From an uncultured Nitrospiraceae bacterium (GTDB taxonomy: Bacteria; Nitrospirota; Nitrospiria; Nitrospirales; Nitrospiraceae), in assembly GCA_963730935.1 (NCBI GenBank), contig CAVSTP010000002.1:288001-352000 (forward strand): a stretch of 64,000 nucleotides of DNA, read 5' to 3'. A program made the translations under genes and the position numbers. Below are positions 1 through 64,000 of this stretch, piece by piece. The stretch's first letter is position 1. Every line of letters begins with the position of its first letter. Below the pieces are notes generated by a model. That model did not search any database. It saw only the letters and a list, made by a program, of their open reading frames with translations, and had not been told where the DNA came from.

Positions 1-1
1 A

Positions 2-217
2 GCGGGCCTACGGCTGCGACAACAGGAGCCGAAGGTCAAACTTTTGTATCTTTCCATGTATGGAGATAAGGAGTACGTCGAAGAAGCCTTGCGGATCGGA
101 GCTTCAGGATATGTACTGAAAGGCTCGGGGCTGGGAGTATTGTTCCGCGCCATCGAGTTTGTCCTCGCCGGAAAGCAATATGTGTCGCCGGAATTGTCTT
201 TCAGGGGAAATTCCTAA
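2..217 (+). CDS. C-terminal part of a NarL-type receiver-domain response regulator (5' end outside window)
   Basis: Frame 2 reads AGLRLRQQEPKVKLLYLSMYGDKEYVEEALRIGASGYVLKGSG...YVSPEL, typical REC beta4-beta5 motifs; stop TAA at 215-217, no HTH. Confidence 0.8.
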   Translation, partial: AGLRLRQQEPKVKLLYLSMYGDKEYVEEALRIGASGYVLKGSGLGVLFRAIEFVLAGKQYVSPELSFRGNS

Positions 218-388
218 ACCGCGGGTCGCACGTTCAGGATTCGGTTGGGGAGAAACAACGGTCAGTAGCTGGAAAACGTATGTGTGAGAGAATGGCCGCG
301 ATCAGCCAGAGATGATGCAAGTCAGCGGGAGATCAGAATTCACAAGACAGGAAGGCGTTTGTAAACTTTTCACCTAAACCAGAGGAGA

Positions 389-1192
389 TTACTTCAATGA
401 CAAAACATCCATCATGTCGTACAGCCCAGGAGGCTGTTTGACGACCCAGCTCGCCGCTCGTAAGGCGCCTCGTGCGAAGGTGTCGCGGCTGCTGGCCCGA
501 TGGGTGACTTCGATTCGTTCCCCCATTCCGCCGAAAATGATCGTGTGGTCCCCCACAATGTCCCCGGCGCGAATCGTCTGGATGCCGATTTCCCGTTGCT
601 TCCGTTCTCCGACCAAACCCTTGCGAGCATAGACACCGACCTGATTCAGATCACGGTTGACGGCGCGCGCCAATACTTCAGCAATCTTGAGCGCGGTTCC
701 ACTCGGGGCATCCCTCTTCATGCGGTGATGAGCCTCGATGACTTCGATGTCATACTCATCTCCCAAGGTCCTGGCCATTTCGCTGATCACCTTATAGATC
801 AGGTTCACTCCGACACTCATATTGGGAGAGAACATGCAGGGGACCTGCCGGGTCAATGACTTGAGTTCGTCCAATTGGGCGGTATTGAATCCCGTCGTCC
901 CAATCACCATCGCCCGTCCACGTTCGGCGACTGCGCGGAGATGCCCCAGTGTTGCTTCGGGCGCCGAAAAATCTATGACAACCTCGGCCCGATCAAGCAA
1001 GCCGGGAAGATCGTCGGTGATCAGAACGCTCATTTTACCGACACCGGCCGTTTCACCGGCATCCAGTCCAAGCGCCGGATGGCCCTTCCCTTCGATGGCT
1101 CCAGCCAGCGCCAAATCACTGGACTCTTTGATCAAAGCGATCAACCGGCTTCCCATTCGGCCAGCAGCCCCAGCAACAATAACCTTGATCAT
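389..1192 (-). CDS. dapB: 4-hydroxy-tetrahydrodipicolinate reductase
   Basis: GAAGRMG NAD-binding motif, EAHHRMKRDAPSGTA catalytic motif; adjacent to dapA. Confidence 0.97.
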   Translation of the reverse strand: MIKVIVAGAAGRMGSRLIALIKESSDLALAGAIEGKGHPALGLDAGETAGVGKMSVLITDDLPGLLDRAEVVIDFSAPEATLGHLRAVAERGRAMVIGTTGFNTAQLDELKSLTRQVPCMFSPNMSVGVNLIYKVISEMARTLGDEYDIEVIEAHHRMKRDAPSGTALKIAEVLARAVNRDLNQVGVYARKGLVGERKQREIGIQTIRAGDIVGDHTIIFGGMGERIEVTHRASSRDTFARGALRAASWVVKQPPGLYDMMDVLSLK

Positions 1193-1220
1193 GGACGTGA
1201 GCTTTCAGGGATGGGAAAGG

Positions 1221-2093
1221 TTAGACCAACCGCATTTCTTTCAGGACGCGGGTCAACTGGTTGCGATTGTCCGCGCTCATGGCGCACAGGGGCAACCGTA
1301 GTTCCGGATCGATCTTGCCCATCATCCCCATCGCTTCCTTCACTGGAATAGGGTTCGTTTCAAAGAACAATGCGGCAAAAAGCGGCGAGAGCAGGAAATG
1401 GATACGACGCGCTTCGTCGATGCGGCCGGCCTGGAACGAAGCGACCAGCTGGGACATCTCTTTCGGCATGATGTTGGCCGTCACGGTGATGACGCCTTTG
1501 GCCCCCACGGCCATCATGGGCAGAGTTAGCGCATCGTCACCGGCCAGAACGGTCAGGCGATCTCCGCAGGCCTGTGCAATGTCGGAGGCCTGCTGGACGG
1601 AGCCGCTGCCCTCCTTGACTCCGACGATGCTTTTCATCACCGCAAGACGCGCGACCGTCGCTGGCAACATGTTGACCCCGGTGCGGCCGGGAATGTTGTA
1701 GAGCACCAGAGGAATGTCGACGGCCTCGGCTACGGCCTTATAATGGCGATACAATCCTTCCTGCGTCGGCTTGTTGTAATAGGGCGTGATGAGCAGCGCC
1801 CCATCTGCACCGGCCTCTTTGGCGTGTCGAGTGAGCGAGATCGCTTCGTCGGTACTGTTGGAACCCGTCCCGGCGATGACCGGCACCCGGCCCTTGACGA
1901 CTTCGACGCTGAGCCGGATGACCCGGTGATGCTCGTCATGCGTCAACGTCGCCGATTCTCCCGTCGTGCCGCAAGGCACGATGCCGTTCGTGCCGTTCGC
2001 GATCTGCCATTCAATAAGATCGCCGAACGTCCGCTCATCGACCTTGCCGTTCCGGAACGGCGTCACAATTGCGACTATTGACCCGCGAAACAT
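1221..2093 (-). CDS. dapA: 4-hydroxy-tetrahydrodipicolinate synthase
   Basis: GTTGES, PYYNKP, YNIPGRT and Schiff-base GVKE motifs. Confidence 0.97.
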   Translation of the reverse strand: MFRGSIVAIVTPFRNGKVDERTFGDLIEWQIANGTNGIVPCGTTGESATLTHDEHHRVIRLSVEVVKGRVPVIAGTGSNSTDEAISLTRHAKEAGADGALLITPYYNKPTQEGLYRHYKAVAEAVDIPLVLYNIPGRTGVNMLPATVARLAVMKSIVGVKEGSGSVQQASDIAQACGDRLTVLAGDDALTLPMMAVGAKGVITVTANIMPKEMSQLVASFQAGRIDEARRIHFLLSPLFAALFFETNPIPVKEAMGMMGKIDPELRLPLCAMSADNRNQLTRVLKEMRLV

Positions 2094-2159
2094 GGACGCT
2101 CCTTAGATAAGGAAACGGAAAGGGCTGAACCGCTTTGATGCGCATCCGGCATGCGCCGG

Positions 2160-3422
2160 TCAGCTCAAGAAGGCCGGAATCGTCTCGCCTCGAACAAGAT
2201 CATCATAACTCTCGCGCGCACGGATCACATGCACCTCATTGTCCTTGACCAACACTTCCGGCACCCGCGGCCGCGAATTGTAGTTGGAGGCCATGACGAA
2301 TCCGTAGGCGCCCGCGCTCATGACGGCCAGCAAGTCACCCGGTTTGACCTCCGGTAATGAACGGTCCTTGGCCAGGAAATCGCCCGATTCGCAGACCGGT
2401 CCCACCACATCGACTGAGTGCTTCGGCCGGTGCAAGAGGGCTTCGGACACCGGGCGGATGTCATGATAGGCGTTGTACAGGCTCGGCCGAATCAGGTCGT
2501 TCATGGCCGCATCTACGATGACGAATCGTTTGCTCTCCCCGATTTTTTCATACAGGGCCTTGGTCACCAGGATGCCCGCATTGCCGACTATCACGCGGCC
2601 CGGTTCCATGACCAGCGTGAGGTCCAATCCCTTGACGAGCGGCGAGAGGGCCTCGGCCAGTTCGTGCGGCAACGGTGGTTTTTCGTCGGAATAGGTAATG
2701 CCCAGCCCGCCGCCGATATTGAGATACCGGATGTTGGTCCCCTGCCCTTTGAGTCTGTCGACGAGTGCAAGGACTTTTTTCAAGGACTCGACGAAGGGCG
2801 TCACTTCGGTCAACTGGGAGCCGATGTGCGCGTGGACCCCCACGACGTGAATGTGCCGGAGCGTCGAGGCCACACGAAATTCTTCCAAGGCACGGTCGGC
2901 GGCGATGCCGAACTTGCTCTTCTTGAGGCCGGTTGAAATGTAGGGATGCGTCTTGGGATCGATGTCGGGATTGATTCGCAGGGCCACGGGCGCAATCTTG
3001 CCGACGGAGGCTGCCACGTCATTGATGGCGTGCATCTCCGCCGACGATTCGATGTTGAACATCAGAATCTCGGCCTTCAAGGCATCACGGATCTCCTCCG
3101 CGTTCTTCCCGACCCCCGCAAACACAATCTTCGATGGGGGCACGCCGGCCTTCAAGGCGCGGAATAGCTCGCCGCCGGACACAATATCGACACCGCTGCC
3201 CTCCTTCGCCATCAGGCGCAGAACCGCCAGATTGGAGTTGGCCTTCATGGCGAAGGCAATCAGATGAGGAATATTCTTGAATGCGCTGTCATAGGCCCGG
3301 ATATGCCGAATGAGGGTCGCGTGGCTGTAAATGTAACAGGGCGTGCCGACCTGCTTGGCAATCTGGCTCACCGGCACCTGCTCGCAATACAACTCGCCCT
3401 GGCGGTATTCGAAATTATGCAT
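2160..3422 (-). CDS. lysA: Diaminopimelate decarboxylase
   Basis: FAMKAN PLP lysine, HIGSQ, GGGLG, EPGR, GPVCESGD, GAYG...SNYNSR motifs. Confidence 0.97.
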   Translation of the reverse strand: MHNFEYRQGELYCEQVPVSQIAKQVGTPCYIYSHATLIRHIRAYDSAFKNIPHLIAFAMKANSNLAVLRLMAKEGSGVDIVSGGELFRALKAGVPPSKIVFAGVGKNAEEIRDALKAEILMFNIESSAEMHAINDVAASVGKIAPVALRINPDIDPKTHPYISTGLKKSKFGIAADRALEEFRVASTLRHIHVVGVHAHIGSQLTEVTPFVESLKKVLALVDRLKGQGTNIRYLNIGGGLGITYSDEKPPLPHELAEALSPLVKGLDLTLVMEPGRVIVGNAGILVTKALYEKIGESKRFVIVDAAMNDLIRPSLYNAYHDIRPVSEALLHRPKHSVDVVGPVCESGDFLAKDRSLPEVKPGDLLAVMSAGAYGFVMASNYNSRPRVPEVLVKDNEVHVIRARESYDDLVRGETIPAFLS

Positions 3423-5325
3423 CCTGAAAATCCTCGATCAGCATTTCCAAGCCCGCCAGCGACAGGCCTTGCATCGATGTCTCGAAGGCATCCTTGAACT
3501 TGCGATATCGCACCTTCACATTCGGGACGGCGGCCTTGATGGCGTCCGAATCGATGAGCGCTTTCAGCGCGTCTGGAGCGGCGAGCTTGAGATGCTCAAA
3601 ATTGACGATCACGTCCATCTTCGCCTTTTCGGCCGCTTCTCTGATTCGATTGATCAGTTCATGGACATTGAGGTGGTCCAATGCTCCTTCGAGGTCCATG
3701 AACAACGCGGCAAATTTATCGTGCCGCTTCACTTTGATATTCAACGTCAATTGCTGCGCAGAAGGCGCTTTCGGATCAAACCGCTGTTTGAGTGCATGCA
3801 GCGCGCTGGGAATGAGTTGATCCGGATCGAGCACGGGAAGCTTCGCCTGCAGATTCTTGAGCACGGAGGCAAGCGGAGACAATGTCCCCTTCGGACAGCT
3901 CCGTTTTACCAGTTTGCGGAATTCACGGTTCATCTCCCACCGAGCGACCAACCGCTGCTTCGTGCCGGCCAGGCGGTACCAGATGTTAGGCAGGGAATAG
4001 AACTGATGGTTCGCCCAGTGAAACCCTTCTTGAAGCTGTTGCGGGGTCATCCGGCTCGGCTGAAACACCACATGTTTTCCGTCGTACTTGGACCAATCCC
4101 GGTCGAAAATGCGTCCGGCATTGTTGTACCGATCGAAGAGCGCCGTTCCTGGCAGCGGTGTGAGCACGTTGAAGTAAGCGAGCTCCACATGGTTTTTCGT
4201 CAGGAAATCGACGGCCCGCTCAAACACCGCTTCGTCGTCGTTGTCGAATCCGAAGACGATGCCCGGATTCACCATGATGCCGTATTTATGGAACATTTTG
4301 ATCTCTTCCGCAAACTTCTGGACGCGATTGAACGGTTTGTTGGTTTCATCCAGACAGTCTTCGTCAAGCGATTCCATCCCGACAAACACCGAGACGCAGC
4401 CGCTTTCGGCGGCCAGCTTGACCATCTCCTCGTCGTCGCCCAGAAACAGCGTGGACTGGCACCCCCACTTGAGCTTGAGGGGCTTGAGCGCTGTCCAGAG
4501 CTCACGGCAGTAGGCCCGGTTGCTGTTGTGCAGGTCGTCGACGAAGGCCACGATGCTGCCGTCTTCGATGCCCACTCGGATCTTTACTGTCGCGAGGAAG
4601 GCGCGCCACAGCGGTTCATCGCGGATACGTTCGACCAGTTCGCTTCGAACCCACCGCTGCACGTTCGTTAATTCTGCCACCACCTCATCGACCGGCCGGC
4701 GCCTGGTGGTCTTGCCGTTAAACGGAGAGACGCTGCAAAACTCGCAATCGAAATGGCACCCTCTGGTCGTGAAACTGCACTGCCGGGTCATGTAGGAATC
4801 GGGGCTAAGCAATTCGACGCGGGGACTCCTGTAGCGCTCCAGCGACGGAAACGCCGTCATCTTGTAGATGCGCTGCATGGCGCCGGCTTCATAATCCGCC
4901 ACCAATCGAGGCCATAAGTCTTCGGCCTCGCCGCAAACAATGGCATCGGCATGCTGGAGGGCTTCGTCCGGACAATAGGTCGGATGCACGCCTCCCATGA
5001 CCACGGTTTTGCCCCGCTTTCTGAATTCCTTCGCGATCTCGTAGGCCCGCGGCGCATAGCAGGTCATGATCGAGAGACCAACCATGTCGCAGGGAGTATC
5101 AAAGTCGATGTCTTCCACCGCTTCATCCACCAAATCGACGTCCCAGGACTCCGGGGTATAGGCCGCGATCGTGGGTAGGCTCAGCTTCGGGAACCAAACG
5201 GCTCGTCGCTCCGAGGCGGTGAGATGGTATTGGTTGTTTCGAGGATAGGGATCGACGAGTAGGAGCCGCTTACCGACTTGAGGCTTGAACGGTTGTCCAT
5301 GTCGCGTCGGTTGTATCAGTGCCAT
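3415..5325 (-). CDS. Cobalamin-binding radical SAM protein with C-terminal STAS-like domain
   Basis: B12-binding N-terminus (GGVHPT, GEAE), TRGCHFDCEFC CxxxCxxC motif, C-terminal LEGALD...VIVNFEHL STAS-like segment; start placed at MALIQP after GGAGG. Confidence 0.88.
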   Translation of the reverse strand: MALIQPTRHGQPFKPQVGKRLLLVDPYPRNNQYHLTASERRAVWFPKLSLPTIAAYTPESWDVDLVDEAVEDIDFDTPCDMVGLSIMTCYAPRAYEIAKEFRKRGKTVVMGGVHPTYCPDEALQHADAIVCGEAEDLWPRLVADYEAGAMQRIYKMTAFPSLERYRSPRVELLSPDSYMTRQCSFTTRGCHFDCEFCSVSPFNGKTTRRRPVDEVVAELTNVQRWVRSELVERIRDEPLWRAFLATVKIRVGIEDGSIVAFVDDLHNSNRAYCRELWTALKPLKLKWGCQSTLFLGDDEEMVKLAAESGCVSVFVGMESLDEDCLDETNKPFNRVQKFAEEIKMFHKYGIMVNPGIVFGFDNDDEAVFERAVDFLTKNHVELAYFNVLTPLPGTALFDRYNNAGRIFDRDWSKYDGKHVVFQPSRMTPQQLQEGFHWANHQFYSLPNIWYRLAGTKQRLVARWEMNREFRKLVKRSCPKGTLSPLASVLKNLQAKLPVLDPDQLIPSALHALKQRFDPKAPSAQQLTLNIKVKRHDKFAALFMDLEGALDHLNVHELINRIREAAEKAKMDVIVNFEHLKLAAPDALKALIDSDAIKAAVPNVKVRYRKFKDAFETSMQGLSLAGLEMLIEDFQDA

Positions 5326-5394
5326 CGGTTCCTCCTCCACTTCAGCATAGTTCTTATCAGAGCCGTGTAACGACTCGATTGGTTGTTCACGCAG

Positions 5395-5616
5395 TTACCG
5401 GGTCCCCACCGGAAACAACGGCGGGAGGTCCACATCCTGGCCCAACGGTTCAGGGACAGGCTGGAATTCTTCGGCTTCACGTTTCGCGGCCTCGGCATCC
5501 AGCTTCTTTTGCCGCTCGATTGTAGGCGCCACTCCAACATCCTCGGGAGGAATCGGCGATCCGACGGTCCCGCAGGCTGCCAACGACCAGATCGCGAGCA
5601 CCACCATGGCCATCAC
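5395..5616 (-). CDS. Small lipoprotein, LptM/LppL-like
   Basis: Lipobox LAAC followed by GTVGSPIPP; argH-lipoprotein-lysA context is the known position of this family. Confidence 0.7.
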   Translation of the reverse strand: MMAMVVLAIWSLAACGTVGSPIPPEDVGVAPTIERQKKLDAEAAKREAEEFQPVPEPLGQDVDLPPLFPVGTR

Positions 5617-7019
5617 GATAACATCCGCTCGAGCTGTTTGATCCGCTGCTCGACCTGTCCTCTGGCAGTCCCGCCGATCTGGGTTTTGCGGTCGATCGCC
5701 GCCTGCACGGTCAATCGTGCGAAGACGCTTTTGTCGAAGCGGTCGGAGAAGTGACGAAGTTCCTCGAGCGTAAAGGACGTGAGCTCACGTCCACGCTCCA
5801 ATGCGGAACGCACCACCCGCCCGGTGACGCCATGGGCTTCTCGAAAGGGCATGCCCTTGCTGACGAGATAATCGGCCAGCTCGGTCGCCAGCAGCCCGCC
5901 ACCTTGAACGGCCTGCTTCAGGCTCTCCCGGTTTACTTTGAGCCGACGCATCAGTTCCGTCAAGACTTGAAGGGATGTCGTGACCGTGTCCAATGCATCG
6001 AACAAGGCCGGCTTGTCCTCTTGCAAGTCCCGATTATAGCTCAAGGGGAGGGCCTTCATCATAGTCAAAAGATTAATCAATTGGCCGTACACCCGGCCTG
6101 TTCGCCCCCGGATCAGCTCAGGCACGTCGGGATTCTTTTTTTGCGGCATCATGCTGCTCCCGGTGCAAAACCCCTCCGGGAGGTCGACGAACTGGAATTC
6201 CTGCGAAGACCACACGATCAACTCTTCGCTCAGCCGCGACAAATGCATCATCGTAATCGACAGCGCTGCCGCACTCTCGATCATGAAGTCACGGTCAGAG
6301 ACGGCATCCAGGCTGTTGGTCGTCAGTTGGGGAAACCCTAGGAGGCCTGCCGTATACCAACGATCAATGGGGTAATTGGTGCCGGCCAGTGCCCCAGATC
6401 CCAGCGGCATCACGTTCAACCGTTTCTGCGCATCCTGGATGCGACCCTTGTCGCGCTCGAGCATGTCAACGTAGGCGAGGAGATGGTGCGCAAACAGAAC
6501 CGGTTGGGCCCTCTGTAAGTGGGTGTAGCCGGGCATGGCGACCGTGCGGTGCGCCTTCGCCTTGGCCACCAGAACGCGCTGGCACTCCTGAAGCCGCTTG
6601 GCAAAATCTTCCAGCTGACCGCGCAGGTAGAGCCGGATGTCCAGCGCGACCTGGTCGTTGCGACTCCGTCCCGTGTGCAGTTTGCCCCCCAGGGGACCAA
6701 TCAGCTCCGTGAGCCGCCGTTCAACTGCCATGTGAATGTCTTCGTCCTGAGGCGTAAATTTAAATCGGCCTCGATCCAACTCGGTTTTCACGGCCTCGAG
6801 GGCCCGCACGATCGTCCGGGTCTCGCTCGACTTCAGGACGCGCGCCTTCTCCAACGTCTTGCAGTGGGCGATGCTGCCCTGGATGTCCTGCGCGTACAGC
6901 CTGCGATCGACGGACACCGAACCGGTGAAGGCTTCAACTAGACGGTGCGTCCGTTCCCGAAATCGACCACCCCAGGCCTTTCCATCGGCAAGACCGTTGC
7001 CTCTCCGCACCTTGGTCAT
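5613..7019 (-). CDS. argH: Argininosuccinate lyase
   Basis: WGGRF, HTGRSRNDQ, PGYTHLQRAQP, GSSMMPQKKNPD. Confidence 0.98.
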   Translation of the reverse strand: MTKVRRGNGLADGKAWGGRFRERTHRLVEAFTGSVSVDRRLYAQDIQGSIAHCKTLEKARVLKSSETRTIVRALEAVKTELDRGRFKFTPQDEDIHMAVERRLTELIGPLGGKLHTGRSRNDQVALDIRLYLRGQLEDFAKRLQECQRVLVAKAKAHRTVAMPGYTHLQRAQPVLFAHHLLAYVDMLERDKGRIQDAQKRLNVMPLGSGALAGTNYPIDRWYTAGLLGFPQLTTNSLDAVSDRDFMIESAAALSITMMHLSRLSEELIVWSSQEFQFVDLPEGFCTGSSMMPQKKNPDVPELIRGRTGRVYGQLINLLTMMKALPLSYNRDLQEDKPALFDALDTVTTSLQVLTELMRRLKVNRESLKQAVQGGGLLATELADYLVSKGMPFREAHGVTGRVVRSALERGRELTSFTLEELRHFSDRFDKSVFARLTVQAAIDRKTQIGGTARGQVEQRIKQLERMLS

Positions 7020-8230
7020 CAGGACGATGCCTTCTTGCGTTGCGCTCGTATCTTCAACCGCAGTGCGTTCAGACGGATAAAACCCTCCGCATCTTTCTGG
7101 TTATAGACCTCGTCCTCTTCAAAGGTCGCGATGTCGAGTCGATACAGCGACCGTTTCGATTTGCGACCCGCCAAGGTGCAGCTGCCCTTGTACAGCCTCA
7201 CCCGCGCCGTACCGGTAACATCCTGCTGCGCTTCGTCGATCGCCTTTTGCACCATCTCGCGCTCGGGGCTGAACCAATAGCCGTTGTAGATCAAATCGGC
7301 ATAGCGAGGAATCAGACTGTCCCGGAAATGCAAAACCTCCCGGTCCATCGTCAACGATTCCAACCCTCGATGAGCGACGTGCAGAATCGTGCCCCCCGGC
7401 GTCTCGTAGACGCCGCGGGACTTCATGCCGACGTAGCGATTCTCGACCAGATCGACCCGCCCAACGCCATGCGCGCCGCCCACCTTGTTGAGATACGCAA
7501 GCAATGCAGCCGGACTCATTTTTTTGCCGTCCACCGCCACCGGATTGCCGGCCTCATAGTCGATCTCCACTTCCTGCGGTTTGTTGGGGGCCTTCTCCGG
7601 CGACACGGTCATCTGGAAAATCTCGTCCGGCGGCGATTCCCAGGGGTCTTCCAGGATGCCGCCCTCATAGCTCACATGGAATAAATTGAGGTCCATGCTG
7701 TACGGTTTTGCCTTGGTCGCCGTCACAGGGATGCCGTGGCGATCGGCATATTCGATCAACTCTCGACGGGACCGCATCGTCCACTCACGCCACGGAGCAA
7801 TGATTTTCAGCGTCGGCGCAAGCGCCATATAGGTCAACTCGAAGCGGACTTGATCGTTGCCCTTCCCCGTCGCGCCATGCGAGACGGCTTCTGCCCCTTC
7901 CTTGAGCGCAATTTCCGCCTGGCGGCGGGCGATCAATGGTCGCGCGATCGAGGTACCCAGCAAATAGGACCCTTCATACATCGCGTTCCCTCGCAGCATC
8001 GGGAACACATACTCCTTCACGAACGTTTCACGCAGATCCTCGATATAGACCTTCTTGACACCCAGCTTTTGGGCCTTGGCCTTGATGGCCTGCAGGTCTT
8101 CGCCTTGGCCGAGATCGGCGCAGAACGCGATGACCTCTGCTTCGTAGGTCTCTTGGAGCCATCTCAGAATGACCGAGGTGTCGAGCCCTCCGGAATAGGC
8201 CAGCACGATTTTTTTGATCCCGCGGTTCAT
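7019..8230 (-). CDS. argG: Argininosuccinate synthase
   Basis: [41 protein letters not shown]; start at MNRGIKK, overlapping the argF stop. Confidence 0.98.
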
Positions 8231-9198
8231 CGTCGCCCTTGTCTCCCTTTCCCCAACAGGTTCGTCAAAATGGCTTTCTGCATATGCAGCCGGTTTTCCG
8301 CTTGATCGATCACGACGGATTGCGGACCGTCTAGGACCTCCGCAGTGATTTCCTCCCCTCGGTGGGCAGGCAAACAATGCATGACGATCGCATCAGGCTT
8401 GGCTCTGGCGACGAGCCGGCTGTTGACCTGATAAGGCGCAAGCACTCGCAATCGTCTGGCTTGTTCTCGTTCACGACCCATGCTGATCCAGACATCCGCA
8501 TACACGACATCCGCTTCCTTCACGGCCACATAAGGGTCCTGGCCTAGTTCGATTACGGCGCCGGTTTTGGCGGCTTCGACTCGCGCGAGATCCACGACAT
8601 GTTGATCCGGCTGGTAGCCGGACGGACACCCGAGCGAAATCGCCATGCCCATTTTGGCTACAGCCTCAATGAGCGAATTAGCGACGTTGTTGCCGTCGCC
8701 CACATAGGCGATCTTGATCCCTTTGAGCTTCCCTTTTTTTTCCTTGATCGTCAGCAAATCGGACAAGGCCTGGCACGGGTGGCTGAGGTCGGTAAGACCG
8801 TTGATCACGGGCATCGTGGCTTCGCGCGCCCATTCCTCGACCGTGCCGTGGTCATACGTGCGGATGACGATTCCGTCCAGATAACGGGACAGCACTCGCG
8901 CGGTATCGGCCACGCTTTCTCCGCGCGACAACTGGATGTCGGCCATCGGCAGGACCAGCGCGTGGCCGCCCAACTGATGCATCCCCGCTTCAAACGATAC
9001 TCGCGTCCGCGTTGACGGCTTTTGAAACAGGAGCCCGAGGGTTTTCCCCTTGAGCAGAGCGTGCGCGATGCCATGGCGCTGCTTTTTCTTGAGTGCAGCC
9101 GCCAATGTCAGCAGGCGTTCCACCTCGCCCTTGGGAACAGCCGCGACATCCAAGAGATCCTTCGCGAGCCGGGTTGTGCGCTGTGGCAGTGGTGTCAT
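8227..9198 (-). CDS. argF: Ornithine carbamoyltransferase
   Basis: STRTR, HPCQ, HCLP motifs; start approximate (MTPLPQ). Confidence 0.96.
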
Positions 9199-9211
9199 CG
9201 GACGCCGACCT

Positions 9212-10423
9212 TCAAAGAGCCGCCGCCTGAGCGGCATGCCGATCAAAGATGTGTGACAGAACTTCCAGCAAGCGGTCGACTTCCGATTGCGTGATGATCA
9301 GCGGTGGAATAAAACGAAGCACGTGTTCTCCCACGGCGTTGACGAGGAACCCGCGCTTCAGACAATCGCCGACGACGGTTTTCGCATCCATTTCGACTTC
9401 CATCCCTTGGAGCAGCCCCAAGCCGCGTACATCCCGCACGAGATGGTGGCGGTCCTTGCACTCGGACAAGCCCTTGCTCAGGTAGTCGCCCATCCGCCGC
9501 GCCTGGTCCAGCACGCGGCCGTCGAGCAGCACACGGAAGACTGCCAGCGCCGCAGCACAGGCCAGTGGGTTCCCGCCGAATGTGGACGCATGCGAGCCGG
9601 GGCCGAAGGTTTTCGCGACGGGCGCCGTTGCCAAACAGGCGCCGATGGGAACGCCGCCGCCCAATCCCTTGGCCAAAGTCATGATGTCCGGCTGTACGTT
9701 CAACTGTTCATAGGCAAAGAGCGTCCCGGTTCGGCCCATTCCGGTCTGTACTTCATCGAAGATCAGGAGAATATCGCGTTGCGTGCACAGCTCACGGACC
9801 GCCTTGAGGTAGTCGCGAGAGGCGACGTGCACACCGCCCTCACCCTGAATCGGCTCCAGCATGATGGCGGCAGTCTTGTCGGTCACCGCTTGTTGCAGTT
9901 CGGCCAGGTGATTGAAGGTCACGTACGAGAACCCGGGAACGAGCGGCTCATACCCTTTTTGCACCTTTTCCTGACCGGTGGCGGTCAGTGTCGCCATGGT
10001 CCGGCCATGAAAGGATTGCTTCATCGTGATAATCTCGAACCGGCCGGCCCCGTACCTGTCGTGCGAATAGCGCCGTGCGAGCTTGATCGCCGCTTCATTG
10101 GCCTCTGCGCCGCTGTTGCAAAAAAAGACCTGGTCGGCAAATGAATGGTCCACGAGCAATTGCGCCAGTCTTACCTGCGGCTCCGTGTAGTAGAGATTTG
10201 ACGTGTGAATGAGTTGTGCCGCCTGCTTCTGGACCGCCAACACCAGGTCTGGATGTCCATGACCGAGCAGGTTCACGGCAATGCCCCCGACAAAATCCAC
10301 ATATTCACGACCCTCCAGGTCGTAGACCTTCGTCCCCCGCCCCCTCACAATGGAGATCGGCTGCCGTGCGTAGGTACCCATCAGATATTGTTCGGCGCTC
10401 TCCTTGAGTTCCTCAGTCGGCAT
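9212..10423 (-). CDS. argD: Acetylornithine aminotransferase
   Basis: NSGAEANE, FHGRT, DEVQTG, LAKGLGGG, HASTFGGNP; start at MPTEELK. Confidence 0.96.
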   Translation of the reverse strand: MPTEELKESAEQYLMGTYARQPISIVRGRGTKVYDLEGREYVDFVGGIAVNLLGHGHPDLVLAVQKQAAQLIHTSNLYYTEPQVRLAQLLVDHSFADQVFFCNSGAEANEAAIKLARRYSHDRYGAGRFEIITMKQSFHGRTMATLTATGQEKVQKGYEPLVPGFSYVTFNHLAELQQAVTDKTAAIMLEPIQGEGGVHVASRDYLKAVRELCTQRDILLIFDEVQTGMGRTGTLFAYEQLNVQPDIMTLAKGLGGGVPIGACLATAPVAKTFGPGSHASTFGGNPLACAAALAVFRVLLDGRVLDQARRMGDYLSKGLSECKDRHHLVRDVRGLGLLQGMEVEMDAKTVVGDCLKRGFLVNAVGEHVLRFIPPLIITQSEVDRLLEVLSHIFDRHAAQAAAL

Positions 10424-10553
10424 GGCAAACGTATCCCCTTGTAAAGTAAGGGAACCTAGCACAGGAATGCAGGTGAAAGCAAATGATCGAGTGGTGGGCG
10501 ATGAAGGGGGCTTCGAGCGCGGTGTCACCCGGGGTTATGATACTCTCTGATCA

Positions 10554-11213
10554 ATGAAAGCCTGCACTCAGTGTCAGCAGCAGAATCAAGACGACGCAAA
10601 TTTTTGCTATCAATGCGGGAACGACCTGGGAGCATCGAACGACGTTTCGGCCACATCGACGCCCTTTTCCAGTCGCACGGACGAGGACCTGTGGCGTGAT
10701 TTCATCGGTCCGAACGCTGACCGCTTTCTGGAGCAGTTCAAGAAGTTCGGCTCTCCGCAATCACCTCGATTCGCGCTCACGTGGAACTGGCCGGCCTTCC
10801 TGTATGTCTCGTTTCTCTGGTTTCTGTACCGGAAAATGTATCTCTATGCGGCGGTGTATGCGATCGGCCCCATAGTCTCAACCTACCTGACGGGCGATCT
10901 GACGAGCGGGATCGTTTGGAGTGTGGTTGCCGGCGCTACCGCCAACTATGTGTACTACTGGCATTGCCGTGAGAATATTGCTGCCATCAAACAACAAGCC
11001 TGGAATGATCCGACCCAACAGCATGCGGTATTGAAGGAAGAAGGCGGCGTGCAACCGTACGTCATCTGGGTCGGGGTGGTGTTCTATCTGCTCTTTTCGC
11101 TGACGATGTTCAAAATGCTTCAAGAAGGCGCCCTGGATGTCGACAAGGTTCCGAAGAGACCGGCCAAGACGGCTGGCAATGCCGAAGACATTAGCGCTGT
11201 CGTTGCCACGTGA
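10554..11213 (+). CDS. Zinc-ribbon + DUF2628-like membrane protein
   Basis: N-terminal CTQC...FCYQCG; WNWPAFL...WFLYRKMY and ANYVYY motifs. Confidence 0.8.
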   Translation: MKACTQCQQQNQDDANFCYQCGNDLGASNDVSATSTPFSSRTDEDLWRDFIGPNADRFLEQFKKFGSPQSPRFALTWNWPAFLYVSFLWFLYRKMYLYAAVYAIGPIVSTYLTGDLTSGIVWSVVAGATANYVYYWHCRENIAAIKQQAWNDPTQQHAVLKEEGGVQPYVIWVGVVFYLLFSLTMFKMLQEGALDVDKVPKRPAKTAGNAEDISAVVAT

Positions 11214-12015
11214 TCCAAGCCTGAAACCAGCCCCAGTCCTGCTCGTAAGCCGCGCCTCCGGAATCCGCAGCCTCTTGTTTTTGCTCCAATTGTGTATACG
11301 TGCGCGGCCAGTTTTTCTGCCACCAACTCTTGAGTTCATCAGGACCATAGGCCTGTCCGTTCGGGGCGAGGATCCCGGCTGCCGCGCAGAGCGGCGCAAT
11401 GAGCGGCCAGTACCGGTCCTTGCCCAGCCCAAGACTTCGAAAATGCTCCCGCAGCAAGAAGCCCACCCAGAGTTCAGCGCTGTGCTTCTTGTTGTGCTTG
11501 AAAGGCTGTGTTTGTCTCAAGGGTATGGGGTCGAATGCCTTAACGATCGACGTATAGTCCGGTCCGCCATAGCTGCCGGCCGCTTCGGCAATCCCTTCGA
11601 CGATGCTCGAGAGCTCCAATTCGGTCACGGGTGGAGCACTCATGCTTTGGCTGGAGAGACCGTCGGACATGGGGTTGGGCGTCGTCAGCAATTCGATCAA
11701 GGGTTTGAGTTCTCGCAGCCTGGTCGCCGCGGCCTTGAGCATCTGCTCCGATTCGAGCCAGTAATCGGCATCGTTCTTGGTGAGGCGCTCCCGGCCGGCG
11801 GGGGGAAGCACGGTGGGCACCCAGTACCGCATCAGCACGAACAGGATGTAGTCGACTTGTCCGCCGACTTGCCCGATACGATCGAGCAGACTGCCTGTTG
11901 CCGCGGCCTTGAAAAACGCCTCCGCGCGATCGAGTACTTGTAGTCGCGCACCCATGTTGAGCCACCAGCTTTCGACGGCGCGCCAGGGGCTCTCGAACGA
12001 CGGACCTGTGCTCAT
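11191..12015 (-). CDS. Hypothetical protein
   Basis: Long ORF with protein-like composition filling the gap, divergent from gpmA; start at MSTGP assumed. Confidence 0.7.
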   Translation of the reverse strand: MSTGPSFESPWRAVESWWLNMGARLQVLDRAEAFFKAAATGSLLDRIGQVGGQVDYILFVLMRYWVPTVLPPAGRERLTKNDADYWLESEQMLKAAATRLRELKPLIELLTTPNPMSDGLSSQSMSAPPVTELELSSIVEGIAEAAGSYGGPDYTSIVKAFDPIPLRQTQPFKHNKKHSAELWVGFLLREHFRSLGLGKDRYWPLIAPLCAAAGILAPNGQAYGPDELKSWWQKNWPRTYTQLEQKQEAADSGGAAYEQDWGWFQAWITWQRQR

Positions 12016-12143
12016 AATGAATGTATCCTGCTGAAATCGTGCGGCATGGTACTGCCGCAATAGGTCGAAAGCAACGCTTGACTTGGACTCGTGATGCAGT
12101 ATTCTTGGCCGGCGCAGAGTTGATTGACCTGGAGGGACATGCG

Positions 12144-12749
12144 ATGGGACGTCTCGTCTTGCTCCGACACGGGGAGTCGCAATGGAATCTAGAGAACCGG
12201 TTCACCGGCTGGGTGGATGTGCCGCTTTCCTCGCGAGGCATCCAAGAAGCAAAAAATGCTGGTGACAAACTCCGTCCCTACCGATTCGATCGCGCGTTCA
12301 CCTCCGTGTTGCAGCGGGCGAACGAGACGCTTCGACTGGCGCTCGAGGTCATCGGACAGACCACGATTCCGACGGAACGGGACAAGGCGTTGAACGAACG
12401 GATGTATGGAGAACTGCAAGGCCTCAATAAGGCGGAAACGGCCAAAAAGTACGGTGAAGATCAGGTCAAGATCTGGCGTCGCAGTTATGACGTTCGACCG
12501 CCGGGAGGGGAAAGCCTCAAGGACACCGCCGAGCGCGTGTTGCCCTACTTCGCCACGGCAATCAGGCCGCATGTAATCGCAGGCGAAACGATTTTGATCG
12601 CCGCGCACGGGAACAGTCTCCGAGCATTGGTGATGGAACTAGAACAGCTCACGAGGGACCAGGTATTGGAACTCAATATTCCAACGGGCGCCCCTCTACT
12701 CTATGAACTCGACTCGAGCGGACGGGTGACCAGCCACCGGTATCTGTAG
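12144..12749 (+). CDS. gpmA: 2,3-bisphosphoglycerate-dependent phosphoglycerate mutase
   Basis: LLRHGESQWN...NRFTGW, LNERMYG, GESL, AHGNSLR; GGAGG SD upstream. Confidence 0.96.
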   Translation: MGRLVLLRHGESQWNLENRFTGWVDVPLSSRGIQEAKNAGDKLRPYRFDRAFTSVLQRANETLRLALEVIGQTTIPTERDKALNERMYGELQGLNKAETAKKYGEDQVKIWRRSYDVRPPGGESLKDTAERVLPYFATAIRPHVIAGETILIAAHGNSLRALVMELEQLTRDQVLELNIPTGAPLLYELDSSGRVTSHRYL

Positions 12750-12939
12750 CGCAGCCGAGCGCCAGGTAGTCGAACCCTCGCTCTCGCCTCCATCCCTGAG
12801 TGCCCACGAGTGTCTCTTTTCCGGATTCTCGTGGAGACCCTAGTTGTCCTCTTCCAGTCGTGCCTCCATGCTGTAGATCCAGCCAACGGGTGGTTCCGTA
12901 GTGGAAGAGACGAGTCCACCCTTCACCGATGGAGGTTCT

Positions 12940-13305
12940 ATGAAGATCGCATTCTGTTCTCTCGCGCTCGGTGTGCTCTGGTATGTGGCCACGCCGGCCA
13001 TGGCGGATATGGGAAAAGATGCCGGTCCCTTGAAGGCGGCTTCCGGCTCAAAGGCGGAAACTCACATTGCGGCCGGCATTGAACATTACGGCAAGGGACA
13101 TTGGGACGTGGCGAAAAAGCATTTCGCCGAAGCCGAAAAGGCGGATCCTCAGTCGGCTGAGGCGCACTACGATCTTGCGCTGGCGCTCGACAAGGCCGGA
13201 GACCATAAGAGCGCAACAGAGCACTTTCAGCGTGCACAGACGCTCGGGAAAGACAACATGGAGATCCAGCAGTCGGAGATTCTGAAGAAGCACCTCAAGA
13301 TGTAG
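12940..13305 (+). CDS. Exported tetratricopeptide-repeat protein
   Basis: Signal peptide ending PAMA; TPR patterns (DPQSAEAHYDLALAL); GGAGG SD. Confidence 0.8.
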   Translation: MKIAFCSLALGVLWYVATPAMADMGKDAGPLKAASGSKAETHIAAGIEHYGKGHWDVAKKHFAEAEKADPQSAEAHYDLALALDKAGDHKSATEHFQRAQTLGKDNMEIQQSEILKKHLKM

Positions 13306-13323
13306 ACGAGCTGCGGCGGCCGG

Positions 13324-14346
13324 TCAGGCAACTTTGGTCGGCCGCCACCTGAGCCCGGCATTCAATAATTCCTGGAGCAGCTCATCGTACTCGTAATCGG
13401 CGCTTTCCGCGGAATCGGCAAAATCTTCATTGCGCGCAATTTGTGGATTCGGATTGGCTTCGAGTACATACAGGACCCCCTGCGCATCCATCCGCAAGTC
13501 GATGCGGGCGTAGCCGCTCAATCCCAGCGCGCGGTATACCCGCTTGGCAAGGTACTGGATCTCCTCTGCCTTTCCCGCCGGAAGATTTTTCGCCTTCTCC
13601 GAAGTAATGCCGTACTTGTCCTGATACTTTCGACTCCACTTCACCCGTTCAGTCGCAATTCTGCGGGTGTCCTCAGGCAGGTTGTCCATCTTGAGTTCCC
13701 ATACCGGCAACGCTTGAAGGCGGCCGTTGCCGATGACACCGACGTAAAGCTCCCGCCCTTCGATGTAGCGTTCGATTAGCGCACCGGTGCCCACGCTTTC
13801 GTGAATGAATGCCACGCGCTCTTTCAGTTTCCCGTCGTCTTCCACGATAGATGCCTGGGAGATGCCGAGAGAGGCTTCTTCGGTGATGGATTTGACAATC
13901 AGCGGGAACGAGAGCCACGTCGGACGCTTGACCGTCCGACCTTGGGGCGCCACGATAAAATCCGGAAACGGAATGCGGTGAAACGAAAACAATTTCTTCG
14001 CCAGCACCTTGTCGCGGGCCAGCATCAACCCTCGAGGATTGCAGCCGGTGTATGGGACGCGCAGCAGTTCCAAATACGAAACGACGTTTTGGTCATACAC
14101 CGCGAGGCCGTCAAATTCTTCGAGCAGGTTAAAGGCGATGTGGGGACGCCATTCCTCGATCGCGGCCCGAATGACGCCGAGATCGCTCTTCACCCCAAGC
14201 GGCCTGACGTCGTGCCCCAGTGCCCGCAGGGTGGTCACCACATCGTATTCCGTTCTCCACTCGGCGTTGGACGGATCATGACCATTGAGAGGGTCTGGCG
14301 GAACTAAGTCACCATGCATGAGGACGAGGACGCGCAGTCGTCTCAT
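13324..14346 (-). CDS. D-Ala-D-Ala ligase-like ATP-grasp protein
   Basis: FNLLE, PYTG, DK, IVKS...EASLGI, ERYIEGRE, YARIDLR, LEANPNP. Confidence 0.9.
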   Translation of the reverse strand: MRRLRVLVLMHGDLVPPDPLNGHDPSNAEWRTEYDVVTTLRALGHDVRPLGVKSDLGVIRAAIEEWRPHIAFNLLEEFDGLAVYDQNVVSYLELLRVPYTGCNPRGLMLARDKVLAKKLFSFHRIPFPDFIVAPQGRTVKRPTWLSFPLIVKSITEEASLGISQASIVEDDGKLKERVAFIHESVGTGALIERYIEGRELYVGVIGNGRLQALPVWELKMDNLPEDTRRIATERVKWSRKYQDKYGITSEKAKNLPAGKAEEIQYLAKRVYRALGLSGYARIDLRMDAQGVLYVLEANPNPQIARNEDFADSAESADYEYDELLQELLNAGLRWRPTKVA

Positions 14347-15404
14347 ACCGCCACCTTGTGACGTCCGCTGCGTAAATAGTTCATTGTGTGGACCGTCAAG
14401 AGGATCGTAAAGTCGAGCTTCGCCTGTTCCTCATCGATCGGCAGGCGCAACCGCAGTTCGCGGCATCGTTCGATCATGTCTTCGAGCACTTGATCGATCG
14501 TGTACTGATACTCACCCGTCCAACTGGCAACCTTGCGGCGGACCTCACGCCGAAATCGGTTTAAGAATGCGGCGGCGCTCATCTTGTCTCCGTGGACGGA
14601 GTCATCCGAAAAGAGCCGCTTCAAATCTGGGTCATAGGAGGACGATCTCGCGACCCCATAATGTCCGCGCTTGCGTGCGTAGTGCTCACGGAGAGTTCGC
14701 TTGAGCATGGGCAACGGATCCACCTGCTCTGTCGTGGTCACGACCGGCGGCACACCGGCCAGTCCCTTCATGAGACTGTCCATGTATTGGAGCTTTCGCA
14801 TGACAGGCCATCCCTTGTACCGGTCGGCCCACAGCGAGTTCGGCGTCAACCACACGGCGAATGTCTCGGCAAAGTCTTCATCGGGATGGCTTTGCGCGTA
14901 CCATACATCCAGGTGCCGCACAAAGCTGCGGCTGTAGGGTCGAGGACTGTAATACTTGGGATAGGGGTCTGAAGAGCGTCCAAAGATGCGTTGTCTGCCA
15001 CGCGAGCGGCGGATCCGGTACGCGTTCTCGATGGCATGCCCAGCCTCATGCCGAAGGATGCGCATGCACCACTCCGCGGTGCCGCCCTCGACTTCGAGCA
15101 TCTGTGCCAGCTCGAGTCTCTCCAACCTCGGATGAGCAAGATAGAACGGGATGGCAATGCCCGGCACGCCGTCCGGCGTGAACCATTCGTTCGAAATCCA
15201 GAAATGTGGACGAAAGCAGAGGTGCTTGGCCTCAAGCTCCTGTTCGAGCTGACGAATATGGCGCGACAAAAAGGGACTCTCGATTGTGACGTTGAGACGG
15301 CACATGGGAAGATCGAGCAGCTTTTCATCGGACCAGGACACCCACGCAGGCTCGCGCTGACTGAGATCAGAGGGAGTTCGGTTTTTCGGATGCGCTCGCG
15401 CCAT
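14343..15404 (-). CDS. Putative zinc-binding metallopeptidase (Peptidase_Mx-like)
   Basis: HEAGH (HExxH) and YAQSHPDEDFAETFA motifs; ATGA overlap with the ATP-grasp gene. Confidence 0.85.
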   Translation of the reverse strand: MARAHPKNRTPSDLSQREPAWVSWSDEKLLDLPMCRLNVTIESPFLSRHIRQLEQELEAKHLCFRPHFWISNEWFTPDGVPGIAIPFYLAHPRLERLELAQMLEVEGGTAEWCMRILRHEAGHAIENAYRIRRSRGRQRIFGRSSDPYPKYYSPRPYSRSFVRHLDVWYAQSHPDEDFAETFAVWLTPNSLWADRYKGWPVMRKLQYMDSLMKGLAGVPPVVTTTEQVDPLPMLKRTLREHYARKRGHYGVARSSSYDPDLKRLFSDDSVHGDKMSAAAFLNRFRREVRRKVASWTGEYQYTIDQVLEDMIERCRELRLRLPIDEEQAKLDFTILLTVHTMNYLRSGRHKVAV

Positions 15405-15605
15405 ACCTTCCCCAGAGCATTATACACTTACTGAAATATAGCAGGTCGAGCGTTGACGAGGACCTGGCGGCTTGGACCGAGGGAGAAATTGTTTTCTTCC
15501 GCCCAAGAATGAACCGGAAGTAGCAACATCAGAGCTGGCCGGTCGGGCGGCGATGCACCGCCAGCATTCGACAGCGGATCGATCGAACGCGTAGAATGGG
15601 TTCCG

Positions 15606-16487
15606 ATGTCGCCGATCAGTCATTTCCGTCCGATACTGCCGAGATTGGACGACGCCACCGAACAGTTGCAAACGCGACTGCTCCGTCAGGTTGGGCAAAC
15701 GATCAGCGAGTATGGTTTGATCGAAGCCGGCGACAAAGTCATGGTGTGCCTCTCGGGCGGGAAGGACAGTTATGGGCTGTTGGATCTTCTCCTCGTGCTC
15801 CAGCGTCGGGCCCCTGTCCGGTTTGATCTCATCGCCGTCAACCTGGACCAGAAGCAACCCGGCTTCCCCGCACACGTCTTGCCGGAATATCTCACGTCGG
15901 TGGGGATTCCGTTTCGCATCGAAACACGGGACACCTATTCGATCGTCAAACGCCTCATCCCTGAAGGACAGACGACCTGTTCACTTTGCTCGCGGCTGCG
16001 TCGTGGTCATCTCTACCGCGTCGCCACTGAACTGGGGGCCACCAAGATTGCTCTGGGCCATCACCGTGACGACATTCTCGAAACGCTATTGATGAATCTG
16101 TTGTTCACCGGAAAACTCAAAGCCATGCCACCCAAGCTCCGTTCGAAAGACGGGCGGCATCTCGTCATTCGTCCCCTCGCGGCCGTCCGCGAGGCCGATC
16201 TTGCCCTGTATGCGGAACGGCGCGGGTTCCCGATTATTCCTTGCGATCTTTGCGGTTCCCAAGAGGATCTCAAGCGGAAGCAGGCGAAGACGTTCCTGCA
16301 GGAGTGGGAACGGCGTGCGCCCGGCTGTACCGACAGCATGTTCGCGGCGCTGTCAAACGTTGCCCCATCCCTCCTCCTGGACGGGAAACTTTTCGATTTC
16401 CGCTCTTTGGCCCTGGAGGATGCCGTCTACGGAGATGAAGACGGCTGGTTAGATCAGAAAGCGCCTAGCTCTTCAACCTGCTCGTAA
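15606..16487 (+). CDS. ttcA: tRNA 2-thiocytidine(32) synthetase
   Basis: SGGKDS PP-loop, [35 protein letters not shown]. Confidence 0.96.
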
Positions 16488-17001
16488 ATAGCTTGCGAAA
16501 TTTTGCGACCTTCGGCCCCACCACGGCCGTGCAGTAGCCCTGAAACGGATTCCGCGCAAAATATTCCTGGTGATAGGGCTCGGCTTCATGCCACGTGGCG
16601 GCGACGACGAGCTCTGTCACGATCGGATTGGAGTACACATGATCTCGAGTCAATGACGCCATCACGTCCTCGGCGATTCGCTTCTGCTCGGGACTGTGGT
16701 AATAAATTGCAGAGCGATACTGAGTGCCGACATCGTGCCCCTGACGGTTCAGCGTGGTTGGGTCATGAATGACGAAGAAGATCTCCAGGAGTTCGCGATA
16801 ATTGACCACGTCTGGGTCGAAGGAAACTTTGACTGCCTCAGCATGCCCGGTGCGTCCGCCGCAGACCGCCTCATACGTCGGTCGCTCCGTGTGACCGCCC
16901 GTATACCCGGATTCCACCGTCCGTACACCCTTCAGTTGATCATAAACGGCTTCTAGACACCAGAAGCATCCCCCCGCAAGTGTCGCGACCTCTTCTCTCA
17001 T
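16465..17001 (-). CDS. msrA: Peptide-methionine (S)-S-oxide reductase
   Basis: [27 protein letters not shown]. Confidence 0.96.
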
Positions 17002-17145
17002 GATGCGTTTCAGACCTTTCCAGCATCCGCCAGTTTCAATACACGAGGACGCAACCACCGGCCGGCGGCGCCAACAGGCACTCGATGTATAGCATAGGAA
17101 AAGGCACGCTAGCGAGACAGGAAGAAGGCAAAGACTGGGAAGGGA

Positions 17146-17502
17146 CTAGCGTCTTCCGGGTTTGAGATTGGCGATCAGTTGCCTGAGCTTCGCCCGTTCA
17201 TCCGGATGCATAGCGGTAAATTCCAGGCCGAAGACATTCCCTTTGACCCAGCGAACCTGCGCCTCGTCTATGCGCAACGGCCAACTTAGCCCGGGCGCGT
17301 AAATTCTACATTCAAATGCCGCATTGGACACCACCGGCTGATCGGATTCGATGCGGCATCCGCCGTCCGAGAGGTCCAGGGTTTTTCCTTGCCCTTCGCG
17401 CTGCCCACCCGAGAAGGTACTGCGAAACTGGGCGGTAAAGCGTGGGTGCATTCTCTTTTCTGTTCCGCGATCCTTTTTCAGTACCTGAGCTTTCATTGCC
17501 AT
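17146..17502 (-). CDS. PilZ domain protein
   Basis: RMHPR (RxxxR) and DLSDGG (DxSxxG) c-di-GMP-binding motifs. Confidence 0.88.
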   Translation of the reverse strand: MAMKAQVLKKDRGTEKRMHPRFTAQFRSTFSGGQREGQGKTLDLSDGGCRIESDQPVVSNAAFECRIYAPGLSWPLRIDEAQVRWVKGNVFGLEFTAMHPDERAKLRQLIANLKPGRR

Positions 17503-17603
17503 CGATACTCACCTCCACCATCGTGGTACCGAGCACAAATGACGCACCCCGACGCTCTCACGAAGAGAATTCGTCGGGGCGCCTCGATGCCTTCTTGAGG
17601 AGC

Positions 17604-18275
17604 CTATTTCTTTTTCAACAGGACATGTCCGCGCCGATTGAGCTGATAGCAGGATTCGTCGTGTTCCGTGCAGAAGGGACGTTCTTTGCCATACGACACA
17701 ATGCCGACCTGCTTGGGATGGACACCCAGTTCGGTGAGATACATGCGAGCGCTCTTCGAACGTTTGTCCCCTAACACCATGTTGTAATCGGTCGTTCCTC
17801 GTTCATCGCAGTGACCCTCGACCTTCAGCACCGATCCTGGATGGTCCTTCAACCACCTGGCGTTGTAATTCAATGCCTCCCTTCCGGAGTCTGACAAGGT
17901 CCATTCGTCGTACCCGAAGAACACGTCCTTCAGACCTGCCTCCATGGCTGCTTGTTCTTCTCTTGTTAATTCCGCGCGGTGACGACTCCCGGCAGTCGCT
18001 GGAGAGATGGATGCAATGCCGCCGCCGTGAGCCAGGTACTCATCCCCTGGGTTCTGAGAAAATCCCCTCAGCTCGCTGGGGGTAGTGCCTTGCGTGAGAC
18101 CCGGGAAATTGGGATTGACGCCCTGGCCGTTCCATCCGGACGCTCCTCCTTCGCGGGTGGCCCCGGCCGTTTGGTCGCCATCCGACTGTAACCATTTCAT
18201 GCCGCAACCCGATGCGCCCAATGTCATTACGCCCAAAGCCGCCACCAGAACGGTTTTTCCGAGACTGACCTTCAT
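17604..18275 (-). CDS. Pal/OmpA-family peptidoglycan-associated lipoprotein
   Basis: Lipobox ASGC; VEGHCDERGTTDYN, VSYGKERP, LNRR motifs. Confidence 0.9.
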   Translation of the reverse strand: MKVSLGKTVLVAALGVMTLGASGCGMKWLQSDGDQTAGATREGGASGWNGQGVNPNFPGLTQGTTPSELRGFSQNPGDEYLAHGGGIASISPATAGSRHRAELTREEQAAMEAGLKDVFFGYDEWTLSDSGREALNYNARWLKDHPGSVLKVEGHCDERGTTDYNMVLGDKRSKSARMYLTELGVHPKQVGIVSYGKERPFCTEHDESCYQLNRRGHVLLKKK

Positions 18276-18452
18276 GGTATCCCCCATCATTTTTGGGTGA
18301 AGCTGCACTAAAACAACTATAGCACCACCACCACGGACGAGCCGTTGACTCCGACAGAGGATGACAACACGCTGAAATATCGGGAGTTTAAGGTAATGGG
18401 GAAAGGGAGGGAAACTGCCGGGCGGACGGGGATCCTACGCTCAGGGAGAGGT

Positions 18453-18599
18453 CTAGAACTGGGCGGACCGCCGGTCAGCCCAACGGACCGGCCGCATCAC
18501 TGTCCCCAATGCCGCGACTGCGCAAATCATCGCCAGCATCAGAAGACCTAGCATGAGGAAGAACGCACCCCGCACATCGTGGAGGATAACATGGTTCAT
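18453..18599 (-). CDS. Small hydrophobic protein
   Basis: GGAGG upstream, one TM-like segment. Confidence 0.35.
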   Translation of the reverse strand: MNHVILHDVRGAFFLMLGLLMLAMICAVAALGTVMRPVRWADRRSAQF

Positions 18600-19022
18600 T
18601 TCATTGCCCTCCTTTTTCCGATCAGCATCTATCGGGTGTGCCACCCGCAGCTACAAAACCAGGGAGACATTGGATCACGCTTTGTCAGCAAGCGCCGACA
18701 ACAAGGGCAGTGTCTTGTCCATACCTGCCTCCCGCTTTGATCCCTGCCTCCCTCTGGCGTGCCCTCAGGGGATCTTACGAGGTGTTGTCTATAGATTACC
18801 ACTTTAAGGGTCCTCCGTCTTTGGAAAGGACCTGACTGACCTGACTTCAGCCTACAACGAGACAGGGGGAAAATCCATGCAGCTTTAGGTGGGGAAGGCA
18901 GCGCTGCCCCCCTCATAGGTCGGTGCCGAATCTGCCCGGGCCGCTGTCCTCTTTCTGGCAAGACCCCAGGAACGCCGATTCGCCTTACACTCCCGCAGAA
19001 GGGGCTTCGGGGTCGCTTGACG

Positions 19023-19250
19023 CTACGCTGCGTCAAGCTCAACATCCATGAGGTTGTCCAGCGCGCGTTGGACAGCGGCTGAGATGACCGGTTGCTCGGC
19101 TTTGGGGATATACTTCGCCAGCTGGGCAGGGGAGTACACGTGTGCATGATACTCCTGCTCCAACTCCTTTTTGGCAAGGGCATTGCCTTTCGCAGCCAAC
19201 CGCAGCAGGGCACGACGATGTTCGACTTCTTCCTCCATTGTATTCCACAT
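19023..19250 (-). CDS. Hypothetical protein
   Basis: GGAGG SD, helical composition, 12 bp after the upstream ORF. Confidence 0.6.
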   Translation of the reverse strand: MWNTMEEEVEHRRALLRLAAKGNALAKKELEQEYHAHVYSPAQLAKYIPKAEQPVISAAVQRALDNLMDVELDAA

Positions 19251-19262
19251 AGATACCCTCCC

Positions 19263-19523
19263 TTATGGTTCGGCTAAGACGCCGACTACCGGCAGATCTT
19301 GGGAGCCGCTTCTCTTGTCCTGTGCGGCTTGCTTGACTCGTTCAACCGCCACATTCGTGGGCAGAAATACAGAGAGCAGGACAAGCAAGCCTAGCAGTAG
19401 AAGTACCAATCCCACCGCTGTCCAGTCGCTGCGCCATTGTACCCGGCGGACCGCTCGTCGAGCGGATCGCCTTTGCAGCCAGAGAGAATGCCCGACCTGC
19501 GGATCTTGCGACAATGAAGCCAT
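19263..19523 (-). CDS. Small membrane protein
   Basis: One strong TM segment, GGGAG SD, sigma54-like promoter upstream. Confidence 0.55.
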   Translation of the reverse strand: MASLSQDPQVGHSLWLQRRSARRAVRRVQWRSDWTAVGLVLLLLGLLVLLSVFLPTNVAVERVKQAAQDKRSGSQDLPVVGVLAEP

Positions 19524-19579
19524 GGATATCTCCCTCGAAGGTGCTTGTCCACCTGCTTGCGGCTCCCGCCCGTCAGCTA

Positions 19580-19596
19580 GGCAAGGCGCATGCCTT
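19580..19596 (-). promoter_or_regulatory. Sigma54 -24/-12 promoter candidate
   Basis: Minus strand AGGCATGCGCCTTGC (GG-N10-GC with TTGC), about 57 bp upstream of the 19523 start. Confidence 0.55.
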
Positions 19597-19914
19597 CTTA
19601 CGATATCGCTAAAAGCTTGGGAGAACCAATGATTTCCTAGGTTGCCCTGTGTAATGGGATAACTTGTCCAGGGCTAGGAGATAAATTGTCCCGTGCATGG
19701 AGATGAAACTCCTGGGTGCTGCTCATGTTCCTGTAGTCTCCTCCGCAATTCCTCGAAAGAGCTAGAGTAGGACCCTATGAGGATGTCAAATCCTCTGTTT
19801 GATACTTCCCATTAGGAAAACTTTACGCTGCCAACTCGGGAACTTTACCTGGGTTAGAGAGCCCTCTAACATGGCCAGATTGCGACCATGCTACCTTTCT
19901 CACAGGAGGTAGAA

Positions 19915-20178
19915 ATGTCTCGTAGGCGAATGCGGCGGAACGATCTCATTTGGAACGGCAGCGACTGGCGTCGAGGGTGGGAAATAGCCCTGATGCGGAT
20001 TCGTGGGGTCCCTACCGCGGTTTCAGAGAAACTGGCCTATCATCACGCGATCGATATGCTCGACGGCGCCTTTGCAAGAGGCGATGCATTTCAATTTCAG
20101 CTCGGGATCATTATGATCTTGGATTGTTGCAACGAAGCGATTGAAGGGGGCGACTGTTCTCAGTGGTGGGTCGACTAG
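19915..20178 (+). CDS. Small hypothetical protein (paralog of 51592-51864)
   Basis: CAGGAGGT SD; aligns with the 51.6 kb ORF including LDGAF and GDCxQWW. Confidence 0.75.
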   Translation: MSRRRMRRNDLIWNGSDWRRGWEIALMRIRGVPTAVSEKLAYHHAIDMLDGAFARGDAFQFQLGIIMILDCCNEAIEGGDCSQWWVD

Positions 20179-20269
20179 CAGGCCTCTATGCCGCCAGCTA
20201 GAGTTTTGAGCGAAATCCCAACGACAGTCCGGTTCGTACCTCGCAGGCACACGGTCTACCATTCGCTGA

Positions 20270-21661
20270 CTACTGAACAGCGAGAACTTCATTTACAACA
20301 GAGCGCAGACAGTCCGCGATCGCGGCATTGGCTTGCGGAGAGTAGTGATTACCCGAAGCAACAAGCCGATCAGCAGGGGGTGACTTCAGCAGACAGGGCA
20401 CGAGATCCGCAGGCTCAATGTCAGCCTTCTGCAACACTTGCCTGCCGGTGCCCACAGGTGAAATTGCCTTTTCCAGCTCGATCGGTGCCGGTAAGTAAAC
20501 GACAATCGGGATGGCCCCCGCTTGTGCTGCCGACTGAAGAAACGCCTTCAAAATAGATGTATTAACCGCTACAAGCGCATCATCAGACACCTCGGGATTT
20601 GGCCGCGACCAGCTGGAGTAATGGGATACGAACAGCCGAGCTAAAAAGGAGACATGATAGGGCTTGTACTGCCAGTCGCTTTCTTTGTAGCCGACCTCGT
20701 ACTCCAGAAAGGGCAGCTCAGAAATCGATGCCTTTGAAAAGATAGTTTCAGGAGAAAGAGCAGGAACATTCATTTCCTTGACCCCCCCATCACGAATAAT
20801 AAATCGAGGTTTGGAAAAGGGGTAGTTCCAATCACGATGTGAGAGAAAAGTGTAAACCATCATTGTTCGCCTCACAGCACCGGCATTGATGGCGAACATC
20901 ACGATCCTTGGTTTCCAGAGACGGACATCCCTGTCAAACCGGAGAAATTCCTGGTCTACACCATACCCTGGTACCCCAAAGTTCAAAACTTGAAACTCCG
21001 AACCTAACGACTTCTCCAAAACGTATCCCCACGTATCCTCGTACGCTACTTCCAGACCAAAGGTATAAGAGTCTCCAAGCAGAGCAATTCGTATCTTCTC
21101 TCCATGCTTGGTGAGTCCAGTGTCTGAATGAGGAATCCGTATTCCGCTTGAGTCCGTAGAATAAAGCGTGTCGGCCTTCGCTCTGTCAGGACCGACGGTC
21201 CAACCTAGGATGGCATCATGCACCAGGTAAGACAGGTCCCCCGATGGGTGGGAAATAAGCTCGCGATGGTGCAGAGCCACCTTTGACCAATCCAGCGGCC
21301 TTAAGACTGTGCCTAAAAGGACTTCGTTCTCTTGGGAACTGATAGCGTTCGCCCTCAGGGTAATCTCGACGATCAAGAGAAATAGTGTCACGGTGAGGAG
21401 GCTTATCACGGCAACGCGACGGAAGTGGTGAGTGAGTGTTCGTGCACTTGCGAGATACTGCTGGGTAATGACTGCCACGGCTCCGAGTAGGACGCCGATT
21501 GCGACAAGAAAACTTACGCCTGGTTTGCTGGATAAGAATATAAAAAAAGGTCTCTCACCTTTCATGTAAATCGCAATCACAAGGACTATAAGCGCCAATT
21601 CGGAAAGGAAGAGGGCAAAAAGGAGCAGCAGCGTTTTGGGGTGTCTGAGACTCGTGGGCAT
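20270..21661 (-). CDS. Membrane-anchored SGNH/GDSL hydrolase-family protein
   Basis: Three N-terminal TM segments; LGDSYTFG, NFGVPGYG and C-terminal NHYS blocks. Confidence 0.85.
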   Translation of the reverse strand: MPTSLRHPKTLLLLFALFLSELALIVLVIAIYMKGERPFFIFLSSKPGVSFLVAIGVLLGAVAVITQQYLASARTLTHHFRRVAVISLLTVTLFLLIVEITLRANAISSQENEVLLGTVLRPLDWSKVALHHRELISHPSGDLSYLVHDAILGWTVGPDRAKADTLYSTDSSGIRIPHSDTGLTKHGEKIRIALLGDSYTFGLEVAYEDTWGYVLEKSLGSEFQVLNFGVPGYGVDQEFLRFDRDVRLWKPRIVMFAINAGAVRRTMMVYTFLSHRDWNYPFSKPRFIIRDGGVKEMNVPALSPETIFSKASISELPFLEYEVGYKESDWQYKPYHVSFLARLFVSHYSSWSRPNPEVSDDALVAVNTSILKAFLQSAAQAGAIPIVVYLPAPIELEKAISPVGTGRQVLQKADIEPADLVPCLLKSPPADRLVASGNHYSPQANAAIADCLRSVVNEVLAVQ

Positions 21662-21747
21662 CCTAAGATGACAAGTACCGAGGCGTATTACTGTTTGTCT
21701 ACGTGACTTTTTACCTTCGTGATAGAAATCTTGAAGGAAAGATAACT

Positions 21748-21822
21748 TGGTGCGCCCGGTAAGAATTGGACCTGAAAGATGCGGGTTCGAAGCCCGACGC
21801 TCTCCGACTGAGCTACTGGCGC
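21748..21822 (-). pseudogene. Degenerate full-length tRNA-Arg(UCG) copy
   Basis: GCGCCAG-TA-GCTC/GAGC D arm, CTTCGAA anticodon loop, CCA end; but A6-G67 mismatch, T-loop TCC and a poorly paired T stem. Confidence 0.8.
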
Positions 21823-22226
21823 CGAAGCTATTTCAAGCACTTTTCCTAAGAAATTGTCAAGGATATGTGCAGAGACCGTCTCTTTGAAATGATATCCGCT
21901 GAAGACCCCGGCCACCGAATGGATGCAGGGCATTTTTCCGGGACATCGCGCTGATCGGCAGCGGTCGTATGCTTGAATGCGAAGCCCGCTGGTCAAAAAA
22001 TGGCATAAATGGCTGGAGCAACCACGCTTCCTTCAAGAAAGAAGGCAAGTGCACTTAATAGTAGGAGCACAAAAACAACTGGTGCCAGCCAATAGGACCT
22101 ATTCTCTTTGAGATAAATTCCAAATTCGTGGATCAGGCTGAAATGATCTTTCATTTTTGAAATTGTGTCCATCGATTCCTCCTCGATAAATCGCCATCAG
22201 GCTGCACAGCTTCAGCAGAAATCGGG

Positions 22227-23486
22227 TTAGACCGGCACCGCAGGCATCTTTTTGTCCTTAGATGTGGAAGACCAGCGCTTGGCGTACAAGCAGCACTCCC
22301 TAAACAGGATGAATGAGAGGATGGCACCGGGATAGAACCAGAATCCCCCGAATCGAGAGGTTACACCGCCGCACACGAGCGCCACGATAATCGACATGAA
22401 ATCGGCCACCGGCCCCAGCGGGTCAAATACCTGCATGTGCCTGGCAGTCGTGAGAAACCCGTCTTTACGAACCACCTCCTGCTGCCACGGTCGTTTTTCA
22501 TACGGCTTAAGGCGATCGGTTTGCGGCACAGCCGGCGCAGCGGTATCCATGAGAACGTTGGTATCGCAGGCATCAATGCATGCATAGCACTTTATGCAAT
22601 CGCGATTGATCACCTTGCCATCAAAGTGGAAGATCTCCCTGCTGACATCGATGCCCTGGGGACAGGCATTACTACAATCGCGACAGCCGTTACACTGCGC
22701 CACACGCGTGATTTTTTTCTGTACCGGTGAGATGTTCATCAGGGGGGCCATCATCGGTGCATAGGGACACAAGATCCGGCAGAAGGCCCCCTGTCCATAG
22801 CGTAGGTTCAGCACGATGCTCATCGTAAATTGAATAAACACGGCCAAGCCAAACGCCAGTACGATATCACTCCAGGTCGGCTTGATTTCAAAATTGAAGA
22901 AGGCAGTCTCTGCGAAGGCTTTGCCTCCGTAGCCGGGGTTATCAGCAAGTGGCGATGGCGCCATCACGTTGACCTTAGGAGAGAACCCGACATTGTGAAT
23001 CAGAATGATGACCGGCAACAGGAGCACAAAAAAAGCACCGATTCTTAAGAGCCATCGATGCGGCGTGTTGACCAGCACATTCTTTTCGCGCAATTTCAGA
23101 TACTGACGGACTTTGAGCTTTCGTAAGATCCAGTCCGCGAATTCGATTGCGCCTCGCATGTGGCAGACCCAGCCACAAAATCCTCGCCCATAGAAGAAGA
23201 TTGAACCTAAAATCAAGAGCACCATAATCGAGGCCGCGTTGATGGTTCCGTTGGCGAGAGAGGGCACCCCCATCATCGCGGTCTTGCCCCAAATCTTGAT
23301 GTCGAACACATGCCATAAAAGAATATGCAGCGCGATATAGCCATGCACGGCGGCCAGCGCAATCATGCGATACCTGTGGCGCTTGGTCGGGGGCAAGTTC
23401 AAAGGCCGATGAAGATGGCAACTGGGGGCATCGGAGCCGACTGGACGTTTCTCGATGACGATGAGATTGCTTTGTGAGGACGACAT
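22227..23486 (-). CDS. Membrane 4Fe-4S polyferredoxin (NapH/MauN-like)
   Basis: GRGFCGWVCH, FCRILCPY, CNGCRDCSNACP and CIKCYACIDAC motifs with TM helices. Confidence 0.88.
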   Translation of the reverse strand: MSSSQSNLIVIEKRPVGSDAPSCHLHRPLNLPPTKRHRYRMIALAAVHGYIALHILLWHVFDIKIWGKTAMMGVPSLANGTINAASIMVLLILGSIFFYGRGFCGWVCHMRGAIEFADWILRKLKVRQYLKLREKNVLVNTPHRWLLRIGAFFVLLLPVIILIHNVGFSPKVNVMAPSPLADNPGYGGKAFAETAFFNFEIKPTWSDIVLAFGLAVFIQFTMSIVLNLRYGQGAFCRILCPYAPMMAPLMNISPVQKKITRVAQCNGCRDCSNACPQGIDVSREIFHFDGKVINRDCIKCYACIDACDTNVLMDTAAPAVPQTDRLKPYEKRPWQQEVVRKDGFLTTARHMQVFDPLGPVADFMSIIVALVCGGVTSRFGGFWFYPGAILSFILFRECCLYAKRWSSTSKDKKMPAVPV

Positions 23487-23702
23487 CCCCGTAAGCTTCC
23501 AGGTTGTACGCAGACTATAGTGTATGTATTAAGACAAAAACATTATTCTGAAGGTGGGCAGTACTAGTTCGTAGGATGGCCCGAAGGCGGTGCCGAACAT
23601 GCGTCGCAGTTCTTCGTTCATGAACAAGTCCTGGATGTGCTGGATGATTCCGCTTCAATGAGTGCGCGGTAGGATGATTGTTTCCCACCGGTAAAAGAGT
23701 GC

Positions 23703-24974
23703 ATGAAGGTGCTTCACCAAATCATAGAAAGATTGGCTGCCAGCGAATTCCAAAGTACCATGCGGGTTGATAAGAGGGAGCAATTGAAGGACTTTAGAGA
23801 AGAGAGCCTCATGCGCTCAAGAAGCGGACACATGCTGGTCGCCCTATCTGCGTGGACGATCTTACTACTCGCAGCCACCCATCGTTCGGAACAGCCTGAG
23901 GTGTTCGGGCTCTATAGTTGGAGGTATGTCTACCTCCTTGCCGCGTTCGTTGGTGCCGCCTGTACGATCTCGCTCACCAAGCCTACGTGGTTGGTCCAGC
24001 TCTGGCAGGCCAGAGCCAAGATCTTCATCAGCGGTGCATCATTGCTCTTGACGATTTGTTTAGCTGAGTTGGGTATTCGTGCCGTTGATGCCTACGGCGT
24101 CTCTTACTACGAATCAGTTAGCGAGTACATGCGGAACATGGAAGCAGATTCCTTTAGGGTCTACCGTCACAAGGCCTCTTCAGAACAAAGATATGGCAAT
24201 GTAACCGTGACGTATAATGAGAAGGGATTGCGCGATCTTCCTATTCTTCCAAAAGCTGAAGGGGAATTTAGAATTCTCACTCTTGGAGACTCGATCGTTT
24301 ACGGATGGGGCGTGCCACAGGACCAGATCTTTACCGTAAGGCTCGAGCAGTTGCTGCAAAGCCGCCTGGGAGGCATGGTACGGGTCATTAATACCGGAGT
24401 AGGTGGGTATAACACCGTTCAAGAGGTGAGGTATTTCAAACAGGAAGGGATCACATTTCACCCCGATTTGGTGGTGTTGACCTATGTCGAGAATGACATC
24501 GAAGAAACTCCTTCATATCTGATCTCTGATGTGGATGCGCGTGCACAGTCGTTTCCAGAATTGGTGGTAAGGACGTTGCAGAAATTATGGCTTTATCGAC
24601 TGGTCGATCATGTGCAGCGCTATGGCTTCCATGTGCGGGAGGATGATCGGCCGATGCGTTTATCGGGCCGTAAAGGATGGAATGATTCAATGTCAGCAAT
24701 AAACGAACTCGTGTCAATGTGTGGAGCGCACAACATACCCCTCATGATCTTCTACTACAGATTAAGAGTCGATACTGAGAATCCGTTGCTACATGACGTC
24801 GTATCGCATGCGAAGGGCGTGCCGGTCAAAGATGTCGGCCAATGGTTTGCCGGACATGATATCTCTACGCTGATAATCTCTAAGGTAGATCCTCACCCTA
24901 ATGCTGAAGCCCACCAAATGATGGCTGAACACATGGCCGTCGACATTCAGCACTTCATCGTCACGCCGAGATGA
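23703..24974 (+). CDS. SGNH/GDSL hydrolase-family membrane protein
   Basis: LGDSIVYG, NTGVGGY, VENDI, DPHPN blocks; true start may be 23811. Confidence 0.85.
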   Translation: MKVLHQIIERLAASEFQSTMRVDKREQLKDFREESLMRSRSGHMLVALSAWTILLLAATHRSEQPEVFGLYSWRYVYLLAAFVGAACTISLTKPTWLVQLWQARAKIFISGASLLLTICLAELGIRAVDAYGVSYYESVSEYMRNMEADSFRVYRHKASSEQRYGNVTVTYNEKGLRDLPILPKAEGEFRILTLGDSIVYGWGVPQDQIFTVRLEQLLQSRLGGMVRVINTGVGGYNTVQEVRYFKQEGITFHPDLVVLTYVENDIEETPSYLISDVDARAQSFPELVVRTLQKLWLYRLVDHVQRYGFHVREDDRPMRLSGRKGWNDSMSAINELVSMCGAHNIPLMIFYYRLRVDTENPLLHDVVSHAKGVPVKDVGQWFAGHDISTLIISKVDPHPNAEAHQMMAEHMAVDIQHFIVTPR

Positions 24975-25110
24975 TTCAAGCAGACTAACCAAGGCGAGCA
25001 AGTCAGGGACTTCTCCGCAGTTCTTCAAGATTTCATCTGAAGGCATTCGCAAGAAGACCCTGCAATTTCCGTTGGGTAGTCAATACGCTCCACAACCGCC
25101 AAGATCGATG

Positions 25111-26478
25111 CTACATCCCTGGCGCAGGGAACGATGCGACAGCACTATCTGCTACCAGCACCCAGTCTCCAGTGGTCGGGGGAGTAAAATGTTGCGGCGT
25201 GTTGGTGGGAAAGGTTCCAATCTGGGTTGCCGCTCCGGTGCTGGGATCATACCACCACGCAATCATCCTGCTTCCAGTAAGGCAATCCCCGCTCACGGTG
25301 ATCGCACGGGATGATGGCAGGTAGGCGATGATCGAGGTCCCATCAGAGGCACAAGCCGCTGAGGCGTAGTCTGTGCTCCCGAACGTTCCATTCCCGGCCA
25401 TAATGACGGTCTGAGACGTGTCGGGGATGAGAGTCTGCCAATGGCGGGAATGAAATAACGCCCCGAAATGCTGCATACTCAGGGAACCTGGGCTCTCAAG
25501 TTGCGCTCGCCAATCCGTGAGAGGAGCGCAGTCCGAGCCTGCAAAGCCGAACCCCCAAAGCGGGCAGTTCCCAAACATATGACCGAATCCTCCGCTGAGG
25601 ACGGTCCAATAGGATTGCGCGCGGATCGCCTGAGCATCCCGAGCCTTGACATTTTCGTACTGTGATTCTATGAGAAAAAATGGCTTGGCGGGAGAGATCC
25701 TATGGGCATCAAGGGCTTGCTCATAGTCGATGCCCTCGGTGTAAGTGCTGTTGATAGTGAGCCAGTCGGCCCCGGACCATGGTGTCACAGCCATAACTCC
25801 CCGCGCGTTGTGGACGGTGAACGAGTGGCGTGTGTCTTTCGATCGAATACCATCGATCATTGCCTCTAACTTTGACTTTACAGGGGTTGGGTCTGCATCC
25901 CCACCTATCACCCAAACGATATTTTCGTAATTGGCGTAGCGGCTCCCGACATATTCGCCCCATCCCCTCATCTCCGATTCGGTCGCGTTTTTCACTTCCG
26001 CACACCAGCCGCCATCGTCATCGCCGCACTCAAAGCCGAGGAACACTGGGAATAGGAACACGGCAAGCCCTTTCTCGGCCGCCATTCTCAGAACCTTATC
26101 TGCATGGGTGAAGTACTCTTCACGCGGCGTGGTGAAGGGTTTCCCGGTAAAGGCTGTGAATCCATCCACGTTTGCAGGGGCATTGGGCGCAAACCTTCTT
26201 TCGAGGAGATTGGCGAGCACTGCCGTGAAGCCATGCTGCTTCCGATTCTCGAGGTAGAACTCTGCGTCCGCAGCAGAGAGTGCGGAGAACAATGACCAGG
26301 CCGAATCGCCGACGAGGAGGAACACCTTCGCGCTCTGATCAACCAAATGGCGCGCCGTTGGTGCCACCGTAAGCGGATAGCTGTACGCCGTAGCAGCAGT
26401 GGAGGTAGGGTTTTCGTCACCGCCACCACATGACAAAAGTAACGCTGAGAGCACAAGAACCATAAGTAATCTCTGCAT
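25111..26478 (-). CDS. DUF4038/apiosidase-like (GH140-type) lipoprotein with C-terminal collagen-binding-like domain
   Basis: Lipobox LLSC; FLLVGDSAW, YLENRKQHGF, NIVWVIGGD, WWYDPSTG...GDWVLV. Confidence 0.8.
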   Translation of the reverse strand: MQRLLMVLVLSALLLSCGGGDENPTSTAATAYSYPLTVAPTARHLVDQSAKVFLLVGDSAWSLFSALSAADAEFYLENRKQHGFTAVLANLLERRFAPNAPANVDGFTAFTGKPFTTPREEYFTHADKVLRMAAEKGLAVFLFPVFLGFECGDDDGGWCAEVKNATESEMRGWGEYVGSRYANYENIVWVIGGDADPTPVKSKLEAMIDGIRSKDTRHSFTVHNARGVMAVTPWSGADWLTINSTYTEGIDYEQALDAHRISPAKPFFLIESQYENVKARDAQAIRAQSYWTVLSGGFGHMFGNCPLWGFGFAGSDCAPLTDWRAQLESPGSLSMQHFGALFHSRHWQTLIPDTSQTVIMAGNGTFGSTDYASAACASDGTSIIAYLPSSRAITVSGDCLTGSRMIAWWYDPSTGAATQIGTFPTNTPQHFTPPTTGDWVLVADSAVASFPAPGM

Positions 26479-27031
26479 GTTAAATCCCCTAAGAGGTAAT
26501 AATCAAAGTTGTCATGCCTGTGCCTGCAGTCCTGTGAAGCCTTCACGAAAGACCTGCCAGTGCAGTTGATCTCAACGGCGCGCTGGGCACCGCAGCCTGT
26601 CTCGTCGCCGTCTATGGTCTAGGTATCGGTGGTGACGGAGGCCAACGCCGGTGGATACACCGATGCAGGCCCGACCTATTCCGGCCAGGAGAGGACTACG
26701 AGTCGAGGAAAGTTAGGCAGAGGGAGGATCAGTTTGGGACGGGCTGGAGGTGTGCCTATCTCTGGCGTAAGGATGGCACATAGTGGACCTACTACTCAGC
26801 ATTGCGACACTTATTCCCGATTACGCTAAATCAGACCCAACCGATGATCCAGCGGATCAGACTTCGGAATGCGGGGGGAGTATACGCAACTTTGCACCAT
26901 TGCGCAACCAAGAAAAAGTGGGCGAGACAGGCACGCCGACTAATGGTTGCCAAAGCTAGATGGAAACCGCAACCCGCGCGACCGACGGCGGTGACTCGAA
27001 TCAGTAGCGGACCGCAATGCTTGATAATTAC

Positions 27032-27078
27032 TGGTGCGCCCGGCAGGAATTGAACCTGAGACCTGCGGATTCGAAGTC
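27032..27078 (-). repeat. 3' half of tRNA-Arg(UCG), att-site remnant
   Basis: Minus strand GACTTCGAATCCGCAGGTCTCAGGTTCAATTCCTGCCGGGCGCACCA, anticodon loop to CCA. Confidence 0.85.
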
Positions 27079-27099
27079 ACTTTCCGAAGTGGTGGAAAC

Positions 27100-27279
27100 A
27101 CAGGATAACCGCATGAACACTGACACTTCAGCAGGCAGGTAACGGCGGAACGCCTCCACTCCCTCAAGCACGTTCAGTCCTCGTATGATGGCTTCAGATC
27201 CGGCGTGCAGGACAACCTGGTCCCACTGCACAAGCTTTCCATTCATGTATGCAATCTCAGGTCGTTTTAATTGGGCCAC
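27100..27279 (-). pseudogene. N-terminal fragment of a class IV (branched-chain-type) aminotransferase
   Basis: AYMNGKLVQWDQVVLH...GLNVLEGVEAF resembles the IlvE N-terminus; ORF runs into the tRNA remnant. Confidence 0.7.
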
Positions 27280-27312
27280 AGTTCCCTCCCCTGAATTCCT
27301 TCCTTCACAGGG

Positions 27313-28146
27313 CTATCGATAACTTCTTGTCGCACGGACAAGGTCTGCCGGAGTGCCGATGTCGATATAGCTACCATTGGAAAATGGCACGCATTCGACC
27401 GGCATTCCACTGTCTACAGCCGATCGGAACACCGCGCCGACCGGCACATCACCCTGTGCGTCAATTCGGAGGTCCGCCCCGAAATTATTTTTATCGGATC
27501 TCATGAATTCATGCAGAAAACGTGTGAACTCCGGCGTCCAGACCGCACAAGCCCAGGCAAACTGCAGGTGGGTCGCTTCTGGCTTGAGCAAGACCGACTG
27601 AACACGGCCAAGAGAGTCATACTCGATCATATCCATGGCACGACAATCATGCGCCGCAGGGAAGAGGCCTAAGACCACTTCGGACCTGCCTTCGTTTAAC
27701 CGCGCAATCAGTTGCTGAAATAGATCCGCGGGCTCCAATAAAATATCCGGGAACCCGAACGCGACGATATGCTCCTTTGTGAAGGGATATGCACGGTCGA
27801 CGCTATCTGGGGGACCGGAGGAGCCTGAAATCACTACATAAGCCAGATCCATTCCGATGCGACGGCCATCACCAAAGTAGGTTGGGATATCCCACTTGCC
27901 GTCACGAATGATCACATAGGTTTTGGTGACTCCGGCGGATTTCAGCCTATCGAGCAAATACTCGGCAGCAACTTTCGGTCGAGGTTTGCAGGTTTCGCTA
28001 TCCGTGATGATTCCAACAGGAAACAACTCCTTGCTGCAGGGCAACAGACCGAGCCTTCTCGACCAACCAGCTGCAGGCACGACGCCGACCACTTCTCGAT
28101 CTCGCACTTTCACCGGATTGCACACCGCATCTTCTAGGTCGCCCAT
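27313..28146 (-). CDS. Sugar-1-phosphate nucleotidyltransferase-family protein (RmlA-like)
   Basis: GVVPAAGWSRRLGLLPCSKELFPV, FGFPDIL, YIDIGTP. Confidence 0.85.
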   Translation of the reverse strand: MGDLEDAVCNPVKVRDREVVGVVPAAGWSRRLGLLPCSKELFPVGIITDSETCKPRPKVAAEYLLDRLKSAGVTKTYVIIRDGKWDIPTYFGDGRRIGMDLAYVVISGSSGPPDSVDRAYPFTKEHIVAFGFPDILLEPADLFQQLIARLNEGRSEVVLGLFPAAHDCRAMDMIEYDSLGRVQSVLLKPEATHLQFAWACAVWTPEFTRFLHEFMRSDKNNFGADLRIDAQGDVPVGAVFRSAVDSGMPVECVPFSNGSYIDIGTPADLVRATRSYR

Positions 28147-28154
28147 CCCTCGGG

Positions 28155-29078
28155 CTAAGCTACCTGATAAACCTTGTCGCCCTTGGCCACGGTGTTGTCG
28201 TCATAGAGCCTCACGATCTCCTCAGGAATCCGCGTAGTTAAATCCGCTCCTCGCAGGTAGTCTCTCATGGTTGTTCCCGTAGACTCTTCGTCAACTCGAG
28301 GCGCTCCCCGCCTCTGGGCTGCGTCTTCACTGTTCACGACTCTGAAATCGATACTGAAGCGTGTTTTTCCGGACGTATTCGGCACGCTCGAATGCAGCTG
28401 CGCCCCCGAAAATAGAATGATTCCTCCCGCCGGTACGAGAAGCCGAATCTGCGGATCCATTTCGATGGGCTCGGTCGGTCGAGAAAGCGGGCGCGTGTCT
28501 GCCTTCAACATTTGAGCGACATGCGTGCCCCGGTGCTGTTTATTCCACTCATAATAGTTATGGCCGCTGGAATCATTCTTGACGGCACGGTTCCAATATT
28601 TGGGATGGAAGGCCATCGCATTGTCGGACTGTATATCGTAAATGGGGATCCACCAATTGATCTGGCAAGAAGGAGCTGAGTACCACGTGTCGCGATGTGG
28701 ATGCCATGCATAGGCGATCCCAGTCGTCAGAAAGCCATCACTGGTCGAACTCCGCATCTTTGGTACATCGAAGTAGGTCTCACTTAAGTCGGCACCCATA
28801 TCCGCCAGGATGTTCTGGAGATGTTGCTTGGAATCCGGGTGGTGGATAAAAGATGGCTTCAACCTCCCCAATACTTCGGCATATTGCTCAACCGGGATGT
28901 GGTACTGGGCTGTTTCAGGATCCAAGGGGGCAAATGCCTCCTCAATGAGCTTGCGCGCATGCTGAATGAATGCCAGCGTGCTAGGCCTCGGAGAAAAGAC
29001 AAACAGTTGTCCTTCAAAAATCTCTTGGCGCCGCTTGTCGTCTGAGAGAGGGGAGTCATAGTACACCGTGTTGTTCAT
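28155..29078 (-). CDS. Fe(II)/2-oxoglutarate dioxygenase, PhyH-like
   Basis: PHRDTW HxD motif, INWWIP, LHSSVPNTSGKTRFSIDFR distal His/Arg motif. Confidence 0.8.
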   Translation of the reverse strand: MNNTVYYDSPLSDDKRRQEIFEGQLFVFSPRPSTLAFIQHARKLIEEAFAPLDPETAQYHIPVEQYAEVLGRLKPSFIHHPDSKQHLQNILADMGADLSETYFDVPKMRSSTSDGFLTTGIAYAWHPHRDTWYSAPSCQINWWIPIYDIQSDNAMAFHPKYWNRAVKNDSSGHNYYEWNKQHRGTHVAQMLKADTRPLSRPTEPIEMDPQIRLLVPAGGIILFSGAQLHSSVPNTSGKTRFSIDFRVVNSEDAAQRRGAPRVDEESTGTTMRDYLRGADLTTRIPEEIVRLYDDNTVAKGDKVYQVA

Positions 29079-29122
29079 TGTATCCTCCGTCCTTCAAGAA
29101 CAATCCAGCATTCCCATGTCTT

Positions 29123-29347
29123 CTAATACCCCGCAGGCCGCCAAAGATTCGGCCGATTGACGAATCTCCAGAAACGGCATGCCGCTTCGGTCTGATTCAA
29201 TCCAGCTTGTGGAATGAAATTGGGTGAGAATCCACACTTACTGGCCAGCCTTCGAACGGAAACTCTCTCTCGGTGTCGCAAACGCCGAAGTACTTCGCCG
29301 ACGGACTGCTTCAGAGGCACAGTGATGTTTTGAGTCTTGATGCCCAT
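29123..29347 (-). pseudogene. Truncated XRE-family HTH regulator
   Basis: VGEVLRRLRHRERVSVRRLASKCGFSPNFI then degenerate sequence. Confidence 0.55.
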
Positions 29348-29784
29348 GCATCCCTCTTAGATGTGGGAAAATTATCCCAATTGTTGAGGAAAGGGAATAC
29401 CACCTAAGAGGGGTCAGAAGCGGAAAGAAAAGCCGCTATTTACGTGGCCAGGACCATGCCCTTACAGCTCGCCATGCGATTATACAGCGCTTGAGTTAGG
29501 GATAGAGTCCTAAGAAACTGTATTTATAGTGACATCCAATCGTATGTCTAGCCCCTTGACCATCCGCATCGCGCAACTCCTATCATCGTTTTCGTTTTGT
29601 CCAGCATTGTTGGCTGTGGAACGTCTGCTATTAGATGGAATCCCTTGCAGGTGATTGTTGAATAGCAAATGTTGGACGCTGCTGAGGCGCAACGCCTGGC
29701 GAATGCAGAATGCGCAGAGCATAAGCGATTCGCCCGCATGGCAATCAAGGGCGACTCTGGGAAAGGAACCATACGTTTGACCGT

Positions 29785-29862
29785 GTGAAGTAATTCTCCT
29801 GGGGCAGCAACGACTGAGTTAGCTACTCAGTCGGGAGCGCAATCCTGAACGCTCTGCCGCCC
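29785..29862 (+). ncRNA. Candidate structured leader RNA, homologous to 62200-62278
   Basis: Outer stem GGGCAGCA/TGCCGCCC, perfect CGACTGAGT/ACTCAGTCG hairpin; first 28 nt match the reverse complement of 62251-62278 at 25 positions. Confidence 0.45.
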
Positions 29863-30367
29863 ACCCACTGCAACCATGACAACGGATTTGTATGACATGG
29901 TCTATCCAGTACCAGTCAATGGGCCGTTCGACGAACGCTACTTGCATGAAGACATCAAGAAAATGAGCGAATCAGAAATTAAGAGAGAGTGGGAACAGGC
30001 AGGACTTGCCGAATGATGGAACATCAGCCGCACCAATGGCTGGTAGAGAGGATCGATCGACTTCGAGAGGGTTTGAAGCATGCCAACTGATCGATTAAAG
30101 GGCGAACATGCAGAGTAAAAGCAAGAACAGCCGAAGCGCTGTCACGCCGCGGCTGTTAAACCACACCACAAGACACATGGAGCAAGCAATGGCAAGCATA
30201 CAGGAAAGTATATTTACGGGCACCTCATTCCAGGGGGCAATAAAGCGGCGGTTGATCGGCTTGATGGACCTGCGGATAAGGCCAGGCGTGAGGAGGAAAC
30301 CGCAACCCCCGCGCAACCGGCGGGGTTGGGTGGAATCGGCAACAGACCCGAACTGCTTGATTCTATG

Positions 30368-30413
30368 TGGTGCGCCCGGCAGGAATTGAACCTGCGACCT
30401 GCGGGTTCGAAGC
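30368..30413 (-). repeat. 3' half of tRNA-Arg(UCG), att-site remnant
   Basis: GCTTCGAACCCGCAGGTCGCAGGTTCAATTCCTGCCGGGCGCACCA with only a vestigial D arm upstream. Confidence 0.85.
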
Positions 30414-30490
30414 GGACTGCTCTATCAAACTCAGCACATCTAGTGGCTACTCATTCAATGAGTTAACCACCTTTCTCTCTTTTCTTGTCT

Positions 30491-30540
30491 CTCTCAATCG
30501 CTCTCAGTTTTTCTCAGTACACGGACACTTTACGGACACT
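30491..30540 (+). promoter_or_regulatory. Putative att-arm elements (Xis-type phased repeats and integrase arm sites)
   Basis: YTCTCA at 30491/30501/30511 (10 bp period), ACGGACAC at 30521 and 30532 (11 bp period). Confidence 0.5.
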
Positions 30541-30811
30541 GGTGATAAATACCGCCCTTGATGTTTTCTCTATACGTGGTCAGCACATCGAGATGCTCAA
30601 GGTACTTGGCAACCGCAGCGAATAAAACATTGTACGTCACCAAGTGCAAGAAACTGCGTCTGTCTCATAGCCAGGCCAGAGTAGCTCTCTTGCGAAGAAG
30701 AATGAGGTGTTGAGGTTTTCTCGGCGTGGGTTCCTATCACTGAGCTGTGCAATAAGCGGTCGGTCATTGCACAAGGAGATAGAAGCGACCTGCGGTTTCC
30801 GAATTGCTCTC

Positions 30812-30880
30812 CTAGTCAAAACGATGGTTAGCCCCAACCTAGTTCCAGGGCTTCGTCCAGACAAGATCAGCTATGAAGCC
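30812..30880 (+). repeat. Dispersed non-coding repeat, copy 1 of 3
   Basis: Near-identical to 37355-37426, related to reverse complement of 52790-52873. Confidence 0.85.
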
Positions 30881-31103
30881 GTGAACCGTCGAAGTACAAT
30901 GAAAGAGCTCAGAGGGAACTGACAACATCCCTAAGCACTCATCTCTGAGCCGATTCAAAAAGCTTGCTTGAACAGGCCGTCACCGCTTTCCGCATAAGCG
31001 TCCCCACCAATAGTCCGTCCTCACTTTGGAGGTGAATCCGTACACGCTGAAGCTCGTCGTTCTGCTTGTTAGCATTTGTCGGATATGCCGTCTTTGGCTT
31101 CCA

Positions 31104-31283
31104 TCATCCCTTTCCTTTCGGGAGATGGCCTTTTCGTTCCAAGTCCGCCACGTGATCAACCAGAAGTTGGACGACGTATTTCTGAATGCTTCGCCCTCCG
31201 CTCAAGGCAGCGGCAGCTTTTAATTTGTGCACGAGATCATCTGGGACATTGCGTAGATACAGAACCTTAGGCTTAGTAGCCAT
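31104..31283 (-). CDS. Ribbon-helix-helix protein (FitA/Arc-like)
   Basis: LYLRNVPDDLVHKLKAAAALSGGRSIQKYV pattern. Confidence 0.75.
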   Translation of the reverse strand: MATKPKVLYLRNVPDDLVHKLKAAAALSGGRSIQKYVVQLLVDHVADLERKGHLPKGKG

Positions 31284-31418
31284 GGGCCGGCGATAATATC
31301 GCAACAACTCCGGCCGACACAACTCCTTTACCTGCTCACTAGCAAAGACTATACTATGCTAGCAGATGTCGCAGAGCTGGCATTGATGATAAGCGCTGCG
31401 ATTGTAAGCGAGTGTGAT

Positions 31419-31619
31419 ATGGCGAAGAGCAGCAAGCCGGACTTTCTAACAGAGGAGCGGCTCCTAGCGTGCCTCATGTTCCTGAGCAAACTGCGCAAGA
31501 GCGGCGTGACAAATATGTTCGAAATTCGGCTGAAACTGCGCCATGCATTCCCCGATCTCACGACGCATCAAGCTGCCGAAGTCCTTGCGTACTGGATGTA
31601 CACGTTCGCCGCTGCATGA
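31419..31619 (+). CDS. Small phage-type hypothetical protein
   Basis: LRKSGVTNMF...AAEVLAYWM motif recalled from small phage proteins (DUF5049-like). Confidence 0.6.
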   Translation: MAKSSKPDFLTEERLLACLMFLSKLRKSGVTNMFEIRLKLRHAFPDLTTHQAAEVLAYWMYTFAAA

Positions 31620-31635
31620 CCTGTTCCCGAGAGTC

Positions 31636-31956
31636 ATGATCGAGCGCAGCCATCAGAGATTTCCCGTCTCCCTGTCGGGAGCCCTCTTTGCCTATGACAA
31701 ATCGTGGCCGGATACCATTCGATCGGTAGATCTTTCCCGAACTGGTTGTCGGATTGAAAACACGGTTCAGGTCGTTCCAGGCATGAATATCGCTCTCTTT
31801 CTGTTCCCTCCTGGAGAGGACAGTCCCATCGTTATTCATGACGCCATGGTTCGGTGGTCTGGGGCTGAAGGCATCGGGATCGAATTCCACACTATCGCCG
31901 ACCGCTATCGAGACCATCTAGATCTCCTGATCAATCAACTGAAGCAGCCGCACTAG
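31636..31956 (+). CDS. PilZ domain protein
   Basis: RSHQR, DLSRTG, VRW...GIEF. Confidence 0.85.
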   Translation: MIERSHQRFPVSLSGALFAYDKSWPDTIRSVDLSRTGCRIENTVQVVPGMNIALFLFPPGEDSPIVIHDAMVRWSGAEGIGIEFHTIADRYRDHLDLLINQLKQPH

Positions 31957-32136
31957 CAGCTCAGCAGGATCGACCACTAGGCAGAAGATAAGGCCGCCAA
32001 GGACCATCAACCGCTTGGTCAGTCTGCCTTAGGCCGGAAAGCTACAAAATGGTCTAGTTGCCACTTCTCCAATTTTTTACCTACCTCTTTCAGGGAATAG
32101 CGTCCGCCTTTCCGACTGTTTAGGATTCTGAACAGG

Positions 32137-32379
32137 ATGACCTGGACACATCGGACGCCAAGCATACCTGGGTGGTACTGGATGCTAGACCCCAGTAAAC
32201 AGCCCAATCTGCCCACGATTGTACAAATCGTGTTTGATCGGAAGAACCGTGGTTGGTTGGCGCTTATTCCTGCTTCCCACTACCCCAAGACTTCTGGCAA
32301 GGAGGTAGCGCTTGAAAGTGTGGACGCCATGTGGGCTGGACCTATCGAACTACCTCGGGTTTTGGCATACGCTGCTTAG
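32137..32379 (+). CDS. Hypothetical protein
   Basis: WT...PSIPGWYW...WAGPI Trp-rich small ORF. Confidence 0.6.
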   Translation: MTWTHRTPSIPGWYWMLDPSKQPNLPTIVQIVFDRKNRGWLALIPASHYPKTSGKEVALESVDAMWAGPIELPRVLAYAA

Positions 32380-32543
32380 AAGATGTCGCTGATCACATCC
32401 CGTGTCCGACATGCCTCATTTCTCCATGCCCTCCTCGGCTCATCATCTAGGGCCGTTTTTTGGGCAGTGACATTTTGCTCTTCACCTAGGGTAGTGAGTA
32501 GGTCACTGATATCTCGCACCCTCCTAGACTCCGGTAACAAACG

Positions 32544-32789
32544 ATGGAGGGTGCTTCCTTGATTACTCTATGTGCATGGTGTGAACAAGAGGGAAGGCCA
32601 GCCGTTCTTTACAAGACACGGGATGACTCTTCGGCATCGCGGGAACTCCATTCCCATGGCATTTGCAAGGGACATCGCGATCAATTGCTCAGAGAGATGC
32701 AAATGTCGTTGGCCGACGGACCTTCCTCTCTCGCGAGTAATTCCCTGTCGAATGCCCCCTCCGCTTTTATCGCTCCGCTTCCCGCTTGA
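32544..32789 (+). CDS. Small Zn-binding protein (CAWC...SHGICxxH)
   Basis: Cys/His motif pair. Confidence 0.65.
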   Translation: MEGASLITLCAWCEQEGRPAVLYKTRDDSSASRELHSHGICKGHRDQLLREMQMSLADGPSSLASNSLSNAPSAFIAPLPA

Positions 32790-32886
32790 CGCTGGCCTCT
32801 AATCCCGTCAAACTGTCTTTCCACTGCACACACAACTGCCGACGGCCTCTGGAGGGCCCGACCGCCGACTGAAATAGCGGTGGGCC

Positions 32887-33297
32887 ATGTCTGACGCCAC
32901 TACTGTTCTGCTTATCGACGACGATCCCCACTACCGTGTTTATTACGCACAGCGCCTTTATGCATCGTCATCAAAGTACGATGTGGTCGAAGCAGTTACT
33001 GGCCGATCTGGGTTAGACATCTGCGCAAGGCAACCAATTGATTGTGTCGTGCTCGAGATTGACCTGCCGGACATGTCTGGCTTTGAGGTGTTGGCAAAGC
33101 TCGTTCCCCGTGCCTATCATCCCGAGATCGCCGTGATCATCCTGACAAGGCTCCCCAATCCATTCCTCTTAGATGTCGCAATCAAGAACGGCGCACAGGC
33201 CGCATTGCAAAAGATTGTGGGCAGCGGAGACCTTCTCGCACCATCCATCCTCAGGGCCATTTCGAGGGTGCAAATGCTCCATAGACTCGCTAGTTGA
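32887..33297 (+). CDS. Stand-alone (pseudo)receiver domain protein
   Basis: VLLIDDD, VVLEIDLPDMSG with E at the phospho-Asp position, ILT, K. Confidence 0.85.
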   Translation: MSDATTVLLIDDDPHYRVYYAQRLYASSSKYDVVEAVTGRSGLDICARQPIDCVVLEIDLPDMSGFEVLAKLVPRAYHPEIAVIILTRLPNPFLLDVAIKNGAQAALQKIVGSGDLLAPSILRAISRVQMLHRLAS

Positions 33298-33566
33298 CTG
33301 GTGGAGCGACTACGAGGTCATCGTCGTCGACTATGACTAGCCCCACGTTCGGCGGCTCTTACGAACGAAAAAGCTAGGACCATCGCTGGTGCGGCAGTGA
33401 TCATCAATAAGAAAGAGCGACGCGTTCCAATACTTGTCCGTGTGAACGGCTAGGCTACTTCGGGAGATTTCCTGGTTATTTTCCTAGGGGCGCAAGTTAA
33501 GGCAGCCTAGTATTCTGACACTACCTTAGACTACGGCAGTGGAAACATTGCCGAATCCAAGAGGGG

Positions 33567-33606
33567 GAGCCCGCTCACCGAAAGGGAGGCGGGCTCTTTG
33601 TTTTTC
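33567..33606 (+). terminator. Intrinsic terminator
   Basis: GAGCCCGC...GCGGGCTC stem followed by TTTGTTTTT. Confidence 0.75.
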
Positions 33607-33681
33607 TTGCCGGCTCGCATCTTGTGCACGCCGCACAGTCAACTATAATGGGAATTATACGTAGCCTGGGAGATACCGCTC

Positions 33682-34329
33682 TTGCACACGAATGAGATCA
33701 AGATACTATTAGCTGATGACCATCCACTTGTTCTTGAGAGTGTCAGCAAGCTGCTCGAACGGGACTTCAGAATCGTAGATACTGTTCAAAACCCCGGCGA
33801 GATCATCGCTCGCGCCCTTCAGCACCAGCCGGACGTTATTCTCTTAGATGTCCGTATGCCTGGATTAAGCGGGTTTACGGCTACCAGAGAAGTAAAGAAG
33901 GTGCTTCCCAAGGTGAAAGTAATTTTGGTGACGATGCTGACCGAAGCTATTGCCATTAGCGAGGCGTTTCGCGCAGGAGCGAGCGGCTATGTCTTAAAGC
34001 AGTCGGCGGGCGAAGAATTGCGTGTAGCGATTGAGACTGTACTCGCCAACAAACGTTTCCTCTCAGAGAAAATTGCGCCAGAAGTGCGCGAGGCATTGGA
34101 ACACGAATGGTTCAGGCCGGAAGGCTATTCCAGTGATTTGACTGACCGGCAGAAAGAAGTCTTGGTGTTGCTGGCGCAAGGACGGTCCGCCCAGGCCATT
34201 GCTGAACAACTCAATATTTCAAAGAAAACGGTGGAGTTTCATAGAGCGAATATTACGAGGAAACTCGGTGTCCATACGACCTCCGAGCTTATCAAGTTCG
34301 CGCTATCACAAGGACTTACCTCACTGTGA
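33682..34329 (+). CDS. NarL/LuxR-family response regulator
   Basis: LADDH, LLDVRMP REC domain plus LTDRQKEVL...TVEFHRANITRKLG LuxR HTH; TTG start. Confidence 0.93.
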   Translation: MHTNEIKILLADDHPLVLESVSKLLERDFRIVDTVQNPGEIIARALQHQPDVILLDVRMPGLSGFTATREVKKVLPKVKVILVTMLTEAIAISEAFRAGASGYVLKQSAGEELRVAIETVLANKRFLSEKIAPEVREALEHEWFRPEGYSSDLTDRQKEVLVLLAQGRSAQAIAEQLNISKKTVEFHRANITRKLGVHTTSELIKFALSQGLTSL

Positions 34330-34528
34330 TGAGCCCTATGAACCGCCTTCCCGTGTGCCACCGTTCCGCAGCCTGTATTAGCATTGACGCCACCATCGCA
34401 TTATCTCCAATTCCCCAGATTATGTACTGCTTGAGGCCCGGTGCTTCAACGCTCCTGCTTTGGGATTGTAAGATTCCACGTAGTTTGAATCCTACATAGG
34501 CCCGCATAAACTGGAAGAGTGAGTAACG

Positions 34529-34924
34529 CTAAGCGAAGTTTTTGAACGATGCTTGTTGGTGTCTGATGGCCTCGTGAATGGACGGACGCAGACTTTCGAA
34601 CAGGTCAGCCTTATTAAGTAACGCTGTCGCTCCAGCAGCAAAGATCAGCTCTTTTTCTGAATCGCGTGTTTCGCCAGCCGTAAGGATAATGACCGCCGTT
34701 CCGGGGTTACGGAGCCTGATCAATTTGGCTGCTTCGATTCCGTTTAACATTGGAAGGTTTATGTCAATGATGACCACAGAAGGCTGCAATTCTGTCGGTT
34801 TCGTTACCGCATCTTCACCATTTTCTGCTTCTCCGACGACAGGGAGATCCGCGTAAGCCTCTAACATCTCCCGGAGGATAAGCCTCATTTGTGGATGATC
34901 ATCGACGAGGAGAACAGGAATCAC
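34529..34924 (-). CDS. Stand-alone receiver domain protein
   Basis: LLVDDH, IIDINLP, LLNK. Confidence 0.85.
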   Translation of the reverse strand: MIPVLLVDDHPQMRLILREMLEAYADLPVVGEAENGEDAVTKPTELQPSVVIIDINLPMLNGIEAAKLIRLRNPGTAVIILTAGETRDSEKELIFAAGATALLNKADLFESLRPSIHEAIRHQQASFKNFA

Positions 34925-35390
34925 GAGCGATGCCCCAATAAGGTAGAATCCTGACGCGTAGTAAGCGCTCTTTCATACCTCTTCGTAAACGATCCAAAAG
35001 AATTACGATTAAGTACGTAAAAACGTAAAAAGGCGCCCGCTCACGGCTTGCGTCGCATCTCCCACCGTTCCGCCTGCTGGATGAGCTGCGACACCACCTG
35101 GGCCGAGTCCCCAATCCCACGGATTTGCAAGAGTCGCTTCAGTAGAGTTCTTTTTTTGATGTGGAAAATTCTGATTTGGCGACATCTCACTATAACCAAG
35201 CCATGCCCTCCCGCCGCCCCCCACCCATATCAAGCCTCCTCCGTTTCTAAAGACGGAATAGTCCTCTGCCTACAATGCTGTAGGCCAAAGGAGTATTGGC
35301 CTGTAACCCATTGGTATACTTGAAGAAAAATACGTAGCGGTATATGTTTTTACATGTACAGTTCCCTGACCCTTTTTTGAAGGGAGAGCT

Positions 35391-35774
35391 ATGGCACCTA
35401 TACGCGTGCTGCTCGTAGATGATGAATCCATGGTCCGCGGGATTCTAAAGCAAATCCTTAAAACACACCCCGATATGGAGTTGGTTGGCGAAGCAGCGAC
35501 CGGCTATGAAGCTGTGGCTGCCGCGGAGAGACTTCAACCGGACATTGTGATTATGGATATTCGGATGCCTGGATTGGATGGAATTGCCGCGGCTCGGGAG
35601 ATCAGGGATAAGTATCCGCAGATAAAAATTATCGGCTTGTCAGAATATGCGTACGGATACAACACAGATGCGATGGAAAAGGCTGGAGCTGTTGGTGTCT
35701 ATCAAAAATCGATGGCTTTGGAGGAACTCTACCCGGCAATTAAGAAAGTCTCAGCTATTCATTTGACCACATAA
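35391..35774 (+). CDS. Stand-alone receiver domain protein
   Basis: LLVDDE, IMDIRMP, GLS, YQK. Confidence 0.88.
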   Translation: MAPIRVLLVDDESMVRGILKQILKTHPDMELVGEAATGYEAVAAAERLQPDIVIMDIRMPGLDGIAAAREIRDKYPQIKIIGLSEYAYGYNTDAMEKAGAVGVYQKSMALEELYPAIKKVSAIHLTT

Positions 35775-36052
35775 GCGACAAACTTCCGCCCCGGTGATTC
35801 ATCCAGCCGCAAAAGCTACCATCGCCACTCTCCACTAACTGACACATGCTTCTCTTGAGTAGCGAATGCTCTTCTTAGCGAAGTGAGGCGAACGTAGGGA
35901 GGGGGTCGCACTCCTTGTCAATCGCTTTTGTCTGGCAGGCTTGTTAGTCCTTCTCCAGGTTTCAGGTGTTTTACCGTGATCTTCACCCAGTGACAACCTG
36001 GAGAAATAAGAGGGGTATGTTACAGCGCCCTTGACCACTTATACTGTGCGTC

Positions 36053-36245
36053 ATGCACCTGGCGAAGACGATCACGCGCTTGCGGCTCGCACGAGGGCTG
36101 ACGCAAACGGCGCTCGCCAAGAAGATCGGCGTCAGTCAGGCGTTCATCGCGCAGTTGAAAACGGGTGCTGAGACAACCCGACGCTCGATACCCTGACGCA
36201 CTTGCGAAGGCGTTGCAGGTCAAGCTGAGCACGTTGGTGGACTAA
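36053..36245 (+). pseudogene. XRE-family HTH regulator with two frameshifts
   Basis: MHLAKTITRLRLARGLTQTALAKKIGVSQAFIAQL, then DNPTLDTL and LAKALQVKLSTLVD in shifted frames. Confidence 0.75.
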
Positions 36246-36268
36246 CAACCAGGAGGGCAAAGATCGCG

Positions 36269-37135
36269 ATGCGAGTCATCTCTCTCATATTGCTGCTGCT
36301 CAGTGGCTGTGGCGACGGTGGCATGACAACCCCCCCGCAGCCAGCATCACAACCAGCACCCCAACAACCCGCCCCCCAACCCGTGAGCCAACCGTCCGCT
36401 CCCGCCGTGACGCCCACGGCCAACGCGGGGCCAGATCAAACGGTCAAAGCTGCGGACCGGGTGACGCTCAAGGGGACCATCAGCCCTGCGGATGCCCCGG
36501 TCTGCTGGCAGATCGTGAGTATCCCTGCGCACAGTCAGATGATCCTGCGAGAGGACGAGGACGACCAACTGACGGCCAGGTTCACCGCCGGATTGCCGGG
36601 CGACTACATCATCAAACTCGGGTGTACCGCGCCCACCGATCCGTTCGATACCGTCAAGATCACGGCAGAAGAAACCCTGGTCACCCTCAAGTTTAGCGCG
36701 ACCCTGGGGACCACTGGCAAGGTCGAAGGGACGTTCAGTTATGTCCCGACACAAGGGCCAGTCGAAACCAACATCAGAGGCCTCAAGCCGAATGTCCGCT
36801 ATCAGCTGCGCTCGTGGCAGTTCGTGGTCGAACCCGGCGACGTGACGCTGGTGCCTGCGACGGAGTACAACAGCCACAAGACGACGGACAGCGCAGAATT
36901 CTGTCAGGGCATCTGTGTGTTTGCGTCAGGCAACACCGTGACCCTGATTCACAAGAATGAGACGGAGTACGTGCTGCAGATTTACTTCAACACGGCTGAT
37001 CCCACCCTCGACACGAATCCCCCAGCGTCACGCGCGGAGTGGGGCAGTCCGCTAGAGGCCACGTATCGAATCCCGTGCCCGGTGTGTGTGCCGCTGGTAA
37101 CTTTGGGGAATGTCACGTTACAGCCAAGTGAATAA
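36269..37135 (+). CDS. Lipoprotein with Pro/Gln linker and PKD-like domain
   Basis: Lipobox LSGC, QPA repeats, PTANAGPDQTV; AGGAGG SD. Confidence 0.8.
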   Translation: MRVISLILLLLSGCGDGGMTTPPQPASQPAPQQPAPQPVSQPSAPAVTPTANAGPDQTVKAADRVTLKGTISPADAPVCWQIVSIPAHSQMILREDEDDQLTARFTAGLPGDYIIKLGCTAPTDPFDTVKITAEETLVTLKFSATLGTTGKVEGTFSYVPTQGPVETNIRGLKPNVRYQLRSWQFVVEPGDVTLVPATEYNSHKTTDSAEFCQGICVFASGNTVTLIHKNETEYVLQIYFNTADPTLDTNPPASRAEWGSPLEATYRIPCPVCVPLVTLGNVTLQPSE

Positions 37136-37354
37136 CCTGAAAGGAGCGAAAAATATCTCGACGCTCCTTCACATGCTAAGTGAAACACGCCTACCCCCCG
37201 CCCCAGCCTTTTTGGTTCGTGCGCAACATGCACTACCGGTAGCCGTACCCACCCCCCGGCATGACTTGGCGCAAGGGTGTACCCCGTGCTCTATCCCGTC
37301 GGTTCATCACGCCCATATCATGACACTGAGCAGATCACAACGCCTCGCCCTCAA

Positions 37355-37426
37355 CTAGTCAAAACGATGGTTAGCGCCAACCCTAGTTCCAGGGCTTCGT
37401 CCAGATCAGATTGGCTATGAAGCCCT
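37355..37426 (+). repeat. Dispersed non-coding repeat, copy 2 of 3
   Basis: Matches 30812-30880; AGGGCTTCGT/ATGAAGCCCT stem. Confidence 0.85.
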
Positions 37427-37547
37427 CCTAGTGAAACCTCAGAATTCGGAAATACGATACTCATAGGGATAAACCCAGTGTCGAATCCGTGCGCACTGGC
37501 GGTCTCGCCCATAGGCGACCGGAGGCGATTCGACGTAACCTTGAGGT

Positions 37548-37712
37548 ATGCACAACCAACCCACCATGCGGTGCGGAAAGTGCCAAGGGACTCTTCGAGT
37601 TGAGAAAACCATTGAACTGCTCACCGGACTGGTCATCGAGCAGTACGTGTGCTTCAACTGTGGGCGGCGTTCGGAATGCGCGAAGCCGCGACCGATGACC
37701 ACCGCCGCTTAA
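37548..37712 (+). CDS. 54-aa zinc-ribbon microprotein (not in ORF track)
   Basis: MHNQPTMRCGKCQGTLRVEKTIELLTGLVIEQYVCFNCGRR...; GAGGT upstream. Confidence 0.65.
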   Translation: MHNQPTMRCGKCQGTLRVEKTIELLTGLVIEQYVCFNCGRRSECAKPRPMTTAA

Positions 37713-37740
37713 TCGAGACTCCTGGCCAAGGAGGACGACG

Positions 37741-37905
37741 ATGCCATACGAAAACGAAAACGAGCGCGTGGCCGACGTTGACGGGGAAAGTCTGCTGTGC
37801 TGGGAATCCGAGAGCTTCCTCCGACCCGAGACGACAATTGATCTGCACGCCGGTTCCTTCGAGACGCTGCCTTTGTCTCCGCTCGTTGGTAGGTTTGAAG
37901 TATGA
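37741..37905 (+). CDS. Acidic 54-aa microprotein (not in ORF track)
   Basis: AAGGAGG SD; stop overlaps the next start (ATGA). Confidence 0.5.
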   Translation: MPYENENERVADVDGESLLCWESESFLRPETTIDLHAGSFETLPLSPLVGRFEV

Positions 37906-38267
37906 ATCGTACATTGAGTCTCCCAGTCCAAGAGCTCATTCGCGCATCTGAGCGAGTCCTTGTGTTCGTTACTAACCATAAGGGCTTGCCCAAAGATGAC
38001 TTCGAGGCGATCTTGTCTTGTGCTTATGAACTCATACATGACATCAAATCGAGCCGCCCGTCCTCCTCTCAAAAGGTTCAAGTTTGTCTTCTCTTTTGTC
38101 TTTGCTGTCGGCTCGTTCGTGACGAGCAAGAACCTGTCGATGCGCCCTGGATCACACAACAGACCTATCAACAAAGCACTGGGATCGATCCAACCGATTG
38201 CCTTTTGATTCACACCTACTGTCCTGTGTGCTATCAATACCGGCAATACCTCCCAAAAGCCGCGTGA
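37902..38267 (+). CDS. Protein with C-terminal CxxC...HxxCxxC Zn domain
   Basis: CLCCRLVRD...W...Y...HTYCPVC. Confidence 0.65.
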   Translation: MNRTLSLPVQELIRASERVLVFVTNHKGLPKDDFEAILSCAYELIHDIKSSRPSSSQKVQVCLLFCLCCRLVRDEQEPVDAPWITQQTYQQSTGIDPTDCLLIHTYCPVCYQYRQYLPKAA

Positions 38268-38287
38268 CGTCGGCCGGAACGGAGTTT

Positions 38288-38620
38288 ATGACCACATCAG
38301 AAGCGGTTCGCCTAAGAAAGCGGTGGAAAATTTTGAAGTATCCAATTAAATGCCAACATAGGGTGAATCTGTTAGAACGAAGTGATAAGGGGCACCTCAC
38401 CGGTAATTATGTATGCTCGACTTGCGGCGAAGTGCTGATCCCAAGGATCTACCCGACTGAAGACCGCGAAGCGAAGCAGCGTGTGAGCAAGGCGCTGGTC
38501 CAGCACCCACTAGTGCTCTTGGACCAGCAACTCAAGCGCCTGGTCAAGGAGGTCACCATGCTGCACAAAGACAGGTCCGACGGTTACCGCTCTTGTGCTG
38601 CTGGGAACCGTCGAAACTAG
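38288..38620 (+). CDS. Small Zn-ribbon-like protein
   Basis: KCQH...TGNYVCSTCG; GGAG SD. Confidence 0.55.
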   Translation: MTTSEAVRLRKRWKILKYPIKCQHRVNLLERSDKGHLTGNYVCSTCGEVLIPRIYPTEDREAKQRVSKALVQHPLVLLDQQLKRLVKEVTMLHKDRSDGYRSCAAGNRRN

Positions 38621-38688
38621 TTGTTTTTGTTAAGGCGTCATCAAGCTCGAGTACGAGGACCTTCTACATACTGCCCTTTGGTCTTGAA

Positions 38689-38922
38689 ATGTCAGGCCCG
38701 CAAAGTACCGCCGCGCGTCTCGCTGATCTGTTCCGTGTCCGTGGCAGCATTCCACAGCATCCCGCAACATCGCGCCGAGCACTGTCCAAACCAAAATGTC
38801 GGTGCGTGTGGCAACGTGTAACACGCCGCCGATGGTTGGCCCATCTGGTGAGCTGGTTGGGATGGTATCCATGGCAGTGCAAGCGATGCCGGGCTCGCTC
38901 CTATTTCCGTTCCCGATTCTAA
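38689..38922 (+). CDS. Small Cys-containing protein
   Basis: KCRC...LGWYPWQCKRC motif. Confidence 0.45.
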   Translation: MSGPQSTAARLADLFRVRGSIPQHPATSRRALSKPKCRCVWQRVTRRRWLAHLVSWLGWYPWQCKRCRARSYFRSRF

Positions 38923-39239
38923 AGCGGGGCAACGACACAATCCCCGTGCTTAATTTGATAGATCCAGTCCCAGTCATCGAAGGGCTGTGGCTGCTGAACC
39001 AAGGACATCGGTTGCCGAATAACCATGTGACCCCATAACAACTGCTTTGGTTATCTGCCTGGTCTCGGTAACCTCAAAGTTCTCCGTCGATGTGCTTCTT
39101 AGGCGCATAGGCTTGATCGCTCTCACCTAGATGCCGACGGCCTCTGGAGGGCCCGACCGCTGCCGCACCAGCGATCGTCATGTCTTTTTCGTCTTCGCGG
39201 GGATCGCCCGCGGTCAACCCCAATGATCGCGGTAAACGG

Positions 39240-40376
39240 CTATGCGGCGACTGGTAGCGTGAATGAAAATTTACTGCCACGGCCCGGCTCACTCTCTACC
39301 CAGATATTGCCACCATGTAGTTCCACGAGACTCTTACTCACCGCCAAGCCCAGGCCGGCGCCTTCTTGCACGGGAGAGGGAGCACGATGGAATTTGAGAA
39401 ATACTTTCTCTTCATGACCGGCCGGGATGCCGCAGCCGGTATCTGCGACCGTGATGGTGACTTTGTCAGTGCCGGTCAGATGCGATTGCACTACGACCTC
39501 GCCGCGCGGAGGAGTGAACTTTAGCGCATTATGGAAGAGGTTGTGCAATACTTGTACAACTTTACCGCGATCAGCTCTCACAGGCGTGTCCATCACCGCC
39601 GAGGCACAAATAGCGATCCCTTTCTTTCGCGCGAGGCATTCAAAATCCCTCACCACGTCAGTAATGACCTCGGACACCGATACGGTATCGAGTTCTAAAC
39701 GCATGTGCCCGGCCTCTATGCGGGAGATGTCCAACATCATATTGACTAACCGGATCACACGGTCCGTATTGGAGCCGATGCGAGTAAGATAGTAGAAGAC
39801 CTTCTCTGGCAGCTCACCCGCGACGCCTTCGAATAAGTTGTCGATGAGCGCCTTGATGGCAGTCAGGGGAGAGCGTAGCTCGTGCGTGGCGACCGTCGTT
39901 GATAGGGATTTGTCTAGCGCTTCTTTCTTGGCCTGTTCCAGGCGTAGCACGGTCTCGTGTAGATGATCCTCCAATTGCTTGCGGTCGGTCATGTCTCGTG
40001 TGATTTTTGCATATCCCTTTATTTCTCCCTTTTTATTGTACAGCGCCGTAATGACGACAGAGGCCCAGAAGCGCGAGCCATTTTTTCTGACGCGCCAGCC
40101 TTCATCGGTGACTCGACCAGCGACTGCCGCTTGGGATAGCAACATGCCAGGCTTCCCCGTTTCGATGTCGGATGGCACATAAAAGCGAGAGAAGGACTGT
40201 CCTACGATTTCCTCGGCTCGATAGCCCTTCATCATCTCAGCGCCGAGATTCCACGTTTTCACAATTCCTTCGGGGTTCATCACGAAAATGGCATAGTCCT
40301 TAATGCTTTCGAAGAGTAAGCGAAACGTCTCTTCACTCTGACTTTCAATAGAGGGCCTGTTTTGTTCGTCTGCCAT
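39240..40376 (-). CDS. PAS-domain sensor histidine kinase
   Basis: PAS ([27 protein letters not shown]), THELRSPL H-box, NALKF, DTGCGI, GAGLGL. Confidence 0.95.
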
Positions 40377-40403
40377 GGTAAACAGCCTCGTGGATCCGAT
40401 CCA

Positions 40404-40802
40404 CTACAAGGCAGGTGGCTGATATGCCGGACCGAAACACCCTCGCACTGCCTCTTTAAATTGAGCAGTTCCAAACGGCTTTGCGATATACCCGCACGCT
40501 AGATTGGATTCCTTCGCGGCCTGAAGACGGGACGAGGATGCAGACATTACAAGCACAGGCAAATGAGGGAGGGCTTGTCGTGTGTCGGCAAGGAGTTGAA
40601 TGCCGGTCACACGGGGTAAGTTCAAATCCAGCAGTACACCGTCGAATGAACCCTCTGTCTGCAACATTTCGGTACCGATCTGGCCATCCTTCGCGCATGA
40701 GACCGCGTATCCGTATAGTTCCAAACGATCACGGACCGCCATCGATTGATCGGGATCATCTTCGATCACCAACAGGCGCTTCACTGTACCTTGGAGTGCC
40801 AT
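40404..40802 (-). CDS. Stand-alone receiver domain protein
   Basis: VIEDD, LLDLNLP, MSA, AKPF. Confidence 0.88.
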   Translation of the reverse strand: MALQGTVKRLLVIEDDPDQSMAVRDRLELYGYAVSCAKDGQIGTEMLQTEGSFDGVLLDLNLPRVTGIQLLADTRQALPHLPVLVMSASSSRLQAAKESNLACGYIAKPFGTAQFKEAVRGCFGPAYQPPAL

Positions 40803-41223
40803 ACCGCACCTCTATAGGGTTACGGACGTCTAGTGCTTGGCTGATGAAGTGAACATAGTTAATTGGGTAGGTGTATCGCATTCGAACCACTCCGTATTCA
40901 TTCCGATCCAGAAAGCCAGCAGGCATTGATGCGTTCTAATCTCGCCACACGTACCCTAATAAAAAGGAGCGCTCCTGATACGCTTGCGACATGACGTAAT
41001 ACATGCTTTCTCCTTTCTTCACATTTATGTGTGCTAGCTTCTCTATTCTGTGCAAAGTGCATTCCGAAGCGACCAGGCAAAGAAAAACAATAGCAGCATT
41101 CTCAGGTCGTGCGCGGTGTAATTCGAGGCAGGAGAGAAGCGGCTATTCAAATCTCATTAACCACCGTCGCTAGGGAGGCAGATACATCATTGCTGCGGAA
41201 AACTCGAAAAGAGCAAAACAGTA

Positions 41224-41278
41224 TTGTCAATAACTTGGATATGACGTGATTAAGCGGCGTTCGAGTCATATCCTTCGG
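41224..41278 (+). repeat. Non-coding repeat with inverted repeat; inverted copy at 52117-52171
   Basis: First 32 nt match the other copy at 31 positions; GGATATGAC-N19-GTCATATCC. Confidence 0.8.
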
Positions 41279-41870
41279 TCAGGCGTTTCGCCTCTTCCGA
41301 GGGCACTGCATTTCTAGGCAAATCATGCGGCCCTGGCACTAAACAATTCTTTAAAGATTAGCCCGCCTTCAAAACCGCGGATATCGGCTTCTTCCTCGCT
41401 GTTATAGACGGTGGGGTCTGAGAACGGTTGCATGTTCAACAACATTGCTTCCATTGCCTGAAGCAGCGAGCGGCTCAGGGTTGGATTGTTGTATGACATA
41501 GTCTTTGTACTGAACCTGTCTTCCCACAAAGCAAAAGAATCCCTCCTTGAGAAGTGCCAAAAGAATGGGCCCCAGCCTTCAGAATCCGGCTTCCTGTCAG
41601 CTGCTGGTGAGCCGCCTGGGTTCGTACGCGCGCGAACTTAGTGGAGCCGGATGATATGCAATCAGCCGGCTGAAGAGGAAAGGATCACACTTTCGAAACT
41701 GGGATCGCTATCTTCATGTGTGTTCATATTCTAAGAATTCTAAGACGAGGCCAAATGCCAAAATGGCGTAACATTGGTAGCAGGCGGGTAGCACAATGTG
41801 TAACTTGTCGGTGGCTGACAAGAGTAGAGCTGGTCACTACCCGGCACTCATAAAATGTATTGGCCAAATC

Positions 41871-43340
41871 CTAAGTGCCGTTTTGGGCCTGTTTACGATC
41901 TGTAATATCCGTCCAATACAGGTTCGCATAGTTCTCATGAGCGATCGGTGTCACATTCACCAGATACAATCGCGAATTCAGGCGAACTTCGACCAGTTCT
42001 GCAGTTGATGTCTGCAAGGAGCTTTGAACCAACCCCATCAGATGTGGCGACACCGGGCTTCCCACAGATAAAGCAGAATCTTGTAATGAGTGATCTGCTG
42101 CGGGATTTTTATAAAGCAAAATGCCTTCTCCATCTATCCGCAGTACCGGTGAAGGGTTTTGAACGGGCAACAATGCCATGGCCTTCACCGTCTCCTCAGC
42201 TTTCCTCCGGTCCGTCACATCGATGCAGGAGCCGATGTACCCCACAAACTCGCCGCTCTCCGCATAGCGTGGAATACCGTGATCAAGCGCCCACCTGTAT
42301 TCACCATCCCGTCGCCGCAAACGATATTCCATCTCAAATGGCTGTCGAGCATCGAAAGACGACGAGTAGATGGACCAGCACTGATCGAAGTCTTCCGGAT
42401 GAATGCCCTGTGCCCAACCATTTCCGAGTTCCTGCTCCAAGGTTTTGCCGGTAAAGTCAAGCCATGGTTTGTTGAACCATGTACATCGTTTTTCGGTATC
42501 CGCCAGCCAAATAAAAACCGGCGCGGTGTCTGCCATATTCCGAAAGCGTGCCTCACTTTCCCGCAGTTGGCACTCGGCGTTCTTTCTCTCGGTGATGTCG
42601 GTTTCTGAGCCCACCATGCGAACAGCGCGACCTTGGGTGTTCCATAGGGCCATCCCACGATCAACAATCCACCGATAGGTTCCATCTTTACAGCGCGTGC
42701 GATATTCACACTCGAATCTAGGGATCGTTTTGTTGAGGTATTGTTGGACCGTATTCATGACCATCTGGAGATCATCGGGATGGATACGCGAGGACCATTC
42801 ATTCTCCTGTGTCCCAATCTCATTTTCGGTATATCCACGCACTTCCTTCCACCGTGAAGAGAGAAACACCGTATGGTTTACGATGTCCCAATCCCATATG
42901 CCATCTGTGGACCCCGCAAGAGCGAGTTGCCAACGTTCTTCATTTTCTCGAAGCGCCTTCGTGGTTTGACTCTTGTAGATGGCAATATCCAGTTGGATGG
43001 CGAGGTCACGTTCGGAGAAGGGCTTAAGCACGTACCCGAAATGTCCAGCCAAATTTGCCCGTTGGACCGTCTCTCGGTCTGAGTGAGCCGTCACATACAC
43101 CACGGGGATTTGATGGAGCGCATTCAGTTGTTTCGCGGTTTCGACCCCATCAAGTGTTCCGGCCAATGTCAGGTCAAGCATGACCAGATCTGGGCGATGC
43201 GTTTCTGCGAGTTGAATCGCTTCTTCTCCGGTACAGGCCGTCGCCAGGACGCGATATCCTAACGCGCTCACCTTCTGCGCAAGATCGTCGGCCACAATGG
43301 CTTCATCCTCAACGATGATAATCGTGCGAAGCGTCGACAC
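41871..43340 (-). CDS. REC-PAS-PAS-PAS signalling protein, apparently truncated before any output domain
   Basis: IVEDE/MLDL/KPF REC, PAS domains with DGIWDWD and DITERK; ends at DITDRKQAQNGT. Confidence 0.88.
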   Translation of the reverse strand: MSTLRTIIIVEDEAIVADDLAQKVSALGYRVLATACTGEEAIQLAETHRPDLVMLDLTLAGTLDGVETAKQLNALHQIPVVYVTAHSDRETVQRANLAGHFGYVLKPFSERDLAIQLDIAIYKSQTTKALRENEERWQLALAGSTDGIWDWDIVNHTVFLSSRWKEVRGYTENEIGTQENEWSSRIHPDDLQMVMNTVQQYLNKTIPRFECEYRTRCKDGTYRWIVDRGMALWNTQGRAVRMVGSETDITERKNAECQLRESEARFRNMADTAPVFIWLADTEKRCTWFNKPWLDFTGKTLEQELGNGWAQGIHPEDFDQCWSIYSSSFDARQPFEMEYRLRRRDGEYRWALDHGIPRYAESGEFVGYIGSCIDVTDRRKAEETVKAMALLPVQNPSPVLRIDGEGILLYKNPAADHSLQDSALSVGSPVSPHLMGLVQSSLQTSTAELVEVRLNSRLYLVNVTPIAHENYANLYWTDITDRKQAQNGT

Positions 43341-43944
43341 GACGGCCTCACATACAGAAATAAGAGGCCGATATGGTAGCGTTGATCGAACAGTTTATCA
43401 AACCGAGTCTTGAAGCATTTCAGGGCATATGGCTTGCGCCATATCCGTGGTGCATCCTGTATCCTGTTATGAGGAATGTAGTTTAGGAATGTAGGGGAGT
43501 ACGGGGCAGAACGGCTTTAATCTGTCCCCCGGTGAGGCGAACGATGTTTGAGAATTACAGGTATGAGTGATGAATTGGAGCGTTATGGAGGCGGCGAAGA
43601 TGAAAACATGTCCTCTCGGGACATCTTGTCACGAGTTACATGATTAAAGATTATCTGAACTTCGGGAGCGACCGAAAAAAATAACATAATCTCATAGGTA
43701 TCTGGCCTCTGCCAGTCGATCTGGTCCCGTGCGTCTTTTGGCCCACCATTTGCTCCTATAGATTGCTTCTCATAGAAATTGCTTCCTCCGCTCACCACCG
43801 GGTGCTTCAGTCTTAAGAGGCAACCAGTCGTGATTCGCTCTTTAATATACCCATCTCATCTGCACAGTTCGCTGACGTGCGTCTGCATACCAAACAGCAA
43901 GGATGACGTGTCAGCTGTCACCGTCTGAGAGAAAGGGGGAAGCC

Positions 43945-44805
43945 ATGTATAAAATCATCACCCTCGTGGCATTGGCGTCGCTTGTGTGGGGATGTCAACA
44001 TGGCACCACGACAGTGGTGCCGCATACCAGCAGGACAGGAAATGTGCACAACGTCAAGCTCGGCCTCAATGAGGGATCGCTTGCAGAGATGACCGTGGGA
44101 GTCGGAGACGAAATTCTCTTCTTCAATGACCGGACCCAGCCGGTGCACGTGATCCTCATTGAAGGAGGACGCAGCATTGCCTGTCAACGCGGATTCGCTG
44201 GCCTGGTGGACCAAGAGGCCCTGATTAACCCGGGAGGAACTGCGAGTTTCTGCTTCGAGAGGGCGGGGACATTTAAATACATGGTCAGGTCACAGGGGGT
44301 CATCGAAGGAGCGGAATCCGTGCAGCCTGGTCAGTTCATTGTACGAGCTGGCCCCGCCGCCCCCATGGCGGCCTCGGGTTTGACGGCCGTGCCAGAAACC
44401 AGCAGAACCGCGAAGGTCCAGGACGTGCACGTCACTCTCACCTATGTTTCACCAACCGAGGCCAGCGTCAGCGTGGGCGACGAGTTGCGTTTCATTAATG
44501 ATCGCGCGGACCCTGTTCGCATCATCCTGATCGACGCGGGCAAGAGCATCGCGTGTAAACGAGGATTCACGGGATCTGTTGATCAACAGGCAGACATTAA
44601 GCCGGGAGAGTCAGCGAGTTTCTGCTTTGAAAAAGCGGGGACGGCAAAGTATATGGTGCGGTCCACGCAAGGGATGGTCGGAGGAGAGAAAGTGGTCTCG
44701 GCTGAAATAGAGATTCGAGAGGCTTCGGCAGAGCCCGTAAAGACCAAAGACAATCTGAAACCCTCTTCCTCGGGACCAGAACTGAGCCTGACGCCCAAGG
44801 AATGA
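43945..44805 (+). CDS. Lipoprotein with two cupredoxin-like repeats
   Basis: Lipobox VWGC; duplicated VPxTSRT...VGDE.xF.NDR...IACxRGF...PGxxASFCFExAGTxKYMVRS. Confidence 0.8.
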   Translation: MYKIITLVALASLVWGCQHGTTTVVPHTSRTGNVHNVKLGLNEGSLAEMTVGVGDEILFFNDRTQPVHVILIEGGRSIACQRGFAGLVDQEALINPGGTASFCFERAGTFKYMVRSQGVIEGAESVQPGQFIVRAGPAAPMAASGLTAVPETSRTAKVQDVHVTLTYVSPTEASVSVGDELRFINDRADPVRIILIDAGKSIACKRGFTGSVDQQADIKPGESASFCFEKAGTAKYMVRSTQGMVGGEKVVSAEIEIREASAEPVKTKDNLKPSSSGPELSLTPKE

Positions 44806-44872
44806 CAATATGAATAGTATGCCGCTGGGGAAAGCCACACCCTGAGGGGCATTAACCTTAGATGGATCTACA

Positions 44873-45349
44873 ATGCGCAAGCGTGTGGTGCCAGGGCATC
44901 CAACACAGGGTGCCCCGGCCGATGAAGACTGGCTTCATGTGGAAGGACTGGCGGAAGTCGAGGTGACATCAGAGGCTCTCGCGTATCCTGTTGAGGGTGC
45001 CTTGCTGCCCGAGCCTAGTGCGGGATGGCGCGCAAGCGGGTCCGGCCCACAAACGATCAGGCTTCACTTTCAGCCGCCGCAACAATTGACAAGGATTTGG
45101 CTCTCTTTCGTCGAATCTGAGATGGAACGAACGCAGGAATACACGTTGCGGTGGTCGCACGGGTATGGCGAGCCCTTCCATGAAATCGTGCGGCAACAAT
45201 GGAACTTTAGTCCCCACGGAGCCACCCGCGAAGTTGAAGATTATGATGTGGAACTTCCCTCAGTGGCGATCCTCGAACTCAAAATTATTCCTGATATCCG
45301 TGTCGGGACGAAAGCAGTGGCATCACTGGCTCATTGGAGGCTCGCTTAG
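44873..45349 (+). CDS. Discoidin/galactose-binding-like domain protein
   Basis: VTSE...GWRA...QTIRL...EIVRQQWNFSP; paralog of 53922-54395. Confidence 0.8.
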   Translation: MRKRVVPGHPTQGAPADEDWLHVEGLAEVEVTSEALAYPVEGALLPEPSAGWRASGSGPQTIRLHFQPPQQLTRIWLSFVESEMERTQEYTLRWSHGYGEPFHEIVRQQWNFSPHGATREVEDYDVELPSVAILELKIIPDIRVGTKAVASLAHWRLA

Positions 45350-45378
45350 AAGTGTCACCTTCACTACTTTCTTAATGG

Positions 45379-48300
45379 TTGGCTCAAAACATGGACGCCA
45401 GACCTCGTCATATTGCATCGATTCCCCGCTGGTTCCTCGTCTCTGTCCTGTTGATTCTGCTCATTTCAGTCACGAGTGTCATTCTTAATCGTCCGACTGT
45501 TCATCATCGCATTCAGCATTATCTCAAAAGCCAATTCGGCATTGAGACAAGCGCGATCCATGTGCAGTTAGTCCCTACCATTTCTCTCGAAGTATTCGAC
45601 CTTCTCGTGACGGATGACACCACCTCCGAGCCGATTCTGCGAGCTCCCCGAGCGTCTCTCTCAGTACGGCTGTGGCCCCTGCTTACCCAGCAAACGCGAC
45701 TATTGGAGCTCTATGCGGTTCAACCCGAGCTGGTGATCCGCAGAGATCGGGATGGAGTCTGGCATGTCCCATTACTCGATGAGAAGCCCACATCCCAACA
45801 GACGAGCAACACCGCCGATCCCAAATGGGTGATGACCGGTTTTCACATCGTGGACGGGAATCTTGTCATCTTAGACGAAGAGCGACTGGCAGCGGGGGGA
45901 GTCAGCGTCCATCATGTGCAAGCTGTGTGTGAGCGTAATCAGGCCCAAAATCAAGCCGAAATCAAGCTAACCGCTACGACCGACGACGGCGGTGATCTTG
46001 AGATACATGGCTCTGTGGCGCTTGGGAAGAAAGTTAGGCCGGATAGTTCGAACACGACACTGCTTCCAGGTCAATTCGACGGCACCCTTGCTTTTCAGCA
46101 TTTTAACCTCGCCTACTGGCTCGAACGCACGGGGCAATCTGTTCCCGCTCGAAGCAAGGAACTGGCTTGGCGAGGAGACCTCTCTGCCGCCATCCGTCTT
46201 GATCTTCTGGCAGGCACTCAAGGCTTTAACGTCACGATTTCCGATATGCAGACGGATCTCGGTTGGCTGGTGATTCGCGGCGACGGCAATATCGAACACG
46301 CGGGCACGAATCATCCGGTCTATGCAATAAAGCTCTCGACCTCTCCCATCGGTTCGGACAGTTTTTTCGCACATGTTCCTCCTTCTTGGATACCGAATAA
46401 AGTACAAGACGCCGTTGATGCGCATGATTTGGAAAGCACCGTGGAGCTGGTATCTGTAGACCTCAGAGGGTCGATCGACGTGCTTCGTGACCCCGATGAG
46501 TGGAACCTCGTTGCCAGGCTTAACCATGGGAGTGGGGTCTGGGGAGACAAACGGACGCGTATTCACGATCTCTCTGCCACAGTAGCGATGGATCCGCACA
46601 CTGCAGACATCACAAATATTTCTGGGGAGGTGAATGGTGTCCAAATCACCAGCACCAAGCTCACGGTGTCCGATTTGGATCTAGGGCCTACTGTGGACGC
46701 TCACCTTGTAGGCGTCGGACAACTTGAACACATGCTGGGTGTCCTTCAACAGTTCGATGGAGGAACGGTGGGTTCCTCTGTTTTGCGCAACGTGACGGAC
46801 CTCACAGGGACGCTTCACCTGGCAGTTCACGTGGCCGGAGCACTCCTTCCAAGGCCTTCGTTACGACTCATGAAGGCGGAACTGCAGGTCCAGGAATTGG
46901 GTGGCCGACTGGCCAAGAACTTCGCAATTACTCAATTGAATGGAAGCATTGCGGCCGACTCACGCATGCTGGGAGTTACACACCTCCAGGGTGTAATGCA
47001 GGGTATCCAATTTGAGGCACAGGGAGCTGTTGATCTCGATGCGGGCGTCCGGGTGACCAACCTCGCTATAGACATGCGGGCGGATGGCACCGCAATCCGG
47101 GAGCTGCTAGTGACGAACTTTGCGGTCCGTCCTGACATGCACATCGAGGGCTCAGCTCGTGCCATTCTTTCGCTCTCAGGCACGGCAGGTGCGGCTCACT
47201 GTCGGAGCACGATCGATCTAACTGACACAGACCTCATGATTCCCTCGGTCCTTCACAAAAAGAAAGGACTTCCGGGAAAACTGGAATTTGAAGCGAACAT
47301 CCTCGATGCCAAACGTGTGATCCTCGAAGATGTCAGATTGATCCTCTTGGAAAGCGAAATACAGGCTGCGGGGCAGATCGAGCTAGGTCCTACGCCAAAG
47401 TTCCACGTTCATGTGAAATCCGATCCAATTTCACTACCAGCGCTTCTTGATATGGATGTCAGGATCCCCATGACAGCGGGCATACTCGAGACCTCTGCTG
47501 AAATCAGCGGTGAAGGGACGAATTGGAAGTCATGGGCCCCTTCCGGTTGGATCACTCTTCGGAGCGGGGTTGTCACGCTTCCAGGTCTAGAGCACGAGCT
47601 GAGGGAAGTGTCTGGACGCTTACAAGTGACTCCAGGAAGCGCCATACTGGACGAGTTGTCTGTTCAAATGGGCGAGAGCGATGTGAGATTAACGGGAATC
47701 GTCGAGCATTGGCGTGATTATCCGCGAGCGACTTTGATGGTGGAATCTTCTCATCTCGATATTGGCGAACTTGCTCCCAACACGACCAAGAATTCAGCAA
47801 CAACGAGTGCAAATCTGCAGGACTGGATCCGATCGAAAGATACGACCGTCGCGTTTGTCATCAAACAACTACAGTATGACCGATTGTTTCTACGATCGGT
47901 CTCCGGTGAGATCACGGTGGATTCGCAGAAGGTAAAGTTGAACGAATTACAGGGCGAAACTCCCAAAGGCGTGTTCTTTGGGCGCGGAGAAGGACGATTT
48001 GGCACTCGGCAGCGATTGGATCTCGAGGCAGAATTGGACGTGGATGGAATACCGGCGCAGGATCTGCTCTCAAGCAGCGAGGGTGAGACAGAGCCGCTTC
48101 TAGGGAATCTCTCGATGAACGGTGTAATGCAAGCCAGCGTTGACGCCGACAAACCAATATGGAACACGTTAAGCACCGCTCCCCACGGCATCACGATCAA
48201 GGTTCTGGATGGCCGACTTCAACAAGATCCGGTGCTTACGAAAGTTATTAAAATCCTGAACCTCCCTGCCGTCCTCATCGGTCAAGTGGATTTGAACCAA

Positions 48301-48705
48301 GGCGGCCTACCATTTCACTCGCTCACTGCCCGGGTGGTCGCCAAAGATGGGCTGTTTTCGTCCCAGGACATTGTCTTGGATAGCCCCATTATGAAAGTGA
48401 CGGGCGCGGGCAGTGCAGATGTCAAGGACAGTGGATTGGACTTAGCCCTCGCCGTGAGTCCTTTGGCGGCGTACTCAAACTTAATAGGGAAGATCCCTTT
48501 ATTCGGCCCGCTCCTGAGCGGAGATCACCCCGGATTATCCACCGCACTGTTCGAAGCGAAAGGTCCTTTGCGCGATCCTGAAGTCTCCTATCTGCCGCTG
48601 GAATCATTCGCAATGGGTCTGACGGGTTATCCACGGCTTGCGATTGATGTGCTGGTCAACACCATGAATCTACCGGAGACCGCGCTGGCTTACGCCACTC
48701 CCTGA
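45379..48705 (+). CDS. AsmA-like/YhdP-family bridge lipid-transport protein
   Basis: N-terminal TM anchor, long beta-rich body, AsmA-like C-terminus (GLPFHSL...IGKIPLFG...FEAKGPLRDPEV). Confidence 0.85.
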   Translation: MAQNMDARPRHIASIPRWFLVSVLLILLISVTSVILNRPTVHHRIQHYLKSQFGIETSAIHVQLVPTISLEVFDLLVTDDTTSEPILRAPRASLSVRLWPLLTQQTRLLELYAVQPELVIRRDRDGVWHVPLLDEKPTSQQTSNTADPKWVMTGFHIVDGNLVILDEERLAAGGVSVHHVQAVCERNQAQNQAEIKLTATTDDGGDLEIHGSVALGKKVRPDSSNTTLLPGQFDGTLAFQHFNLAYWLERTGQSVPARSKELAWRGDLSAAIRLDLLAGTQGFNVTISDMQTDLGWLVIRGDGNIEHAGTNHPVYAIKLSTSPIGSDSFFAHVPPSWIPNKVQDAVDAHDLESTVELVSVDLRGSIDVLRDPDEWNLVARLNHGSGVWGDKRTRIHDLSATVAMDPHTADITNISGEVNGVQITSTKLTVSDLDLGPTVDAHLVGVGQLEHMLGVLQQFDGGTVGSSVLRNVTDLTGTLHLAVHVAGALLPRPSLRLMKAELQVQELGGRLAKNFAITQLNGSIAADSRMLGVTHLQGVMQGIQFEAQGAVDLDAGVRVTNLAIDMRADGTAIRELLVTNFAVRPDMHIEGSARAILSLSGTAGAAHCRSTIDLTDTDLMIPSVLHKKKGLPGKLEFEANILDAKRVILEDVRLILLESEIQAAGQIELGPTPKFHVHVKSDPISLPALLDMDVRIPMTAGILETSAEISGEGTNWKSWAPSGWITLRSGVVTLPGLEHELREVSGRLQVTPGSAILDELSVQMGESDVRLTGIVEHWRDYPRATLMVESSHLDIGELAPNTTKNSATTSANLQDWIRSKDTTVAFVIKQLQYDRLFLRSVSGEITVDSQKVKLNELQGETPKGVFFGRGEGRFGTRQRLDLEAELDVDGIPAQDLLSSSEGETEPLLGNLSMNGVMQASVDADKPIWNTLSTAPHGITIKVLDGRLQQDPVLTKVIKILNLPAVLIGQVDLNQGGLPFHSLTARVVAKDGLFSSQDIVLDSPIMKVTGAGSADVKDSGLDLALAVSPLAAYSNLIGKIPLFGPLLSGDHPGLSTALFEAKGPLRDPEVSYLPLESFAMGLTGYPRLAIDVLVNTMNLPETALAYATP

Positions 48706-48740
48706 CCGTATAAAGATCTGCTTTATGTGGTTCGAGTGTT

Positions 48741-48772
48741 TGGAGCCGGCGACCGATTCGAATCAGCGACCT
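48741..48772 (-). repeat. tRNA 3'-end remnant (Thr-like), possible att site
   Basis: Minus strand AGGTCGCTGATTCGAATCGGTCGCCGGCTCCA: variable loop, TTCGAAT T loop, acceptor strand and CCA. Confidence 0.55.
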
Positions 48773-49162
48773 CATCAAATCTTCTCAGGGCTAAGGACGC
48801 CCCATTCATGGTGTCCATGTTTCTCGGCTTTCTAGCCTCTGGATATGCCGAGAGTCAACGGCCTAAACCGCAGGGCAGGCGGCGTTCACAAAGCCTTTGA
48901 AGGGGATGCCCACAAGCCATTCGTGCCATATATCGCAGGTCATCTCTCTTATTTGTGGGAGCGAATCGACCTGCAGGAGGGCAAACCCTACTAAAGTTCC
49001 GTCAAGCTAGTGGTTATCCCCGTCGCTTCCTCTAGCAGAACGCCCGAGAATGATCCGATAGCAGTGTACTTTGGGTAGTGTTCTCGGTATTCACCTTACC
49101 GACGACTTGTCGTTATGCCTTACGAATGACGATGGCGGTATTTTCATGTATCATCCCTGCGC

Positions 49163-51154
49163 ATGAAGGATATGAACCAGGATTCCCTTAACAATGCTCG
49201 CCTCGCCGCAATCGTCAATTCGGCCGACGATGCGATCCTCAGCAAGACCCTCGAGGGCGTGATTACCAGCTGGAATCCCGGCGCTGAGCGGATGTTTGGA
49301 TACAGCGCTGAGGAGATGATTGGTCAACCGATTCTCCGCTTGATTCCTCCAGAGCGTCAGACGGAGGAAGATGAGATCTTGGCGAGGCTTCGAGCGGGGG
49401 AGAGAATCGAACAGTATGAGACCGTGCGTCGGAAGAAGGACGGGACGCTCATTGATGTCTCTCTCACCATTTCACCCATGAGAGATCAGTCAGGTGGCAT
49501 CATCGGAGCCTCTAAGATCATTCGTGATATCACCGACCGCAAGCGAATAGAGCAAGTCTCCGCACATCTCGCCGCGATTGTCACGTCCGCCGACGATGCC
49601 ATCCTCAGCAAGACCCTCGAGGGCGTAATTACCACCTGGAATCCCGGCGCGGAGCGCATGTTTGGCTACAGCGCTGAGGAGATGATTGGTCAACTCGTTC
49701 TCCGCTTGATTCCCCCAGACCGTCAGACAGAGGAAGTTGAAATCTTGGCGCGGCTTCGAGCGGGAAAGCGGATCCAACACTATGAGACCGTGCGTCAGAA
49801 GAAGGACGGGACGCTCTTCGACGTCTCTCTCACCATTTCGCCCATGAGGAACCAAGCGGGTCAGATCATTGGAGCCTGTAAAATCATTCGTGATATCAGC
49901 GAGCGTAAGCAAACTGAGCTCTATCTCAAGGAGAGCCAGCAACGATTGCGAGAGTTTGCTGAAGAGTTGGAGCGGCTAGTCGAAAGCCGTACGTCCGAAC
50001 TCGTGCAATCGCAGCAGCAACTACGCGCGTTGGCGGCACAATTGAACTTATCGGAGCAGAAGGAGCGACAACGTCTGGCAGGAGAACTCCACGACTACCT
50101 CGGACAAATGCTGGCGCTCAACCGAATCAAGATCGGTGTCGCCAAAAAACATCCTATGGAAGCATCACTGGCTCGTCTCCTCGAGGAACTGCAATCGACG
50201 ACTGACAAGGCGTTGGCCTATACCCGTTCGCTCGTGGCTCAACTGAGTCCGCCTGTTCTGCAGGAGTTTGGGTTGGCAATGGCACTCCCTTGGCTAGCTC
50301 AGCAAATGTTGGAGCGCGACCTCGTCGTCTCTTTGCAAGTAAAGACACAGATACCTCCCATACCAGAGGATCAAGCGCTCCTGCTCTTTCAATCCATACG
50401 GGAACTATTGCTCAATTGCATCAAGCATGCTCAGGTGCCACAGGCCGTGGTAGCGCTGGAGTGCAAAGAGGAAGCGCTCTATGTCACTGTTGCGGATCAA
50501 GGATTAGGATTCGATCCCTCTGTGATGCTTTCGGCGAAACAGACCCCAGAGACAGTGAACAAGTATGGTCTTTTTAGCATCCGCGAGCGAATGCTCTCCT
50601 TGGGGGGACGCCTTGAACTCCAATCCTCTCCAGGCAACGGCACGGTAGCCACGCTAGTATTCCCCATTACAACTACTTTGATAGAGATGCCTGCCTCTGC
50701 CGAGGCCTTGAGCACAAAAGAGAACGGAACCAAACGGGCAAATGGCGCAAAGACCTCTTCAATCCCCGGTGGGAAAACCCTATTACTCGTCGTAGACGAT
50801 CATGCGATGGTCCGTCAAGGGTTGTGCAGCCTCTTGGATGCATACGAGGATATCCACGTGGTCGGTGAAGCCAGCAATGGCAAGGAAGCCATCGAGTTGG
50901 CCTCTCGATTAAAGCCTGACGTGATTCTTCTGGATGTGACCATGCCGGACATTGACGGGATCGAAGTGACCAAGCGGATCAAATCCGACCATCCCCACGT
51001 ACTGATCATTGGAATGTCAGTTCACAGTGCCGAACAGGTGGAAAGAGCGATGTCCAACGCCGGCGCGTCAGCATTCATCCATAAAGAGGCCGCTGTAGAT
51101 AAACTTCACCAAACTATTCTAGCGGTTCGGCAATCCGCGGGAAAAACCAAATGA
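49163..51154 (+). CDS. Hybrid sensor kinase PAS-PAS-HisKA_3-HATPase-REC
   Basis: Two PAS repeats, ERQRLAGELHDYLGQ H-box, NCIKHA, DQGLGFD, GLFSIRER, C-terminal VDDH/LLDVTMP REC. Confidence 0.95.
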   Translation: MKDMNQDSLNNARLAAIVNSADDAILSKTLEGVITSWNPGAERMFGYSAEEMIGQPILRLIPPERQTEEDEILARLRAGERIEQYETVRRKKDGTLIDVSLTISPMRDQSGGIIGASKIIRDITDRKRIEQVSAHLAAIVTSADDAILSKTLEGVITTWNPGAERMFGYSAEEMIGQLVLRLIPPDRQTEEVEILARLRAGKRIQHYETVRQKKDGTLFDVSLTISPMRNQAGQIIGACKIIRDISERKQTELYLKESQQRLREFAEELERLVESRTSELVQSQQQLRALAAQLNLSEQKERQRLAGELHDYLGQMLALNRIKIGVAKKHPMEASLARLLEELQSTTDKALAYTRSLVAQLSPPVLQEFGLAMALPWLAQQMLERDLVVSLQVKTQIPPIPEDQALLLFQSIRELLLNCIKHAQVPQAVVALECKEEALYVTVADQGLGFDPSVMLSAKQTPETVNKYGLFSIRERMLSLGGRLELQSSPGNGTVATLVFPITTTLIEMPASAEALSTKENGTKRANGAKTSSIPGGKTLLLVVDDHAMVRQGLCSLLDAYEDIHVVGEASNGKEAIELASRLKPDVILLDVTMPDIDGIEVTKRIKSDHPHVLIIGMSVHSAEQVERAMSNAGASAFIHKEAAVDKLHQTILAVRQSAGKTK

Positions 51155-51591
51155 ACAATTGTCAGTGTGTCGCTGGGTCCTTGGTCCGACAAGATACCCT
51201 TGACACTTGATGAGGTAGATTCTCGCCAAGTTAGGGGTGCCGTCTTCACCCTCCGTAACCATCAATCATCCGTTCCGTGTCAGCTGCTGAAACAGTCAAA
51301 AAGAACATATTGCGGCAGACCGCCTGAGCCTAAAGCTAATCGTGACGTGATAGAGGGAATGATGGCTCGAAGAGTGCTCTTCTCAAGCGAGGGGATCTCC
51401 GTAAACGGCTCCTTCGCATTGTGAGGAAGAGAAAGATTTGTGATCTGGATGAACTGATACTGGAATGTACGTCCTACAGTTGGACGCAGGTCTTTCTCGA
51501 AGTGGACGATCTGAGTCGCAGTGGTGAACTCTGTTGCTGTGCAAGAAGGCGGGCGAGTACGCCGTTACCCTTCCTCGGGCTGCATAATCCG

Positions 51592-51864
51592 TTATCGTGA
51601 TTCGTTCCACCACTGTTCGCAGTCGCCTGCGTCGACAACGTCGGTGCAGAAGTCAATCAGAGCACTAAGCCCCAGCTCAAATCGCAATCTATTTCCATCT
51701 TCAAATGCCCCATCCAGAACCGTCAGACAATCCTGAAAAAAGGGTTGCTTTTCCACCAGGGCAGGAACACTTTCTATTCTCGTAATTGCTAAACCCCATT
51801 CCCGTTCCCACTCATCGGCAGTCCATCTGGATCGCTTTCTGACGATTATTCGCCTGTTTCTCAT
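51592..51864 (-). CDS. Small hypothetical protein (paralog of 19915-20178)
   Basis: GAGGAGG SD; LDGAF and GDCEQWW shared. Confidence 0.75.
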   Translation of the reverse strand: MRNRRIIVRKRSRWTADEWEREWGLAITRIESVPALVEKQPFFQDCLTVLDGAFEDGNRLRFELGLSALIDFCTDVVDAGDCEQWWNESR

Positions 51865-52440
51865 TATTATCCTCCTCGGTGGGGGACGGCATGGCGTATT
51901 CTAGGTCCAGACGACTCGTTCTCGATTCAGGAGGTACTCAATCACCTCCATGCTGTCGCGCATTTGAGTTCGAGCGCCCTCGGACATAGGAATGACAGCG
52001 CCATAAATTCTGCCAGGCTCGATTTCGTCGAGTGAGGGGATACCTCCAGGTCCTCGGCGTTCGCCCTCTTCTTTATGACTTGCCACGTCTTGATCTCCCT
52101 TGTTAAACCGTCTATTCCGAAGCATATGACTGGGATACTGCTTAGTCACGTCATATCCAAGTTATTGACAACAGTTTTTTGTTTATCTGAATCCTTTTCG
52201 GCGAGTGGGAAACAAGGGTTCAGTTCCGGACCTTTAGACTCTGCACACCTGCAAATCGTGTGGTATCTGGTATAAGGAGTTAAAAACCAGCGAGGTCAGC
52301 CCTTCTGTGGTGTTTTCTCCTGAGGCGTGGTCTTTTTACGACTCTATTCGTGGCAAGAACGACATACCCAGCTTCGAAAATTGTGTAGTCCTTCGCTTCG
52401 TACGCTCGCGTTATGAGCATTTCCCGTTTCAGACCATTCG

Positions 52441-52456
52441 TGGTACTGTGTTTGCT
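52441..52456 (+). promoter_or_regulatory. Sigma54 -24/-12 promoter candidate
   Basis: TGGTACTGTGTTTGCT matches TGGYAC-N5-TTGCW, about 55 bp upstream of ORF 52510. Confidence 0.6.
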
Positions 52457-52509
52457 ACGTAGTTACCTTACTTTCCTTATTCTTAATTCTTATATCCAGA
52501 GAGGCGCTA

Positions 52510-52710
52510 ATGTATCAGTTCCAAAGAGAGGACACCGCATTGCAGGCAGCAAGGCTTCTGGCAGTGTACGAGAGAGCACCAATTCTAGTGATGGCCCGCG
52601 GTATGAGGGCGCTGTATACCATCGGTCCTCTAAACAATCCAGCCGTTCATAAGGCCGGTCAACATATGGCTACGGTTTATCGTTCTGGGCGTGTCGACTA
52701 TATGGGGTGA
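52510..52710 (+). CDS. Small hypothetical protein
   Basis: GAGG SD and sigma54-like promoter upstream. Confidence 0.5.
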   Translation: MYQFQREDTALQAARLLAVYERAPILVMARGMRALYTIGPLNNPAVHKAGQHMATVYRSGRVDYMG

Positions 52711-52789
52711 ACGTGATGTCCCCTCCCTTGGTGCTCTCACAAGTGGAAGAGCCACAGATGCTAAAAATTCGCTGGAAGTCCTAAACCAA

Positions 52790-52873
52790 GTCCGCAGCGA
52801 TATCATCAGAGACGAACCCTGGAACTAGGGTCAGCGCTACCAGCGTTTAGCCTGGTGTGGGTCGAGGGATTGT
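52790..52873 (-). repeat. Dispersed non-coding repeat, diverged copy 3
   Basis: Reverse complement AAACGCTGGTAGCGCTGACCCTAGTTCCAGGGTTCGT aligns to copies 1 and 2. Confidence 0.7.
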
Positions 52874-53056
52874 TTTCTAACAACTGTCTGGACGATCTGA
52901 TTAAGAGAACGATTTTACCCCGCCGCTTCGAATCGCGCTGAAGCAAGAGAGCTAGGGCCTAGCCCAGTTTCGGCAACCTGCTTTTCCCGCTACTGCTATG
53001 AATCTGTAGTATCACTCCCTTTCGCGCGTATCCAAAACAAGAAAATGGAGGGATTT

Positions 53057-53856
53057 ATGGCGCAACCTTTTCTAGGGGGACTTGCCTTACTATTGTCGGT
53101 CATAGTGTTTATGTCCGTTGCTGATGCCGCCTCTGAGCGAGCCGGGACTGATACACAGCTGCTTTCCGGGGATCGGGTTCTTCTCGGTACGGTAGAGGAA
53201 GTGAGAAGTGATCAGGCCAGAATCAATACCGGGGAAGGGCAGCCGCGGTTCGTTCCGATGAACGTGCGAAAGGATAAGGGATTGTTGGACTTGAAAAAGG
53301 GAGATCAGGTTGAGATCACCGTCAATGACCAGAATCTGCTCGTGGATGTACATAAGGTTGGAGAGTCAAGCCACCATCGTGTTATTCAAGGTCAACTTGC
53401 CGAGCCCTTGGACACCGGGCACGATAAGGCGGTGATTCGTACAAGGAAGGGAAGAAGAGTCTCACCTGTGCGACCGGTCGCACGAGTAAGGTGGCCTCGA
53501 TTCCCGTCGGGGCAGATGTCACCTTTCTCATTGACGAGTTGGATAAGATCGTCGATGTGACAATGGGGACTACCGAATCCATTCATCGATCGGCGGAACT
53601 CGGGCAACAGAAATCGCCCCTCAAGGGTAACCTGAGCCAGATCGCAGGTGTCATTGTCACGCCCTTAAAGAACAATACCATTGTCATTCGCACCGAGGAT
53701 GGCAAGGAGCACGCGTATGAAGCGCGCCCGCTCATTCAGGAGAGACTTGCCCAGTTATCCCGAGGCCAATCCGCCACGTTGTTAGTGGACGCCGAGCAAC
53801 AAGTAGCGGACGTGTCCTTTAACCAGGCGGAAAAAAGTAAACCCAGGCAGAGATGA
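53057..53856 (+). pseudogene. Exported protein with three OB-like repeats, frameshifted near 53440-53490
   Basis: ORFs 53045-53560 and 53491-53856 join into one protein with signal peptide and internal repeats. Confidence 0.7.
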
Positions 53857-53921
53857 AAATGCACTGCCGGAAATTTGATCACCATGACAGAATTTCTCCC
53901 GCTTGAAATCAGGAGGCACAC

Positions 53922-54395
53922 ATGCGCAAGCAAATCATTGGCGAAAAACAGGAGAAAACCGCATCTGCTGAGCAGGATTGGTTGAACGTGGAGGGACTGG
54001 CAGAGGTGGAAATCACCTCAGAGGACGCCGCTCATCCCATTGAGTCGGCGTTGCTGCCTGGTCAGAATTCGGGGTGGCGGGCCGCAGAGGCCGGGAAGCA
54101 GACGATCCGACTCCTCTTTAACCATCCGCAACGGCTGCGGCGGATCTGGATGAATTTCGTGGAGCCCCAAACTGAACGCACCCAAGAGTACGTCTTGCGT
54201 TGGTCGCCGGATAGCGGGCAGTCCTTCCGTGAAATTGTTCGGCAGCAGTGGAACTTCAGTCCCCCAAGCACCACGAACGAGACCGAAGATCATCATGTCG
54301 AACTCCCGGCGGTCACGATGCTCGAGTTGAGCATCATTCCAGACATCAGCGGAGGGAATGCGCTCGCGTCGTTGGCGCAGCTGCGGCTTGCCTAA
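53922..54395 (+). CDS. Discoidin/galactose-binding-like domain protein
   Basis: Paralog of 44873-45349; CAGGAGG SD. Confidence 0.82.
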   Translation: MRKQIIGEKQEKTASAEQDWLNVEGLAEVEITSEDAAHPIESALLPGQNSGWRAAEAGKQTIRLLFNHPQRLRRIWMNFVEPQTERTQEYVLRWSPDSGQSFREIVRQQWNFSPPSTTNETEDHHVELPAVTMLELSIIPDISGGNALASLAQLRLA

Positions 54396-54621
54396 CTTCC
54401 CCAAGTTCGTTAGGTCGCCGTCGTAGTAATGCAAGATTCTACTCTCACCAAGTTTTATGCGGCCACGCAAAACCTGCGTCCATGACGGGTTTAGCCAGCT
54501 CGTGAGCTAGCTGTTACCGTTACGTTAGGCAAGGCAGTGAGTTTTTCAGAGGCGTTGTTTGACAAGCTGTTCAGAATGTGCGGATAGATTGCCACTGCCG
54601 GCATGGTATGACATAAGCATA

Positions 54622-54927
54622 ATGTCTATGAGTCGTACTAATCTGGACCCTCTGATCACCTTCCCTGATGGCTCGCATCTGCTCATTAGTACCCAATGTT
54701 CCAAACAAGGAGAGTTTTCCTGTGCTCTCTACACGGCCATCATTGCACCTGATGATAGTGCCTCTTTTCAGATGGTCTCAAGTCACCTCGAAGCATCAAC
54801 GTGTCTCAGTGCTCAAGAACATGCCTACGATCATGCCGTCCAACTCTTCCCGCGTGCAGTTGAACGAATGAAAAAGCCACCTTACCTGATATGGCAGGGT
54901 CCCCCCCCTAATACATGTTTATTCTAG
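54622..54927 (+). CDS. Hypothetical protein
   Basis: Protein-like ORF (LDPLITFPDGSHL...KKPPYLIW). Confidence 0.6.
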   Translation: MSMSRTNLDPLITFPDGSHLLISTQCSKQGEFSCALYTAIIAPDDSASFQMVSSHLEASTCLSAQEHAYDHAVQLFPRAVERMKKPPYLIWQGPPPNTCLF

Positions 54928-55397
54928 TTTTTCTCCGGACACGAAGGGCAGCATCGGCCTAACAGCACACTCGAGGCCACCATGGAAAAAGGTCCGGCAA
55001 ATAATAGTTGCATCGGGCTCACCAGCTTCCGACGCTAGCGACCTCTTCCCAGCGTATCTACTACGATCCTTCGTATCTTTTTCAATCCGATTCCCGGGAT
55101 TCATTAGCGACTCGTGCAGTGCCACGCGTCTCCCTAATCGACCCCTTTAAGTCTTTGATATAGCTAGTCTCCCAGCTTCTTGTTCATTGAAATATTTTAT
55201 CTATCCGATTGGTCCAGCAGTTGCTCATATGTCGTTCAACATGGGTAATGGAAATGAAGCCATGAGAAGTATCCTCGATTATGTGCTCGTCCTGACAGTG
55301 CGATTAGGTGCAGGCTCTACGCTCGTGATGTTGAAGAATCTCTGGCCCTAGGAAGAGAGCGTGAAAATAGATTCCCGCTTCTCCGAAGGAGGTTGCG

Positions 55398-55766
55398 ATG
55401 AAACACGTTATGGCAGTCATCATAGGGTGTAATCTAGTTGTCTCTGCTTTCGTGGTTGTAGATTCGGACGCCTGGAGCGGCTGTACTATTGAGCAGCGGA
55501 TTGAACTAGGCAATCAGGGATATGGGAGGGATGAGGTGGAAAAGGCCTGCAGTCAAAGCGGGAATGGTTTCTGGAAGAATGGTCTTACAGATGCCTTGGA
55601 CAAAGCATTAGGAGGAAGCGGAAATAGCTATGCTTCATCGGCCACTCACGGTGCGAGTATGTGCAGTACGAATTACGGGAGCTGCCCCCTGTCAGGAGGG
55701 CCTATGGGCTATCCCTGCTATTGTCCCGGATGGAATGGTTACACAATCACGGGCATCTCAAAATAA
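55398..55766 (+). CDS. Secreted Cys-rich protein
   Basis: AAGGAGGT SD, signal peptide, MCSTNYGSCP...GYPCYC. Confidence 0.7.
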   Translation: MKHVMAVIIGCNLVVSAFVVVDSDAWSGCTIEQRIELGNQGYGRDEVEKACSQSGNGFWKNGLTDALDKALGGSGNSYASSATHGASMCSTNYGSCPLSGGPMGYPCYCPGWNGYTITGISK

Positions 55767-56050
55767 ATCTACTCCAGACTGGGGCTTCCAAGTCAGCTAT
55801 CCGCCCGCATGGGCGGCAGGGTACACACTCGAAAAAGACCCGCTGTTATTCCGGCATGCTGTAGTCCGCGTGTCTTGCAGTAATGGAGTCGAACCGTTTT
55901 CATAAACAGCAATTCGCCAGTCTGGCTAGGCGTGGGAGTCCTCATGAGGCCAGCCGCCCTGCCTGAACATGGCCGGGGGGCCTCTTCTCCCAGGTTGGAA
56001 GGAATAATTTTCAGTTTGTCGTCAGGCCGGCCCGGCACACCGCGTCGAAC

Positions 56051-56069
56051 ACGGACAACGCACGGACAC
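56051..56069 (+). repeat. Tandem ACGGACA repeats, putative integrase arm sites
   Basis: Same motif and 11 bp period as 30521-30539. Confidence 0.5.
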
Positions 56070-56261
56070 CAGGCCAGCGCACCGTTACTTTCTATAGGGT
56101 TGTGAAGGCACGTTGGGTCTAGAACCTACCGTTCCTACCGCAGACAAAAGAAGGATGAGTTTCTGAAGGACCATATTCGGCATCGGCCTGACTATCTGAA
56201 AGGATGGCGGGCATTGATGAGGGATTAGTAGTCGAGTGCGGGGATGAATTAGCGGACTAAC

Positions 56262-56657
56262 CTATTTGCTGCGCGTTGATGGACGTTCCATGCGGCCACG
56301 AATGGCTTCTAAGTCTGAGGTCAGTTTCTGAAGATTCACAGCGATAATTTTACTATGCTCTGCATCATCCATGTAATGTTGACGCATCTCGTGGGTAAAG
56401 GCATCAAGCTTCGTAGTCACACTATCCAACTTGTCATAAATACGTTTGACGCGCTCCTCGTCTGTCGAATCAACTTTCTGAACTTGTGTTCCCATTTCCT
56501 TAATTGCATCTTCAGCTTGAACCACGCGGGCGCCTAGGTTCCCAACATAAACTGCGCCTACAATGACGCCTCCAATTATGGTCACAACAAGTGCTAAGGC
56601 TACTGCATGATCAGTAATGAACCACCATAGCTGACGCATGGATTCGTCTCGTGCCAT
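56262..56657 (-). CDS. Membrane-anchored coiled-coil protein
   Basis: GGAGG SD, one TM helix then heptad-rich region. Confidence 0.7.
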   Translation of the reverse strand: MARDESMRQLWWFITDHAVALALVVTIIGGVIVGAVYVGNLGARVVQAEDAIKEMGTQVQKVDSTDEERVKRIYDKLDSVTTKLDAFTHEMRQHYMDDAEHSKIIAVNLQKLTSDLEAIRGRMERPSTRSK

Positions 56658-56739
56658 TAATCCACCTCCCAGAAACAACCTCCCAGATTATACCCCCCTT
56701 CCTTACCACTATCCAAAAGGAATACACGAGGGAAACTCA

Positions 56740-57975
56740 CTACCGGATCTTCACAAGATTGGATTTGGCCGACAGAGAGGCAAGATAGTCGCAAGTGCGC
56801 TTCATGGCCTGGCGGAGATCCTCTTCGGAGATGATGTTGTATCGGGAGAAGATTGAGGGGGTGCGATGGCCGGAAATCTGTCGAGCCACGTCAGGGTTGA
56901 CGCCTGCCCGTACCATATTACGGACAGCAGATCGTCGGCAGTCATGGGGGATGGGATACACTTCCACGGTGTGTCCGGTCACTGGGTGACGTTCGACCTT
57001 CACGAGACCGGCCGCACGACACGCACGCTTCCAGACTTTTCTGAACGTCCCCATCTGCTCCCCTCTCCGATGGAAGATATATTGGCAATCCATCTGCCTC
57101 GCGGCCAGCCGTCGCTCAATAACCTCTCGCAAGTCATTCTCCAAGGGGATCGCTCTCCCCTTCCGGTTCTTTGAATCCCTGGCGTGAAGGCGAATGGTCC
57201 AGGTTTCTCGATCGAAGTCAGCCCAGGTCAGCGCCTTCGTTTCGCCCGTTCGCATGCCGGTGAAAAAGCACCAGGCCATGTAGTCTTGGAGGTCACTGTC
57301 GGGCTTTCCACGAACGGTGAGCCGTGACAGAATTGCTTCGAAGTCTGCCCTATCCAAAAAACCCTGCCTAGCATTATCTTCCGGCAAGCTCTTGATGTAA
57401 GGCACATAGGTCAGGACCTGCTGTTCCTTGGCAAGTGTAAAGGCTCGCTGGAGGCCTTCCAGTTCCCGGTTGATCGTGGCATTCGCGGCCTGTTGCTCTT
57501 GCCGTCGCTCCATATAAGCGTTGATCCGATGTGGCGTCACCTCGAGCACTCGATCGTTCCCGAAGAACGCGCGAATGTGTTTCAAATGCTGTTGCAGGCG
57601 GGAGAGTGATGCCAGACCCCGCAATTCATAATGACGTTCCAGTTCCTCCAGCAGACATAGCACGGTGATCCGTTCTTGCTGTGGCCCGCGAAATGGTTGG
57701 ACGCCAAGCCGATGAGCTGCCAGCTCGTCTTGACGCCGTTTCAGCAGTTTTCTTGCCTCCAGTTCGGTAGCTCCCGCTGACTCACGCACTTCAACGCTTC
57801 GCCCATCCCGCTTCACATAGTAGGCAATCCAATACCGTTGCTTGCGCTGGTAGATCCGTCCTGCTCCATGTGGACGCTTCTTTCGTGGTCGTGATTCACT
57901 GGTGACCAGAGAATCGACTAACGCCTGGTGGGATGGCCAATGCTCATTCACGGTGATTGATTGAGTTCCCCTCAT
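56740..57975 (-). CDS. Tyrosine integrase
   Basis: TGMR, SK, HDCRR, SGH and SRY catalytic residues; N-terminal arm-binding-type domain (GRIYQRK...WIAYY). Confidence 0.95.
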   Translation of the reverse strand: MRGTQSITVNEHWPSHQALVDSLVTSESRPRKKRPHGAGRIYQRKQRYWIAYYVKRDGRSVEVRESAGATELEARKLLKRRQDELAAHRLGVQPFRGPQQERITVLCLLEELERHYELRGLASLSRLQQHLKHIRAFFGNDRVLEVTPHRINAYMERRQEQQAANATINRELEGLQRAFTLAKEQQVLTYVPYIKSLPEDNARQGFLDRADFEAILSRLTVRGKPDSDLQDYMAWCFFTGMRTGETKALTWADFDRETWTIRLHARDSKNRKGRAIPLENDLREVIERRLAARQMDCQYIFHRRGEQMGTFRKVWKRACRAAGLVKVERHPVTGHTVEVYPIPHDCRRSAVRNMVRAGVNPDVARQISGHRTPSIFSRYNIISEEDLRQAMKRTCDYLASLSAKSNLVKIR

Positions 57976-58027
57976 GCATGTGTGATAGTTAACGATATCA
58001 TGCTATCTTAACTATACTCAAGAGGGA

Positions 58028-58345
58028 CTAGTGGCCTTGGTGCCTTCTGATGTACAGCTCAAGCCCATTGTTCGAAAACCTGACATACCTGCCCTGGCGG
58101 ATCATGAAGGGATAGGACCGTGCGTTCCGATAGATAAATCCCTTCGTCACATTAAGCCGAATAGCAACTTCGTCAGCGGTCAGCAGGCGGTCAGGCTGCG
58201 CTTGTACGTTTTTCCCTGTTCCTATGGTCATCTTGAGCCATAACGAGGCTTTCAGCTGCTCCAGGTGTCCCATGAGGAGGGGGCACTGATCAGGGGTGGC
58301 TCTTTCAACGGCTTCCGCTAGGACGCTCCACGTGTCTAGACTCAT
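58028..58345 (-). CDS. Excisionase-type HTH protein
   Basis: RLLTADEVAIRLNVTKGFIYR...GRYVRF, directly upstream of the integrase. Confidence 0.85.
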   Translation of the reverse strand: MSLDTWSVLAEAVERATPDQCPLLMGHLEQLKASLWLKMTIGTGKNVQAQPDRLLTADEVAIRLNVTKGFIYRNARSYPFMIRQGRYVRFSNNGLELYIRRHQGH

Positions 58346-58378
58346 CTCTCTTCGTTCTGGCTTCAGCGAGCCAGCCTT

Positions 58379-58621
58379 TCAACGCTCCACAACCACCACC
58401 ACGCGGTTATCTTCGTTATTTTCACGCATCTCAGTGGGTATCAGCCTGGCCGCAATGCGGTAGAACTCCGTTGGATTCTCTTTGGCCCATTTTGAAAAGG
58501 CTTCATGCCCACCGATGTCATCGTAGACGTGCTGAACAGCCTCACGGAAAGCAGTGGTCAGCCGGTTTGGCACGCCGGGCAGTCTTCCGCCTGTTTTTGG
58601 TTTGCCTGGTAGGAATGGCAT
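58379..58621 (-). CDS. Small terminase-like protein
   Basis: KTGGRLPGVPNRLT...WAKENPTEFYRIAARLIP resembles phage TerS-type proteins; AAGGAG SD. Confidence 0.65.
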   Translation of the reverse strand: MPFLPGKPKTGGRLPGVPNRLTTAFREAVQHVYDDIGGHEAFSKWAKENPTEFYRIAARLIPTEMRENNEDNRVVVVVER

Positions 58622-58650
58622 TCTGTTTCGCTCCTTTTTAGAAATTAGAC

Positions 58651-59058
58651 TTAGTTACCGAGCCCATCCAGGCCATGTTCCCTGACTGTCCACGCGGCCA
58701 GGAGCCGGCCCTTTTCGTTGGTTTGACCCACCGCACGAATGCTTGAAAGGGAAAGGTGTGCTCCATCGGTCAGGACAAGACGCCAGCCTGACCCGTGCCA
58801 CTGGCATTCCTTCACGGTGCCATGCTCCCGTTCGTCTGCGCCGCCCCGAAGTTTGTCGGTCCTGTCGCGATAGACCACAAACCAGCCAGACTCGAGCGGG
58901 GGAATGCGAGCAGGTTCCGAGGGTGGCTGGTCCTCTTCTGAATCCGCTGGAGCATCTGTCGGAACCAGCGGAAGGGGTGCCTTACAGACTAGACAGGCCG
59001 CCCAGTGGACGTTGACCACGGCGTGACACTGAAGGCATCGGCTGACCGTCAGGCTCAT
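58651..59058 (-). CDS. Zn-ribbon-containing hypothetical protein
   Basis: CLQC...CLVC N-terminus; start at MSLTVS. Confidence 0.65.
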   Translation of the reverse strand: MSLTVSRCLQCHAVVNVHWAACLVCKAPLPLVPTDAPADSEEDQPPSEPARIPPLESGWFVVYRDRTDKLRGGADEREHGTVKECQWHGSGWRLVLTDGAHLSLSSIRAVGQTNEKGRLLAAWTVREHGLDGLGN

Positions 59059-59097
59059 ACAGTCCGCCTTTTTCGCATAACCTGACAGGAAACATTG

Positions 59098-59272
59098 AGG
59101 CAACTTCCATGTTGCCTGCTCTGGAAAGAGTTTCCAGGTAGGCAACTCGTACACCCCGCATCTGGAGCAGCGTTCCGCCGAAAGTTTCCTAAATTCCCCC
59201 CGCGATTTCGCAGGAGCAAAATAGGCAACATTTTCACGCGGGAGGCAACTTTTGAGGCAACCATTAGGCAAC
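59098..59272. promoter_or_regulatory. Putative iteron replication origin
   Basis: AGGCAAC at 59098, 59140, 59223, 59243, 59255, 59266 and inverted at 59111. Confidence 0.7.
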
Positions 59273-60310
59273 CCCTTCCAGTGCCGCCTTGAGTTTCTTG
59301 ATGATTCTTGAGGCGTAGCCGGGGGAGATATCGAGCTCTATGGCGAGGTCGGACGGCCTAGTCACGCCGTTCTCAAACAGCTCTCTCGCCAGTTCAAACT
59401 TCGAAACTTCCACCGGCTGGTATTGCCAGATGAGTCCGTGACCTTGCTTCACCAAGCGCACATCGAGTGGGGCCACATCATCGCCCGTCACGCCCCGGCA
59501 TTTCGTGAAGTGCATTTCAAAGTGGCATCCGTCGCGGGCATCCCTCAAAGGCGGTTCCTTGAGTTGCACCACGGTGTCTAGCGCATCCTCCCGGCCGCTA
59601 GTGCCACGTTGCTGCCCCTTTTTACCGGAGTGGTGGACTAAGACAGTGGAGAGCCCCCGATGACGCAGGCGGATCAGCCACGCGTTGATCGGCTCCCAAT
59701 CCTGCTTGCTGTCTTCATTGATTCCGCTAAAAAGACAGGAAATATTGTCGAGGATCAGGACGCGGATGTCTGGGCGGGCCTCGAGGATTTTGACAATCTG
59801 TTGTTGCATGCCGTGCGACGTGAGGATGAGATCCTTCCCACCGCATCGCTGATACACCAGTTGACTGGTAAGGAATTCAAACGGGGCGGCTGGCGGCGTA
59901 TCCATGAGCGCCGTGGCGCGTTCTCGGAGTTCGTCCAGCTGCATCTCGCCATCGCAGTACAGCACTCCGACAGGCGCTTGGACCTTCCACTTCAGAAGAT
60001 CCTTGCCGTTGGTCAGGGAGACGCCTAAGGCCAGTTGGAGAAAGGTCTTGCCAATCCCCCGTGGGCCAAAGACCATCACGTTGCCGCCTTCAGGAAGCCA
60101 TGGGAGATGACGGGCTCGCTCTGGAATCTGCAGCGCCATCAGATCGGTATAGTTCACCAGCGCCCGTAAGAGATCGGGGGGCGTCCGATCCTCACTCAAT
60201 CTGTTCGCCGTGCCGTCCCCGGCCAGCATCTGTTCTATGCCTGTGGAAAGCCGCTCCTGCGCTTCATCAAAGGCAGTCGCGGCTTGGGTAAATGCAGCCT
60301 CACTAGTCAT
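59264..60310 (-). CDS. AAA_25/RepA-like ATPase (helicase) with C-terminal HTH
   Basis: GPRGIGKT Walker A, VLYCDGEM, LILDN, LVHHSGK, RGTS; C-terminal SDLAIELDISPGYASR HTH. Confidence 0.88.
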   Translation of the reverse strand: MTSEAAFTQAATAFDEAQERLSTGIEQMLAGDGTANRLSEDRTPPDLLRALVNYTDLMALQIPERARHLPWLPEGGNVMVFGPRGIGKTFLQLALGVSLTNGKDLLKWKVQAPVGVLYCDGEMQLDELRERATALMDTPPAAPFEFLTSQLVYQRCGGKDLILTSHGMQQQIVKILEARPDIRVLILDNISCLFSGINEDSKQDWEPINAWLIRLRHRGLSTVLVHHSGKKGQQRGTSGREDALDTVVQLKEPPLRDARDGCHFEMHFTKCRGVTGDDVAPLDVRLVKQGHGLIWQYQPVEVSKFELARELFENGVTRPSDLAIELDISPGYASRIIKKLKAALEGVA

Positions 60311-60759
60311 ATCGCCTCGCTTTCCAGGAGCTGATAGGCGGCCCCCAAACGCTCTAGGGCGGTGTTGAGTTGTTCGTGAGACCACTTGTCAATGCAGATG
60401 CCGCACGCGGAGTGAATGAATGCTTCTGCTTCTCGCAGAGCATCCATGCGGAGACCATTTGCTGTGTAGGTGGCCTGCTCCTTTGTCTTAGCTTGCTGGC
60501 GTGCTTCCATCGCCTGACGGCGTTCGTTAGGGTTGTTTCCCGTCGTGTCAAAGAACAGATCCTTGACCGAGAGACCCAACGCCCTGGTAATCTCTTCCAC
60601 CGTGCAACCGGCCCAGCACTTCAGCAGCAGGCCCCGGTTGCCTTCAGCTATCGTGAGTGATGGTGAGTTGTCTTGATGTGCGGGGCAGCGGCTAATCCAT
60701 TTGTTCGAGCCGCTAGAGCGTACCCCATCGAGCAGCGGCAGCAGTTCTGTGGCCATCAT
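60307..60759 (-). CDS. Stand-alone primase-type Zn-binding (CHC2-like) protein
   Basis: CPAHQDNSPSL...LLKCWAGC; ATGA-coupled to the ATPase gene. Confidence 0.82.
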   Translation of the reverse strand: MMATELLPLLDGVRSSGSNKWISRCPAHQDNSPSLTIAEGNRGLLLKCWAGCTVEEITRALGLSVKDLFFDTTGNNPNERRQAMEARQQAKTKEQATYTANGLRMDALREAEAFIHSACGICIDKWSHEQLNTALERLGAAYQLLESEAI

Positions 60760-60897
60760 GCCACGCTCACAGTCTGGCGAACGTCTAGTGCATCATGGAG
60801 TTGACCGTGTGCTCGGTGGCAGTCCCGGAATCGCTCTTGTAACGCTAACCGGTAATCAGGTAGGCTTTGCATCGTTCACCCTATACAGTTTGTGTTG

Positions 60898-60934
60898 AGC
60901 CGCCGTGGAGGTCGCACTCCCGGCGGCTTTTTTG
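60898..60934 (+). terminator. Intrinsic terminator on the strand antisense to the element operon
   Basis: AGCCGCCG...CGGCGGCT stem followed by a T run. Confidence 0.6.
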
Positions 60935-60945
60935 TTCATCGGGAT

Positions 60946-61173
60946 TCACTTCACCACCTTGTTCTGCTCCGCTCGGGTTTGTACTTGGCGTCGTAACGCC
61001 GCCTTCGCTTCTTCAATATCCACTCGCACTCCGTACCCTTTATTGCCAGCGGCATAGGCCGGTACTCTCCCGTTCTTGCAGAGCCGATAGAGGCTCGAAG
61101 GAGCCATGCCTAATTGGCGTGCCGCCTGTTTGACACTGACCAATGCACCGCTTGTTTGGTTGTCGTCGCTCAT
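60946..61173 (-). CDS. AlpA/excisionase-like HTH protein
   Basis: LVSVKQAARQLGMAPSSLYRLCKNGRVPAY; AAGGAG SD. Confidence 0.82.
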   Translation of the reverse strand: MSDDNQTSGALVSVKQAARQLGMAPSSLYRLCKNGRVPAYAAGNKGYGVRVDIEEAKAALRRQVQTRAEQNKVVK

Positions 61174-61420
61174 GTATCTCCTTCCATGTTGCTCAGGTTG
61201 TTCCCCTATGGAACAACAATGCCTATTTATCCCTATCGTATGAAAAAGAGCGAAGAGAGCAGGCATGAGATGTCTCAGAGGCGGTTCTAAGACCTTGGAT
61301 TTAAATGTTAATTCGTGAACTGGAGACCGAGAAGCTTAAGGCAAGTGTAGATAGGGACGGAAAAGGCCTCTTTATATCCCCATTGAAAACTATGAGAATT
61401 TCCGCCGGTGGGCTAAGGCA

Positions 61421-62170
61421 TTATGTGTGAGAGTTCGCGGAGGGAGGTTGGAGAGAATCGAAAAATTTTTTGAATGCACGAAGGGTGGCCTCGTCCGGCT
61501 GCTGTGAGGGATTAGCTAGGAAGCACTGAAGGACGTTTATATACTTATTTATCAAACCACTGAAATCTTCGAGGTCCGTCTCTCCCGGTGTGACTGATGC
61601 TGCGATTTCATCAATATGTTTCAGGTGCTTTTCCCACTTCCGGTATTGTCTGAGCATGGTATCTGCATTTGGAGGCTTGATGCCGTAACAATTAGTGGTC
61701 CATAAACTTGAACTAGTATCGCCATCTTTACGGAACAGCGCTTTCACTTGTTTGGCGACTTGTCTGCAAGCCTCCGTCTTTGACAGTCCCCCAATCACGA
61801 GCTTGTGGACTGCCTGGCATAAAACCTCCAGCATGTTCTTCCGCACTCTTTGAGGGACCTCGGCGGCTTTCGTCTTCCCTGTCCCTTCCCCCTTGAAGCC
61901 TAAGGCAATATCTAGCGACTTAATGTCCGGCGATGTGATGCGGTCGTTTGTCGCCGCCTTAAATAATTTGACGGCCCACATGGGGGCGGCAATGCCGAGA
62001 AGTCCCGCGCTTACCATTGCTGACGTTGCCAAAAAGGGGGTCTTCGGCTCGGTGTAATGGCATTCGTACAAGCTCAGGATTGCCTCTCGGCGCCAAGGTT
62101 CCGCTTCCCCCTCAAGCTGCTCATCGAGAAACGCTAGAAAAGGATCTGTTGTCTGTGGATTTGTGGACAT
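61421..62170 (-). CDS. Hypothetical protein, first gene of the element
   Basis: 249-aa ORF with AGGAGG SD. Confidence 0.7.
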   Translation of the reverse strand: MSTNPQTTDPFLAFLDEQLEGEAEPWRREAILSLYECHYTEPKTPFLATSAMVSAGLLGIAAPMWAVKLFKAATNDRITSPDIKSLDIALGFKGEGTGKTKAAEVPQRVRKNMLEVLCQAVHKLVIGGLSKTEACRQVAKQVKALFRKDGDTSSSLWTTNCYGIKPPNADTMLRQYRKWEKHLKHIDEIAASVTPGETDLEDFSGLINKYINVLQCFLANPSQQPDEATLRAFKKFFDSLQPPSANSHT

Positions 62171-62362
62171 GTCCCCTCCTGTCGGGTCCTGGTGAGGAGG
62201 GGCAGCGCCCGCGCCAGGAAACGCGAGCCGGCCAGGGGATCAAGCCCGACCGTTGCTGCCCGAGGAGAATCATTTCACGCCGCGCACGTCAAGTGCGTGG
62301 CTAATCATGTCTACCTCAAGCGTTGTATAATCGCAACGCAAGGAACGCTCCAGAAGGAACAG

Positions 62363-62596
62363 ATGGGGAAAGGCGACAAAGGGAAACAGAAGTTCATGAT
62401 GGGCTTCCGGCCAGTCGTGCGAGCCCGTGAGGGCCGCATGCTTGGCATCCGTCAGCCACTAGACGGACCCATCTTCGAAACGATGAGAGATGCTGAGAAC
62501 TGGTGCATCCATGCCATGATCAGTCACTTCGATAGACGGCTTGGCATGTCGGATGCGACGATTGAACCGTTCAAAGGGATGGTGCTTTGTTTCTGA
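62363..62596 (+). CDS. Hypothetical protein
   Basis: AAGGA SD, protein-like small ORF. Confidence 0.45.
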   Translation: MGKGDKGKQKFMMGFRPVVRAREGRMLGIRQPLDGPIFETMRDAENWCIHAMISHFDRRLGMSDATIEPFKGMVLCF

Positions 62597-62685
62597 AGGA
62601 CGTCTAAGCACTGCAGCCGTTTTCCACGTGCTTATTTACCATTCCGAAGCCTGACTAGAGGTTCGGATTCTCATTCTGAATCGTT

Positions 62686-63051
62686 ATGCATCAATTGCGA
62701 CCCTGCTTTTTCGGACTGGTTCTCATCACAATAGCCCGATGTTCCGGAGGGGAGGAGGGCAATCAAGGAAATCCTGGAGCGACGGTGTCATTGATGTGGG
62801 ATCCAGTTATTGATGCATTGCCGATCAGCTATACGGTGCATTATGGTAAGGAATCGCCTCGCAATGTCGGATCATGCAAGTACGAGTATTCTTTGAGCAC
62901 GTCCGAACCCTTTGCCACCATCACCGATCTTGAATTTGATGCGATCTACTACTTTGCCGTCAGTGCCTTCAACGGACTTCGCGGCCCTTGTTCCAACGAG
63001 CTAGTAAAAGTGACCGGAAAACCAGGACAGGACACACCACAAAGCCAATAA
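62686..63051 (+). CDS. Fibronectin type III domain exported protein
   Basis: VSLMWDP...YTVHYG...TITDL...YYFAVSAFN...SNE. Confidence 0.78.
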   Translation: MHQLRPCFFGLVLITIARCSGGEEGNQGNPGATVSLMWDPVIDALPISYTVHYGKESPRNVGSCKYEYSLSTSEPFATITDLEFDAIYYFAVSAFNGLRGPCSNELVKVTGKPGQDTPQSQ

Positions 63052-63436
63052 CAACACTGTTCGGCTAGCACCCTAGTCAGTTGACCGAGTTGCAAAGGAC
63101 ACGGGTAGCCAGTAGCGACGCGAAACCAGGTACAGACGACGAGTAACTACACCCACAATATCCTCCCTAAATCTTCATCTAGCTTACGCGGACGGCAGCA
63201 ATCATGAAAATCCGTCCCCTATGGCGTCCTGTTCTTCAAGAAACAGATCCAAGTTCTCCATCACAACATCCCACCACGTGCCCCCATCTCCGAAGCAATC
63301 CGCTCAATGTGCGCTTTCAGTCGGTCGTCCCACTCGTGCGTCCACTTCCTGATGATGAGTTCTTGAATAGCTAGCTCGGATTCTGCTACTCGATTCATGT
63401 TTTCAACAGGGAACGTGAATCAATCTATTTCCATCT

Positions 63437-63982
63437 TTAATACTTATCTGCATGGGAGCCACCACGCACGCACCAGACATGCCTTGTCCCCGTCTTTCCC
63501 GAATCCCCAGTGGTGCCATCAAAGAAGCGAACTTCCCATGCTTGTGTCGGAATGAACGCTTGTCGGACATCGGTCGTGGATGACCAGTAGGCCGACTCGA
63601 AAAGTCCTCCGGTTTGGACATTTTGAAAGGGATGACCAGGAGGAAGAGCTGGTCCGGGGGCTGGGACGGTCGAATCAACCAAACTCGCCAACTCTTCAAT
63701 TAATGGAAGATGCCAGCCCATTCGACCTCCAACTTGTCGCAGCCAGCAGGTTCTGACCGCATCCTCCCATGAACGCGAATTTGTTTCTGGCGACTTTTCC
63801 CACACTAGCCCTGTCTCACGGTCCAACACTGCGGCATTTCCAAAATCTGGCAAGACAACAAATCGCCTGTTGGCGTTCACGATGATGTTGCTCCAAGATT
63901 TTAAGTGCGGCTGCGTCGCTGGATCGAGAGGATCGGAACCGAATGCTCCCAGAGGATTCAGAATGACTAGAATAGCGCCCAT
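63437..63982 (-). CDS. DUF1566 (Lcl C-type-lectin-like) protein; frame is open to the window end
   Basis: VLDRETGLVWEK, GWHLPLIEELASL, YWSST, VWCVRGG. Confidence 0.88.
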   Translation of the reverse strand: MGAILVILNPLGAFGSDPLDPATQPHLKSWSNIIVNANRRFVVLPDFGNAAVLDRETGLVWEKSPETNSRSWEDAVRTCWLRQVGGRMGWHLPLIEELASLVDSTVPAPGPALPPGHPFQNVQTGGLFESAYWSSTTDVRQAFIPTQAWEVRFFDGTTGDSGKTGTRHVWCVRGGSHADKY

Positions 63983-64000
63983 CGCGAATGGACTAAATGC

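Follow-up and report, generated by a model that had tools for sequence, protein, structure and literature searches.

Positions 56740-62280 of the window, the whole 64,000-nucleotide stretch of Nitrospiraceae DNA analysed here, hold the intact gene core of a real mobile-element family. On balance, we consider it probable that this module is the core of tRNA-targeting Nitrospiraceae elements, likely PICI-like satellites, with a structured leader RNA that, by prediction, controls whether the first gene is translated. The named ORFs of the module all lie on the minus strand with open, intact frames, in the order given by a preliminary description made from the sequence alone: ORF1, AlpA-like, primase Zn domain, AAA-wHTH, CxxC ORF, 80-aa ORF, Xis and integrase. 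The features are, in operon order:

62168..62260, minus strand: conserved leader, a three-way junction (P1, P2, P3), from a covariance model and covariation
61421..62170, minus strand: ORF1, 249 aa, all-helical (ORF call)
60946..61173, minus strand: AlpA/Xis-like HTH_17 protein, 75 aa (PF12728, E 8e-7, above cut-off; phrog_66 excisionase/regulator)
60890..60931, no strand: strong hairpin between alpA and the primase gene (z -4.7; terminator scan)
60307..60759, minus strand: primase-type zinc-binding domain protein, 150 aa (phrog_6088 DNA primase N-terminus, E 3e-13)
59264..60310, minus strand: AAA_25 (RecA-like helicase) with C-terminal wHTH, 348 aa (PF13481, E 1e-25)
59098..59272, no strand: iteron cluster, 7 x AGGCAAC (0.02 expected per 200 bp)
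58651..59058, minus strand: small ORF with N-terminal CxxC pairs, start (~59058) uncertain (weak DZR match)
58379..58621, minus strand: TerS-slot protein, 80 aa, phrog_11043 / DUF5681-like (gene context of homologs)
58028..58345, minus strand: excisionase-like HTH_17 protein (Xis), 105 aa (phrog_66, E 5e-6)
56740..57975, minus strand: tyrosine integrase (PF00589, E 5e-20)

As the preliminary description also had it, no capsid, portal, large terminase (TerL) or tail gene is found among the module ORFs, and the same families are missing from all 61 ORFs of the surrounding island and 18 kb of its right flank. Across 13 module and neighbouring ORFs the only match to a phage structural family is a weak one to a coiled coil; Phage_capsid (PF05065) matches nowhere in the genome, and phrog_2 gives two weak matches in it (E 1e-4), with a profile that also responds in 11 of 14 control genomes. 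The P4-type capsid-hijack families (Psu, Sid, Delta, epsilon) are missing from the module ORFs, and a capsid morphogenesis gene of the PICI type A kind from module and island alike. A prophage that decayed and lost its structural genes would explain why the TerS-slot gene has phage homologs, and structural genes just outside the window had been named as its mark; the island and the right flank hold none, however, and the compact order recurs with att ends in eight other genomes under purifying selection. We regard this reading as already contradicted and extremely improbable.

The proposed check for syntenic modules was productive: nine Nitrospiraceae loci carry the module co-oriented, with the integrase at the distal end of the operon, as had been claimed, and adjoining a tRNA. 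In all nine the integrase is the last gene and points outward towards the tRNA, and att duplications, spanning 5.1-11.9 kb, are found at eight. A satellite-like family with distal integrase, TerS-slot gene and structured leader thus recurs across the Nitrospiraceae. Going by these genomes, it is a family of modular tRNA-integrated elements of 5-12 kb that target tRNAs and tmRNA, ordered as leader RNA, variable ORF1, AlpA, replication genes, iterons, optional TerS, Xis and distal integrase, with purifying selection on terS, helicase and int. No full phage combining the leader-ORF1-alpA-pri-terS order with terL appeared among the 80 viral loci listed of 120. Literature searches, confined to papers outside subscription, returned no report on Nitrospira and phage satellites, and none of the papers listed by a wider search described such elements in Nitrospira, judged by titles and the first lines of abstracts; a search on the int-alpA arrangement found nothing relevant.

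The structured leader postulated in the preliminary description is borne out as a covarying three-way junction. It matches at 37 places in 33 of 371 Nitrospiraceae genomes (E<1e-5); its occurrence in our sample is restricted to this one bacterial family. Over 33 sequences, 15 of 19 pairs show compensatory (both-side) changes, and the alignment is 92% paired, as compared to 36-57% in slid controls; the excess of G-U (74) over A-C (14) pairs points to this strand being the sense strand. The stability of the window's own copy is not unusual (z -1.5). TANNNT starts 10-13 nt upstream of P1 in 10 of 33 rows (p ~5e-5, for an interval picked post hoc). Rfam gave no match to C4, c4-related or isrK at E<=1 over 55000-64000, and three chance-level matches to other families over the leader at E<=10. 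The leader is a well-supported structured RNA, uncatalogued as judged against Rfam. Hammerhead and HDV-like readings were both dropped, as Rfam gave a match to neither and the pairs that covary are at odds with either consensus. A literature search on candidate RNAs, confined to papers outside subscription, found nothing relevant to the leader; the 224 motifs of PMC5737381 may bear on its novelty. In viral contigs a loose DNA pattern picked out 120 stretches, and none of the 80 listed was better than E 0.056 under the covariance model.

Two CAGGA copies lie 3' of the junction, the second serving as the Shine-Dalgarno sequence of ORF1; in 29 of 33 rows, at a fixed spacing of 8-13 nt, both copies have their complement in the P3 loop (UCCUGG). 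The last loop base can pair with the base preceding the first CAGG in all 29 of 29 rows (24 G-C, 3 A-U, 2 G-U), and the three A-U rows are not nearest neighbours of one another; loop-to-SD pairing shows compensatory change in none of its five pairs. When the pseudoknot strands were blocked in folding models, mean pairing of the ribosome site was 0.57 versus 0.57 (up in 9 and down in 7 of 29), a weak null, since nearest-neighbour models do not score pseudoknots. This absence of predicted change in ribosome-site access is what one would expect if the leader were instead a fixed structure, either the site at which an element protein (ORF1, AlpA) binds, or a small RNA, stabilising or processed, that works in trans as P4 CI does: the second CAGGA would be conserved anyway as a ribosome site, and the self-complementary hexamer that is frequent in the P2 loop would suit dimer formation or trans pairing. 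We take this to be a serious contender at somewhat below even chances. Against a fixed structure stands a loop complementary to the ribosome site and to a second copy close by, a complementarity that stays while the gene behind the leader is freely exchanged. We keep to the prediction, drawn from the pairing model, that the leader gates ORF1 translation and may thereby switch the element on.

The preliminary description had called this RNA control P4/C4-like, of which the structured leader stood and the kinship, as judged by Rfam, did not. As far as the available text of PMC10111431, PMC4825925 and PMC2864571 goes, P4 CI, P1 C4 and Gifsy-1 IsrK are likewise structured RNAs heading an early operon, with loop sequences complementary to nearby downstream sites, and alternative folds of the IsrK leader control a ribosome site. 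The Nitrospiraceae leader differs in having no Rfam match and no seqA-like complementary target copy in the 45 nt upstream, and in preceding the variable ORF1 upstream of alpA rather than lying inside a Bro-network gene. If the leader does act as a switch, P4 CI and IsrK would be joined by a new RNA-based control of satellite induction.

ORF1 has no Pfam family, and its model (pLDDT 65) found nothing in BFVD and only unnamed clusters in the Atlas. Six homologs share 57-73% identity; the 29 proteins that fill this slot in relatives fall into 19 BLAST groups, mostly unrelated, and two of 19 slot proteins have sub-threshold HTH or RovC/DUF2285 matches. ORF1 is possibly a DNA-binding regulator. 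FseA/RovC activators act on a promoter target. According to the accessible part of PMC10359603, these DUF2285 proteins activate AlpA-like excisionases, and the regulator gene precedes an alpA/xis-like gene there as here; ORF1 of L258 has a sub-threshold RovC_DNA-bd match, whereas the window's ORF1 has none, which makes the likeness a lead only. The next gene supplies the AlpA/MerR/Stl-type regulator of PICIs through PF12728 and phrog_66, with no match to PF05930 (AlpA itself). The hairpin behind it has its U-run on the plus strand, as a terminator facing against the operon, and is absent from the related loci examined.

The AAA_25-wHTH protein carries both Walker A and Walker B, is 72% identical to its counterpart in L018 and is likely the replication initiator. 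The iterons that had been claimed are real: seven AGGCAAC copies in two sets, of three (one inverted) and four, which are likely the origin. The motif also occurs seven times behind the same helicase in L018, and other helicase types are accompanied by other repeats, so the iterons go with the helicase type. The module has the primase-replicase and iteron origin of PICIs without the AT-rich spacer of E. coli PICI origins: the spacer between the sets is at the module value (0.45). Homologs of the CxxC ORF occupy the same slot in L018, L058 and L252.

The 80-aa protein had been called TerS-like, a call that gene context supports and fold searches left without a match. Its homologs directly precede terL in Xylella phage Xfas53 and Sulfitobacter phage pCB2047-A, TerL lies downstream in nine of nine viral contigs (adjacent in seven), and one homolog (L259) hits phrog_2538, a TerS family, at E 3e-5. 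The protein itself matches neither a Pfam TerS nor a named TerS profile; its model (pLDDT 69) has no BFVD match under E 1, no PDB Foldseek match and a best VIA-align Z of 3.5, and a PDB sequence profile found none. A first viral scan with this single query gave one chance match in cytochrome c (L005), which was dropped. Gene context makes the protein a likely small terminase and connects the small-terminase slot with phrog_11043 (DUF5681-like), a family of small phage proteins that lacks annotation. Its dN/dS is 0.07-0.15, or dS is saturated. TerS is found in 18 of 371 family genomes and in 5 of 16 leader-selected elements and, on these counts, is optional in the family.

That 11 of the 16 leader-selected loci show no TerS would also suit tycheposon-like cargo shuttles that move without packaging redirection, by vesicles or generalized transduction, with the TerS-slot protein jamming phage terminase as a defence. 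Such shuttles would fit the free swapping of replication modules and recombinases among these loci (tyrosine in 12, serine in 2), the orphan TerS homologs at some tRNA islands (L004, L024-L030) and the single gene pool of tycheposons, which, in the available text of bioRxiv 10.1101/2020.12.28.424599, comprises cargo shuttles and PICI-like forms. A packaging role, on the other hand, is what a constant position after the origin in nine loci would lead one to expect, and in leader-bearing L255 that same position holds an unrelated canonical Terminase_4 TerS with HNH. We consider cargo shuttling unlikely, if worth keeping in mind, and proceed with packaging.

Integrase, AlpA, primase and TerS together make up the known four-gene PICI type, also present in tycheposons and VEIMEs; counting the likely TerS, the module has four of the five PICI core components, a type given as functional in the accessible part of PMC10085698. 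The module is, in our verdict, of the PICI/tycheposon kind plus an RNA motif uncatalogued by Rfam. With Gram-negative capsid-less type B PICIs, as the available portions of PMC6092414 and PMC10085698 present them, it shares the integrase (PF00589), AlpA-like regulator, primase-replicase, two-set iteron origin, putative TerS homolog, 5-12 kb size, and freedom from tail and lysis genes; its lack of a capsid-morphogenesis gene is allowed in type B. It departs from them in an integrase that comes last in a co-oriented operon and points at the tRNA, a separate Xis before int, the missing AT-rich spacer and a TerS of an unannotated family, and the Nitrospiraceae are not among the PICI host families named in those portions. 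The PICI-like subset of tycheposons, going by the same bioRxiv text, is similar in tRNA targeting, optional TerS, mixed tyrosine and serine recombinases, and islands built by tandem accretion and remnants; what defines tycheposons is an integrase facing inward, along with lineage-specific profiles, whereas the integrase of the present family faces outward. VEIMEs (PMC9618062) and PICMI (PMC10803314), in the sections available, are likewise small int/AlpA/primase elements, whose DNA is packaged in concatemeric form into full-size capsids, and VEIME TerS homologs are close to those of co-occurring phages. Encapsidation has been shown for them, whereas the Nitrospiraceae family is known here from its genes; PICMI integrates at fis, in a paper whose available text has no terminase, and the present family at tRNAs and tmRNA.

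In the cycle that we propose, a promoter just upstream of the leader would give a single transcript; the P3 loop, by pairing with the first CAGGA, would leave the ribosome site free, which would otherwise be paired, and ORF1 translation would depend on this choice. Next, ORF1 and AlpA would activate Xis and Int, to excise the element, and its replication by primase and helicase at the iterons. A putative P22-like helper phage with headful packaging would have its large terminase directed to element DNA by the element's own TerS, and this DNA would enter normal-sized capsids; a helper capsid has no match in this genome. A bolder version, which we hold to be speculative and rather improbable, is that of Nitrospiraceae-specific satellites whose sole constant is an uncatalogued three-way-junction/pseudoknot RNA switch, with integrases, replication genes, TerS and first ORF all exchanged behind it; the switch would sense infection by the helper and free translation of the master regulator, and the rearranged core would here have captured a headful-sized 37-kb island of sensor-kinase and response-regulator cargo that it can package.

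In this genome the module could not be upheld as a bounded, compact 5.5-kb element: its flanks carry neither a direct repeat nor a tRNA fragment, and it sits inverted inside a 37.2-kb unit, 5.3 kb from tRNA-Arg. PICI-like att sites around a ~10-kb element with an att-proximal integrase first are thus not seen here. Two att-type features lie in the window:

30368..30545, plus strand: distal att of the 37.2-kb unit, a 46-bp exact copy of the tRNA-Arg(TCG) 3' half (30368-30413) with an arm doublet at 30521
56049..56070, plus strand: internal doubled arm-type motif (ACGGACA x2) with no att core beside it (doublet count)

The intact tRNA-Arg(TCG) is at window-equivalent 67566-67642, 3.6 kb beyond the window, with its arm at 67489. 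Arm doublets number four in the genome (0.27 expected), and both ends of the unit carry that of the integrase's clade. Among 25 genus loci, the doublet lies beside tRNA-Arg(TCG) exactly in two more and approximately in three more, and this integrase lineage was not found there; nor was another integrase found within the unit. A tRNA-like att core suspected by eye at 56100-56140 was rejected (best score 30, shuffle mean 31).

Because the core is inverted and 5.3 kb from the tRNA, excision by its integrase would take out the 37.2-kb unit in full, which is about a phage headful, or not occur at all. The latter would apply if the family were satellites and this copy stranded, its own att sites (a tRNA-fMet-type target) severed by island rearrangement and excision lost. 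The closest integrases (51-55% identity), which Xis homologs precede, lie ~120 bp from tRNA-fMet; beyond the window's int there is neither an att core nor an arm in the correct orientation. The island is pieced together from fragments that recur at other tRNA islands, and a 673-bp direct duplication adjoins the leader. We see stranding as a genuine possibility, short of probable: the frames are open, the integrase has its catalytic motifs (dN/dS 0.024 versus L064) and forms its own lineage, separate from the fMet group, in a clade where the remaining members use tRNA-fMet and tRNA-Lys as targets, and the 37.2-kb unit has the exact att copy and matching arms at both ends. A metagenome scan for the integrase gave one 1.3-kb contig that ends 33 bp past the gene and carries no att information. 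Public runs yielded scattered 150-550-bp pieces from 4 of 17 small-share runs, and these shallow reads, from low-coverage relatives only, gave no sign of excision, circles, concatemers or virion DNA; a read joint from 55983 to 66902 (window-equivalent), with a 37-letter side of low likeness, was not counted as evidence. The movers of large tRNA-linked Nitrospira islands are poorly known, and the family is a concrete candidate vehicle.

We lean towards reading the module, from its gene content, as a satellite that functions in the manner of a PICI. All nine ORFs listed in the preliminary description are there, encoded by the minus strand from 56740 to 62170. Its principal features are:

56740–57975 (−), tyrosine integrase (PF00589), int
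58379–58621 (−), 80-aa ORF in the TerS slot
59264–60310 (−), AAA_25 helicase with a C-terminal winged helix
62168–62260 (−), structured leader RNA before ORF1

Two HTH_17 proteins match phrog_66 (excisionase/regulator family), the primase zinc-binding domain matches phrog_6088, and the family search left three ORFs without a named family. Integrase and helicase keep their sequence motifs unbroken, and purifying selection acts on the genes: dN/dS is 0.024 for int (against a relative 91% identical) and 0.07–0.15 for terS in three of six comparisons, dS being saturated in the remaining three. The preliminary description saw no capsid, portal, large terminase or tail gene in the module, and no such family was found in the island and its right flank either (PHROG scans, 61 ORFs from window position 27000 to 18 kb past the window end); the sole ‘head maturation protease’ match is surrounded by housekeeping genes, beyond the island, and is presumably ClpP. 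A genome-wide capsid search with PF05065 and phrog_2 gave no match for the former and two weak matches, both far from the module, for the latter. On these scans the module is not a prophage.

The 80-aa protein has 168 homologs and, because several share its length (77–80 aa), is not truncated. Annotated phages of two types account for nine records; in both of the two examined, Xylella phage Xfas53 (gp30, called DUF5681) and Sulfitobacter phage pCB2047-A, the homolog gene immediately precedes terL, portal and scaffold. All nine IMG/VR contigs with a homolog, of which L009 and L014 appear to be one virus, have a large terminase downstream, adjacent in seven and 0.3 and 3 kb away in the other two. 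Among elements chosen by their leader, the TerS position of L255 is filled by a canonical Terminase_4 TerS with an HNH nuclease, and the L259 homolog matches the named TerS family phrog_2538. Gene position, that is, terL-adjacent homologs and the TerS of L255 in the same slot, makes the protein a likely candidate TerS, in line with the earlier TerS-like label; structure searches with the protein gave no informative match. L255 itself (G233:C1, ~1750–17520) is a 15.8-kb tRNA-Lys element with leader, HNH and Terminase_4 TerS; its 829-aa protein has no Pfam family and is tape-measure-like by eye, and the element may be a satellite that is cos-type or captures late genes.

Sixteen genome loci were found with a profile built on the 80-aa ORF. 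Syntenic modules do exist: nine of the loci (L015–L023, all Nitrospiraceae), among the matches listed, share the order HTH/AlpA, primase or primase-polymerase, helicase, small ORF, TerS-slot gene, Xis, integrase and tRNA (Gly, Leu, Pro, Arg or Ser, at the integrase 3′ end), with the integrase at the distal operon end, as proposed for the window. A tRNA-fragment duplication delimits a 5.1–11.9 kb element in eight of the nine; the remaining seven of the 16 loci are orphans or arranged otherwise. Among 371 genomes of the host’s own family, Nitrospiraceae, 18 have the TerS-slot gene, some copies being partial. Since helicase types vary across elements (AAA_25, DUF3631, DUF3987, PriCT, DnaB) and the integrases are only ~24% identical to the window’s, modules have been exchanged between elements. 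A second member of the family sits at tRNA-Leu(GAG) in the same genome (G000:C2:535618-540383, source-contig coordinates), with an integrase 76% identical to those of L017–L020, a primase and a helicase; its TerS slot holds a different HTH gene, and the leader search gave no match there. Two leader-bearing elements, L253 and L261, have large serine recombinases and are sited at tmRNA.

The iterons proposed earlier were borne out: AGGCAAC occurs seven times in 59098–59272, grouped as 3 + 4, against a genome average of 0.02 per 200 bp, and at least six copies of any 7-mer were found in just 4 of 10,803 windows on the source contig. L018, whose helicase is 72% identical, likewise has seven AGGCAAC copies at the equivalent place, and where the helicase is of another type the short repeats differ too; repeat type covaries with helicase, as an initiator-specific origin predicts. 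PMC6092414 also describes two iteron sets for E. coli PICI origins, although, unlike there, the window’s spacer between the sets is not AT-rich.

The leader (95 nt before ORF1) was found at 37 places in 33 of the 371 family genomes (E<1e-5). It ends at a Shine-Dalgarno sequence and start codon in the 30 loci retrieved, in 21 of which a frame of at least 130 aa opens after it; the 29 proteins behind it form 19 groups by BLAST. With a covariance model it was detected in 5 of 18 further family genomes, in 0 of 132 from other families (phylum sample), and in L057, L058 and L022, elements outside the training set. Sixteen leader-bearing loci with enough flank were compared (12 picked from the leader search, four reached through the integrase): downstream of the leader, 14 have a co-oriented recombinase (12 tyrosine, two serine), nine an AlpA-like gene and five a TerS, and on these counts the leader is the family’s most constant feature and TerS is optional. 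A degenerate second copy at 29796–29894 (+), with an HTH fragment nearby, stands between att copies at 27032 and 30368 and is what is left of an earlier element of the family, in canonical orientation.

In a 33-row leader alignment, built from sequence only, the three helices closing the junction (P1–P3) are 87–93% paired, with both-side changes in 15 of 19 pairs, against 36–57% paired in slid controls, over which a structure drawn from folds of member sequences has an advantage; the rows are mutually related. On the sense strand G-U outnumbers A-C (74 vs 14), and 10 of 33 rows have a −10-like hexamer that begins 10–13 nt upstream of the junction. The P3 loop reads UCCUGG or UCCUGA and complements two CAGGA copies spaced 8–13 nt, the second within the ribosome site; four rows lack one copy. 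Its outer pair with the first copy is compatible in all 29 rows having both, and the three A-U rows there are each nearer to G-C rows than to one another; the second copy pairs at 95% without any covariation. Access to the ribosome site did not change consistently in nearest-neighbour folding, so it is only plausible that the leader acts as an RNA switch. The P2 loop frequently carries a self-complementary hexamer (UGAUCA, UCAUGA, UUAUAA), absent from the window’s own copy; a kissing-loop dimer is possible.

A compact element bounded at 56740 and 62280 did not hold up: no flanking repeat or tRNA fragment was found. Compared with the usual family arrangement the module is inverted, and it sits 5.3 kb away from the tRNA inside a 37.2-kb unit that runs from tRNA-Arg(TCG) (window-equivalent 67566–67642) to an exact 46-bp repeat of the tRNA’s 3′ half (30368–30413); older copies lie at 27032 and 21747. 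The closest integrases (51–55%) are at tRNA-fMet and the next closest at tRNA-Lys, and the window’s forms a separate branch in this clade (tree of 16 rows, none dropped). A doubled arm motif beside the tRNA is common to integrases of the clade, and the genome has four such doublets against 0.27 expected:

30521, arm doublet
56051, arm doublet
67489, arm doublet
beside tRNA-fMet, arm doublet

The doublet adjoins tRNA-Arg(TCG) in other genus members too, with no integrase within 1.5 kb. The window’s integrase is the sole one found in the 37.2-kb unit, and the simplest reading makes it that unit’s Arg(TCG)-specific integrase; alternatively, the module is a stranded copy.

With the likely TerS counted, the gene set is that of the four-component PICI type (integrase, AlpA-like, primase-replicase and TerS, without a capsid gene), which includes experimentally mobilised elements (PMC10085698). 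Other sources describe int/alpA/primase elements packaged without TerS (PICMI, PMC10803314), and optional TerS with tRNA-island building, as in the Nitrospiraceae family, in tycheposons (bioRxiv 10.1101/2020.12.28.424599) and VEIMEs (PMC9618062). RNA control of satellite early operons is described for P4 CI and for relatives of that RNA in PICIs, detected by Rfam C4 and isrK (PMC10111431, PMC4825925). The window leader is none of these RNAs, and Rfam gave no match to it; of the proposed mixture of PICI-like packaging genes with P4/C4-like RNA control, a PICI-type gene set with a likely TerS and a structured leader stand, and the C4-like identity, judged by Rfam, does not. The family is set apart by a distal integrase that faces outward, by a TerS family that is unannotated, by its host family and by a leader outside C4/isrK. 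We assign the module to none of the three groups, PICI, tycheposon or P4, since the integrase placement and att features tested did not agree with theirs.

Most of the 37.2-kb unit’s cargo consists of response regulators and PAS sensor kinases, along with fragments that recur in the genome’s other tRNA islands. About 15 bp behind the tRNA-fMet arm doublet lies a 36-bp tRNA-Arg(TCG) att fragment (G000:C2:403678-403713), and after it comes a block of ~1 kb in common with window 30997–31961; this region is a hybrid junction of two tRNA islands that are 48 kb apart. A repeat of ~59 nt, predicted to form two hairpins (55921–55979; no Rfam match), has an identical copy 62 kb off in the tRNA-fMet island (G000:C2:406555-406613) and ~9 diverged copies, which lie in islands of this genome and of related ones (L016, L084, L026) and often close to att arms. 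A 673-bp direct duplication (99.7%; window 62394–63066 and G000:C2:354223-354895), either recent or an assembly artefact, contains an fn3-like lipoprotein gene and a 66-aa ORF that has ~10 copies, mostly near tRNA genes. Directly downstream of int, 56262–56657 (−) encodes a 131-aa protein with an N-terminal membrane segment and a coiled coil; the gene has its own promoter-like site, and the protein weakly matches small phage membrane proteins.
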